Below, one piece after another: positions 1 to 64,000 of a DNA stretch of 64,000 bases. The notes below the pieces were generated by a model. That model saw nothing but the letters and a program-made list of their open reading frames with translations, was not told the DNA's origin and made no database searches. Source of the stretch: Kudoa neothunni (Eukaryota; Animalia; Cnidaria); assembly GCA_964304625.1 (NCBI GenBank), contig OZ199839.1, positions 10,137,087 to 10,201,086 on the forward strand, given 5' to 3'. A program made the translations under genes and the position numbers. How positions within the stretch are numbered: the stretch's first letter is position 1; the number at the start of each line of letters is the position of its first letter.

Positions 1-1688
1 AATATTAAATTTTCGTGTTAAACTGTTAGTTAGTCTATTTCTATGATAAATTTTTATAATTTTTAACGCCTGTTTTTAAAAAATCCACTAGATAATTAGT
101 AAAAAGTTTCTGTAAAAATTCTAAGTACTGCAAAGAAAAGAAAAAATGAAAAATACATTCAATAAATTGTAATACTATAACCTAATATATATCGTACTGA
201 ATATTAGCTATATATAGGGAAATATTGTAGGAAAAACAATAATAGTATCTAATCACAATATATCAGTACCTAAAAACCAAACATATTCCAAACAAGAGTA
301 TTACTAGGTTACGTGTAAACGAATTGCTATAGGATGTCATGCACTGAGAGATCCATAATCAGTAAATTACTCTATAACTAAAAGTAAAATTATATGAACA
401 TACACAAAGTTTAATTTAATCAATCATTCGTTAATTAATTAGTAACAAATAAATCAATATTTTATATTATTTGGAGATTATAATTTATAGTAATACTTCA
501 AAAAATAATTCTATTAGTTTTACGATGGCACTTTAAGAAATAAATTCTACAGTTTAAACCAAATAGTTTTATTCAATAAATAGAACCAATTAAAATGTAG
601 GTATATATATCATTAATTGATCCTTATAGTTGTATCATGAATCCAATGAAATATTATTTCATTAATTATTTATTTATCTGTGTTATGGTGTATACAAAAT
701 GATGTATTTTACTTCGTAGAATCTAAAAAATTTATATCTGGCGGAATAAATAGAAATTTTAATCATATACACATTTTGTACAACTCAAATGGTTGGATTT
801 AAATGTAGCAGATAATTCTTCATATTTGTTTAAACACACATATTGTTAATGTAAAATTTATATAAACATTTCACTAAAAAGTACCATGTATATATTATAT
901 ATATATATATTTGATTTGTCAGTTCATTCATTCATTCATTTTTATTTATATTTATTTTACTAATTTAAAGAGATATGCCTTATATACAAAAAAATTGGAA
1001 TTCCTGACAGGTAAGCTAGATAAACTAATTATGATAAAAATCCTCAGAATTTTCCAAAAAATATTAACATTTAGTTATACTGTACTATTTCTATAGTAAT
1101 TTGTTATAAATAAAAATAAACTTATGTAATGAAAATTATATAAATATAAAAATTAAATGAAGATTCTGGTTTCTTGAAAAATTTAATAACAAATAATAAT
1201 CTTTGACGTATTTTCTAGTGAATATTTTCATCTTAAATATACGTTATCTAATTTACTATGAAAAAGAATATATAACTTTATTGATATATGAATAAACTTA
1301 ATATTTAATGTTTTGCGATTCATGATAATACCTTGTACATAATGCATTAAGGACATTTACATCCCAAGTACCAAAATTATTTTAATCGCCATCGTAAAAA
1401 TTGGTAAAAAAATTTTAAAACATACAAATTCAGATTCTGTTCAGTGTTAAATTTATAATTTTCGGTGAAGACATGTTAATACATCAAATGTAAAAAATTA
1501 ACACCCACGAACTTCAATTATACTTATTTAATGGATAGTCATAAAATAGTTAAAAACTTTATTTAGAATATTCAAAAATCTTTGTCAAGCAATGCGTAGA
1601 ATTTAGGTTTTATTTATTATGTGTATATATACAAACTGGCATTTCCTTTTAAAGTTAAATCTACGTAAGAAGAATAGAAATTACCTAT

Positions 1689-4006
1689 TTAATTACCACC
1701 ACCTAGTGATTTTTGCCTCTTTCTTAATAATCTTTTATATTTTCTTTTTACTTTAATTCTCCTCTCTATAAATTGATCATATCATACCATATTCGAATGA
1801 AACATACTTGCTGGAATAACCACGCTAACTTTATTTGATTTTGTAGCAGGTATGACATGAACCGTGTATTGTTTCCTGGCTCTGTATTTATGATTATAGA
1901 TTATGGATGAGCATAAAGGTGCAGATGAACATTTCCCGGCATTAGGATCTTTATAGCTGTCGGAAACAGACGCTGAATTGTCTTCTACCCCCAAATCTGA
2001 GGGCAAACAGGAGTATACGGTCTCATGTTTATCGTTCGTTTTCACCTGGACGACGAAATAACAAGTAGTGGTTGTTTGTTTACCGTTTGAAAATTGTCCG
2101 TTCAGCTCAAAACCTCCTCGAATGTGTTTGTATGATACTTTAAAAGTATCCCTCGCTAAATGTAGTCCATATTTGCACGCAATTAAGATAATATACTACC
2201 TAATGTAACGTCTTTGTAGATAACGGATCCATAGGTAGAATGAGCCGTAACTTTGAAATCGTACAGAGCATTTGGATCCAATTTGACAATCGCCTTGGTG
2301 TCTCTACACTTACCTCGACATGGATAGCTGTCAGTGCATACGGCACATCTGTATATGTTTTTTCCAGCAGGGCTTAGGTAGTAAGCGCATGTAGGTTCAT
2401 CCGGAGAATTGCCAGGATTGCCTTCGAGAACCTTGGCCAAAATAACATTACCATTCAAGTGTAACCCTTCGTTTGAGAAATGTTTATCTTTCTTATGAGC
2501 TTTAATAATATGTAATAAATGACATAAATAAATGTCACCATTGGCTACCTGTTCTAATAAATATATGTTCTTTAAACTTCACAGTTCCGTCATTGGCAAT
2601 ATTGGCTACTTCTAACACGTAAGGACTGCCACTTTTTAGATCATTCAGCACTAGCTTGCTGCAATCTTTTTTGCAATTATGAATTTGAGGGAGTGAACTT
2701 CCGGGTTCACAACTTGTTACATCTCCCACAGGTTTGCGAGGTTGATCTGCATGATAGTGCGAAATCACGCACGTCTCAAACTTTTCAGATTCATCTGACG
2801 TTGGTTTAAATAATTGAGCATTTAAGGTTAACCCATTTTCTGTGTATTCGGATAGCAACTCGTTATCATTTTCATTGAATACTACACAAAATAAACACTA
2901 TCCAGCTCTGTTATCAATAGTTTATTACCAAATTTTTTCGCTTTGTATCCAATGTAGGTGTTGTATATTTTGAATAATGGGAAATATCGGGTTTGGATGA
3001 TGACCTCTATAACCGGAGTGGACTCACTAAGTACCAATTCGACGTCTCGGCACAACGAATAGCAGTTCGAGTCCCCACTGTTTCCACACTTTGATTCGTA
3101 GGGCTTATTGTTAGATGCAGAGTGACCACTTCTCGCTCTGAACAAACACATCTCAAATGGAAACGCGTTTGTGAATTTTAGTAGATATTTGTGGGTATCC
3201 CCACCCTTCGAACGTGTCACATAGTAGTGTGGTTTGTAGATATCAATTGTAGACATCATAAATACGTTGGGAATGCTATAGGTTAGACTCGGAAGACTTT
3301 CGCATCTCATTTCAAATCGAGGAATCATATAGTTCATTTGGACGCTGTTATCTGTGTTGTCTGTGGCACATGACTTACTGGCTGTTCCTGCAGCATATTT
3401 TATATCTTCATAGTAGATAGGACATGCAACTGGGTTGCAGGTTTTGGTTGCAAACTTCAATTTTTTCGTTTCACTATCAATAGAAATTCTCACGCTGGGA
3501 TTAATCAATAATGCTATGAGTTGATAAAAATAATTCGAAAAACTCTATTTACGTGTAGAGAAGGCAAACAAATGTTTTTGTTCTGCGCCGCTATCACCAT
3601 TGGCAATTACTTGGATATATTGATTTTGACGCGGATTGATGGCGTCAAATGAGAAAGTGTAGCTACTTCCTTTTTTTCCACAATTAACCACACAGATATT
3701 TCCATCAGATGATTCATTCTTAGGGCAATTTGCAATATTATCAAAGGTAGAGGTGGCACTATTGTATTTCAACAATCGGCACTTTGTTGCGTTATTGAAA
3801 TCGCCAAGTTCAAGTTTAAAGGCCATTTCATTTTCGACGCCCAGTTGATAATTACTGTAGGATAATTTACTGCTGTTATCGCTGTCATCTAATGGTTTCG
3901 TTTCAAAACTGTTAATGTCTAATGTGTGTAACAATCAATAAATTTAAGTTTATTATAAATTACATAGCAGAACCAACAAAAATAATATTGTTGAAAACTT
4001 TGGCAT
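1689..4006 (-). CDS. Cys-rich multi-module surface/secreted protein, copy A (signal peptide, no TM helix found, polybasic C-terminus)
   Basis: Exons 4006-3964, 3918-3553, 3513-2929, 2881-2549, 2499-2200, 2155-~1808 and a short last exon, joined by 39-49 nt phase-1 GT-AG introns. N-terminus MPKFSTILFLLVLLYINS. Homologous exon by exon to copies B-D (e.g. KLKFATKTC.PV.CPI.Y, PC.G.C.D, PLCSSII). The 3' end is uncertain: stop at 1689, or at 1617 with one more intron. Confidence 0.8.
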
Positions 4007-4462
4007 TATACATACGATAAGACTAGCCGAATACTATCTAATTATTGTGAATATTCTCAATTTTTCATATTGTTGTGCATAATACATGATTGAATTTTAT
4101 TCATGGTTAATAATATTTTGATTCACTATCCCATCCAAGGGTTTATTGCGATCTGTTTTCAATCACATTAACCTCAATTAAGGCCCCTCCCATTACCTCT
4201 AATAAAGAGATCAACAAGAACGGGTCTCAACATGGACGTAAATTCTTTAAATGTCTTAAAATCAAATCAAATCAAATTCAATCAATGAATATTTAATTTA
4301 TCATACAGAAGTTAAATAAGTTAAATAGATGTATTTAAATTTGAATGAATTAATCGGTTAATTTATAAAGCAAAACTCAATTTTGTACAGGCTTAGATAA
4401 GCAAAATATATTCTGTTTAAATCAAATGTCAAAATTATAAGAAGTCAAATATACATTGATTG

Positions 4463-4499
<37 letters not shown>

Positions 4500-6081
4500 T
4501 TAATCAAGACTTCCACAATTCTATTGCTACAATATATCTTATTGAACAAATAATCGAATGAGATTAACTCAACTTGTTGATGTCTATAATTTTAAAGTAT
4601 TTTTAAAAAAATTTAAATAAGTATATATTAAAGGTTGACTTTAAAAAAAATATACTGTATTAATGTATTCCCTGTTCCTAAAAATATTAAATGTTCACAG
4701 CGTTAAAACACAGCGATGTATGGATTTTGCTCCATATGTGAATATCTAATTATAACTTCATTATTTTTCTACGATTTAAGTTTACTATACATATATATAT
4801 TAGTTTTTAGTTAGAAATCACATAAAAACTCAGTAAATTTGTTGAACGTAGCGCATTTTCTGTCAACAATGCGAATTATGACTTTATCGTTGTAATAAGA
4901 GAACAAAATATGAGTTAAATTGTCTTAAAAACTTTAAGAAAAATTATTTAGAAAAAAGGGAAACGTCGTATACAATACATTTGGAACAATGAGACTGTCT
5001 GCTAATAAATAGACACATTTCTTGATATTTTTACAATAAACCGTATTTTTTCTTTTTTACTATAATTAAACTATTCTTCAAAGTTAATTAATATATCCAT
5101 CATAAAGATATTTGTAATTTAGGGAGACCTATGAGAAAAAAAGGAGAAAGAAAAATGTGTGGAGTTTTGATAATCTAAAGCCCCATAATGATTGCTGTTG
5201 GTGGTTTCAAAAAGTTTTCAAGTCAATGCATAGTTCTCTGAATATATTTACTTATTTTTTTTCATTGCCAAAACATAACAACAGTCTGTTCCAACCAAAG
5301 GACTTATTTTGACAGATAAAAAGTTTGATAGTCAATTTAAAAAAAATATTTCAGCATTCAACTTCGTTTTTATAAAAATAATTAGATAATCTGACTGATG
5401 TTGATGCGTATTAGTTTTAAAATTGAAATTATTCACAAAAAATTCGATGTATAAAAATAAAATTCTTGTGATGTATTTAAATTTGAAGAAAATAGAATTT
5501 AATTTAAAAAGATACTTTTCAGCAGTTCAAAAAAGCGTGATCGTTAATCATTTCTTTACTAATAAATGCCTTAAGTAATTACCATTACTTAATTCTTTTA
5601 TGGATAAATTAGGTTTTTTTGATTACAATTAGAAGATAAAAATCCATGATATATACGGCTTTCTTTAAAAATGTTTAGCGCTTATGCTTTTCATATGATC
5701 CTATATTAGATAGTGGTTCATTATAGCGTGGTAAAATTCAAGTCTTGATTTATTATGTTATATCGTGGCTCTACTGTACACAAACAAAATTTTCATAAGG
5801 CATTTTTGTTGCAACTTCTCTCCTAATTAATAATTTTAATATTTATTTAATTAATTAAAACCGAAATTTTTAATGTTTTAAAACAACTGAGAACCGCCAA
5901 GCTTATTCAGCATTAGCAAATAATAATGGAAATGTCAATAGCAACTAATATCTGTAGGTGAACAGAGGAAAAAATATATGGTTACAAAAATAACTGAAAA
6001 TTATATCGATAAAAGGTGTGTATTGAGAATTGGTTGATAATAAAAAACTCCAGCTATAATATGAAGACAATCCGTTGACAA

Positions 6082-6936
6082 TCAAGATACAAACGGAAAT
6101 CCAAATGGAGTTCTTTTCATGTAGTCACGATATTGATTTTGGTACTGGGACAACAATAGTTCTTCCTCAAAGAGGATGCGTTCGCGAAAGAACAAATAGA
6201 TCACCACCACTGAGAAAACCAAGGAAACGACGTTGCCAACCATAATCTGGAGGCCAATAGCAAACATTGACCATCCAACATACGAAGGGTGACGGCACAA
6301 TGAGTAAATCCCTGTGGTAACAAGGTGACAATTGTTGATAGAATTATCTTCCTGGATAACATGATTGAAACTATCTCCCGCATGTAGAATTGCACATTTT
6401 CTAATACAATCTCCCATAAGAGCCATACACAAGCCGAAAAATTCAGTATAATGGCAGACAGAATATTTGAGATTGGGGAAAAAATATGAGCCCACGAAAA
6501 ATTCTATCACAACAGCCATCAATGTTAACTGATAGTGATAATCATCAGAAGGATTGAGTAGGTAGTTGCAATATGTGACTCCATTCCGAAATTTTGAGTA
6601 AGTAATACACACAAATTCGAGCATATGAAACAACGAGAGCAGCATTAGAAAAAAGAAGATGGAGCGATGAAATCCAAAATAGTGAGGGTCCACTGCAGTT
6701 GCTCTTAGTGCACGATTCGAAACATTTGCCACAACCCCCAAAATTGCACTCGTCAAACAAACTTTCGTGCATTTGCGTCCACTCAGCAGCATGGCAATCA
6801 TAATAGGGATAACTGTACCCACCACATTAATTGTTATAGTAAAATGTGGTAGAATAACCCATTCAATTAGATAGGTGATCACACACAACCAAAATAAATA
6901 TAGTTGTTGGTTGTAATGAGTATGATGGGGGTCCAT
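6082..6936 (-). CDS. ICMT: Isoprenylcysteine carboxyl methyltransferase (STE14 family)
   Basis: 284-aa intronless multi-TM ORF with family motifs FNH, LVTTGIYSLCRHPSYVGW and FFRERILFEEELL. Confidence 0.95.
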   Translation of the reverse strand: MDPHHTHYNQQLYLFWLCVITYLIEWVILPHFTITINVVGTVIPIMIAMLLSGRKCTKVCLTSAILGVVANVSNRALRATAVDPHYFGFHRSIFFFLMLLSLFHMLEFVCITYSKFRNGVTYCNYLLNPSDDYHYQLTLMAVVIEFFVGSYFFPNLKYSVCHYTEFFGLCMALMGDCIRKCAILHAGDSFNHVIQEDNSINNCHLVTTGIYSLCRHPSYVGWSMFAIGLQIMVGNVVSLVFSVVVIYLFFRERILFEEELLLSQYQNQYRDYMKRTPFGFPFVS

Positions 6937-9436
6937 TATGATTAAAAAATTTTCTCTTGTAAAAAAGGCTTACAAAAAACAAAACAAACTTGAAAATGTT
7001 AACTATTCAACAAAAAATAATCAAGGGGGATTTTATCCTCCTGGTTCTTCATTGCGCATGCGTGTCCGACGAATAGATTATTAAATCGTTAATCATTATT
7101 TCCAGTTTCCTATTCTACTTCTTACAAAAAAATTTGTTTTTTGCATTATTTGAATGAAATAAAAATAATTTTCAAAGATACATAATTGTGACGTCGGCAT
7201 AGATAACGAATAGGTTCGGATACCCTTCCTATTATTGTCCATTAATACTGACTCTTTGCTTTGATTGCGTCACAATAATTGAATTATTAAATTAGAATTT
7301 TGTAGATTGCGTCGTTATATTCTTCGTACACCACAGAAAATAGATAAATGAATTTTTAGGGAATCTCTTATCACGAAAACATAACTATGCTCAATAAAAT
7401 CATATTTTTACGAAAATAAAATAAATCTAATTTTTAATTTATGTAAAAACAGATTTTTTACACTTTGAAACGAAAATTAATATATTTTTGTCATAAAATA
7501 TATTCCAAATAAAATTATAATTTTTGTAGATTAAATAACTATTCATATTTTTGAGTTATTAGGTAAATTAATAATTAAAATCGCCACGTTGCATTTATGT
7601 AATTATACAAAATTTTCTTATTTTAAATAAAATTTAAAATAAATATTTTTACTTGATTTTTTTAAGAAAAATAAAATTTTTAATATATCTAATCAAAAAT
7701 GCTCCTATTATAATTCAAAATTAACACATCCCAGTTTTTATGTTTTAATTTAATGCTGTATATAAAAAATTATTTTTAATAATTTTAAATTGAATTAATC
7801 TATTAAACCTTATTTCATATTTTTATTGATTTCATACAAAACTATAAAAATTTAATGAGTCTATGTAATTTTTTAGCTTAATGCCGCAGTCGTATTCTCG
7901 TATTCTCGTATTCACAAGGAAGTTCATAACTAGCGATAAATCCCATATTTTCCCGCTTGTGGACGATGAAAAAGTTTCAATGGTATTTCTTCAACTAGTT
8001 AATCTTGCGTTTACATATATTCAAAAATAACACTGAAATATCGAAATTATTATTTGTCCTTTCACATGAGGTGTTGTAATGTTTCTCTTTATTTTCTGCA
8101 TTACGGTGAAGTCTAAATTAATCAAACTTTATATATAAGCATTATATTAATATTATTATAAAAAATTTAATTAAAATCAATGCTTTCTTTTAATTATATT
8201 TTCAATATTCATAAAGCATTAGAGATACATAATATTTAATCTTAATTAAACAAAAACAAAGTAAGAAACATTAGCTAATTTTGATATATTAACGCTTTCC
8301 TACACTAATGTGATGCAAGTAACAAATCGGAGAGTTTATTCCTCACACGTCACAAATTTGATATAACCGTCAATATATTTGTAGATAAAGCCTTTAAAAA
8401 GTGAATAACTTCAAATATTAATCTCTTACGAGAATTTTATAGGATTTTTTTCTCGTTTAAATTATAATATTAAAATATTAAACCAACAGTCATATCTTTG
8501 TTAATCAAGTAATATTTTTCCAAGCCGAGATAGAATTGTTAACCATTTAAAACATCTTGAAATAAATCTTGCAAAGAACTATAAAAAATTTAATATTTAT
8601 CTAAACATATACTTATTTTATTATTATAAAAAAAACTAAAATTTTTTTAATTTCGATTAATTTTATAAAGAAAGCGCTCTTTTTTAAATTCATTGTGATT
8701 TTTAAAAAATACCAATTTCGACACTAATTTATTCTCATATTTTGTGCGATCATATAAAAATATCATTTCGAGCGAACATGATATTAATGATCTATTTCAA
8801 AAATAAAACACACCTTATGACTAAATTTAATCTGATAATTTTATAAATACCCCTAAAATTAGAAATACCAGATAAATATCGCGCTTTGAACAAATAGAAT
8901 GTGAGATAATCTAAAATTATATTCCAAGTCATTTTAGATATGAATTAATTTTATTTTTCGGAATTCACATCCTAAATAGAGATAGCATTGTTTGCTTTTT
9001 ACATATACGATCGGCATAAAAATAGTTTTGATCACGTGGCCGTCCAATTTGAAAATAAATCATCAAATAGAATAAATTATTAAAAATTAATGAAAACGCT
9101 GAATCAGTAATAATATGTAATTTTTAGTCAAAATATATATCTAATTAACATAAAAGTACAACTCTGATAAAACTAAGTCCCTAAGGCAAATAGTTTCAGG
9201 TAAAAGGTAGGATTACGTAAAATTATCCAAACTAATCTATACCCCAAAAATTCTAAAACGAAAAATTAAGATGTGTATTTCTTCAGTCAAATTATGCAAA
9301 AAGCATCAATATGTAATAAATGAAATATTCATAATAATAAATATTTACAATAATTCTGTAATTCCTTTATGACATTTGAATTATGTGTAAATTCACACAC
9401 ACCGGATTGATTCAATAAATGGCAAATATCAGATAA

Positions 9437-10554
9437 TAGTGCGAACTGCCAAGCTTCGCACGATATTGAGAAAACTTCATCATATATGAAAACGGTCAAG
9501 TAATAAACAAATATGGCTCTTTTGATTAGCCCTATGGAGAGATTAAATAAATCTTTGTTTAGATATCATACTTTTAACGACTGTGATGGACACAGTAAAA
9601 AATTGAGATCATATTAGAGAGATAATGAAAGTAGTAAACCCCGAATAACTCGATAATAGCTCGATAATAGCTCGATAATAGCTCGATAATAGCTCGATAA
9701 TAACTCGATAATAACTCGATAATAGCTCGATAATAACTCGATAATAACTCGATAATAACTTACGATAATTAATTTTTATTGCTCAAATTAATATTTTTAT
9801 CCGACACATTTTTAGACACTCTCTCCTTAAGACTGTTGAGTAACTTCTTAATATACACAAAAATACATTGAATAATTAGATAAAGTAGTATTTCAATCTA
9901 TACATTAACTTTTATCGCTTAAAATTAAGTCTAGCGGTCACTATAAAGAAATTTGGGGGTCTAGTTTCAGTTCAGTATGTAAGGATTGAATCTATCTGAT
10001 TACAACATACCCTTCCAATTCTTCATTAATTTAGCAAATTTTCATATTTCCGCTATATTAAATTCCACTTATAGAACTTTTAAAGTGTATTTATCAAGTC
10101 AAGTCAAATATACTAAAATTTCCAAAAATAAGGATTGTATTTAAGCACACATCTACATAAAATGTACAGATAGATAAACGATATAAGGTGTATCTTGAAA
10201 TTTTAGATGTATATTTTAAGGCTGAACCACTAAAAACGTTAAAAACAACTTGAATAAGTTCATTATAGATAAATGTCGCCATAAATAAACAAATATAATC
10301 TTATTATTTAAGTCGCGTAATCCGATTAACAACCCTAACATCGAGGATCGAAGACAACCAAATTTCCTACATTAATTTTGAACTTTAGTAATTATAATAA
10401 AAATGAGAGAATTTCTAAGTAATCTTAAACTATAAAAAGTTCCATAAATGTCTATCTATAAGGAAAATTTCTTCCGCGCATGCTTACCTATGTACACACA
10501 CATACCGACAGCACTCCTTTCCTTTCCTTTGTATATATATATATTTATAAAAGA
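9437..10554 (-). mobile_element. Non-autonomous Helitron-like element (degraded)
   Basis: The reverse complement starts TC...TATATATA...GTGTGTGT...CATGCGC...CCTTATAGA.AGACATTTATG, as in the copies at 15259, 15616 and 46190. Its end GCGAAGCTTGGCAGTTCGCACTA resembles the ends at 16650-16677 and 46838-46866. Confidence 0.55.
9650..9759. repeat. Minisatellite, 10 x 11 bp TCGATAATA(G/A)C
   Basis: Direct reading; head-to-tail units with no spacers. Confidence 0.95.
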
Positions 10555-10629
10555 TATGATATTGGTCACTCAATAACTTCTTTTAACTGATCTATATTGA
10601 TGATATCAACTTAGGTTTGAATACAAGTA

Positions 10630-11370
10630 CAGTCACCGACCGATTTTACGTAATCTCCTCGGGACCACAAACAAGTCTGTAATGTAAAATTGGTCACGCC
10701 TGATTTTACGCAGTTATGTGCTCTCGCATTACAAAAAATGATTCTATTATTTATTAAGTGAGAGAATTAAAATGTTAATCTTTTTTTAAATGCAAATACT
10801 GTCATTAACAACCGGTTCTGAGTAATCTCTTTGGGATCGGGGAGAAAATGTGTGTCAAGTCATATAGATGACGTCTAGTTGTAATCATTTATTATTCCGC
10901 GCATATAATAAATAGTCATTTAATACAATTGAATTGCATAAATTTAAGGGATAAACAATTTCTCTCACCTAGAGATACAATAATTATTTATTTTGATCAC
11001 AAAAAATTCTTTCAAATATTTTGAAATATAGTTTTCTCTATCGCGAACATGATCGGTTGATCCTTTTTTATCAAATTTTAATAATTTTTTAAACTCATTA
11101 TAATAAATTCGAAAATTAAAATATAAACTGGTGTTTTCAATTATTTAAATAATTTCTTTTGTTTGAAAAATGTCATAACAGAGTTGGACAAGAAGGATAT
11201 GTTTGGTGTTTTATAATAACACATTTGGCACCTTTTGGGGATATATTATGAACTTATTTGATTTGATTTTATTCCATTGAACACTGAACATATTTCATTT
11301 ATTTTTTCGAGAATGTTCCGAAAAAAGCTGCGTAAAACTGGCCACCGACCTACTGCTAACTACTGACTGT
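10630..11370. mobile_element. Possible Tc1/pogo-type MITE remnant
   Basis: Left end TA|CAGTCACCGACCGATTTTACG; partly complementary CGTAAAACTGGCCACCGACC...GACTG near 11331-11370. Degenerate. Confidence 0.35.
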
Positions 11371-11957
11371 ATTACGATATTTCCTGAAGGAATTTGTCAT
11401 GGGATTACGAGATAATTACATTATTTGTTTGTCATTTTACGGCTGGTAAATTAAATAGAGCGTATAGTTAGCTTTTGTATTTTAACCACCATATCTATTC
11501 ACCTTTATCAACCAACAAAAATATATTAATCACCTAAAAATCCATTCAAGGATCCACAGCGGTGTAACTTCAGAATGCTCAAAGGATTAATATCGATATA
11601 TTGGAAATTCTTTTAATCAACTCGCTTAAAACTAGTATCACCATCACCATCTCCATCCCCGCCTCCACCACCACCCCCACAGATGATCAAACACTACTAT
11701 ATTGCATTGTATATTTCCATCTATTAAAATTGAACCAAATATGCCTCATGATTACAGAAATAACTAATATCTCAATATCGTAATCAATATTAATCATTTA
11801 ATGTTCACTCGGTTTATTAGCGTTTAAAGATTGTTACAAGATAGCCATTACGAGATAGAAAGGTATCTACGTGAGAAAACGAAATTTTACGATAAAAATC
11901 ACACTTGATCACATTTAACAACCGAGCGCAATGTAATTGGGTTAGAATAGTGCAGCC

Positions 11958-11968
11958 AATATGGCCGC
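11958..11968 (+). promoter_or_regulatory. YY1-type binding site AATATGGCCGC upstream of the YY1 gene
   Basis: Matches the AANATGGCNGC YY1 consensus about 200 bp before the coding start; overlaps a CCAAT, with ATTGG at 11936. Confidence 0.4.
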
Positions 11969-12168
11969 AAAGCCGCTAAGAACAACTTCGAATAGATTCG
12001 CAATGAATGGAGTGACTAAAAAATAGACGGAATTAAATGTTGTTTATCGAGTCAAATAAATGATCAGCCAGTTTTCCGCATTATCAAAAATGAGCGAATA
12101 AATTCTATAGTTGAAACGCTGAGGGAAACAAATTTCCAAGGCTGACTAAAAATGACGCTTCACGACGT

Positions 12169-13453
<1,285 letters not shown>

Positions 13454-15258
13454 TCTTTTCTAATCCATTACATATGTATTTAATTACAAAGTGTTTGTGA
13501 GAATAAAGTCAACCGTATTACATTATCATCTACAGATGCAGATACAAATACAGTGTTTACATCCATTAATTGCGAGCCTACCTTAGTGTATATTAATTTC
13601 TATGTTTAAATATGAAAATTCGAATATTTAAAAACTTGTCATTTTTTTACGCGCATAAATACGCTTGCTTGGATTTATTTCATAGACATGCACTTGCTTA
13701 AGTTTAATCCAGCGGTTTTTATCCTGGGTCCCCGAGTGATTTAGATAAAATCCGATTACAATTTTATCATCATATATTCAGTATAATTAGGTATTTTTAA
13801 ACGTTGGCATAATTTTTTAAAAGTAGAAATATATATTTGCGTCGTTGTTTCTCATCAATATATTCTATTTATTACAAAATTCCCTGTGTTGTAATTTATT
13901 TTGTAGAAAAAAACTATAAAAAAAATCATTCGATCAAAACTAAAAATTTCAAAAATATACTTTTTAATGCTGCAGAGTGTGCAATTAGATTGATTATTCC
14001 TTTTACAACAACCAACCTATTTTATCGCGAAACTAGATTTCCATGCTGGTTACCATAAAAACAAAATCACGAAATCACGTGTATGTGTGTTATTCCCTTG
14101 AATACTTTGTCAGAATCCGGTAAACTTTTTGATAAAAAGATGGTGAAAAATCTCATTAGATATTCTTTTAATGCTTATTAACTTTTTATCGTAGTAAACA
14201 CAATAATTAACAGAAATAAAGATTTTTTATGAACTTTACAATTACACATTTGCTCATGTATAAATAAAAAATCAACGTAGTTCAGTTATGGTTTTATTTT
14301 GAATATTATGAATCATTGTCTATATTTTTGTTTTGTTTTAATATAAATGTGATTCACGTATTAGTGATTAAAAATTTTTAATACATATTTAAAACAAAAC
14401 TACATAATTAATTTACATAAAAAATATTTTAATAAAATCCGGGATAGATAAATAATTCCGGTTTTTCCTTTCTATCAATTATTTTCTAAATTAAACTAAC
14501 ATTAAAATTATATACAATTCGAATTTTATTTCTTTTTATATAAAATTTGCAACAATAATTTTATATCTATTTTAGTCTGTTCACTGAAGTTATAAAATGG
14601 AACAAATGGGTAAAATATTTATATGTATGATTGGATTAGGAATTTAAACTGGATGGGGTCAGCGAGGAAAACAGGTCAATAACCACTGAGTTAATCTGTA
14701 ATGATACAAGTTTGCGTGAATTTGTTATATAGATATAGATATGCGTCTGCTGTATAGGGCGAGTGGGATTTTCGGTGACATCCTCATTTAGGGGAGAAAT
14801 TCCTAGTGCCTTTTTATCTCATTGTTTTATAATCTTGTTTGTCTTTTCTCAAAATTAAAATTGTTTTTTGTTGTTTTTTTAATTTTTGATCTAACTTTGA
14901 TAATTATTTTTTTTTTGACTTCAATAATGCAGATTCTAGACTTTGTTCAGATTTTACTTGGTTTTTAAAAATCATTTTTTATATCATTAAAATTTGAGAA
15001 ATATAGCTTTATTTCTTTTTGTTCATTTGAATTTAAAGGTAAGAAATAAATCTGAGATAGGTATTCGAGTGGAATAGAACGCTTTGGTGGATCCCCACCT
15101 CACCCTACATCAAGTAATGTGATCAATCCTAAAAATAAAATATCTGGATAATATGTAATTTCCATATTGGTATACAACTCGTGGCGATAACTGCGAGGTT
15201 TTTTTTCGTTTCAATTATTGTGCTTTAAATTAAGTTAGACCTGTTTTCTATTATCATA

Positions 15259-15600
15259 TCTACTATATATAAAAGAGAGGCGTCCGTGTGTGTAACTTTG
15301 AGTACATGCGTGCGCGGGAAATCTATTCCCTTATAGGAACAGATGTTGAAACTTTTGACCATATAGACATAATTTAAACGCTGTTTTCTGATCATTCAAC
15401 CAACATTATATGCATTTGCATTATTATTAACTGATATATAGACCATTTTATGCTTTATGCTGTATGCTTTATGCGCGCGACGAATTGGATTAAAAGGATT
15501 TATTTGTGGATTATCAAGAACATTAAATTTTTTAGGGGCCAAAGAGAATATTAACTTCTCCAGGATAAACATTAAGATCCTTAGGTAAACGAAATTATTC
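15259..15600 (+). mobile_element. Helitron-like element, 5' fragment
   Basis: A|TCTACTATATATAAAA...CCGTGTGTGT...CATGCGTGCGC...CCCTTATAG head shared with the other copies; no 3' end seen. Confidence 0.5.
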
Positions 15601-15615
15601 ATATCATATCTAATA

Positions 15616-16677
15616 TCTACTATCTACTATATATATATATATATATATATAAAGCTGAAGTGTGTGTCAGCAAGTACGCATGTGCATAAAACATTTTTCC
15701 TTATAGAGAGACATTTATGAAGTTTTGTAAAAATCATAATGTTTAAAAAAATCTTTGAATCCTTTTCACGTTACCAAGTGTTCCCAAAAGTGTTTAGAAA
15801 ATGGTGCTTTAGTCGTTTCAACGTTTGTTTAACGGATTACTTGAGTCCAAGAATTGAATTAACATTGGCTTATACCATGGTGAAGGTCGGTTGAAGTTAA
15901 CATTCTCCCTTATATGCTCTATTAAATGTCAATTAAGCGGTGCCAACTATCTTTATGTATAAGGTTGGCGTTTGTGCAAATACACTCCTTATTTGTGGAG
16001 TTTCAGCGTATAAGACTTGATAAGTATATTTTAAAGTTCTAGTAATGGTTTTAGATATGATTAAAAGTTTATATATGTTTCATGAATAGCGAAATGGTAG
16101 AGAACGTTAAAATTACATTAATTGAAGCATTAAAATTGAAATACTGCGTGCGTAGATTTCATTGAAATCGTCCGTTAAGTTTAACTTTCCGTGATTAAAT
16201 TCAGTGCAGATGGTTGCAATTTTATTTCACCAAATTACTTCAATTGTTTATGTTGGAGTTGGCGCGATTTGTAGCTGTTTATGGGAAAACGTGCGCTAAA
16301 CTTTTGCTGGGACAAGGGATAATAAGTCGAGCAATACAAATTAATTTTCTTCTATCTCCTTATATTTTTCTGTTTATTTGTCTCCCACAAATAGTGTTAG
16401 TGATAGTGATGCACAAATTTCCTGGGCCGAGCGAGAATTCGACTTTGAAAAATCCCAGATTCACAAAATAACGTTTTAAATAGCACTTTAAGGGAATTTT
16501 AATAATCCAAGGATACAAATTAAATACGACACAGATGTTAAATTACAAAGCTTACAAAAAAATTTTAATTTGATTTAATCTATAGGTTAATTTGAAATAT
16601 TAATATCTTTTTTGAATGTTATTAAGAAATTTTTCAGTGCTTATTACTCCCAAGCAATGCTGGGCAGTTCGCGCCAG
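15616..16677 (+). mobile_element. Non-autonomous Helitron-like element
   Basis: A|TCTACTAT...(TA)n AAAGC...GTGTGTGTCAG head; 3' hairpin CCCAAGCAATGCTGGG followed by GCGCCAG|T (CTAG-like end). Confidence 0.6.
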
Positions 16678-17114
16678 TATATAAAAAAGATGAATAACTA
16701 TTGAAACCGCCTTTTAAAAACACTCAGTAAATATGAGGTATAAATTTAAATTATATTGTTTCCTTGAAAAAAAGGATAAAAATATATTTCCATTAATAAC
16801 TTAAACCAAGTTTTCTTCCAAAAGATGAGAAAACTTTTTCTACTTAATTTTACAGAAACAGTTGTAAGATTTAGGTAGTAACAACCATTAAACACAAATC
16901 TTTAAGACCTTTATAGGGTATAGGGTGGAAACTAGGCTATAATTAAACATTTGATATTTTAGTTTTAAATCTATCAAAATATTAAAAATTATATTTTCGA
17001 AATTATACTAGAACCGATTCACTTAATATTAAAAGAAAACTATTTAATGAATTTGAATTGGATCAACATATTTTTGCAGATGATAAAAAATAAACAACTA
17101 CTTATAGAAAACAA

Positions 17115-18080
17115 TTATTCTTCTTGTGTAGGTGGTTGTGTTTGTGGTGATTTCTCAAACATTTCATTAAGTTTGGTTTTAAGTTTGATGGTATGCTGCT
17201 CCAGTTTTTTGACGGTGGGATTGTTTTTGAGTTTGGATTGCAATGTATCACGAGGGGCAATTTTTGGGGTAAGCTCGCTTGCCTGAGGTTTGTTATCGTC
17301 AAACATATCGGTAGTTTCGCGATAGTATTCTTTGGAAAATAGAAGCGGTTTGAGTTTTCCGCTTTCCAAATTTTCACCACTGCAATACAAACTAAACGCG
17401 GTCACTTTGCATTCTACTTTTATCATATCGACAAGTTGGATGGCTTCCGAGAATTTTCCCATTAACATCAGTGTGTTAGCTATCGTGAGTGTGGAAGTTT
17501 GCATGAGATTGAATTCGTTGTATTGTTTCGCCAATTCTCTCGAAGTGTTCAATACTCGAATAGCTTCAGGGTAATTTCGCTTGGAAAGCGTACACATGCC
17601 CAATTTTAAGTTGGCGTACATCGAAGCGAGTGGTACAATTCGTTGTGGTAACAGTTCGATGGAGTTCTCAATAAGATTAACCATTTTTTTCAAATAGTCC
17701 TCTCCTACTATTGATAATTCATCACAGAAGTCGATTCTATTTGTACCATTAAGATTTAAATTAAAACAGGTCGCATACTTAAACAAATCTCACATTATTT
17801 GGAGCATTTCTAGTTCGTTATTTTGTTGTTGGCTTTTCGTCAAAAACTCAATTTTATAAAAATATAATTTGTAATAGGCTTCTAAATCATATTTTTCTTG
17901 ACATTTCTCCATGTTCTCGTCTATAACTCTAAGTTTATCCTCATAAGTGGACTTGGAATGATCTAGGTTGTGGAATATTTTTTCTAATTTCTGTGGTGAA
18001 ATAAAATTTTTCTTTTTATCTTTTTCATATTCCTTGATCCAATGGCTTAGATTATATTCTTCCTTCTTTTCTTTGCTCAT
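17115..18080 (-). CDS. TPR-like alpha-helical repeat protein, function unknown (~300 aa)
   Basis: Two in-frame ORFs joined by a 57-nt GT-AG intron (17793-17737). TPR-like LGMCTLSKRNYPEAIRVLNTSRELA and IANTLMLMGKFSEAIQL. The ATG directly follows TTTTTAG, so an upstream exon is possible. Confidence 0.7.
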
Positions 18081-20088
18081 CTAAAAATGTAACACAATTT
18101 CTGTTGGTAAATAGGTGGTTGCTTAGGTGTGAGCGTCCTTATGAATAATATTTAAATTCCTAGAGACCTACATATTCGTCTACCCAAGTTTTATAACAGA
18201 CAAAATCAACTAAATTTTAACTATAACTGCTTTATATTCGTATAGCTTTCTAACATCGAAGGAAATATCATATTTTCGTAGTATTATAAGATTGTGGGTA
18301 TCTCATTTATTTTTTAAACTCAACAAATTATTTAAACCTTAATAATATTTCTATATTATCCTGCGTGTCATAGAATTCAATTTAATTCTCAATATCCAGG
18401 TAAGAGCATACGCAAAATAATACTTTAATCGAATTTTATTGAAATAACCAATGCGCCGACTTAAAATAGGTTTTTATTGGTTTGTAGACAACTTTATCTT
18501 TTAATATATTTGCAATTTAATCTTGAAATGTAGAAAAAACGCGTAGATCATTTGAATCAATTTTCTTAACCTTCTAAGTAGTTGAAAAATTTACATCCTC
18601 TAAATAAAAATGAAGTTGGAATCAGCTCACTTTTTTATTTGATGGAATTGTTTCTGACAAAAGTCAGCATTGATTGACAAAATATGAGGAAAATTCAATG
18701 AGTAAATTTTGAATAAATGACCAATTATTAAAGTTATATTCTGTGTACGCATGTGCAAAGATTAATGTTGTTTCATTCCTATGGAGTACGATTGTATTTA
18801 TAGGTGTATTTATACGGTTTTTAGTTTTAACATTTAATTCAAGTTTTATAACAGCATCCAATTAATTTATCTTATTTAAACAACGCAGTGTAAAATTACG
18901 CAGAAAAACACAAAACTTGTCAAAATGTTGAAAAATTATATCATATATTTTTTTAATGCTCTCTACAACGCTGTATGAAGCAAACTGATGAAAAATCAGC
19001 ACATCTTGAATAGCTAGTATAAGAATAATGAGAAAACGAGGTGCTATCGTTGTATTCTTGAAAGGACCGCATGCTTATGTCGACATCGCATGTATAGTTT
19101 TCCGTTATTTATTCATTATTTACTCGTTAGTATTTCCGCAAATTTTTAAAAATGGCACGTATCAATATTTGAAATAATTCTATGAAAGAAAAATGGGAGG
19201 TAGATTTCAGCCCCAATTTTATTTGTAAGGTGTTTTTACGTTAACTTCTTTGATACATGGCAAAAAAATTATAAATTCATTTTTCTGAAAGCTTTCAGAA
19301 AGATAAAGGGTTGCAATAACTAGAGATGAGTTATGTTCTAATAATACGTTATAATATTGCTGGCAAAATTCATTTGGGGTAGAAATCGATCACATTTTCA
19401 TTTTACTTAGAGGGCTAAAAAGCTTAAAACATTTCCGATGCGTATGCGTCTATCTATGGGGGATTAAATCTTTTTCTCCCAATTTTATTCTCATGTAAAT
19501 TTTGTTTCCCATATACGAAAAATTTATTAATAAGACAAACTTCTCGATAATTAAATGATTTTTTCTTTTCTGATTGACTGCAGAATATCTCCTCCTCTTC
19601 AATTTTGTACTCTTTATCATAATGTTAATATAATGAAAAATATAATTTTCTAATTCTCTGATATAGTTACCGTTAATAATGATTTCATTTGAATAGGATC
19701 CATCATTTTCAGTATTAATATGTAACATTATAGAAAACAAAATTTCAACCTTTCAAATAAACTGTTCTATCGTTAACAGAGACCATGCTTATTTGTGATT
19801 AGTGTGAAAAACCGCCATTTACTTGTTTGTAACAGAATCTGGAATTATAATCTATATATATAATTATTTAAACTTTACAAGGATTTTTTAAAATATGCAT
19901 TTTATACATTCAAAAAATTTTAATCACAAAAAAATGTTTTTATAAATATTAATCTGTCATTATTTTTTCATTTAGCTTTCAAGAAATGGATGTAAACAGG
20001 ATGAAAAAATATATAAACTAAAACTAATATAATTCTTTTAAAAAAGTGTTATTTATAAAAAAAATATATTTATTTAACTTGTCAAATA

Positions 20089-20630
20089 CAGTGCACCTTC
20101 GGACATCCACCATAATCCCTTTTAGATGTGTGTTCGAATTCCGAATCAATTTTTCCCGTATAAAGAAATGAAAATTAGTTCAATCTGTACCTCTCATCAT
20201 ATAAACGACTATGTTTATTCTTATTTATTAAAAAACAAGCATACCGTGTGTTCATAAAGCATAAAGCATAAAAAATAAATATTAAATATAATAATAAAAT
20301 AAGGGTATATGATGTAACACAAGCTCCGAATTGGGATTCGAACCTGTGTTATTAGCATTAGAAGGCGGCGGTGCCATACTATTCAATTCTAGATCGCTCA
20401 TATGTTTGATGGATTACAACCTTTATAATCGACATGTTACATAGGATAAATATTTTTTGGTCACCATACGTTAGATTATGAAGGGTATTCTTTCAACGAC
20501 GTTTGCACGAATTTCCGCCTAGAATTTCTTTTTTTCTCCAATTGAATTTGTTCTTAATAACCTTTCTATTTGTTCGAACTCAAATACATTTCTGACTCAA
20601 AATTTTTGGTTGAACTCCGAATTTGCATTG
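20089..20630. mobile_element. pogo/Tigger-type MITE
   Basis: TA-flanked imperfect TIRs: CAGTGCACCTTCGGACATCCA versus reverse-complemented right end CAATGCAAATTCGGAGTTCAA. Confidence 0.65.
20320..20390 (-). pseudogene. tRNA-derived fragment (pseudo-tRNA or SINE head)
   Basis: B-box GGTTCGAATCC and an anticodon-like loop CTTCTAA on the minus strand, but the stems pair poorly. Confidence 0.45.
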
Positions 20631-22263
20631 TATATAAAATTAAAAATAAGAACCGCGTTATTACTGTTTGACTCCAAGATATGCAGAGCTTAAGATAAAA
20701 AAACAAATATAAACATAACTACCATGTTTTAATATTATGAAATAATACATTTATCGTGTAAAATTAACTATTTAATGAGTAAATTATTGGAGTTTAGATA
20801 CACACGACAATAATCTGTTTATTACGAAAAATTCAACATAAAAAGATTGTTTAATCATTTATTGAACACATCTCAGAAAAATTATTCAATAATTGATAAA
20901 ACTCGTAATTTCGTATGGCATTGCACATGATCTAACTGCGAAATATAAAGAGAGTGCGCATTATCCAGGTTTGGTTGGTTACATAGGATAAAATTATGAA
21001 TTTTTTTTCTGTGTTATATTGAATAGTAAATGTAATTTGTTTTGATTTTTGTATTTTGAGGGATCCAGTGTGTTTATTAGATATTAGTTAAAACCCACTA
21101 CACAATATCACAATTCGCAATATCAAGAGACGACTACATTTCCATTATTAATTTCCCATAACTCAACCTAATAAAGTTCGCATATTTTCGCACACCTTCG
21201 TGCTAAATTTGGATGTTGAGAAAATTTGTTTTAACCCAAAATTCTGACAAACTTTGCAATATATAAATTTAATAATGAATATTTTTTATAATTTAAAACT
21301 ACGGATCACGCAGTCACTCTAACAATAACGATTAAATTGGCTAAGAAATTGTCATTTAGATTAGAATTTTGTACATTTTTTAATTTTTAAGTTGAAGAAA
21401 TCTCACCACGAAACATTATTATTATTATTATCATGAAATTATTCGAGGAGAATAGTTCAAACTAATTTACATACATTTATCAACAAGATCATTAATCTTC
21501 TTTCTCAGTAAAATGTTTACCTTTAAAAGTATAGCTAAATAATGATCTACTTAGATACTGTCGAAGTTACTGAATGATGTTTGAATTAAAATTGTTTATA
21601 AGACCTTTCGAAAAAAAGCGAAACCCATCAAATCTTGGTACAATCGCCAACAAAAATAATAAAATTACTAAATATCGCAATATTTTCAATCAATAATAAT
21701 TTATATATAACTGGATTTTGTCATTTTGGATTATTTTTAGCTTAAAAAGACCAAAATATCTTGTTATAAAATAATTATTTACAACAAAAATTATTCTGAC
21801 AAATAAAAATTATTTTAGAGCAATTTTCGTATAAATTAAAAAATTCATTGGTAAAAATTAAATAGATATAATCAATAATTCGAATTTAAATAAATAAATA
21901 TATGTGTGCTTTTAATTTCTCATTGTATGAACAATATGGTTATTACATTGATGGAACGTTTATAATTACTGTTTATTCGGTTCAATCAATAATAAATATT
22001 CCATTATTTGAACGAGTATCTTATAGCTTGGGAATTGTTAGATAAATTAATGCGATTTTGATCCATGAAAAATAAATCCCTAAATAACAATTTTGTTCCG
22101 ATTAATACACTAATTTACGTATGGATATATGGTGTTCGCATGCGTATTCTAGTAAAAACTTAACCGAGATTATCCCCTAAGTGGCCACCACCTGTCGTAA
22201 TTTAGGTTAGGCGTTTTGATCGGTGACTTGACATTAACAACCCCTCCACTTGATTATATTCGA

Positions 22264-23845
22264 ATGGCAACTGAAGACAACTCAAAAATATTAACATGTA
22301 GAAATCAGGGCTGCGGCAAAAGCTACACTCAAGATGAAAATACATCGGGTAGAAATCATTAAATATGATTTTTTTAATTTTTTGGCCATAATTCACGTGC
22401 CCATTCAGAAAGTTGTCGATATCACTCTAAACCGCCTTATTTTCATGACGCAATAAAGGTAACTAGATAGAAGAATGATGTGAGTGTTACAATGCAAAAT
22501 TGACAATTATTTCAGATATGGCCTTGTTGTGATAAAAAGTCATATAATTTTTCTGATTTCCTGGCTATTCCAGTATACACTCTTTTGTATAACTTTCCGG
22601 CAACTTTTCTTCTGTAATAGGGATGTACTATATCATTTCATAACCATGTTCCCAATACAGAGCTTCTTTACGATATAAAAAATAAACTGAAACAATCACC
22701 TGAATCCATAGCGAGGGTATTATGTGCTCATTAACATTGTTTTATGTCGATTCTAATGAGAATATCTTGTCGAACCATAAAATTTGCAATATTTATTTTT
22801 TTCTAAAATTAGGAGAATGAAATGTTGAAGAAAAAAGCATTAAATGCAGAACCTATCAACATTCATGAAAGAGAGTAGCTATTGTGTGTTTTGTTTTAAA
22901 AGTTTAACGTGCTTCAAGATCGTTCTTCATCGAATCCCCTTTAAATGTTACAGTCCAAGTGCAACCATCATCAACTCTTGTTGAGCAAATACAGCAATTG
23001 AAAACATCTACATCAAATAACCCAGTAAAATCACCCGAAAACCAAGAGACGTCTATCGATCCTAAAAACATTCCTTTTGGAACAAAATGTCGTCGAAATG
23101 TGTGCGACAAAGTAGCCCAACTGTCACATTAACCCTCAACTACATCATTCCGTTAGATCTACAAAAATCAGCTCGACCTTAATGAAGAGTGTGTGTACCA
23201 CGATGGAACACCTATTTTTCATGATGGAAGCAAATATTGGAGTTGTTGTCGTATTAAAAAGTCAGACTTTAATGAATTTTGGCGCCAAAAGGGTTGTTGT
23301 GTTGGTTTGCATGATTTTATGTCTCCTATAAAAGTATATCCATCACGTTCAGCATTTATTCTTTAATTGTCTTTATTTTAGAATTTGTTGCCCTCGTGCA
23401 GGTGAGAATTTTACATTGGCGTAGATAGATCTTTTGAAATGAGATAGATATGACTTCTATCAACAAGGAGATAAAATAACAATCACATTTTACGCCAAAA
23501 TGATAGATTATACAGAGTGTAACATTATCTGTGATCCATACCATGTATTATTGATTCTAAGTTATATTTTTTAACAACCCTATCCAACTATCTAAATAGG
23601 TTATGGTGGAATTCCCGTATCAACCAGATCGAAAATTCTTCTCCAAAACTATTGACCTTTTTGATGTAAATTTCACGAATAATAAAGCCAAGTTTTTTTA
23701 TTTGGTGTAAATTAAGGAAATTTTCCCTCAAAAAACCATTTCCACCGCTACACCATTCAAACTGGAAGTCAAACTCACCGCTGTCGGCGGAAATAAAGCT
23801 TGGTCGTCTCTCGAACATCATTCTTCTAATGTTGAAAATGTTTAA
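22264..23845 (+). CDS. CHORDC1: CHORD domain-containing Hsp90 co-chaperone (two CHORD domains plus CS domain)
   Basis: About 11 exons. CHORD1: [51 protein letters not shown]2: [44 protein letters not shown]: [30 protein letters not shown]. Absent from the ORF track. Confidence 0.95.
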
Positions 23846-24228
23846 TTGCTTACCTGTTTGCTCTAGATATAGTTTTTAGTATCTTCATATAACATCGTAT
23901 AAAATAAACAAGGAGTTTATTGTATTTTTTTCATGTGATATACACCTAAATAAAATTACACTATTTCTGTTGTTATATGTCATTTTTTCTCATCCTCTAA
24001 ATTAATCACTTTTCATATTTATTATAATTATTGTTCGCAAAAAGTATTTAATATTTTAAAAACACTTTTTGGGTCGCTCGTTTTATTTTATCGTATAAAA
24101 TCACAAAGAGAAAATTCAATAACCTCTCCTACGTATGTGTCAAATACATACACAATATTTTAAACGACAATAGTTGACCTGTAAACAATCTACCAGTTAA
24201 TTTGTGATCATAAATATTTTCCACGAGC

Positions 24229-25119
24229 CAGTGGCGCACAAACTACGGTCCCCAATGGGCTTTTTTGTGGCCCACATTGAACCCTAATTAATAATTAAGT
24301 TCAGATTAATGGTATACTTTTAAATGAAATTAAGAAAGCATTAGATTATTTAACTTCAATTGATTTATCTAGATATTGCATATATCGAGAACACCTAATG
24401 AAGCTACTAAAAGATTTATTGTTATTAACCACATCACCGTGTGATATAAAAACGTTTTTTAATCGAAGTTCATGTATCAATTTTAATTATTTCTTCTTGA
24501 GTGTGTATGGAGCAGAAAAAAATCATATAGGTACTGGGCGGATTTATGTTTAATAAATTCGCTTGACAATGCTGACCCAAAATTTAAGTTCAGTTAAAAT
24601 AAGATTAATAATTAAAGTACGTTTTATAAACAATGTGAAATAATAAGGTATTTATATTGTGCGTAAAAATGAAAAGTTTCTGCTACAAAAATAAATAAAT
24701 CGTAAAATTAACTTTGACACAAGGATTACATCCGTTAGAGCTGATAACGAGCATATATTTAAGGAAAATTTAAACTGCACTTCACATATGCACATATAAC
24801 CATTTTGCTTAAATATGATGTACCTCATATTTAATTCAGCTTATTTTTATTTTATTTCCAAGCTAAGACGATTGTAATTCGAAAAGACGTTGACGATGAC
24901 GATGATAATAGAAAATTTAATGGCGCCTAGACAGAAAAATATTGTTTTATTCAACAGGGGACGAATATTATTTGTTTTCTATGTCATTATTTATTCAATT
25001 TAAAACTTTTAGTAAATTTATCCTAAATACGAGCTATAACTTTATTTTAAACTTTCTGGCCCGGGAAGTTTTTGAAGATTAAAATTTGGTCCGAGGCCTC
25101 GAAAGTTTGTGCATCACTG
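24229..25119. mobile_element. hAT-type non-autonomous element
   Basis: TIRs CAGTGGCGCACAAACT versus reverse-complemented CAGTGATGCACAAACT (14/16); decayed 8-bp flanks CCACGAGC/CCGTAAGC. Confidence 0.75.
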
Positions 25120-28024
25120 CCGTAAGCTAAACTTGAGTGTAATTATAATAAGAATTATAATTTTTTCTAATTTTTTTAATTATTGTAACGCCTCCAATTG
25201 GACAATACACTCTATATCTTTTGAGTTAAATATTAATCAAGAAATTATTTCTCTAATAATGATATTATAAAATGTTTTTGGGCACTTGTTTGAAATTAAA
25301 CTAAATGCTGTTGATTAATTATTGAGTAATGGCTGAAACGAGCATTGCCAAAATTCAATAAATTGTGTATTTTATTCAATACATGACTAATTTAAGTCAT
25401 ATAACCATTCCTAAATATGACGTTAAAAATATTTTATCAATAAAGATGAAATATGTTTTTAAGGTTTTAAAAAATCAATCATACATTAAGAAAAATTAAA
25501 AGTTTAATTATTTTTTTGGAGTCAAATAATTGTTTTATTTAGATCATTTTGAGCTGGGTTCTCAAAAAAGTAATTGGCAATGGGAACTGAATGTTTATTT
25601 GTTTATCTCGAGAGAGGTGGTCACACAGATAAGATTTTTTTTAATAGAACGATGCTCGCTTATAGCGACGTTTTGTTCGACTCTTTTAACGTTATTGTGA
25701 ATATATTTTTTAAGTAGATTATCATCTAATTGCTCTAACAGTTTGAACAATTAGTCAGATAGATCCAAAAAAATACTTTTACTAATATAAAATGAGTTAA
25801 TTAAGCTAATATCAATCGTAATGTAGAAAACAGTGGTTATACATTGATTAGTCTAATTTTTGACACTTGGTGTGGGAATAATTCTATTAAACTTGTCTAC
25901 TCAGACGTTGTATTGAATATGATAAATTATAAAATCTGTTTACTATCGCTCTTTGTCTTCAATTTTTGTATTTAATGAAGTTCACAGCCGCAAAACATCT
26001 TTATTTTTCTTTCAGAGGCGCGAAATTAGCATTAATTTATATTGGAACAATAATCTGTTGCCACAAACATTTCGTTTTTCGCCACTTATCTTTTTTAAAT
26101 ATTGAGGAATGCTCCTCTTGTTGCATCGAATTGTTCATTGTTTGGTTATAAAAATGTAAGAATTCGATGCAAGAGAAATAGACGTGAATAAATTGTCAAA
26201 AACAATATTCCAATCACAATCCTTGAAATTGTTCACAAGATCTAACACGACATTCTCCCTGATATTTTTTACTCGTTGATTATATTTAGTCCTCCCAAAA
26301 TACAACGTTATTTTGAGTAAATATCTGTCACAAGAGAAATGAAAGATAAAAATTTGATGTCACGAAAAAAGTCGATTTTGATGGAATACATTGTTTAAAA
26401 AAATTCTCCATGAAAATCAACCCGTTGTTCGAACATTGTCAAATTTGCTTTGATTATAACAAGCTAAGAAGTGCAACCTTCCTAGTTTTTACTGATTTCC
26501 AGTAACAGACAAAGTTTATCTGTAGATCGTCGAACTTCAAAATTATCAACGTTAACGCCCTTAGTATTCGAGTAAATCATTTTCGGCCAATTATTTTTCT
26601 AAATATGACTTTTTTCCATGCTCCAGAGCAGTTTTATAGACTCCAACTTACATTAAAACACACAAGAACGCAATGTAAGTTTTTATTATCGTATTAGTCA
26701 AAGTTTTCCTACTATGTCCATAATGAGTAAACCCAAATTTGTTCATGTTTGATATTATAACTGAAAAATGAGTTCTATTAAAAAAGATCAAAAAAGAATC
26801 AATCAGTTGGGAGATTCTCGTTTAAACGTGCATTGCTAATTCAGGGTGTTGGTTAATAATATTTTTCTCTTGGTTTCCGTTGTTCTAGGCTTTTCCAATC
26901 GATCATTTATCTCTATTTTCACCAACTCAGCAATATTCACTAATTTATCCACCAGAAAATTAGATTAGAATTTAAAATTAAACTCATTGAGGTCTTCATA
27001 AATTTTATTGGCCTCAATATCAACATTGCACAATAATTCTTGTTCAAAATTGCTCATCTTTAAAAATTATATTGACGGTTAGAATCGTTAGTGATGGGGT
27101 TAAATTTTATTATTCTCTACGTGTTATTTTTAAGAATTTAATTTTCAATTTAAAAAAAATTACTCCAAAATATTTAATCTGTAATTAAGAATTAAATAAG
27201 TTTTATAAGAAAAATAATTAGAGAAGTGTAAATATTTGTTTACATATCTAATTATGTTTAAATTTTTTTCATTACTTTTTCTTTCAAAATAGGCTAATTT
27301 TAATAGTAAAATATCAGGCGTTATAAATAAAAATTTGATTTATAAACTGGCTAAAAATACGACTCAAAATCGTTTATTCAATGAGAGCCAACAACGAAGA
27401 CATTAGTAAGGTTAACCGCAAAATATAAGAATTTTTGTTATAACTAGGCGTTAAAAAATAAGTGTAAACAAATTCTATTATCACCTAACCAACTATTTAC
27501 TAAATATGATCTCAATTTAAGATGATATTAATATTTTGTCAACAAATATTTCCCAATGAATGGCAAAATGTTTTTTATTCGCGTAATCTTACTGATAGAT
27601 TTCTATTTATTCTAGTCTAAATAGAAATTATATTATCTAAGTAAAGTAACAAGGCAAAATAAAAGTGCGCCTACAATGAGATTTTTCTATGGTCGCCAGA
27701 GAATTACGTACACCCGTTTAGCTACTAGCTACTGTAATTAGATAATTTAACTTTGACGAACAAAATTATGAAGTGCATTTTTATTTAATATCACTTTACT
27801 TTAAAAATAAATACAGGCTTAAACTTAATAATTTTAATAGCAATAAAACTCCATCAATTTTAATCTAAGACAAACTTTCATTTTTAATAACTTAATAAAT
27901 TATTAAAACGGCTTAATTTAGCGTTTAAATTCAACAACTCAGCTAGAAAGGGCTATCATATTAATACATCAAATAAAAATCTAACATAACTAAGTGGTTG
28001 GAGCATCTACAAGGTACAAGGAAT

Positions 28025-31000
28025 CTACATTGAATCTTCAATAACAGGTTCGTTCATGGAAACGGGCTCATTTTCAGTAGCGACTGAGGTTGGATAGTTG
28101 GAAACAATATCTTCTTGGACAATGTTGAATTGATTTTGAGAGTCATTTATCTATAAAATAATCAAAACTCATAATTCAAAGCAAGCCTTACCTTAGTTCC
28201 GTCTGACTCATCATCTTCAATAGTAGGAGGTTGTATGAAATAGGGAATTTTACCACGTTGAAAATCACTGATAATCATTTTGGCGACAGTATTAATATCG
28301 GGTTCACCTCCCTATTCCACGTCGCAAATCGTTAATATTATTGAAAATAAGAGGAACCCCATCAAAAATTACCTTCAACAAACGACCATATTTAACAGCA
28401 ACCTTTTCCAGAAAATTCTCCCCATTTGTCCATTCTAAAACGCCATATGTTCTTTGCATGTATTTTGGTTCGACTCTTTGAAGCAACTCATCCAGATAAA
28501 TATAGGCATCTTTGATGTATTCCACACGAACCACACCTTTTAATACAATATCAGCTTCAGTTTGGGTGCTGTCAGGGGGAACAACGCCTGGGCAGTCAAT
28601 CAAAAATATTTTTTTCAGCAGTGTAATGTATTGCCAAACCTAAGGACATAACTCATTAGTTAACAGTTGATGAGGAGATTTTCGACTTTGGTTTCACCGG
28701 GGATAGGTGCAACATTACAGACTTTCTTCATTTTCAATGTGTTGATAATAGAACTCTTACCCACATTAGGATAACCAATAATGCCGACGCTAATATTTTT
28801 TTTGTCGGAGTGCAACTAAATTTCCAAGGTTAGATTTTATTTAAGAGATCACTGAAAATCGCACTCTACTAAACTGTCGCAATAGTTGAAAAACGGCATT
28901 TTTGCCAAATGACTTCTTCATATCCGCATGAAATGCAATACATGGATAGTCTTTGGAGAGAATAAATAACCACTTTTTCTAAATTGCAACAAACTTAACT
29001 CATGATGAACTGGGCACTTCATCTTACAACAACCCATGACGGAACCAAGTCACATTTGTTTAAAATGAGTATCATGTGTTTGAAGGGTTTTTCAGTTTTG
29101 ATATATCGTTCAATTTTCGAGCTACGAGTGCCCATAGGATCTCTCGCGTCAAGAACCTAAGATAATAATTTTGTGTTACTACGTGAATGTACACATACAG
29201 CCATGACTAACACCAAAAAGTAAGCTAATAACTCCTTAAGTTTATCAAATCAACTCAATTTTTGTCTTAAGAAAATTGTAAAATCTTTGAATCCACAGAA
29301 ATTTTAATAATAAACTAATATCTAATTGAACATAGGGAAATACACTAACAAAAAAACGAACCCTTAACAATAAATATATTCAATCAAATAACTAATCCAA
29401 ACAATAATCTTCAATTAAGAATGTAAAGAGAAAAATATCGTTATGCTATATTTTAGGAACTTTGGTGTCATAGCGAATTCGAGTCCAAGAACCTCATTAT
29501 TATAATTATTTTTGTCCAAACATTTTTAAATCAATTAGGAAAGTTATTTACTAACATGAATATAATTAATATGTCGTGATTTTTGTCACAACCCACTCGA
29601 TCAAAGTACTAAAAAACATATTGATTGAGATTATAACTAATCGACAGTTCAAATAAATGGACTATTATTTGCGTGCATTTTCTATATCTCTACCTTAATT
29701 ATATTACCAAGAAATTATGTCACAAAATAACAAACATAATAAAGATATCGAATCCACTTCAGATTTAAATCGTTGTTCTAAGTCAAAAATACGTCGTAAA
29801 AAATGATGGAAGTATTATTTACCATAAAAATAATTAAAATATTTAAGAAAAACATAATCCCATTAATCCTTATAAATATCACTTTCAAAAATTCATTAAT
29901 ATTAGGTATTAGTACGCGAATTTTGACAAAAACATACTTTCATGTACACCATGGAAAATACAAGTTTAAATTAACGTATGGCATTAATGGATAATCTAAA
30001 AAATTAATAAAGCGCAAAAAACGCATTAAATATTTTCCCCCCATTTAAAGCGAATAATTGAATCGTTTTTTTCGCAAATGATCGTTTAATTATGAATACT
30101 AAAATTCTCCATTATTTCAATCCCACAAAAATGTACACAAGACTCTAAAATAATAAATTTGGTGGAATTTTAATTTTAAATTTATAACTACGTAAAAATA
30201 AAGTTAAACATAAATGAATAATACTTTGGGGGTGATATTCAGTAAAAGCCCCCCAAAATATACATAATTTTAATAAATACTAAAAATATTTATAGTTTTT
30301 TTTAATTAAAAAATAATAAAGTTTAAAATCGATTATTAGGAAAATTCGGGCCAGCGATTTCTTTACCTTACGGCGGGCGAGCGAGCGGTATAACGGGGTT
30401 CCGGTTAACAGGACATAAATAATGTCATGTGCAAGCGTATTTTAAAATTTCTATTTAAAGCATTGTTTACTCGAGTTATAAACAATTTTTACCAGTTGTC
30501 AAGTAAAATATTTTAACTTCTAAAACTTTAATAAAAAATATTGGCATATCTATTAACTAAGAATGTGGAGACTCAACAGAAAAAATAGTACATGATTATG
30601 GGAGAAAAACACATCTATAAAGGAATAAACTATTTTTTTAAATAATCGGTAATTAATGTTTTTTTAATATACTTAAAGGCATATATTAAAATATAGTATA
30701 AATTTACATAGAAACTGAACGCTTATCCTATGTTTTCAAAGGAGAATTTATAAATAATTAACAGAAATATTTTTGTTTCAAATATTGCATTGATATATAT
30801 CAGATGTGGCTAAACGGAGGCTCTTGAAAAACATTTTTTTGAGTTGAATTTTTTTTAATTCCACCGGCACGTTAACTCGAGAAAACTGCAATGTTTAAAC
30901 TATTTTATCAAGTGAATAAACGAATTCTTTAATTGTAAACTAAATAATATTTTTGGTTGGAAAACATAGTCAAAAACTACCATATAGTTTTAATATTTTA

Positions 31001-34000
31001 TGCAAAATAGAATTATTACTAGTTTCATTAGGGAATACAACTAGAATTAATGTTTATCCATCACTAAAGTGATAGCTATCGAAAGAATAAAACACGCACT
31101 AAACCTTTAAGATGATTCGTAATTCCAACTCACCAAGCCAAGCGAATTTTAAAAATACGTTCCGGAAACTAAATATTCAAAACTAAGAGAAATTTGCCTC
31201 AAACTTGTTTCTATCTTTGTAACAACTCATTGTTGTGAGTTTATTTATTGAATGATGAAATTTGTAAAACCGAAGCATCGTGGATTCCTCCCACACAAAC
31301 AAGCACCTGACGGAGCTAATTCGTACAGCGTTAACAGCATACGAACCAGACTACTACAGTCAGCTCATTGATAATATGGAAACAAAAAACTTGTAACATT
31401 AGAAACGATTTCTAAAATATTTTGTTCTAAAGTATTAAATTATTGTGTTATTATTTTACTCGTAAATATTAAATTTTATTTTTTGTCACAATACCATACA
31501 TGATTAAATATGGAAAATATTTTACTATTTTCACAGAGAAAAAGTTTCTTGGATCGTTAATTACTTATTTACTTTTTTGGAAAACCATCATAAATTACAC
31601 CTGAAAAAATAATAAGTAAGTTCTCCAGTGATTAACTGAATAAGAAAAAATTAAAAAACCTTTATTTATAATGTTACAGCATTTTATCTTAATATTTGAC
31701 AACAATTTTTCAATAACGAAGATTACATAAATGATTTCAATGCCTTGTGGCTCTTCAAAATTTGGACAACTATAAGGTTGGCTCCCGGTATGGTCTGGAC
31801 AAGTCTGGCCACCATTGGTATATATGCTACGTCATATATGTCGTACTTTATCCAAAATTATGAATAGTAGTTGTTCCAGTTACATGATTCCGAATATTCG
31901 AGCATTCATCGGCACGCAGTTTCAATAAACTCCAAATAAAATATAAAATATCTTCCGGATAATCGATGTCTAATTGTAATAAAAAAATGATTCACTACTT
32001 AATGCACTAGCCGAGTGCTCTCTAATTAATTCGTAACATAATTCAAAAAAATACACTAGATATTCATAATAACCATAATATTCAGCCATATCTCACTTTA
32101 ATTTATTGATAGTACCTTAAACGCGCAACGACGAGCAATAAATAGTTTAATTGTAAATTTCCTAGGATATAAACAAGCATATCACTCGACTCGATTCGAC
32201 TCGAATATGGTAGTTGTTAGGATTGAAAGTGGTTATTATTTGCACATGCATCAAATATAAAATTAAATTCTTTCGTAAAATTTATGCAAATTGTTTCTGT
32301 GAAATAATTAAAAGACTGTTACGTCATTATAATTAATCGTTAATTCTGTGAACGTATGAATCCCTTAGTCCAATTTTAGGAGTTATTGGCTTATTTTAAT
32401 AAATAAAAACAAAAGTAGTTGGATACTTGAAAAATGACATCAGAAGAATCTATAACCTATAAACAATAAACAATAAACAATAAACAATAATAAGGGTGAT
32501 AAGATTCAATTAGATAATGCATACTTTATACAACTCATTCCATATTCGTTTCGATTGACCGTAGCTGAATGTCGGGTCTTGAAACTTGTCACTAATAGAT
32601 ATAAAAAATAACGAAAAAAATCCAAATTTTATTCTACATGAATGCGATATCTTCGGTTGTAGTTTGAGGCTGATTTTTGTCGAAATCCTCTTTAAATCCT
32701 CATCAAAAACAAAATCACTGACAACTCAAATAAAAATACCCAGTTTTGATTGAGTTTGTTTTGCTAACTCCTAAAAAATTATATGCCCAATTAAAAATAA
32801 TCAATCTCAACAAAAATGATACTTCTAACGAGCCCACATTTAATTTCGGTTTATTTCGCTGCGCCTTTTTTCCAAAAGTATCTTGATAGCTTTCGGTGTC
32901 AAGAATATGCACACGATTACTCTAATGAATGAAAGCAAATTATTATAGTATCGACAATGTGAATTAAATATTGATTATCACCATAATACAAAGTAATCAT
33001 ACATATGCGTCACAAAATATTTTACTCATAAAATTGATTACAGTAGATGACGGGTAGTCCGTAACTTTTGGTAGATGGGCGCGCTACACTGTTTCAAATA
33101 ACACAAAATAGAAGTTGATAATTAACAACAAAAATTTTTATTAAATATTCCGTAATTATAGTATTTTCTGTGTTGTTATGATTAGTTAACGTACTTGCTC
33201 TTCAATATTCTTAAGTATATTCGTATTTTTTCGAACCAAGCTCAATAAGACATCGCTTAAGTTTGCCAAAGTAAAATGTAAAATAGGACAGTTTTAGAAA
33301 TTAATATTTTTATTTTTAAACTCATAAATATCTCTTTGATTTCAATCTCGGTGAGATCACATCGTCTGGATCTCCACGAACCTCGTTACCATTACATCAT
33401 TATTCATTTCATTCATCTCAACAGGAAATTTTAACTATCGTCTTTATCTAAATTATCAGTAGCAACAGAAATATTTTCGTGATTAAATTTCGCCTTAGTA
33501 AAACAATTAACAATGATTATTTCAGTCATCAAATCAGAAGAACTTTATTTAACAACAGTTCATCCTAAATATTAGAAGATACAGGTTCTATCGAATCGTT
33601 GATTGAAGAAATGAGGCGTTTTATCGTATATACTTTATAGCGGAATTTAACCGAGTACATTATGCTCAGATCTATAGGTCGGAGAGTATTCAGAGTGTTG
33701 TTGGTAAGAAAATGAGTTTAATATTCGATTATTCCAATTTTACATGACTGTTGGAATTGTCTACAAACAAAAAATCATTTCTCTATTGTTTTTAAGGTGT
33801 GCCGTATTTTCTTAAACCAAACTGCGTTTGAATGCGCCAATTATGTCATCCCTTTATTTAAAATAAAATAATGTAGATAAGGATGATGCATTAAAAAATT
33901 TTGTAGTTCTTGATTTTGCCGCTGCTTTGACTGACTGTCAAAATAATTGATTATTTTTTATTTTTCTGTAATAGATCTAACATCGCTTTGTATTTTCATC

Positions 34001-36823
34001 TTCAATAAATAGTTCTTACAAAAAAAAAACTGGATGTTTGTTCATCCAAAAATGTTACGAACCACAGGTCAGTCAAGAAAAATAGGCACTGGCTATTCAT
34101 AATTCATTCGGTGGTAAGAAATATCCTCTAGGATAATTAAGATATTACAAAACTGATTTCGCTAATATGTTAAGCTACTTTTTCTTTCCACATTTATACA
34201 AAATTTATTAAGTTAGTATTTTATTAAAAATTTCTGATGAGTATGATCCTTTAATCAACCTATATTTATTGAATCCACTTATTTATAAATATAGTAGCAT
34301 GTGGAATATGTTTGAAGGATAAAAATGACAAATTCATTACCACAAATAAGTTCAGAGGTTATAGTCATGAACCAAGCGTGCCATTCGTTCTAGCCGGCCA
34401 AAGTAACCTTGTCTACTACTCTATTACTCTACTACTCAAATACGCACGAAACGTTGTTTTTAATGCTACAAATCTGTTGATTTTTAAAGAAATTTCTGAA
34501 TCTATTTCTTGGTATTGATTTAAAGTTGATATATTTTATGTATAAATAATTTAGAAGAAATATTTACATATTCAAATCCCTTAATTTTAAGAGTGGATGA
34601 CCTTTTTGTTCAAAATTTAATGTATAAGTGTTAAAATAATTCTATTCCTTAAACCAAGCTTTTTTGAAATAGAATTCGAAAAGGTTTGCTCTGTATCAAC
34701 CACAGTAATGTATAATGAAAAAAATTTGTATCGATTGATAATCAACGCATAGAATTGATAAAGAAACGGTGAAAATTAAAAATCGAATTCTTTTTGAAAT
34801 TTTAATAGGATATTAAAAAATCCCATATGTTTTGAATATTAGTGTTACTTTCAATAGAGTATAAAGGAAATTTAAGAGATCCCCGTCTAGAAGAAATCAC
34901 AACTCAATAAGTTTTCCTAAATAATCATGGTAAGGAAAGAAAATCTCAATGTAATAGTAACAATTCACTCATCCACAAAAATTTTAATATTCATAAATAT
35001 TTTTGTGAAATGTGACGCTACCGAAAACAACACAGAGAATTTTAAGTATAATTTCTCTCGAGGTAAGATTGTAACTCAAATATATTAAATTTAAGAATTT
35101 TTAAATAATATTAAAAAGTATATTATTATGCGTAAGCAATATAAATTTGAATTAATCTCAGCATCTTAAATTCTCAAATACAACCCAGCCAAAACAATTC
35201 TCGAGTGTCAAATATTAGAAATTGTAAAATAATGCCCATTTGGATATTTAATAAGGCAGAGAAATCTAGCCACCATCTTTTGGTTTAAAAAAAATTCAAT
35301 GTATTAGAACAAACATTATTGTACTTCAAAAAAAGTCAAATTATGTTTCCCAAATAAATAAAATTTAAAATATATTTATTATTATTCATGTATAAATTAT
35401 GTAATAAATTAAATTATGTAATAAATTAAATTATGTAATAAATTAAATTATGTAATAAATTAAATTATGTAATAAATTAAATTATGTAATAAATTAAATT
35501 ATGTAATAAATTAAATTATGTAATAAATTAAATTATGTAATAAATGGTCTCGAAAAATATTAAATACATATTTCAATACATTTCACGAAATAAATAATTT
35601 CCAATAAAATTAACCAAATTCATAACGTTTACTTTCATGTAATCAACAAATCAAGACCATCGTACCACCTGCTATGTCTATGTAAGCGCAGATGAAATCG
35701 TGTGTAACTCAAATTCAACGAACACGTAGTTTACGAATAAAGCATTTTCCCCACAAATTATTACTTTGACAAATAGTTTTATACATAAGCAGATTTAAAG
35801 AACCAACCACGATATAACGCTCAATCTCACCAGTGAATTTTAATAAAAAGATATCTTTACGAAATTTTATTTTCGAGGAAATAAAAATTGCTTTACGCAA
35901 TAATGAAATCAGTTTTATAAAATCTTAGCTATTCCAGGAGATATTTTTTACCCCAAGAATAGCCAATGCCAACAAAATAAGGGAAAATTACAAAAATTTA
36001 ATTATTTGACAGTAAATATTTTGAGCTAGAACCTAACAGTTCATTTTCTCTACAATTTCTAATTTTCACACATTTCCGAAAGTTACGAACCACCTACATC
36101 TACTACATCGACTGTATTACTTTTTATGTGGAATTAGGAAATTATTCTATACATTAAACTGTCATAAATTTTTAATAATTGTGCTGTCCTAATCACAACA
36201 CTACGCTCAAAATATTAAAATCATAAAACGCAATCTGATAATTTCAGTAATTGAACGTACGGTCTTTTTTTCTTGTAAAAGTGAAATTGGTAACCTGCCA
36301 GGTTTTAAAACCACCTAAATGTACTATTAACATCAATCACAATAATCTATTCGATATGACTTTATAATTGTTTCCAACTGTGGATTTGATATCGTCGGCA
36401 AACTTATTCAATGTGTCTTGAGAAATAACTCTACTGTTCCCGAACCATTTTCTGTTGGGAGCAATTCGAGAAACCTCACCAGATACTACGGGCTTTTGAA
36501 GATCGGCATGCTTCACTATTCGTCCCAACTTATCACTAAGCCACATACAAAATTTAAATCATCGAATATAAAAGTAATGTAATGTAAACAATGATGTGAT
36601 AGAATACAAAAAACGAATATAATTAGTTACCGTACAGCCTTTCCACTGGAATACATTTTCAATCGTTTCACGGTGGCTCTGCTTCGCATTGTGGAACCTT
36701 TCTCCACTTTACCCCTATCTACTGCGAAATCGTAACTTCCACGTTCAACACCATAGGCATATCACCTTCAGATAAACTGTTTTTGGGTTTTTTCCCCTGT
36801 TCGACCATTTTAGGCTTAGCCAT
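28025..36823 (-). CDS. GNL2: Nucleolar GTP-binding protein 2 (circularly permuted GTPase, NOG2)
   Basis: Spliced exons give [73 protein letters not shown] and [10 protein letters not shown]. Two giant introns: 29157-32426 and 32922-36260. Confidence 0.95.
30801..31817 (+). mobile_element. hAT (Charlie/GTF2IRD2-like) deletion derivative inside a GNL2 intron
   Basis: Imperfect TIRs CAGATGTGGCTAAAC / CAATGGTGGCCAGAC; flanks ATATATAT/GTATATAT. 31145-31360 encodes a broken hAT dimerisation domain ([53 protein letters not shown]). Confidence 0.8.
33560..33900 (+). mobile_element. Possible piggyBac-like transposase remnant in a GNL2 intron
   Basis: Broken fragments EEMRRFI, KKMS, FKV and VD.MM occur in the order expected for PGBD proteins; no termini found. 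Confidence 0.3.
35393..35545. repeat. Minisatellite, 9 x 17 bp TAAATTATGTAATAAAT
   Basis: Perfect tandem copies inside the GNL2 intron. Confidence 0.95.
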
Positions 36824-36926
36824 GTTTTATCTTCGGGATTCATCGGCAGCCTATTTTTAAACCAACGTTGGGGTTGACCAATTGTTTTAGTTGGGATTGA
36901 ATTTCTTCTAGGTTTTTATTTTTTCT

Positions 36927-37224
36927 ATGAAATTCGAAGATTTCCCACCCTTCCAGGTTTACGATAAAGATTTCTCGAAGGATCCTTTGAAGCCGTTGAT
37001 AAAATTTGCTTGTAACGAAACAAGAAAATACCTTGATTTATGGTGGGTTTTCAAGAGCGAACCATTTTTAATTAGGAATATTTAGTGTACTCTATTATGG
37101 AGATGAACATAATTTTTGCCTAAAATGGCGTAAACAACATTACACTTGTATGGATCAATATGGATACAATCTAAGGAAATACGGCCTTGACGATAACATT
37201 GATGATGTTGACATGAATTCCTAA
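36927..37224 (+). CDS. COX17-like twin CX9C protein lacking the CC copper-binding motif (84 aa)
   Basis: Exons 36927-37042 and 37086-37224 give MKFEDFPPFQVYDKDFSKDPLKPLIKFACNETRKYLDLCVLYYGDEHNFCLKWRKQHYTCMDQYGYNLRKYGLDDNIDDVDMNS. Exon 1 length (116 nt) and intron phase are the same as in COX17 at 44829-45078. Confidence 0.85.
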
Positions 37225-40200
37225 TCATGGATCCACATTTCATGAATTGATAATATTATCGCTCTTAATTTTTATTGTGTTTGTTGGGTGTATAATTTTT
37301 GTCTTTCTCTATATGTAGTCTGATTTTTATTCATATATATATATAATTAAATATTTTGAATAATGATTGAATTTGTATTGGTTTCCAGTCCATTAACCAA
37401 TTAAATTGAGTTGGATAAATTAATGATTTAATATTAAATTAAAAATGAGATGTGAACTTTTTAGCATTTTCCGAAATTTTTCTTTATGCTCAAACATTGC
37501 GCTTTTTTTAATTTTTTTAAAAAAATTAACGATATTTCAATAAAGTGTGCTGTGTGCGCGATCTTCTTAATAAAAATGCGAACACAGCAGTTCCTTATAT
37601 ATACATATGCTCTGTAACAATGCGGCTAAGAGTTTTTAGATGTTATTTCAAATTGAAATCCTTACAGAGTGGTAATATTTGATTATGTAGATTTTCCAAG
37701 TAGAGTAATCCGCAAGGGGTGTTTGTAATGATTTACCACGAATAAATGAAAAATACGTTAAAATTTATTCATATCATTCGAAAATCTGTTTTAGTCTAGT
37801 GTTAAAATAATTATTTATATTAATTAGGAAATTCCTAATGTTTTACTGTTTTACTGTTTTACATAAAAGAGAATTTAAATGCCCAAATTTATTTTTCGCG
37901 ATCTCAGAATAATATATTATGTAAAAATAGTTGGTTGTATCGATTATAAAAAGTTAAAATTCTAGCATTCATTATCATCAAATTAAAGAACAAACAATGA
38001 AAATCCAATAATAATCGTATTTATGTGTAGCATAATAACTATGTAAAAATTTCGGGCTGCCACTGAAACACATTGAAAATTTATTTTGTGTCTGATTTGT
38101 TAACAATGGATTAACATAACCAATATGCTTACATCGATCAATTTTTTTGTCCACTTGATTCTCAAACCTATTCCATATCCCAAAATATTTAAACCTGAAG
38201 CTTTTAAATATTTTTACAGCAGATTGAGTTTTAGAATATGTTTTTATCCTGAAATGAATATATTATATAAATCCAAAATAATGACAATAATAATAGATTT
38301 GATTTGATTTGATTTGAGGTTCTCAACCGTTTTTCCAATCAACCTCCGACTTGATGAGAAATTCAAATATACTTTAAGATTTTAAATTGATTTAACTATG
38401 ATAGAGACTGTTTTCAAGGTAACTTCTAATCCTAAATGGCACGTACGCCAGTGTAATGACAGTTTTTAATCCTATCTACTCTAACTCACAAGCTGTATAC
38501 AGATTTTATTTTTTTAAATTTTTCTATATTAAATTATTTCTGATCCTTCCTTACCTTTTAATGGTCGGACATAATTAAAAATAGTCAAAACTTATAACAT
38601 CTAAATATCGTTTACGATACATATAGTCACTTTAGGTATTATTATTATTATTATTATTAATAGATTGTTCATAGTTTTATAAATATTTGTTAAATACTCA
38701 TTCTTTAAAACATATAAGAATTTCTGCTATCTTATTATTGAGTTTAATAGCCCCTAATAATATAATTCCGTAGAAATCATTATTAGGTACGTCACAATCC
38801 TCAATATGCAAAAACTTCCCCTATTCAATTTTGATGCTATTTAATTTACCCCTGGATTAGATAATACATAACGATAATCCTTGTGTGAATAATACCTAAA
38901 CTATTCAAATATATGTGATGATTATTCAACTACGACAAATTTTATTATTATAAAACTGCTTTTTTGAAATATAATAGGATTACGCATTAAAATAAATCAT
39001 ATTTTTTTAAAAAGCGCTATATCAAGTACTTGAATGAGTATTTTTGTGTTATAACTCACAAAAATTATTTTAAATTTGTTTGCATATAGATAAAAATCAT
39101 TTTAACTCGCCAAAACTGTTTTGGAGATAATATTCAAAATAGAGCACCATTGAGCTGCAAATTTTCTCTTGTTCATTTAAATTAAAAATGGACATTGGTC
39201 ACAAAAGGTTTAACAGCCCTTCCCAATAATATGATGGATTGATAAAAACGTGTGTTGTATTATATGTTATCTTCACTCTTGTATATTTATATTTCTTTTT
39301 GTTTTTTCAAATTTCATAGTCCTAAAATCCTTGTACAATGAAGTGCATTCGTAAAATTTACAAGCTTTTTGTAAAATACAGGAAAATAACGCATTTCATG
39401 AAATAAAATTTCGTAGATTGATAGAAAACACAATTATTAAACAAAATCACAAAAAAACTGTGGTCCAAACGGATCCAGTTATATTATATTCCGAGGAGGT
39501 TTGATTAATTGTTAGTTAGAAGGTTGAGTTCAAAAAATCAATACTTTTAAAAAATTGTGGATCCATAGAAAATATATTGGGAAACACTGTACTAGGGTTT
39601 AGTTGAAAATTACTACGCATCTAAGTCTTACTTTTGAGAAGCAAAACAAATATGGTTATATAAATTAATCTTCAGAATTTCCTTGGAAATAAATGTAGCC
39701 ATAGAGTTGAATTAATTTGAAAATAAATTTCCAAGACTTGACCGTTTCACTAAGCTAAATTCAAGTTGTATATTAATCGTTGCGAAATACCTATTGTTCC
39801 ACTGACAAATATTGTTATTTGTTAGCTTTCTTATTTCAAAATTTTTATCTAATATATCGATGTTCTTCTGATGTGTTAAAACAGGTGAAAGAAGAGACTA
39901 AATTTAAAATTTGAAAATTCGCGGATAACCCAAAGATTAAGAAAGTATAATTATTATTTATTCTAACCAACGATTGCTAATTTGATCTCAAAATATTATT
40001 TATTTTTTATATTTGTCAAAATTGGTAACTTATTTTCAAATAATATGATACTGGATAACCACCGAGGGCTTGCGAAACGGTTTTTACTACAACTCTAATT
40101 TTTTGCGTTATAATAAAACCCAAAAATTCCATCAATCATATTAATATTATCAATGTTAAAGTCAAAGTTTATAAAAAAAATCACACTATAATGGACGTTG

Positions 40201-40503
40201 CACGTTGCACGTTAAAAGGGAAATATCGCACGGTTTTCATAGAGGAGATTTGAATTTAATCCTAAGATTCCAAATCGTTTGTGGTCATTATCCATGCGCA
40301 CACATTCTAACGTGTTCCAGGAGATTTAAATGAGTGATCTAAACTCTGATTTCGCCACCTTCAAATACCAAAAAAAGTGAAATTCTAATAATGAAGAATC
40401 TACCTAAATTTTATCACACAATTTAAACACTCCTGTCTACCATATAAATCCATTCAAAAATCAAAATTACAAATGCGCTTGCGTAATATTTGACCAACTA
40501 AAT

Positions 40504-41344
40504 ATGGAGGAGATGCAACGGACACCTTGGTATTCATAACCCACATAATGTTAGCTGATGTTTTTGTGTGTATGTAGTCCGGAAAGAATATTAGAAGATA
40601 CTGGAGGAGCGTTTTTGATTGGATCTATTGGGAGTTCAATTTTGTACACCCTGAAAGGAATACGAAATATGCCGGTGGTATGTTTTTATTGGTGGTGAAT
40701 TTTTATCATAAAAAATCGTTAAGGGGCACAAAATGAGGGGTATCTCTTCCATGATACGAATGAGAAGTCCGACAGTTGCAGGTGACGATTGATTGGATTT
40801 TATGTGGTTTTATCGACATAATCTAGGCAATTTCGCTATGTGGGGTTTAGCATTTTCTTCGGTAGAGTGTACTTTGGTTGGAATACGCAAAAAAGAGGAT
40901 CCTTTCAATAGTATTATGGCTGGAGGTGTTGCCGGTGGATTGTTAACAATACACAGTATTTTGGGTTGGTGTGTAACTGGTTGTTTGATTTTGTGATCAA
41001 CAGAGGGTGCTAAAGCCATCAGAAATTCTGCATTCTTTGGATTCTTAATTTTAGCTCTTATCGAAGGGGTTAGTTATCAACTTAACAAATCGATGCAACA
41101 GCAGATGGAAAATAGTAAACACTTTGGGCTCCAATATAATGATGTTAATATTGTTGATATAGTGCAAGAAATGAATAACCGACTTTATGGTATTCAAAAC
41201 AACCCAAAAAACAAAGGATCCCCTCCTGCCGCTCCTACTGGGCGTATGTCAGATCTTGACATAGACACCCTCGGCCCAGCTGAACTTGAAGATCCCAGAA
41301 TCAACAATTTTAAGTTGAACAGAAAATTTAGCCTTTTTAGTTAA
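40504..41344 (+). CDS. TIMM17: Mitochondrial inner-membrane translocase subunit Tim17
   Basis: Five exons: MEEMQRTPCPERILEDTGGAF..GNFAMWGLAFSSVECTLVGIRKKEDPFNSIMAGG..GFLILALIEGV, then a long hydrophilic tail. Confidence 0.93.
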
Positions 41345-41472
41345 TTTTATTCTTGTATATTTTTCTCTGTATCCGCTGTTATCCATTATTTGTAATATTG
41401 AGTGGTTGTCTTTTTTTTCGCATGTTGCATTATATATTTTCTATTATACTATTGAATTAAATATATCTAGAT

Positions 41473-43390
41473 ACAGTAAGTGATGGATAATCGGTAATTT
41501 TTGTTTTGTTTATTTTATGCGGAAATTACGCGTATTTTGAATTTATTTTTCTCATTCATTTACACTAATATAATAATAAACAATAATAAAAATTTGGAGT
41601 GTACTTAAGAATATTTGTGCTGTAGCGTCGAATTTGCGCGCTTTTTCAGCCTGCTTAGTAACATGACTGAAACAAAATCTCACAAATGGCGTACATTTAA
41701 CAAAAAATATGAAATATTGAAGTATCTTGAGAATCAACAACCCTAGAGAACGAAAAGCCAGATTGTTAAACATTTCAGTCTTAAATCTGTGTCAACTTTA
41801 AATAGTATATTATCAAAGAAAGCTAAAATTAAGCAAGCTGTTGAAATCGGACTGACAAGACAAATAAAGCTATGTAGTATTCAAGCAAGGTTTAAACAAA
41901 GAAACAGATCTGCAGGTATATGAGTGAATTCCTTGGATGAGCACAAAAAATGTTGAACTGTCTTCAGTGGAAATAATTGCTAAGCGAAATGAAATGAAAT
42001 GAAATACAAAAGGAAATCAGTAAAGACACAGAAGATGTTGGTTACGTGGTTTCAAAGAGTGGTTCAATTCACGTCGATTAAATTTTAATTGAGAGGGAAA
42101 CATCCTTGAAACAAAAACTGTTGATGAATGAAAATTGCAGTTGAAAGAAATCTTGGAGTATTATACACCTCAGAAAGTTTATAATCCAGACGAAATAGCT
42201 TTATTTTTATCGGCATCATCAAAATATGATTAATGAAACCTAATTCAATCAGAATATATTATTTTTTTAAATTTTTGATTTGGGAAGAAATTATGTTCTT
42301 TCTAACGTTACAGCTTCTAAATGCTTAAAGTGCACAAAAAAGGGTCACACTTTTATTAGGTTCCTCTATGTTAGATGAAAAACTTGAACCCGTTGTAATA
42401 ATTGGGCATTATGCTCATCCAATATGTTTTAAAAACCTAACGCAAACATCTATTATTCAAATACAAAAGTCTGGATGATTTCTGATATATTTACCATTAT
42501 TTAATAAAATTAATAAACAAAGTAAGAAAATATTGAGATTTCTCGTTAATGCTAGTTGCCATATATCGCTATAGTTATCCAATATCGAATTCATTTTCTT
42601 TCCTAGAGAGATAACTTCAATATTACAACACATGAATCAAGATGATATTAATTCATTTTAGTCTATTTAAAAAAGACATTTGATAAAAATACCAACTGTT
42701 TTAAATTTAAAATTCCATTGAACTCAATCCTGGGAACATTCCATATGCATTATTGTGGATTAAAGAATCCTGAGATGTTGTAACAAAACAAACTATATTT
42801 AGGTGTTTTTAAAAAACAGAATTTATTTTCGACATCTGTGGCAAATTGGTTAACATAAGGTTTTTATTAAACAAATATCATTTGGATACAAAAGGATACT
42901 AACGAGAGTTTTTGGTCACATCGAATGAAAACAATTGCCCCGATTTCCTCGAATTTATAAATGAGGAAATCCCAGTAGAGTCTGCAGTCTGCGAATATGA
43001 TGGAAATTTTGATAATACAAGCGTTAATATTCCAGATATTATAAAAAACACATCTGGATCAGGTTTGGGGGAAAACCATGAAGAATCTTATGATTCTTCA
43101 GAAACTTCCAAACGCTTCAGATAGTTCAAATAGCTCAAATAAATACCTTAAAGGTTATTTCACAAAAAAATGGTTCTAATGTATATGAATACTTACATAT
43201 AATTGCGATGGAAGTTTTTTCAATCTTAATAAAAAATCAAACACATTAAAATTACAATTTTTTTTAAAAGAAGATAATATATGTTTTTGATGGCGTTTGC
43301 AATAAAAAAGTGCCGATTATCCAACATTGCTGGATAATTGGAACGTTTCCTGCAACCCTATAGGGATTATTTATTTACCGCCATCCATTG
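41473..43390 (+). mobile_element. Degraded pogo/Tigger DNA transposon (transposase pseudogene)
   Basis: Stop- and frameshift-ridden motifs in order: STLNSIL (HTH), WLRGFK, VYNPDEIALF, RVTLLL..EKLEPVVIIG..PICFKN, KVWMISDIF, KILRFLVNASCH, FFPREITSILQHMNQ. TA|CAG left end and CATTG|TA right end. Confidence 0.85.
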
Positions 43391-44828
43391 TATTACATTA
43401 CATTGGATTGTTTAATCACTCATAAAGTTTTTATAAGTGCTTGCATATGGTGCTCATGTGCATTCTCGTCACATATATTTTTTCCTTATTGATTATCTAT
43501 CTTTTGTCTATTTATTTTTTTTCTCTTATGTTAGAATTCGAAACTAAATTTATTTCCAAATATTATAAAAAGTGTGGGTATCAGACAACCTTATTTTTCT
43601 ATGAAATAACCTGTGATTATATTTTTATTAAGATTCTATTAATCGTTACATCATTCAATATAAATACATAAATTATGTAAAATTATATTTAAAGTTTATC
43701 AAAAATTCACTATAATTTCGACGAAATATACGAAAAGTAAAACTAACGGTGAACAAACAAGTATGCATCTAGCTATTTAACTGTGAATATGGAATATTCA
43801 ATTTCGGCTATGACCCTGATAAAATGGGTACTTCTTCTTTGTTATAAATTCCTCTTCTATAATGGAAACTTTTGTTAAAGTTTACGTTCACCATTATGTG
43901 CTTTGAATTCACCCGTAGGTATCATAGTTCGATTTAATTGAGGTACCATATTAGGTAAAAAAAATTGTTGGTCCACAAAGCTAATGCAATTGGAGTTTAA
44001 GTGGAGTCGATTATGATGTGGTGGTTTCCCAGGAGCGAGTCTTTTGATGCTTTAAATTAATACCATGGTCAAAACAAATATGGCGGACGGTTTCATAAGA
44101 ATCACTATGGCTCCCACAGTTATCGTGGGGCTGATATTAACATCCAGAGCTGCACAACTTATTAAACTTCCAAAGAGATTTTACCATAAGAACATAAATC
44201 CATTTATTAATTAGGTCATAATATGCCTATACCTATAATTAATCATTTTTTAAATGATTGATTAACTAAAGATTGCCTTTTTATATTAATTTTAAATAAA
44301 TTTATTGGCATGAAAATAATGAATAATTGATGTAGAGATCAAATTCAGAAAATTCTAACTTTTTATCTAAAACAAATTTATATTCAGAAATTTAAATCTT
44401 CGTTTCATTATATATTTTTGTGATAGTTATTTAAATCCGTCAAAAATAATAATTTTAAACAAAGATAACACAACGTCGAAAAACTTGGAATATATATTTC
44501 GCTGATTTAATCACAATTTCAGATATGATTTATTAACTATGGATTAATTGCATGATATTAACTCTAAAATTAAACTCAAATCACTTATTTCTCATAAACA
44601 GCCACAACAATTTATATTTGATAAAAAAAATCATTTTAAATAAACTCTAACAATGCAATGAATAAATTAAGGAACAATGTGAAAAAAATATTACAACAAA
44701 AATAAAATAAATCGGTTAAAATTGTAAATAAAAATCCAATCATTTATAAAAAAAAATCAACAAATAAAATATCAAATCTAAGAATATTGGAGAAGATTAT
44801 AAAGAATAAAATAGGCTTGATTTTAATC

Positions 44829-45078
44829 TCAAATGTCATATCCATATTGTCGCATGCATCTTTTGTGCGCTTCCACTATATCTTTACATTTCTCAGCTCC
44901 ATGGTAAAGAATGCTATAATCATAAATTATGCTAACTGTCTATTTCACAACGAAGATCTAACCATTCGTCTCGATACTTCCTTGTTTCGGGACATGCACA
45001 ACAAATCTTTGGCTTATCTGGGTCGTGGGAGTAGTCTGCATCAAATTTATCAAACTTAGGAATGTCCTCAAGGTTCAT
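44829..45078 (-). CDS. COX17: Cytochrome c oxidase copper chaperone (66 aa)
   Basis: Exons 45078-44963 and 44913-44829 give MNLEDIPKFDKFDADYSHDPDKPKICCACPETRKYRDECILYHGAEKCKDIVEAHKRCMRQYGYDI; CCxC plus twin CX9C. Confidence 0.95.
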
Positions 45079-45435
45079 TTCCAAGATAAATAAATTTGGA
45101 TTAATTTCGTGTGTTGACGAGTTATCCCGAGTTTCAAATTTGTTATTCAAACCCCTATTTATAATTTATTTAATAAAACAATTTTAATTTAGAAATAACA
45201 CTTGAATGAACTTTTTTATATTTGGTAAAAACCAAGGCAGTATTTGGATTAGAATGTTGATTTCTATAGAAATTATCCAAACAATTTTGTAATTCCTTAG
45301 ACGAATTAAAATTTCAAAATATCCAATTTTTTATACGATATATACTTCATATATGGTATATAAACATGAGGTTTTAAACAAGTCTGTGACATCATGTGTA
45401 AACAAATTTTTTAGTCGATAATTAATCTCCTATAT

Positions 45436-46183
45436 CAGTGGTGGGCACAACTTTTGGTTCTACGGGTCACATTGGCTCATTACAAAAGCTTGGAGGGCCG
45501 CATTGTTGATTAAGTGTTTTAGGAGAACTTAAATATCTATTGGTGGTTTTTCTGACATTTTTGGTACAATAAAAAAGTTAGTGTATAAGTTAATTTAAAA
45601 AGGAACTAAATAATTTTTAAAAAATAGAAATTTGGTGATCGGCATACTATTGCAAGTTTCGATCGGAATAATAGATTTTATCGCTTTTCAAATATGTTGA
45701 TAAATTAGATTTTTTTAAACTCGGCGAATGAAATGGAAAATATGGATATGGTTCTTATTGCGTCAAACCTAATTTATGTATGAGTATCGCATCCTCATGT
45801 TTTTCTGCTATTTAGTTATTTTTAGATTCTTTTTGTTGTGAATTGAATCTCGTGTACCAGTTTTTTTCAATGATTGATGACATATTATTTTGTTTTCAGG
45901 GCGTATTAGATCTTACCTCATTCACGTTTATATATGATAATCATAGATACGATGCAAGCATAGGTAAAACATCAAATCAGATAATAAAATCGCGTAAAAT
46001 TAAAGTTTACAAATCCAAAATATTCATCAAAAGGCTGTTAGTTTATTTTTTTATGGAAGATAAATGCTGTCTTAATGTTTCTAGATTTTGAAAACATGTA
46101 CATACTCGCGCAAATTTCAGCCTCATAAACCCGCCCACGGGCCGTACAAAATTTCTTCGGGGGCCTCACTTTGCCCAACACTG
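45436..46183. mobile_element. 748-bp hAT-type MITE, copy 1
   Basis: TIRs CAGTGGTGGGCA / TGCCCAACACTG; direct repeat of 51655-52402 with about 3 substitutions seen by eye. Confidence 0.9.
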
Positions 46184-46189
46184 TAACTG

Positions 46190-46866
46190 TACTATATAAA
46201 GCAAGCAGGTAATCCGTGTGTGTGTCAGTGTGTATACATTTTTCATTCTTTATAGAGAGATATATCGCTCCATTTGAGCACATATATGGAAAGATAAAAT
46301 TTTTTTTTAATGTAGAAAAATACGTAAAAAATTATAAAAGGTTTGCATCCTGAAAAATGACTAAAAACATTTTCACGTGATATGAGAGGTATGATTTCAG
46401 CATTTATGCTAACATATAGGTCATTTCGTTAAAGTTATAAAAAGTTAATTTTATGTTTATCGTAATGTTTTATTTTACTTTAAAATTGCTGAAAAGTAAT
46501 TTATTAATTGAAATAGTTCAAATAATTAAGGTAATATTACGTTATGTAGCCATGCATTAATATGAAATTCATTTATTGATGTTTAACAAGATTAGTCCTA
46601 TTTATGTGGTATGATTTAGAGATTACTACAAACAACAAGGAGAAAATCGATTTTTAGGAGGTCTAAAGAGGAAATTTTAAGCGCTCAGTAGTGTTCATTC
46701 GTTTTTAAAAATATTAAATAAGGTTCATGCGTCCAATGAGTTAAATAAATCATACGTTAATGGGGAAATCTTTGTATTATTTATCAAAATACTCTAAATT
46801 TACTTTGAACTTCAACTGACTTCGACCGGGCAAGGAAACCCACGCGAAGCGGGACTTTTGCGCTAG
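46190..46866 (+). mobile_element. Helitron-like element missing its terminal TC
   Basis: Starts TACTATATAAAGC..CCGTGTGTGTGTCAG; ends with hairpin CCCACGCGAAGCGGG then GCGCTAG|T. Confidence 0.7.
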
Positions 46867-48433
46867 TTAAATATAAATGATTCTACAAAATTATAGTTGA
46901 AAACAGCTCTCAGAGGAGAGTTTCTAGGATTAAGAATTTATAATATGCAAACGTACATCCCATTTTAGATTAAATTTTACCGTTCCAATAACCTCCGCGA
47001 TACAAAATTTATATTTTCTAATTACTTTTGAAATTGTTTTCGGTACTGTTTAAAATAACCAATTCTTGTATTTCTTCGCTTAAATCATGCTGGAAACTAC
47101 ATATATAAAATATTTAAGTGGGAATTTTTATTTCAATTCAGATTTTTAGCTGAGCTAATTTCAAAAACGAAAGAAAATTTTAATTTTTAGAAATAAAATA
47201 ATACAAACTTTAAATGTATTTATAATAAAACTATTTCTAAAACGTTATTTTTTATAGTCGAACTAACGATTAATTGAATATACAATAAATATCGATATTG
47301 CGATGTTTGATATAGGGTATTTGGCATTTTTTTAATTTCTGTAATCAGCATTGTAAAATTTTTCCTATATTTTATCTTTTAATTTAACTTATATACGAAA
47401 AATATGAAATAACATTCAGTTATACATTCGAACGTCCGGGATTGTGAGAGAAAATTTTTTTGGTGAAAAGTTGAAATTATTCAATATTATGAATCATTTA
47501 GATCAATCTTAAAGACCAATAAATGGCTGTAGAACGCCATAGAATATCATCGATTCCGTTATTTTGAGTTTTATTCAAATAAGGATAGATTATTCTTCTC
47601 TGAATAGATTTTCGTCAATACATTGTTTAAATCAACTCATATGTTGCTACTATACGTAAAGTGACTATAAATGAAAAATTATCCTAATTTATATTGAGTT
47701 TACTACCGGATAATGTCAAAATAAGAAAAAAATATATTTATAAGTTTTTGATCATCAATAAGGCAGAACTTTGGCTGTTGTTCTTAAAATCACCAATTTC
47801 ATTTGAATAAAATATTCATTTAAAATTTTAAGACTCTTTTGTTATAAAAATTCACTTACATCTGAAAAGTGGGAGCGTTCATAATAGTATTGTTTACGAC
47901 TAAGTGGAACAATTTTATGAGGTAATTAGCAGCTATAACAAAGAAAACAGTAAATCCTGGCGCGGACGCTCCTTTTTATGTACAATGCACTCAATGAATA
48001 TATGCAATAAAGATTGAGTGAAATTAAAAGGAAATGAAACAATAAACAGATCATCATCTCACGATTGACTGCTTTATTTACAGAAAAAATTGGCGGATTT
48101 CTTCGACCATCTTGATACTTTAAAAAATATTGATCAAAAGTTCGCGAAAGGTATATGAAAAGTTCTTATACTGTAAGAACGATATTCTTCACATTTATAA
48201 TTAAATAATACAATCAGAATAAACAATTTTTTTATTAAAAAATAAAACATTTACTCTTTTAGCGCACACGAAAAAATCTATATTCGGCGGTAAAAACTCA
48301 GGCCTCGATTTTTTATACAATATCGAGACCTTATCGTGTATTTAAATGACCAATCAAAAACTATCAGGCTAATAAAAAATTTCTTTTTAATAATTTATAG
48401 ATTTATTGTGTGATCTTTTATAAATGCCCGAGT

Positions 48434-51400
48434 CTAATTTTTCTTTTTGAAAACCACAAATCCGATCGCACCTGCAATCATAATTCCAATAATCGCAACC
48501 ACTATTATTCTAAAATATTTTTATTTCAAACGTAAATAAGTTTTCTATCCATACATGATAAAGGTTTTAGAACTAAATAATAGATTAAGTAATTATTTAA
48601 CAATTAAACAAACCTTGAGCTGCTTTTTGCACCTAATAATAATATTTAAAAATATTATTATGTAAATCATGTTTTACCTTGTTCAATAACAGCCTCACCA
48701 TAAATTGAAGAATCCTTAGAGCCGTAAACAATCAAATGATAACTGTTACCATCTGCTATCCTGTTAATTGTAAACGACTTGCAATACGGAAGTGTTTTGC
48801 ATCCAGTATCTCTTGACTTCATGCATTTTTTTACTATTGGCATCGATTTGGCACTTGAATTAAGTAGTTTCCACTTGCATCTTGATTTGTCGTTGAGACT
48901 AGAGGGAAGTGTATTTTCAATATTGAATACTTCACCATCTCTTGTTATAGTTACAAATATTATTTTTTCCCTGTCTGTTGGGTTTCCTCTTGGAGCCGCT
49001 ATTTATTTACGTTAATATTTATATTATAATATATCTTAATTACTGGGTAATATAGTGATTTCTTCGGGTGAAGATTTTTCCACGGCAGTGACCAACACTT
49101 TATATTCTTCTTTTGCATCATAATCATCGAATAAAATCGAACTACATAATGGAGGCGATGCACATGTGTTTGAACTTTGAGGAGCTGCTGTAGTAGTAGT
49201 TGTAGTAGTAGTAGTAGTTGTTGTTGTCGTTGTCGTTGTAGTAGTAGTATCAGATTCAGTTGTTTCAGCTACATTTGTTTGAATATCGCCAGTTCTTGCA
49301 ATATTTGACTTAATAACTGTTGATTTAAGATTAGAACGTTGAATGGTGCTAGCTTCATCTTGATTAGGGCTAGGTTCGGTCTCAGCTGGTGTGTTTGGTG
49401 GAGTCTCAGGAGTTTCCGGAGCAGTTGATGGTATCTCAGGAGCCTCACACGTATACACGTTATCGAATTTGTCATTATTCTTTATTTGGATTGTATAATG
49501 ACAAATGGCTTCTGGAGTTTTTTTCGATAATTGAACATTCAACTCCAAACCTCTCTCAGTATATATTTGTGAAATTCTCAATCTTGCCAAATCTTTTCAT
49601 AAATTATATATAAATCATTTGAAAAATATACTTGTTGTAACATTTTCATAAACATGCTCTTTATAATCTTTGTCAGCAACGACTTTAATATCATAGCGAG
49701 TGTTTGGTTCGAGATCAATGATGGTTATTGACTCGCTACACCTTCCTCTACAAGGGTTCGTCTCGGTGCATGTAGCAACATAAAATGTATTTTTTCCTGT
49801 TGGACTTATGTAATACTCACAGTTTGGCTCATCTTTCTTTTGTCCTCCTGTTCCTGCAATGGCTGTTAACGTAGATGTTGACTCTGTTTTAGTTGGGGCT
49901 GTTGGTATAAAGACATTATTGCTACCTTTTTTTTCTTTTTAAAATTTATAGCTTTAATCATTTTTTGTTATTAATTATTTACCTGTCCTTATAAGTATTT
50001 GTTCTTTAAATTGGGTTGGCTCACTTAAACCAGATAAAATTTCTATAATATAAGGTTTACCCTCGGCAAGCTTTTCAATCGCCACGTTTGTGCAGTCCGT
50101 TTTGCAGGTGGTACCTGAAGAACCTTGAGTCCCAGAGCTGCAATCTGTATTGGTGGAAGAGGATGGTTTTATTTTGTCAGCAGCATAATGTTTGATTGTA
50201 CAAGTAGTAAACTTGGTAACTCCTGTAGGATTAAAAAGTGCCACATTCAATGACACACCTTGATATGTATATGCAGACAACAATCCAACTCCTGTCTCTG
50301 CAATTGCTATATATATGAATTAAAATATTTTATTATTTACAATATAGATACCAAATTTGTTCTGGATAAATCCGTCTAAACTAGCATCAGCAGTTTGTGT
50401 CAGCTCATGATTTCTGGTTTGAATTAAAACTTTGTATATTTCTTTTGGTTCATTTACGGTAAGTTCAATGTCCTTACACAGTGCATAACACTTTCCATCG
50501 GTATTACCACATTTAGACTCAAATGACTGACTAGTTCCTGCGTTTTTTCCATCCTTAATACTGAAGATGCATATTTCTGACGATAGCATTGAACCTGTGA
50601 ATTTAATTAGCAACTTTTTAGTATCTGTCTGTTTTGTAACATAATATTGAGGTTCGTAAATAGCCATGTTTTTCTTCATATATGTATTTGGCATATGATA
50701 AAAGAAACTGGGATAATTCGTACATCTCATCTCATAATGAGGAATTAATAGATCGAACTCCAAAGCGTCAACTGTGTTATCCGCATCGCATGTTGCTCCT
50801 TTTGTACCACTCTTGAATTCAGCATCTTTGTAAAAGATAGAGCAATCAACTGGAGTACACGTTTTTGCGGAAAGTTTTAGTTTTTTATTCTCACCAGATA
50901 TTGTTACTTGAGGATTTACTATTAATGCTAAAATTTTAAATAAATAATTAATTCGAATTTTTATTTGATTACGTGTTGACAACCCAAACACTTTTCCCCC
51001 TCTTGGGTGATTAGTCCCTTGGACGTTAGATTTATCTGTATCAGCTTTTACGTATATGTATTTTGTTCTCGGCGAAAGACTGTTAAAAGGAACATCGCTT
51101 TCTGGTTTGATACATTCAATTACGCATTTATCAGATACGGATGTATCATATCCAGGACAACTTGGGATTTCGCCAAAAGCAGCTGCAGTTGTTGGACTTG
51201 CGAGAGTTGTCGCTTCATTAGATATCATAATACGGCAAATTTTACCAGCTGCATATTCTGTGCCACCAAGTGTACGCTTAAATTGATTTTTGTTACTAGC
51301 GCTATGATAAACAATCTGGTAAGTCAATGTAGCCTCCGGCGCAGATGCAGCCTGAGGTGCTTGACTTGCTCTTACATAAAGTAATTTAAGAAAAACTAAT

Positions 51401-51470
51401 ATAAATTAAAGTAACTACAATAAAATAAATATATACTAAGAAAGTAACACAGCAATTGAATCTTTAACAT
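48434..51470 (-). CDS. Cys-rich multi-module type I membrane protein, copy B (intact)
   Basis: Ten exons splice in frame. Signal peptide MLKIQLLCYFLIFLKLLYVRA, six module exons bounded by phase-1 introns, a 20-Thr tract (49189-49248), 19- and 18-nt microexons, TM IIIVVAIIGIMIAGAIGFVVF and tail KKKN*. Confidence 0.85.
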
Positions 51471-51654
51471 GATTAGTAGTATTACAGTAATCAATGGTTT
51501 GAGCCGAATACATGAATATCATAATATGATCAAAACTTTTCGGATGCAAGTGAATACGAATCAAAGATATTTCAGTAATTAACTCGATAATATTTATTTA
51601 ACGATAAAATGGTTAATATGAGATTAATTATTAACGTGCAATTATCTACTATAT

Positions 51655-52402
51655 CAGTGGTGGGCACAACTTTTGGTTCTACGGGTCACATTGGCTCATT
51701 ACAAAAGCTTGGAGGGCCGCATTGTTGATTAAGTGTTTTAGGAGAACTTAAATATCTATTGGTGGTTTTTCTGACATTTTTGGTACAATAAAAAAGTTAG
51801 TGTATAAGTTAATTTAAAAAGGAACTAAATAATTTTTAAAAAATAGAAATTTGGTGATCGGCATACTATTGCAAGTTTCGATCAGAATAATAGATTTTAT
51901 CGCTTTTCAAATATGTTGATAAATTAGATTTTTTTAAACTCGGCGAATGAAATGGAAAATATGGATATGGTTCTTATTGCGTCAAACCTAATTTATGTAT
52001 GAGTATCGCATCCTCATGTTTTTCTGCTATTTAGTTATTTTTAGATTCTTTTTGTTGTGAATTGAATCTCGTGTACCAGTTTTTTTCAATGATTGATGAC
52101 ATATTATTTTGTTTTCAGGGCGTATTAGATCTTACCTCATTCACGTTTATATATGATAATCATAGATACGATGCAAGCATAGGTAAAACATCAAATCAGA
52201 TAATAAAATCGCGTAAAATTAAAGTTTACAAATCCAAAATATTCATCAAAAGGCTGTTAGTTTATTTTTTTATGGAAGATAAATGCTGTCTTAATGTTTC
52301 TAGATTTTGAAAACATGTACATACTCGCGCAAATTTCAGCCTCATAAACCCGCCCACGGGCCGTACAAAATTTCTTCGGGGGCCTCACTTTTCCCACCAC
52401 TG
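51655..52402. mobile_element. 748-bp hAT-type MITE, copy 2
   Basis: TIRs CAGTGGTGGGCA / TTCCCACCACTG; near-identical to 45436-46183 and in the same orientation. Confidence 0.9.
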
Positions 52403-55149
52403 TCCTATATCAATATGTATGTGCAAGAAACTTTTTAAAAGTTAACCTGATGATTGTGCAATGATCCTATCTATAATTTGTGTTTATTTTTTATATACAT
52501 GTGGGTGGATTTTTTATTTAATTCATTACATCATAATAAGAGGAGTGTGTGCATGAATATCGTGTATATTTTGTGTACATGCGCAAATTCATAAATTTTG
52601 GCGCTTTTTTTTAATTAAATATTAAACTAAGTCTAGCATTTAATTTATTAAGAAGATTTTAATTTTTATATATTTAAACGGTTTATTAAGCTAGTTTAGA
52701 GCGTCAGGAAATTAAACAAATAATAAATATATTAATTAATTAATTAAACTCTTTATTAATCGTTAAAAAATTTGGCACAAATTTTTTTTTCAGAGTGATC
52801 ACATTTATTTAATTTCTTTAAGAATTTACTCTAAATTTTAATCATAAAATTATGTTGAAACAATCTATAGTTCACCTCTTTGATTGTTTAACGTTGTCGG
52901 TTCCATAGAGAAACATTATATAGTAAATTAAATTAAACTATAAAGTATGAAACTAATATAAAATAACAAAATATAATGATAACTCTTAAATATGTTATTA
53001 GTGAAGGTTAAATTGCAGAATAGCGGCCGTAACCCATATCAGCGACAACATACAAAAACGAACCTGTTGAATGTTTTATTATTTAGTATTTATCAGTGTT
53101 GCGTCCCCAGTAGGGTAACTTTGGCAACAGCTATTTGTCAGCATAATAATATTGGTTGTAATCTATTATATAAATATATTTAACTCCTAGTTACTCGCGA
53201 TTATTTCAACAGGAGCTATACCATCAATTAAGCCGGTTCGAGTAAAGCATGTTTTGTGTATTCTAAAATTGAAGTCGGTAAACTCTGAGTTTGATGGATT
53301 ATCACAATCTATCCTTAGCGATTGCCTAGTGTATCAATTCCTTTTCTATAAGGCTATAAGGCTATAAGACTATAAGACTAAGAATTTCATATTTAATATA
53401 ATCATTAGTTAACAAATTGCAGCAAATGCATAACGTTAATATCACAAATAATTAATTGGATGATATTCAGACAGTACTACGATTAAATATTCAACAAATA
53501 TCACATTAATTTGATTTAAAAATTTAGGAATAAGGTCCGAACAAATTATAATCTTTATTCGGTAAGTGCGGTCATTATTCTGCATTTTAATCTAAAATAA
53601 TGTTGGCATATAATAAAAAATATCAATAAACCATTCATATTTTACTAGTTATTTTTTGCAATAATTAATGGAATACTCAATGAGAGAATATCTAATAAAA
53701 AATTTTAACTAATTTATTTCGTTAATTAATAATAGTAATAATAATAATATTTGAATTTCTTATTAAGATATGAAAGGATAAACGCACGATTTAGCTGATA
53801 ATTTTGATATAGATATATTTTTTTATTATTTTTTCGATCGTTGAATAATTTCTCGCTTATTACAAATAAAAGCTAACTAGATTAAGGTTTATTTAATAGC
53901 GTTATATCTGATGGAATATATCTGTTTAAATTTAACTTTAGAAAGTTGGATTAAAACAATGTTATTAATTTCAATACAAACCATCATACATTATTAACAT
54001 TGAATAGTTGTTTTATAAAGATATAATGTTTGTGGCAGAATCTCAGTATATTAGAGTTAAGAGAAAATTGATTTTGGTTGAGACATGAACATGACTCACC
54101 TTTTATTACGATTCTAGGGGACTATTAAATTTTTCGTTTCGATAAAAGAATTTTTTCTATCAATTTCACCAGTCCTATCATTAAACATTAATCTTTTTAT
54201 AGTATTTATTTATGCTTCTATATTGGATATAGTTACATTTATATAATACATATTTTATATTAAAAAATTCTGTATGAGCACTTAAAAGTAAAAGTTCGAT
54301 ATATCGTTGTCTCCTAATTAGAGAAAATTTATAAATTTTATTTTTTCAATATTCAATTAATTTCTTATGTTATATATTATATTTAATGGATAAATGACGG
54401 TATTATTTAAATATCACCTTCAATTAATAAGTTCAACCTAATTTAAAAATTTAAAATGGATATGATAAGTAAATATAAAAATATGGAATAGTAACTGGGC
54501 ATATATTTAATATATTAATTAAATGCATTATAAAATATGAAATAAAAGTACACTACCACGCAAAGATGGTAATTTGGGGTTTTAAAATTTTAACGAATTA
54601 TTTTTGCCAATCAAAATAATCTAATTTGAGTATTTTGTTACAGAGATTGATTGTACATTTTTATAATTAAATATCAGTTTTGTTTAATTATAAAAATTCA
54701 TCATTTACGTAAATTTAATAAATATACGCTACCTACAATATTTTTGAGATATATTTATTTAAAAATGATAATAGTTCGTTGGACCCCTTTAGTATAAGAG
54801 AATTATAAATTTACTTATAAAATTTTAAAAAAAAGCATATTTACATAATGATCACAATGTTCATATTCAAACCGGATTGTTTCGTATAATGATAAGACTT
54901 ATTATACCAACATATAAAATTTTCCACATTTTGGTATATATCTTCGTAGGATGATGATGTAAATATGTAATATAAGTGTTATTAATTTTAATAAAACTTT
55001 TCATTTAATAAAAACCAACAAATTTATAAATATTATTCATTATAAAATAAAACGGGTACAATTAACACTAAAATATATTGCAAATAGTGATTTAATACAA
55101 AAATAATATTGTTTCAATGAGATAAATAAGTTATTGATAAGATGGATCC

Positions 55150-58114
55150 TTATTCTTTATTCATCTTGTAAACAAAGTACAATCCAACAGACACGATAAC
55201 TATAACAATTGGTACCACAATACCGATTATCCTAAATGGTATCTTATTCAAACACGTCTATATTTATTTATAATACATGCTGGTATTCGCCCTATAAAGC
55301 AAAATTATTAAAAATTATTTACATACAATTTTACCATGATTTATTGGAAGCCCAACCTAGATCAATGATTAGATTAGATTAAATTTTGTTAATTATTAAT
55401 AATTACCTTGTTTTATTCCCCCAACCCCGTTGACTGTAGGATCTTCGGAGTGAATAACCGTTAAATGATAATCATTGGTATCGCTCACACCCTCAATTAT
55501 AAATGACCTGCATCTAGGTAGTGTACAATCGCTAACTTCAATGTATCACATTTTTTTACTATCGGTAGATTAGGATCGTTTATGTTTCTCAACATCCATC
55601 GGCACACTGAATTTTCATTCATCCCTTTTGGAAGCAATGAAGTGATATTTAAGGTCTCGCCAACTCTTTCGATCGTCACTATGATTTTTTTGTCTGCTTC
55701 CACAGGATTCGCAGGAAAGAACATCTATTTTTGGACGATATATTAGGATTTTACATTGTTTCGTGGTTAAGTATTATACTTTGGGGAATATCAATGGTAA
55801 CTTCTTCCGATCTGCCTACAGCCGTAACCAATACTTGATATTCTTTGTCTGCTTCGTGACCCTCACCGATAATTATGTTACTGCATAGTGGTAGTTCAGT
55901 GCATGCTAGGAACTTAGACTGAGTAGTCTCAGCAGGAATGATAGAAGCTGGAGTTGTTGTAGAGGAATTTAGAGGTGTATCACCTCCATTATTTCCTCTC
56001 GCTACTCCATTATGATAAAAATTGACCCTACTGTTCAACCGAGATTGTTTTATTCCTTGATTTTTCGGAGGCGTGTCAACATTAGTAGTAGGTGGACGTG
56101 CCTGTGATGGAAAAGGGGCAACTGCTGGGCAGGAATATACTACGTTCGAGCTAGTCCCATTTTTGGCTTTAATTTTATAGCTACAAACTGCTTTTGGGAA
56201 TGCAGTTGCTAAGGTTCCGATCACTTGAAATCCTTTGACTAGGAAATTGCGGGATAGGGTGAGTGTTGAAAAAGCTAATAAATTTAATTTAAATAAGAAT
56301 GCGATAGCATATTTTTACTAGTTGAAACATTTTCAAATATTTTTGTTCCATAATCTTTGTTTGAAATAACTTTAATGTCATAACTTGTTTTGGGATGTAA
56401 ATTTATCAATTTCTTGGTGTCTTTACAAAATCCTCTGCATGGATAGCTATCTTCACATTCTGCTTCCACGAACATGTTTTTACCTGTTTTACTCAAGAAA
56501 TATGAACACGTTGGTTCTGTAGCTCCTGTTTCCACAACGCCGTCGACTGCTTTGACTACTGCAATCACATCGTTTGTCGTAGGTGATCTAGTGACGAAGT
56601 TAGTTCTGCTAGCTTTATCTAAAAACATTTAACAAAATAAACAGTCCATTTCATTACTTGTCCTGAAAAATAAATATTCTTTGAAGTTGTCGTAATTAGG
56701 TATAGCCGTAGGAGTTATTTCAATCATATACGCTTTTCCTGGTTCCAGACCACCAATGGCAGAATTGGGTATACATGCGCTTCCACAAGAAACGCTTGAG
56801 CATTGTGTAGCAGTTCCCGTGTTAGGTCTGATCTTATCAGCTGAGAAGTGCTTTAAAGTACATGTTTTGAATTTTACATTTTCGTCACTTAGCATATATA
56901 ACGATCGCGTAATTCCTAATCCTGTAGGAGAATATGTTGTTAATAGAGTGCTCATATTTGTAGACTCAACGATTGCTATAATTAACGATAATTATACAAC
57001 AATTACTAAAAATCATACCATATTTTCTCTCTTCATAGCCATCAAAGATAGCATCAGTCGTTATTAGTTTATGATGCCTAGTTTGAATTAATATTTTCAC
57101 GATTGGCTTGGATGCAGCAAGTGCCAATTCCACATTATCGCATGGTGCGTAACAATTTTTCCCAGTTTCACCGCCACACGATGATGCATAGGTGGATGTT
57201 TCACCTCTGGCACTGTCTGCTGCATCTTTTATATTAAATAGACATATTTCGGATGGAAATGCATTCTGAAATTTAAGGAGATATTTAGTCTTTGTAGTAT
57301 CACCTTCCTTATATGTCACATAATATTGAGGTTTATAAACGTCAATATTTGTTTTCATATAAGAATTTGGCATACTGTAGAAAAAACTTGGATAATTCGT
57401 GCATTTCATCTCATAATGAGGAATCAACACATCATAATCAACTGTATTCTCTTTATTATCGTCTACACACGTATCACCATTGGTACCGGCTGCGTAGGTG
57501 ACGCCCTTGTAAAAGATAGGACATGCTACTTTAGGGCATGTTTTAGTTGCGAGCTTTAATTTCTTGTCATCATCCGTGGATATTGTAGTTAGCGGATTCA
57601 CCAGCAATGCTATTTATACTTTATTTTATGTAACTATTCAATTTAACATACGAATAGGCAATCCGAACACGTTTCCACCAGTATTCATATTTTTTATCTT
57701 TTTTGCATTATCCCCAGAATATACATAAATATATTTTTTTCTAGGTGATAATATATCAAACGTCAACTTTATATTATCTCCAGAACAAGGACGTAAACAT
57801 TTGCCATTTCCATTAATACCATCATTGTCAGCACACGTATTAATCTTATCAAATTCAACAGAATCTTCCTTTTCTTTTCTTATTAAACAAATTTTCCCAT
57901 CTGCAGCATAGGCCGTTCCAGATAATGTGAGATGTACCTTATCTCTGTCTGCTATGCTATATGATAGTTTTTTGGCAGTTGTGTTAGACGCATCTTGAGC
58001 TGCATGCACAGAATCTTTAATTATGACTATAAATGGTTAAAATGCGTTGATAATTCTAATATAATTACAGAAAAATGTAATCAGAACATTAACTAAGACA
58101 AAAGGAATCTTCAT
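55150..58114 (-). CDS. Cys-rich multi-module type I membrane protein, copy C (two apparent indels in exon 7)
   Basis: Signal peptide MKIPFVLVNVLITFFFIIKDSVHA; exons 1-6 in frame; TM IIGIVVPIVIVIVSVGLYFVY, tail KMNKE*. Apparent +1 near 55718 and -1 near 55541 relative to copy D. Confidence 0.8.
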
Positions 58115-59606
58115 AGTTATTCAATATGAAAGTGGAATGCTTATATAATAAAGTATAAAGAGATGACAACCACCCATATATCTGATATAATAACCTCCTT
58201 AAAACATCACCAGTTAATAAATGGCAATTATATACTATTATTACAAAATTAGTAGTTATATTAGTATTCATGATCATATCCTTCACTTACTTTTGCTAAA
58301 CGTTCTCTTAGTAATCAAATATAGGTAACCTTTTCATAAAACAATAATAGCAATCAGTAATTATACTCCATTTTTTTTCAAAATCATTATGTTAGAGAAA
58401 TATGATTTCAATGAATTTTTCTAATTTGAAGCTCATTTGAAATGTTTCGTTAGTTAATATATAATACTCTTTATATTTTTAACAAGCTGAATAATAATTT
58501 TTTTAAATATATTTAGAGGAAAATATTTTTACGTATGTTTAAATTAATTTTAATTTTTTCACGAGAATAAAACAATCAATGAAAATTATTTCAGCTTAAA
58601 TAATAAAATTCTTATCATTTTAATATCTTCAGTCATCTTAAAGTCACTAGAAACAAGTAAAAAAACATTTTTATAAATAATAACATTTAGTATTTTTTAT
58701 GAGGCGTAATATATAAATAAATGAATAACATGTCTGGAACGAGTTATTTCAATTATACTTAGCCATAAATAAAAAAATTCATGCAGGTTGTGAAAAGTTT
58801 TTATAAGATGTAAGTATTGTCTTAAACATTAGAACTAGTGTCTACTGATCGGCCCAGGGTAAAAATTTGCGTTATCCATAAATTATGGATAACAATGAAT
58901 ACCAATTCTTTTTATTTAAAAAATAGAATCGATGGCTCTTCTACAATAAAATTAAATCTAAAAATGACATTAACTATAATTGCTGAATTTTTGTTTTATC
59001 ATTATCATACAAATGTTCCATGTTATTAATAAAAATTCCCCATAAAATATACTTGTAAATTAGGTATCGGCATAAAAGGCGCGATGCGTTGCTTCGCCCA
59101 ATGATTGAGGAACAATCGCAAGTGTCCAGTGTCCCACAAATTTCATCCATTTTTGATTGAGTATGCTTCTTGTTCCGGTAAAAGATATTTTAAAAGCCAG
59201 TCTACTATTGATTAACATGTATACGTACGGTTGCCATCTGTTATTATATTCAAGTATAACTGTTTACGTTAAATTTAAAATTGGACAAAGAACATTCTGT
59301 TTATCTGAGGGAATGAGTCAAAATATTCGTAAAGGTTAATATGCCCCGCCATAGAAGTTATGTAAACTAATAAAGCAACAAAATAATAAAAATAAACTTT
59401 GATATTTTGTTGTAATGGCGTTTATTATAAACAGATTAACCCTATTCTAAGCAAGAAAATTTTACCATTACAAGCTATCAAATTAAATAATCTATACAAA
59501 AATACATAGGAAAAAATGAGCCACTAAATAGTTTATTTTATTTTCGGAAAAACTTCAAATAAGTACGAAATATGTTATATCGATTTTTATTGTACTTCCA
59601 CAAGTG

Positions 59607-59706
59607 CGGTCGAACCTCGATTACCCAGAAAATTTGTGACCAGCGCTTTTCTTTCCGGATAGCGAGGCTTCCGCTAATAGAATTCTGAATAATCGAGATT
59701 TGACAG
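59607..59706. mobile_element. ~100-bp pogo/Tigger-type hairpin MITE
   Basis: CGGTCGAACCTCGATTACCCAG versus reverse-complemented right end CTGTCAAATCTCGATTATTCAG; TA on the right flank. Confidence 0.55.
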
Positions 59707-60897
59707 TAGTTATAAAGTCGATTAAAAGAGTAATCCACAAACACGGAGTTGAGATATGATCACAAAGTGTTTTGGAAAGCTAAAAATTGTTAACGGGTGC
59801 CCTTTTTTTAAATTTTGATGGAGACGTATATATATTTTTAAGCGCCCAAACTCAATTAGTTTTGTTTTGCGCCATGCATATAAAATACTCAAAAAATATG
59901 ATTTAAGTGTTAAACGAAATTTTATCCAAATTCAGTTTAATTAATTTTGATACTCAAGAATTTTTTGAAAAAAACTTTCAGGTCTACTACGTCAAATATA
60001 TTTTCTTCATAATAATTATTATAATTGTGCGAAAAAAGAGACACAATTGTATATGTAATTACAATAGAGACTACTGTAATAATTATGATTGTAGTGAAAA
60101 TTAGTATTTGTAGTTGTAGTTGTCGCTAGCTTGATACACGCGATAGAGGTTGATGTTATGGGCATTAGGGAGCGTAGTTACCAAATCCTTTATTTTATTG
60201 GGATCATAACTGTAATTTAACCACTTAACTATGAATAATACGATAATCCAGTCCACCTGGATATATATTTTACCATCCCTGCATCATAAGTTTAAAAATA
60301 AATTACATTCTACTTTGGAAAGTTAATATTATATGTTTCTATGATTTTAAACTAATTACTATTTCCAATCAGTATAATATATTTTAACGATTTTGTGAGT
60401 AGATTATTATTCAGTTCACGTTAAACAACAGTTTTGATTCCTAGATACAAATAATTTACATAAATTTAATGAATATATGCTCCGTGTGACATTTTTAAAT
60501 GATATAATTATTTGATAACTTTAATACATAGACAACAATTCTTTGATTGATGATTTTACGTTTGCTAAAACAAGTTTAAAATAAATGCATATATTTACTT
60601 AACTATCACTGTGTTAATATTTAAATCGTATCCTTCATTATAATGATAAGAAACCTATTATACTAACAAAAATATTTTTCATATTTTGATATAAATCTTT
60701 GTGGGATTACATAAATATAATATAAAGTGACAAATTTTAATAAAATATTCCATTTAATATAAAACAACCAATTTGTAAATATAATTTACCAAAATCTAAA
60801 AGTGGTTCAATTAACAGTCAAATGTATCACAAATATTGATTTGATATATAAAAACATTGTTTTAATGAGATTAATAAACTCTTGATAAGGTCGATCC

Positions 60898-63860
60898 TTA
60901 TGCTTGATTCTTCTTGTAACCAAAGTATAATCCAACGATTACGACAACAATAACAATTGGTACCACAATTCCAATTATCCTAAATGGTAACTTACTCAAA
61001 CTCGACCATATTTAGTGTTAATACATGCTGGTGCTCGCCCTATAAATCAATGACAATAAATATTATTTTTACTCAATGTTACCTTGATTGATTGGAAGTC
61101 TCTCCTATATTTATGATTAAATTAATTATTAATTATTGTTAAATACCTTGTTTTATTCGCCCAACACCTTTAACTGTAGGATATTTGGAGTGAATAACCG
61201 TTAAATGATAATCACTAGTATCGTTTACGCCTTCAATTGTGAATGACTTGCATGTAGGTAGTTTACAACCACCAACTCCACTTGTAACACATTTTTTCAC
61301 TAATTGGTAAAGAAGGATCGTTCAAATTTCTCAACATCCATCGACACCTTGAATTTTCATTCTTTTCTTTTGGAAGCAATGATGTAATTTTAAGGTGTCA
61401 CCAACTCTTTCGATAATCACTGTGATTTGTTTGTCCAATTCCGCAGGATTCTCAGGTGGAATATCTATTTGTATGTGATGTATTAGAACTTTATATAATT
61501 TGGTTGATAAATATTGTACTTTTGGGGGTATCGATGGTAATTTCTTCCGATCTTTCCACAGCCGTAACCAACACTTGATATTCTTTGTCTGCTTCGTAAA
61601 CCCTCACCGATAATTATGCTACTGCATAATGGTGGTTCACTACATGGTGGGAATTTAGAATGAGTAGTCACAGGAGGAGTGGCTGATGCCGGAGTCGTCG
61701 TAGATGAACTTTGAGATGTATCACCTCCGCTACTTGCTCTGGCCACTCTATTACTGTGATAATTAGTCTCACTGATCAACCGAGATTGTTTTGTTTCTGG
61801 ATCATTGGTAGACTGGTCAACATTGACGGTAGGTGGTTGGCCTGCGAAGGAGATGGACAACAGTTGGGCAGGAATAAACTACATCTGAACTAATTCCATT
61901 TTTAACTTTGAGTTTATAGCTACAAACTGCTTCTGGATATGCAGTTGTTAATCTTCCAACAACCTGAAATCCTTTGTCTAGGAATTTGTGGGATAGAGTG
62001 AGGGTTGAAAAGGCTAATAAACGTAAATTAAATGTGATTGCGATAGCTCATTTTTACTAGTTGAAACATTCTCAAATATTTTTTCACCATAATCTTTATT
62101 TGAAACAACTTTGATATCATAATTTGTTTTTGGGTGTAAATTTATCAATTTCTGTGTATCCTTGCAAAATCCTCTGCATGGGTTACTATCTTCACATTCT
62201 GCTTCTACAAACATGTGTTACCTGTTTTACTGATGTAGTATGAACATGTTGGTTGGGTAGTTGTTGTTTCCACTGGTCCGTCGATTGCCTTGATTGTTGC
62301 AGTTACGTCATTTGTCGTAGGTGTTGTAGAGACAAAGTCAGATCCTGTATTTTTAACTAAAGAAATTTAACGAACGTAATAAATCTATTCCATTACTTGT
62401 TTTCAAAAACAAATATTCTTTGAAGCCATTGTAATTATCCATATTTGTTGGTGAAATTTCAATTATATATGCTTTTCCTGAAGCCAATTCATTTATTGCG
62501 GCGTTTGATGAACAGTCTGTTCCGCAATCATTACTTGAGCATTTGGCGGCAGTTCCATCATTTGGTCTGAGTTTATCAGCTGGAAATGCTTTAATGTACA
62601 AGTAGTAAATTTTTTGACATCTTCACCATCTGGATTATAAAGGGATCGTTTAAATGTTACACCGGTAGTAGAATGTGCAGTTAAAAGAGAACTTGCGTTT
62701 GCATCCTCCACAATAGCTAAAATTATTAAACATTTCTGTAGAACTGATAAAAACTATACCAAATTTGCTCTCTTCATAACCTTCAAAGGCAGAATTTGTT
62801 TCTTCTAGCTTATGATGCCTGGTTTGAATTAATATTTTCACGATTGGCTTGGATAGATACGGCAAGTGCCAATTCCACATTATCACATGGTGCGTAACAA
62901 TTTTTCCCAGCTCCACCACCGCACGATGATGCATAAGTGGCTGTTTCATCACTAGCATTGTCTACTGCATCCTTTATATGAAATAGGCATATTTCCGATG
63001 GAAATGCATTTTGGAATTTAAGCATATAATTTTTCTTTTGAGTGTCGCCATGCTTATAGGTCACATAGTATTGAGGTTTATAAACGTCAATATTTTTTTT
63101 TCATATAAGAATTTGGCATATTGTAGAAAAAACTTGGGTAGTTCGTGCATTTCATCTCATAATGAGGAATCATTGGATCAAAATCAACTGTATTTTCTTG
63201 ATTCTCGACTACACACGTATCACCAGCGGTACCGGCTGCGTAGGTGACGCCCTTGTATAAAATTGGACATGCTACTTTAGGGCATGTTTTAGTTGCGACC
63301 TTTAACTTCTTGTCGGCATCAGTAGATATTGTAACTATTGGATTCACCAGAAGTGCTATTCATAATTTATTTTATGTTACTATTCAATTTAGCATACGAG
63401 TTGACAACCCAAAAAACGTCTCCGCCATTGTTTTTTTCTTTTATTGCGGTAAATTCCTGGCCAGAAAACACATAGATGTATTTTGTTCTTGGTGATAGAG
63501 CATTAAATGCCAGTTTAATATCATTATCGGAACATACACGGAGGCATTTATCGTTTCCATCAGGAGTATCACTATTAGAGCATGGGGTTATTTGTTCAAT
63601 ATCGGTACCATCTTCCTTTTCTTTTCTTATTAGACATTTTTTTCCATTGGCATCATAGACCGATCCGGATAAAGTGAGATGTACTTTATCTCCATCTGCA
63701 ATGCTATATGAGAGTTGTTTATCAGGTTTGGTAGACACATCTGGAGTTGCATGCACAGATTCCTTATTTATGACTACAAATGATTAAATACAATGATAAT
63801 TTTAATAAAATTACAGGAAAATATAATCAAAACATTAAATAAGGCAATAGGAACCTTCAT
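60898..63860 (-). pseudogene. Cys-rich membrane protein copy D: tandem duplicate of C with multiple frameshifts (pseudogene or consensus errors)
   Basis: Colinear with C at a ~5.75 kb offset, including introns and 3' flank. Single-base indels near 63413, 63095, 62855, 62584, 62217, 61852, 61599 and 61389. TM IIGIVVPIVIVVVIVGLYFGY, tail KKNQA*. Confidence 0.7.
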
Positions 63861-64000
63861 TGTTGTTGAATAAGAAATAAATCTGCTTATTTAACAAAGT
63901 ATGAATAGACAATATCAATTCATATTTGTAAAATAAGAATCTCCTTTAAAAAATTATTAATTAATAAATCGAAACTATATATGATTATTACATTAACACT

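Follow-up and report, generated by a model that had tools for sequence, protein, structure and literature searches.

A surface-protein gene between twin MITEs in Kudoa neothunni appears to have been copied as a Helitron-closed circle and inserted through a hAT MITE

How does a complete multi-exon gene come to lie between two nearly identical transposable elements whose target-site duplications (TSDs) have been exchanged? The question is raised by a 64,000-nucleotide stretch of contig OZ199839.1 (the whole of it is called the window below), in which a candidate surface-protein gene, gene B, is enclosed in the layout X-MITE-Y...Y-MITE-X, X and Y being two 8-mers. The layout is exact: coordinates and 8-mers, verified in the letters of the window, are all as a preliminary description had written them, and gene B is indeed packaged wholly between the twins. 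The arrangement suggests copying of the gene as a Helitron-closed circle, followed by insertion through a hAT MITE, a relay of two transposons. The features are as follows.

44829-45078 (-): COX17, a neighbouring gene outside the unit, given for context
45420-45435 (+): microhomology (15/16) of the host flank with 51640-51654, the Helitron head and TSD of the donor
45428-45435 (+): outer 8-mer X, TCCTATAT, left copy, matching the central-TA target consensus of the MITE family
45436-46183 (+): MITE1, 748 bp with 12-bp TIRs, an internal-deletion derivative of a SPIN/Buster-like hAT
46180-46191 (+): 6-bp tandem duplication across the joint of the MITE1 end and the TSD
46190-46197 (+) and 51647-51654: inner 8-mer Y, TACTATAT, an old TSD equal to nucleotides 3-10 of Helitron H
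46190-46866 (+): non-autonomous Helitron H, from its nucleotide 3 to its CTAG end
46863-46867 (+): permutation joint, Helitron CTAG plus the T of an A/T site in the gene B 3' flank
46867-48433 (-): gene B 3' flank
about 48434-51470 (-): gene B, multi-exon, wholly inside the unit
51645-51654 (+): Helitron head (A/TC plus Y), about 175 bp upstream of the gene B ATG
51655-52402 (+): MITE2, 99.6% identical to MITE1
52403-52410 (+): outer 8-mer X, TCCTATAT, right copy, whose joint with the single-copy flank is bridged by read contigs

The twin MITEs and their support in reads

An assembly error, with a gene-B unit from another place looped in through the MITE or with the two MITE sequences fused, is barely credible. 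That no read record spans the whole unit would allow it, the records being short-read style contigs of one sample only, but the assembly consists of four contigs and the interior of the unit is unique, at most 91% identical to other loci. Moreover, read-derived contigs bridge MITE2, X and the right flank without any difference, and the contig graph branches exactly 30 nt before the difference between MITE1 and MITE2 at element position 738, which means that both twins are present in the reads. Unit-specific contigs have about the depth of the flank, with no excess, in a rough comparison within one sample.

The near-identity of the MITEs was confirmed: they differ at three of 748 sites (element positions 230, 738 and 743), two of which fall within the last 11 bp. 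Every other sampled copy is 6.8-9.8% away from MITE1, and the closest two independent insertions among those sampled are not below 4.2% divergence. An active MITE burst behind the identity of the twins was rejected, given these distances and the lack of young copies. The TIRs, 12 bp long, beginning with CAG and complementary at 11 of 12 positions, occur family-wide. The supposed hAT origin is supported by two longer parents (L023, L025), in which both MITE ends surround broken frames with a PF18658 Spin-doc zinc finger and whose relatives are named GTF2IRD2-like, pointing to a SPIN/Buster-like source; hAT transposase remnants are abundant in the genome.

The 8-mer matches are not due to chance. 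Thirteen other full copies have paired 8-bp TSDs of their own, several with one mismatch. TSD positions 4-5 form a nearly invariant central TA (T at 17 and A at 18 of 18 sites), and the chance that a new site would equal the outer 8-mer is about 4e-4, as estimated from these 18 sites. The inner pair is not fortuitous because it is a single old TSD, found intact around the same MITE insertion at L012 and L033. The six extra bases next to MITE1 come from a tandem duplication of ACTGTA (46180-46185, 46186-46191), which covers the end of the MITE together with TSD bases 1 and 2. This slip duplication implies that MITE1 originally abutted Y directly.

The Helitron and the donor-type loci

The old TSD of the MITE lies within the 5' end of a non-autonomous Helitron, an observation new in the present analysis. 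It is the Helitron, not the MITE, that defines the unit: the closing joint of the circle is the Helitron 3' end, and the MITE is nested in the 5' end. Helitron termini were read from several copies and from paralogous empty sites (5' TC, 3' CTAG, an A/T target, no TSD). The CTAG of H is joined to the T of an A/T site; in L032, a paralog without the element, this site is empty (840/841). The upstream A/T site, at the Helitron head, is empty in L032, L034 and L036. L037 is likewise element-free.

Paralogous loci, whose flanks were compared to 1.5 kb, supply the donor arrangement. At L033 (C2:6.01 Mb) the order gene-TC-Y-MITE-Y-Helitron is unbroken, and these parts recur in the window in circular permutation. 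L033 spans circle positions 1669 round to 1278, that is, the 6.2-kb circle minus 390 bp. The H of the window and that upstream of the L033 paralog belong to the same copy lineage (7.1% apart, sister rows 100/98). The window copy, L032 and L033 differ from one another by 8-9%, in a nearly star-like relationship. The circular permutation of the window unit relative to a donor-type locus is, taken by itself, probable. The earlier idea of a circle carrying gene B and a MITE stands as far as the permuted order, which is what a circle predicts, but it had missed the closing joint at the Helitron.

The order Helitron tail, gene, Helitron head recurs at L038, at L033 and at C1:3.33 Mb (the last from coordinates alone). 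L038 has the same layout, its flanking repeat being two unlike Helitron copies, 11.6% apart with 4.7 kb between them, and no flank homology was found there beyond these Helitrons. A head-to-tail Helitron joint of H's family occurs at C2:5528890. The subterminal 3' region has a short GC stem that is no more stable than shuffles. Matches to the Helitron Rep domain (PF14214) number 29 in the genome, every full-length one with stops, and no excision footprint was found in any Helitron head.

The unit is single-copy: a genome search for a second copy of its 6975 bp found none, and no empty-site paralog of the outer insertion site was found when searched for. No near-identical donor gene or Helitron twin was found in the genome, and the unit is 8% away from its sisters. 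The amplification that had been envisaged finds no support at this locus. Nor does the near-identity of the MITEs make the event recent, as had been argued, given this distance, the missing donor, the spacing of independent MITE insertions (at least 4.2%) and the stops in the Rep domains. Near-identical twin elements do not necessarily date an event.

Routes to the present arrangement

The chain that we favour, although only tentatively as a whole, runs from a Helitron-closed circle through a crossover into a resident MITE to a later conversion. At the start a Helitron carrying the MITE in its nucleotides 3-10 was joined through its 5' TC to the A/T site upstream of gene B, a joint that can be read in the window. 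The 3' CTAG of the same copy then met the T of a second A/T site about 1.6 kb downstream of the gene, a joint that is seen as well, and this would have closed a 6219-bp circle of gene, Helitron and MITE. Either Rep/Hel may have joined the two Helitron ends to two same-strand target nicks, leaving the mother locus untouched, or a local Helitron hop may have been followed by the popping out of the direct repeat. The MITE of the circle would next have paired with a resident, differently derived MITE upstream of COX17, and a crossover or gap repair would have produced X-M-Y...Y-M-X. Finally, conversion between repeats 6.2 kb apart might have made MITE1 equal to MITE2 except in the last 11-17 bp. 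L033 would be a second opening of the same circle.

This chain accounts for the donor order, unbroken at L033 and L012 and permuted in the window, for the empty A/T sites, the sister Helitrons, the L033 copy that covers all but 390 bp of the circle, and the near star; the head-to-tail joint and the L038 parallel, with its two unlike Helitrons as flanking repeat, also speak for it. The twins themselves are informative. Their left half groups with the donor-type MITE (support 89/91, below the starred threshold), while their right half differs by 9.4% or more from all copies sampled, L012's right half being ordinary; a chimera of donor left and foreign right is what MITE2 should look like. At position 738, near the end where two of the twin differences lie, MITE2 has the T common to the older copies L024 and L028 and to L003, and MITE1 the G common to the donor. 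However, the MITE family is a patchwork in general, so that a foreign right half is no proof of a resident copy. In published work an exchange of TSDs marks ectopic recombination, and routes are distinguished by copy type, chimeric copies pointing to ectopic recombination and identical ones to hybrid element insertion (PMC2775673). Here the TSDs are exchanged but both copies are the same chimera (three differences). Since a single crossover predicts two reciprocal chimeras, a later conversion must be added, and membership in the ectopic-recombination class is lowered unless it is granted. That conversion has to be near-complete across 5-9% divergence, whereas the two Helitrons of L038, 4.7 kb apart, were not homogenised. 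Neither an allele with a single MITE at X nor a circle was seen in the contigs of the one sample, and the 15/16 flank match remains a coincidence.

Could the 6975-bp unit instead have been inserted by transposase, the left end of one MITE acting jointly with the right end of a sister copy? X would then be a fresh hAT TSD, no resident MITE would be needed, and the substrate might be a circle in replication, a concatemer from rolling-circle synthesis or a tandem of Helitron, gene and Helitron left where a Helitron had hopped locally. This route fits the boundaries, which coincide with the outer TIRs, the exact 8-bp duplication with central TA and the abundance of hAT transposase remnants. The twins would in this case be identical from birth, the published signature of hybrid element insertion (PMC2775673), and maize Ac/Ds is an established case of two-element alternative transposition (PMC4270019). 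We nevertheless regard it as rather unlikely. A recent event clashes with the lack of a near-identical donor gene or Helitron twin, of an excision footprint in a Helitron head and of young MITE copies, and with the broken frames seen in both parent elements; an old one requires two conversions, one for the foreign right half and another for twin homogenisation. The flank match would be a coincidence here too.

The flank match is explained if DNA breakage or fork stalling at the host site was followed by pairing, over the 15/16 bases, with the Helitron head of the donor. About 1.12 turns of the circle (or of a tandem) would then have been copied before a return through the 7/8 match of Y and X, so that X would be microhomology and not a TSD. 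The 15/16 match is closer than any among the 153 pairs of independent sites (P about 2e-4 by simulation, a post hoc value resting on 18 sites), and only such copying covers it together with the identity of the twins and the duplication of 8 bp. In animal Pack-TIRs, template switches at microhomologies are frequent (PMC8277862). It seems improbable all the same, as a better return point (15/16) lies before MITE2 and would leave one MITE, and the foreign right half is left unexplained. Even less probable is a composite Helitron acting by itself, in which a first Helitron, with its MITE, read through its end, took gene B as far as a second Helitron and inserted at an A/T site; the left flank of MITE1 would be the head of the first Helitron with one substitution, the second Helitron having later been deleted at the MITE end. 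The left flank does read A/TC plus 7/8 of the Helitron head, L038 and C1:3.33 Mb resemble composite Helitrons, and composite rolling-circle transposition has been proposed for DINE-1 linked duplications (PMC4067079), but the same A-to-C base is needed independently at both outer 8-mers (estimated at a few in 100,000), and a clean deletion as well.

Two other candidates were rejected. A resident MITE attacking the circle with Y as the new TSD, which would make a cointegrate, is contradicted by Y already flanking the same insertion at L012 and L033, 7% diverged; Y being an older TSD, the unit is no such cointegrate. Gene B is not an old member of the C/D tandem array that received two independent MITE insertions, as it lacks its native flanks here and has its kin at a distance.

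Gene B, its family and known systems

The geometry X-IS-Y...Y-IS-X is that of bacterial composite transposons and IS cointegrates, macrotransposition is known in maize Ac/Ds, and duplication through circular intermediates is known for cattle KIT and tilapia vasa. The window has the same geometry as bacterial IS cointegrates but in a eukaryotic cut-and-paste family. Galileo of Drosophila buzzatii (PMC2775673) also shows a rearranged segment that ends on both sides in a copy of one element, the TSDs being swapped, and the same two candidate routes; it brackets an inversion with reciprocal chimeras, whereas here direct-orientation, near-identical copies surround an inserted permuted duplicate. 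In maize Ac/Ds (PMC4270019) hAT termini of two nearby copies could likewise move the DNA between them with an outer 8-bp TSD, but in the window the inner TSD pair stems from a single old insertion that permutation has split, neither element is autonomous, and a role of transposase is putative. Pack-TIRs (PMC8277862) share host sequence between TIRs, an outer TSD and single-copy state, yet hold a fragment inside one element, not a whole multi-exon gene between two complete MITEs. In region B of wine yeasts (PMC3053389), one circle has been opened at different points to give the copies at the various loci, as here, but with no repeats at the breakpoints and insertion by end joining; the present circle closes at a Helitron terminus and enters at a MITE. 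Helitron capture, composite rolling-circle transposition and DINE-1 also yield gene segments bounded by Helitron ends at A/T sites, and circles and head-to-tail joints are known Helitron intermediates (PMC4067079, PMC5876387). The window differs in that both ends come from one Helitron copy, inside-out around the gene (tail, gene, head), that the mother locus is element-free and that the outer boundaries are hAT TIRs, not TC/CTAG.

Gene B came from elsewhere, as had been surmised: its identity is 88% with paralogs located 1.4 and 4.2 Mb from it and about 52% with its neighbour C (one exon). Of its native upstream DNA, only about 175 bp has been retained. All four exon stretches checked are open. 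Judged by its sequence, the product would be a type I membrane protein with a hydrophobic start, Cys-rich beta modules, a Thr-rich stalk and a C-terminal hydrophobic segment. Searched exon by exon, it gave no Pfam family and no homologue outside the genome; an fn3 cluster in an atlas search (score 0.75) is a lead only, and the fold of one exon (pLDDT 45) was too poor for a fold search.

The family has at least 150 members in the genome, and the two-transposon relay may help to spread this very large set of surface genes. How Helitrons acquire whole genes, and whether circles seed dispersed germ-line duplicates, are open questions in the field, and mother locus, intermediate and product are rarely documented side by side. 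All three are available in the gene B subfamily, with L032 and L037 as element-free loci, the window and L033 as two openings of the inferred circle, and L038 and C1:3.33 Mb as parallels. Should the family as a whole follow this pattern, it would provide a testable dispersal route for surface-protein genes. A wider proposal, which we consider unlikely, is that the non-autonomous Helitrons of this genome make copies of complete surface-protein genes as a matter of routine, each end of the element being joined to one of two A/T nicks around a gene, so that a gene-bearing circle is freed, the mother locus stays unmarked and the circle re-enters through a repeat that it carries (the MITE here, a Helitron at L038). 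If true, this inside-out capture would be an undescribed route and a main driver of a surface family with several hundred members, in an organism that is probably parasitic or symbiotic.

As to its position, the unit lies about 350 bp upstream of the likely ATG of COX17.

Twin MITEs, a Helitron and a probably permuted gene

The unit is a real and well-documented transposon-bounded gene duplication, apparently neither recent nor amplified. The assembly (40.3 Mb in four contigs) is eukaryotic; its introns are short and its GC content is about 29%. Within the window (C2:10137087-10201086), the unit is placed upstream of COX17, about 350 bp from the likely ATG of that gene, in single-copy DNA. A further upstream COX17 ATG at 45392, 35 bp from the unit, may open 5' exons. 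Rechecking of the sequence bore out all coordinates and 8-mers of the preliminary description, here listed with the approximate extent of gene B and with COX17:

45428-45435 and 52403-52410: outer 8-mer, X
45436-46183: MITE1
46190-46197 and 51647-51654: inner 8-mer, Y
48434-51470, minus strand: gene B
51655-52402: MITE2
44829-45078, minus strand: COX17, with an intact CC motif and PF05051 above the cut-off

The twins differ at 3 of 748 sites, two of them within the last 11 bp. Since other sampled copies lie 6.8-9.8% from MITE1 and the closest sampled pair of independent insertions is 4.2% apart, MITE1 and MITE2 have a local history in common. Beside MITE1, the six additional bases are a 6-bp tandem duplication spanning the MITE end and the target site duplication (TSD). 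The hAT origin proposed earlier holds: the family derives from a SPIN/Buster-like hAT, its TSDs are 8 bp with a central TA, and broken hAT frames of the parent are enclosed by both MITE ends at two other loci (L023 and L025). Elsewhere (C2:4797131-4828414, loci L026 and L027), two identical 4.6-kb hAT-derived copies, inverted and about 22 kb apart, are possibly the arms of a recent inverted duplication.

By comparison with other copies, the 680 bp right of MITE1 are a non-autonomous Helitron. Because these copies start with TC after a target A, followed by Y (they end in CTAG before T), the MITE is nested in Helitron nucleotides 3-10, with Y as its old TSD. At the donor-type locus L012/L033 (C2:6.01 Mb), which carries a gene B paralog, the order is unbroken gene, TC, Y, MITE, Y, Helitron; the left flank of this MITE is that of MITE2 and its right flank matches that of MITE1. 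The window and L033 Helitrons are sisters, 7.1% apart (unrelated copies, about 12%). At the window joint (46866/46867), Helitron CTAG meets the gene B 3' flank, at a site that is an element-free A-T in the paralog L032; the upstream Helitron site is empty in paralogs L032, L034 and L036, where native upstream DNA, absent from the window, continues. From the paralog order and the empty sites, the window segment is best read as a 6219-bp circular permutation of gene, Helitron and MITE. Near the joint an old repeat ends, other copies of which sometimes also have TAG there; the joint might have arisen at this 3-base microhomology.

At 15258-16684 the window has a Helitron of a second family, related to the one next to L033. 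Another paralog (L035) has a 1.1-kb chimeric Helitron in its promoter (4713-5836), about 60 bp from the L033 site; the head is of one family and the tail of family H, that of the unit's joint. Helitrons seem to have a hot spot in this promoter. Host flank (45418-45429) and gene B upstream DNA (51620-51631) share an inverted match of 12 bases, AT-rich and with each 12-mer unique in the window, which is possibly due to chance.

A probable circular intermediate and the gene B family

Mapped onto the circle, L033 starts at position 1669 and continues round to 1278. It misses only 390 bp, which include the joint, and its other end adjoins a different Helitron, at the 3' end of that element and at a further A-T site. 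Divergence among L032, L033 and the copy in the window is 8-9%, and the three form nearly a star. This span and this near star suggest that the window and L033 are two openings of one circle from an L032-like mother allele. The permutation and the second opening fit the circle with gene B and one MITE proposed at the outset; however, a Helitron-gene-Helitron tandem left by a local Helitron hop would lead to an identical window sequence and may be its source instead. Both circles and head-to-tail joints have been described for Helitrons (PMC5876387). Family H has a like joint at C2:5528890 (C2:5528869-5528911), 3' end directly on 5' end, which is the junction of a Helitron circle or concatemer.

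The tail-gene-head layout recurs. At the paralog L038 (468-5210; C2:8464278-8469020), where no MITE is involved, the segment shared with the mother-like L037 extends from approximately a Helitron CTAG to precisely a Helitron TC. The two Helitrons are 11.6% apart; neither is present at L037, the flanks of which match nothing near L038. Another family gene (C1:3329778) lies, by coordinates alone, between a Helitron tail and head 3.9 kb apart:

C1:3328835-3332692: family gene flanked by a Helitron tail and a Helitron head of the same orientation

Of 8 loci of the gene B subfamily, 5 have an H Helitron within 1.5 kb; the 27 control MITE loci have none. A count by eye puts listed Helitron ends no more than 5 kb from about 15 of the 150 family genes listed, where about 6 would be expected; a bias of both towards repeat-rich DNA could explain the excess. 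As separate phenomena, exchanged TSDs, composite hAT moves, Helitron capture and circular intermediates are all known; the literature searched gave no description of their combination, or of the recurring tail-gene-head layout with element-free mother loci.

Read exon by exon, gene B has open frames where checked, and its predicted protein has a hydrophobic start, Cys-rich modules, a Thr-rich stalk and a C-terminal hydrophobic segment. It is a putative surface protein and a candidate antigen. A search with one exon gave 497 candidates in this genome, at least 150 of them full-length relatives, and none outside it. With L032 and L033, gene B shares 88% identity, and with its neighbour C about 52% (one exon); the family being large and B far closer to L032/L033 than to C, landing beside C and D needs no special cause. 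Frameshifts in the large exon make L034 (about 3621) and gene D (62850-63100) probable pseudogenes.

Entry into the chromosome

Two processes can exchange TSDs: ectopic recombination, with reciprocal chimeras as its result, and hybrid element insertion, after which the copies are identical (PMC2775673). At face value, the near-identity of the twins favours a transposase. Both are the same chimera: over the left 420 bp they cluster with the donor-type MITE (support 89/91), while over the right 330 bp no sampled copy comes closer to them than 9.4%, the right half of the donor-type copy being ordinary. Because a donor-left, foreign-right chimera is the product expected for MITE2 when a circle MITE crosses over with a resident copy, we tentatively favour entry by such a crossover and later conversion, giving it a little under an even chance. 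MITE2 would then have overwritten MITE1 except at its tip, the site of two of the three differences. Against this, the MITE family is generally a patchwork, and the unlike nearby Helitron repeats at L038 were not homogenised. The single crossover first proposed would account for MITE2, but not for twins that are nearly identical instead of reciprocal chimeras.

Insertion by transposase, as a composite or hybrid element with X as fresh TSD, would leave such twins directly, yet seems less likely: a recent composite hop requires a near-identical donor, an excision footprint and live elements, all looked for in this genome and none found, and an old one needs two conversions where the crossover needs one. 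These absences, with the 8-9% between the three gene copies, also speak against the recent date first suggested. Why 15 of 16 bases agree between the host flank and the head of the donor Helitron is explained by neither crossover nor transposase. Microhomology-guided copying would account for it, as a third, quite improbable route. Of the cointegrate-type transposition also put forward earlier, the reverse form, in which Y would be the new TSD, is ruled out, Y being older than the event.

Read support

Read evidence came from contigs of one sample, compared over a 6-kb stretch with the left outer junction outside it. All four runs that contain this DNA belong to that sample, which is labelled as a species whose other indexed runs have almost none of it; the DNA may thus be that of a parasite or symbiont sequenced along with its host. 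One contig bridges 52262-52740 with no difference and no break at X, so that no common empty allele is visible in this sample. A second contig has its first base at 52362. This is exactly 30 nt ahead of element position 738, where the twins differ, and such a start is what the presence of both twins predicts. No contig of the sample spans the whole unit. The depth of unit-specific contigs is roughly that of the flank, which is a rough sign against a high-copy circle. Contigs also leave the gene B sequence at 47732, 48595, 48855, 49602 and 49837 into long unrelated sequence without a match in any locus compared; these are partial gene B copies elsewhere, or alleles with insertions.

What the first reader, a model, noticed from the sequence alone, without database searches (positions are those of the whole stretch)
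48434..63860. Unrecognised family of modular Cys-rich, FN3-like surface proteins (4 diverged copies)
Seen: signal peptide, then six exon-encoded modules (mostly ~100-140 aa, one ~195 aa), all bounded by phase-1 introns. Each has C..C..Cx3-4C followed by an FN3-like strand signature (LDPNALYDFKVTA, LEPNTRYDIKVVA, LEPGKAYMIEI, LKSGSPYVLEV). A TM helix and a 4-5 residue tail follow. Cysteines are fixed while intervening residues vary strongly among A, B and C/D. Established: phase 1-1 modules typify shuffled extracellular domains. Inference: a diversifying adhesin or variant surface-coat family with no signalling tail, as expected at a parasite-host interface. I recognise no named family.
Basis: partly seen in the sequence, partly recalled or inferred. 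Interest (0 to 1): 0.8.

Follow-up and report, generated by a model that had tools for sequence, protein, structure and literature searches.

The report
Huge FN3 surface family in Kudoa
These genes are real members of an apparently undescribed family of at least 200 membrane-anchored proteins, each a chain of disulfide-stapled fibronectin-III-type domains, in the tuna muscle parasite Kudoa neothunni; the family may be the parasite's variable surface coat, but neither surface location nor switching has been shown.

Summary
Largely confirmed, with corrections. Only three copies (B, C, D) lie in the stated range. The fourth (A, 1689-4006) lies outside it and lacks module 6 and the TM helix.

B is an intact 877-aa type I membrane protein: signal peptide, six phase-1 module exons (seven domains, because module 2 is double), two micro-exons, TM, four-residue tail. 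The three indels in C and D that short reads covered are assembly errors.

The genome is almost certainly Kudoa neothunni. The family has at least 200 loci (450-500 first-look candidates) on all three chromosomes. Predicted folds of modules 1 and 2 are FN3-type sandwiches. No named homologue exists; the only relatives are unnamed contigs of related parasites with the same exon order.

Copies are under purifying selection (omega 0.24-0.39) and mosaic. Modules 1 and 3 vary most and the membrane-proximal modules are homogenised. Best reading: a non-signalling variable surface repertoire. Expression, location and switching are untested.

The scan already reported this family on other DNA of this genome; no paper describing it was found.

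The parts
48434..51470 (-). Copy B: intact 10-exon gene, 877-aa type I membrane protein (signal peptide, 7 FN3-type domains, Ser-rich stalk, TM, tail of 4 residues)
51437..51470 (-). B exon 1, start of signal peptide (completed by the first codons of the next exon)
50973..51395 (-). B module 1 exon; FN3-type 7-strand sandwich (fold predicted on the family alignment); variable
50352..50927 (-). B module 2 exon; two tandem Ig/FN3-type sandwiches; lowest omega
49983..50306 (-). B module 3 exon; most divergent module within arrays
49632..49925 (-). B module 4 exon; weak Pfam fn3 match (E 0.005), ESM nearest clusters FN3
49044..49592 (-). B module 5 exon with Pro/Ser/Thr-rich insert including a poly-Thr run
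48678..48998 (-). B module 6 exon; 99-100% identical in its two nearest dispersed relatives
48555..48632 (-). B two micro-exons (48614-48632, 48555-48572) for the stalk; phase 2 introns follow
48434..48509 (-). B TM exon (Kyte-Doolittle 19-mer mean 3.04) and basic 4-residue tail
55150..58114 (-). Copy C: same architecture; its two assembly frameshifts in module 6 (55539, 55716) are absent from short-read contigs, so probably intact
60898..63860 (-). Copy D: tandem paralogue of C (77% DNA identity); about 10 single-base indels in the assembly, at a contig end; the one tested (61302) is an error; probably intact but not shown
1689..4006 (-). Copy A (outside the finding's range): 683 aa, signal peptide, modules 1-5, polybasic tail, no TM; predicted secreted
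45436..46183 (.). MITE-like element with short terminal inverted repeats, left of copy B
51655..52402 (.). 99% identical twin element right of copy B; the same 8-bp word flanks the pair on the outside

Best explanation
These are members of a large repertoire of non-signalling cell-surface proteins of the myxozoan Kudoa neothunni. SHOWN in sequence: signal peptide, seven ~100-aa four-cysteine domains, stalk, TM and a 4-5 residue basic tail; at least 200 mostly intact loci; purifying selection; mosaic copies. PREDICTED: the domains are FN3-type sandwiches, with the cysteines presumably paired, forming an extended rod. INFERRED: the rod is displayed on the parasite surface facing host tissue (fish muscle cell, blood or the invertebrate host). 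The membrane-proximal domains act as a conserved spacer, homogenised by exchange between copies. The distal domains, above all 1 and 3, present variable loops that diversify antigenicity or host-ligand binding. New variants arise by tandem duplication, patchwise gene conversion and transposon-assisted dispersal. Some members, such as A, replace the anchor with a basic tail and are secreted.
For: Architecture and phase-1 exons. Folds. Family size. 27 of 28 fetched loci open in every covered module. Omega 0.24-0.39 with small omega>1 classes in modules 1, 3 and 4. Recombination signal p=0.002 and nearest neighbours that change from module to module. B against its two nearest relatives, protein identity: M1 78/74, M2 87/88, M3 79/78, M4 92/94, M6 100/99%. 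Same exon order, TM and short basic tail in a related parasite. Kudoa develops in muscle cells that the host immune system can detect (PMC8481699).
Against: No expression, localisation or binding data; no RNA run holds the stretch. Positive selection is modest, comes from my own codon model, and is inflated by recombination; the module 4 sites sit at the exon edge. Copies are dispersed along the chromosomes, and no expression site or silent archive was seen. Modules 3, 5 and 6 were not folded.
Confidence: 0.55

Rival explanations
1. Structural coat (glycocalyx, spore valve or capsule wall) needed in bulk. Copy number is dosage plus birth-and-death drift in a repeat-rich genome, and variable loops are merely unconstrained.
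For: Most sites are under purifying selection; modules 2 and 5 show no omega>1 class. Gene conversion explains the constant stalk. Copy B sits between twin transposons. The genome is 45.6% repeats (PMC12239612).
Against: Distal modules diverge much faster than proximal ones even among recent dispersed copies. Deeply divergent lineages (A, B, C at 22-53%) are kept intact, which simple dosage does not require.
Confidence: 0.17
2. A self or kin recognition code between parasite cells, working like Hydractinia Alr proteins or clustered protocadherins through variant-specific homophilic binding, for cell-in-cell development, plasmodium fusion or mating.
For: Cnidarian precedent for a diverse single-pass family with one domain per exon and Cys-stabilised Ig/Fn3 folds (PMC9546547). 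Variable distal domains.
Against: No V- or I-set domains in the modelled modules, no ITAM or ITIM tail, copies on all chromosomes rather than in one complex, and no sequence link to Alr.
Confidence: 0.13
3. Decoys or binders of host immune molecules: cytokine-receptor-like FN3 domains that capture fish cytokines or engage inhibitory receptors, with secreted forms such as A acting at a distance.
For: Structural neighbours include cytokine-receptor FN3 domains and viral decoys. A secreted variant exists.
Against: Those matches are tied at Z 5-7 and 2-16% identity with fibronectin, tenascin and phosphatase FN3 domains, so they show only the fold. Hundreds of variants are more than decoys usually need (own knowledge).
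Confidence: 0.1
4. Residents of the secretory pathway or of the capsule vesicle membrane rather than of the cell surface.
For: The tail of B fits a dilysine KKxx retrieval pattern.
Against: The tails of C, D and the relative L038 do not fit it. The mucin-like insert and hypervariable loops suit an exposed protein.
Confidence: 0.05

Closest known systems
Giardia/Spironucleus VSPs and the 18 VSP-like genes of the myxozoan Sphaerospora molnari (10.64898/2026.02.11.705288)
   Same: Multigene family; signal peptide, Cys-bearing ectodomain, one TM, very short basic tail; parasite surface role proposed.
   Different: 3.3% Cys rather than >10%; no CxxC/CxC repeats; FN3-type domains on phase-1 exons; at least 200 genes rather than 18 in S. 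molnari.
Hydractinia Alr family (PMC9546547)
   Same: Cnidarian; diverse single-pass proteins; one domain per exon; Fn3-like fold with invariant cysteines; some secreted forms.
   Different: [quoted passage not shown] Here there are seven domains with four Cys each, a 4-5 aa tail and genome-wide spread.
Fibronectin type III fold (Pfam PF00041; cytokine-receptor, fibronectin and RPTP ectodomains)
   Same: Seven-strand beta-sandwich topology and the late-strand Leu/Tyr signature; phase 1-1 exons.
   Different: Below the Pfam cut-off (17 bits against 25); at most 16% identity to solved structures; lineage-specific cysteine set; no orthologue.
Protist and fungal variant surface repertoires (Pneumocystis MSG, Trypanosoma VSG/MASP, Plasmodium rif/stevor)
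   Same: Hundreds of paralogues, mosaic exchange, variable distal part on a conserved anchor.
   Different: Here in an animal, intron-rich, FN3-based and TM-anchored; no expression site or exclusive expression shown.

Membership tests
FN3 fold | Seven-strand FN3-type beta-sandwich | tested here: met
   Module 1 model pLDDT 74, seven strands, the large majority of the top 50 matches are FN3 domains at Z 5.9-7.1. Module 2 gives two sandwiches, pLDDT 66, Z 5-6. Modules 3-6 not folded.
Pfam fn3 (PF00041) | Score at or above the gathering cut-off of 25 bits | tested here: not met
   Module 4 of B scores 17.4 bits; 12 of 28 module-4 exons match at E<=0.1, best E 0.0045; other modules none.
VSP (diplomonad and S. 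molnari type) | >10% Cys with more than five CxC/CxxC motifs | tested here: not met
   B: 3.3% Cys, no CxxC or CxC. A: 3.7%, one CxxC. Definition.
VSP (diplomonad and S. molnari type) | Signal peptide, single TM, short C-terminal tail | tested here: met
   B, C, D.
Hydractinia Alr | [quoted passage not shown] | tested here: not met
   N-terminal module is FN3-type; four Cys per domain; no Alr hit (definition).
Hydractinia Alr | Cytoplasmic tail, often with ITAM or ITIM | tested here: not met
   Tails of 4-5 residues.
Antigenic-variation surface repertoire | Large family of intact paralogues with conserved anchor and variable ectodomain | tested here: met
Antigenic-variation surface repertoire | Mosaic diversification by recombination | tested here: met
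   Incompatibility-distance test p=0.002 in two arrays; nearest neighbour changes by module.
Antigenic-variation surface repertoire | Diversifying selection on exposed sites | tested here: inconclusive
   M1a against M2a significant for modules 1, 3, 4 (p 4e-3, 4e-4, 2e-4), not for 2 and 5; recombination inflates such tests.
Antigenic-variation surface repertoire | Mutually exclusive or switching expression and surface exposure to host immunity | not testable with these tools
   No RNA run holds the stretch; the genome paper had too few parasite RNA reads for annotation.

The most novel reading that the evidence does not exclude
An animal parasite has independently evolved a protist-style antigenic variation system: several hundred FN3-based surface genes, reshuffled by gene conversion and spread by transposons, of which each cell or stage displays one or a few to escape fish adaptive immunity.
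Probability: 0.2. Interest if true: 0.9.

Novelty: new variant of a known kind. Interest (0 to 1): 0.66.

Why it matters
Myxozoans are described as gene-poor: this assembly has 5,316 predicted proteins. A family of 200 to perhaps 450-500 loci equals about 4-9% of that count, yet it has no named protein and is not mentioned in the genome paper. It may have been masked as repeat, since the genome was repeat-masked before annotation; that is my inference. The molecules behind myxozoan persistence and antigenic change are largely unknown, and this family gives a concrete, testable candidate in Kudoa, a genus that damages fisheries. The near-invariant membrane-proximal domains would be natural diagnostic or vaccine candidates.

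Tried and rejected
Pfam and PDB sequence scans gave nothing above cut-off; NMDA-receptor, antiholin and ribosomal S27a hits were rejected as chance.

Foldseek gave no match at E<=0.001, and the ESM Atlas structure search none above TM 0.47.

Profile comparison of the modules with each other was weak (best M5-M6 E 9e-4, M3-M4 E 0.011), so common descent of the modules is likely but not shown.

A two-module alignment (M4 plus M5) stacked the modules on each other and was not used.

Pseudogene status of C and D was rejected where reads allowed a test. Copy E beyond the window looked truncated but is cut by an N gap. Sphaerospora molnari as source was rejected (40 contigs, other telomere word).

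Read loose ends unlike the stretch were not followed.
Full report
ORGANISM. The window's assembly has 40,260,978 bases in 4 contigs. A (TAAACC)n array lies at one place only, near 12.04 Mb on contig 2. The Kudoa neothunni assembly recovered from yellowfin tuna data has 40.2 Mb, three chromosomes, N50 12.0 Mb, one (TAAACC)n end, 5,316 predicted proteins, 45.6% repeats and about 7x read coverage (PMC12239612). The identification is an inference but a tight one. The 18S fragment looks myxosporean to me from memory.

OBSERVATION. Three copies lie in the stated range, all on the minus strand: B 48434-51470, C 55150-58114 and D 60898-63860. B splices cleanly into 877 aa: a signal exon, six module exons with phase-1 GT-AG introns of 39-57 nt, two micro-exons, a TM exon and a four-residue basic tail; it has 3.3% Cys. 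The fourth copy, A, lies at 1689-4006. It encodes 683 aa with five modules and a polybasic end, with no module 6 and no TM in the downstream 1.8 kb. The same phase-1 junctions were recovered in nearly all of 28 other copies. A related parasite has lost the intron between modules 1 and 2 and shows the proline predicted at that junction, which is independent support for the boundary.

FRAMESHIFTS. C has two and D about ten frame-breaking indels in the assembly. Short-read contigs of the same sample lack the three that were covered, at 55539, 55716 and 61302. D ends beside an N gap. C is therefore probably intact. D is probably intact too, but its other indels were not tested.

FAMILY SIZE. Module 2 of C gave 478 first-look candidates, and all 150 scored matched at E<1e-59 on all three chromosomes. 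Module 2 of A gave 451 candidates and of B 498. A 20-base degenerate pattern gave 106 exact matches against 0 in the control. By my hand count the listed places add up to 200 distinct loci. The true number lies between that and about 500. Of 28 fetched loci, 27 are open in every covered module; the sample is biased towards relatives of C.

FOLD. Module 2 folds as two tandem sandwiches (pLDDT 66; matches to FN3 and other Ig-like domains at Z 5-6), so the ectodomain has seven domains. Module 1 folds as a seven-strand sandwich (pLDDT 74), and its top matches are mostly FN3 domains at Z 5.9-7.1. Module 4 has a sub-threshold Pfam fn3 match and FN3 neighbours in the ESM Atlas at 0.92. Module 3 gives only a lead; modules 5 and 6 were not folded. 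These matches show the fold, not a function or an orthologue. Disulfide pairing is inferred from the invariant cysteines.

RELATIVES. A module-2 profile against 1.84 billion representatives, with no length limit, found 17 proteins. All are unnamed and come from Logan or ENA contigs only. Six traced hits come from two runs that also gave the nearest ICMT relatives, at only 41-45% identity, so at least two distinct related organisms carry several divergent copies each. That they are myxozoans is inferred. Modules keep their order there, and one contig ends in a TM and a three-lysine tail. Two contigs show further modules upstream of module 1, hinting at longer forms. No annotated protein of any species was hit. 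Paper searches found no description, and the genome paper does not mention the family.

EVOLUTION. In 26 copies omega is 0.33 (M1), 0.24 (M2a), 0.24 (M2b), 0.34 (M3), 0.29 (M4) and 0.39 (M5). A small omega>1 class is significant for M1, M3 and M4 only. This is my own implementation, recombination inflates such tests, and the M4 sites are at the exon edge, so I count it as inconclusive. Two tandem arrays are clearly mosaic: p=0.002, with nearest neighbours that change by module. Mean DNA distance by module 1-5 is 0.18, 0.17, 0.26, 0.13, 0.05 in one array and 0.21, 0.15, 0.26, 0.10, 0.10 in the other. B and its two nearest dispersed relatives, 90-91% alike over 4.2 kb, show the same gradient in protein identity: M1 78/74, M2 87/88, M3 79/78, M4 92/94, M6 100/99%. 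B lies between two 99% identical MITE-like elements with the same 8-bp word outside the pair, which suggests transposon-assisted dispersal.

MECHANISM. Shown: topology signals, modular exons, family size, constraint, mosaicism and distal-biased variation. Predicted: FN3-type domains. Inferred: a rod on the parasite surface whose proximal domains are a conserved spacer and whose distal loops vary against host antibodies or ligands, with no signalling of its own (0.55). Rivals are a bulk structural coat with neutral expansion (0.17), a self-recognition code (0.13), immune decoys (0.10) and an internal location (0.05). No RNA evidence was available.

COMPARISON. It resembles parasite variant-surface repertoires in organisation. 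It fails the VSP definition on cysteine content and motifs and the Alr definition on domain types, cysteine pattern and tail. It is below the Pfam fn3 cut-off but has the FN3 fold. I class it as a new variant of a known kind.

PRIOR SCAN REPORTS. The scan has reported this same family from other windows of this genome. Those notes agree on organism and size and prompted the gene-conversion test; they are not counted as evidence.

LIMITS. Searches were exon by exon; the joined-model search was left out as required.

VERDICT. Real, undescribed in the literature searched, and large for a reduced animal genome; function untested. Interest 0.66.

Noticed in passing
window 45436-52402: Copy B lies between twin MITE-like elements (99% identical, short terminal inverted repeats). 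The same 8-bp word flanks the pair outside, and a second similar word lies inside with a 6-nt offset, like a composite or cointegrate unit.
   Followed up: partly
window 46200-46870: A further high-copy repeat (83-90% matches at dozens of places) adjoins the left element inside the unit.
   Followed up: no
window 1689-4006: Copy A is a predicted secreted five-module form with a polybasic tail. Its module-2 motif variant recurs at about nine other dispersed places that are not among its top protein hits.
   Followed up: partly
L033 1340-1980 and beyond (G000:C2 about 5.426 Mb): The only 18S rRNA match found is a 3' fragment broken off by unrelated DNA that seems to hold a zinc-finger-like frame; possibly an rDNA-targeting non-LTR element (R8-like, from memory).
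   Followed up: no
L002 (G000:C2 about 10,201,300-10,202,600): Copy E just beyond the window is cut in module 3 by an N gap; a further copy lies at about 10,208,800.
   Followed up: yes
L040 and L042: Relatives in which modules like 4 and 5 precede modules 1 and 2, suggesting longer proteins with a repeated module set, or very tight tandem genes.
   Followed up: partly
L041 470-550: Precise loss of the intron between modules 1 and 2 in a related parasite, while the other introns remain.
   Followed up: yes
window 6085-6936, 28307-28639, about 40800-41340, 12115-13450: Housekeeping neighbours: ICMT; by eye, a NOG2-like GTPase exon, a Tim17-like gene and a zinc-finger gene.
   Followed up: partly
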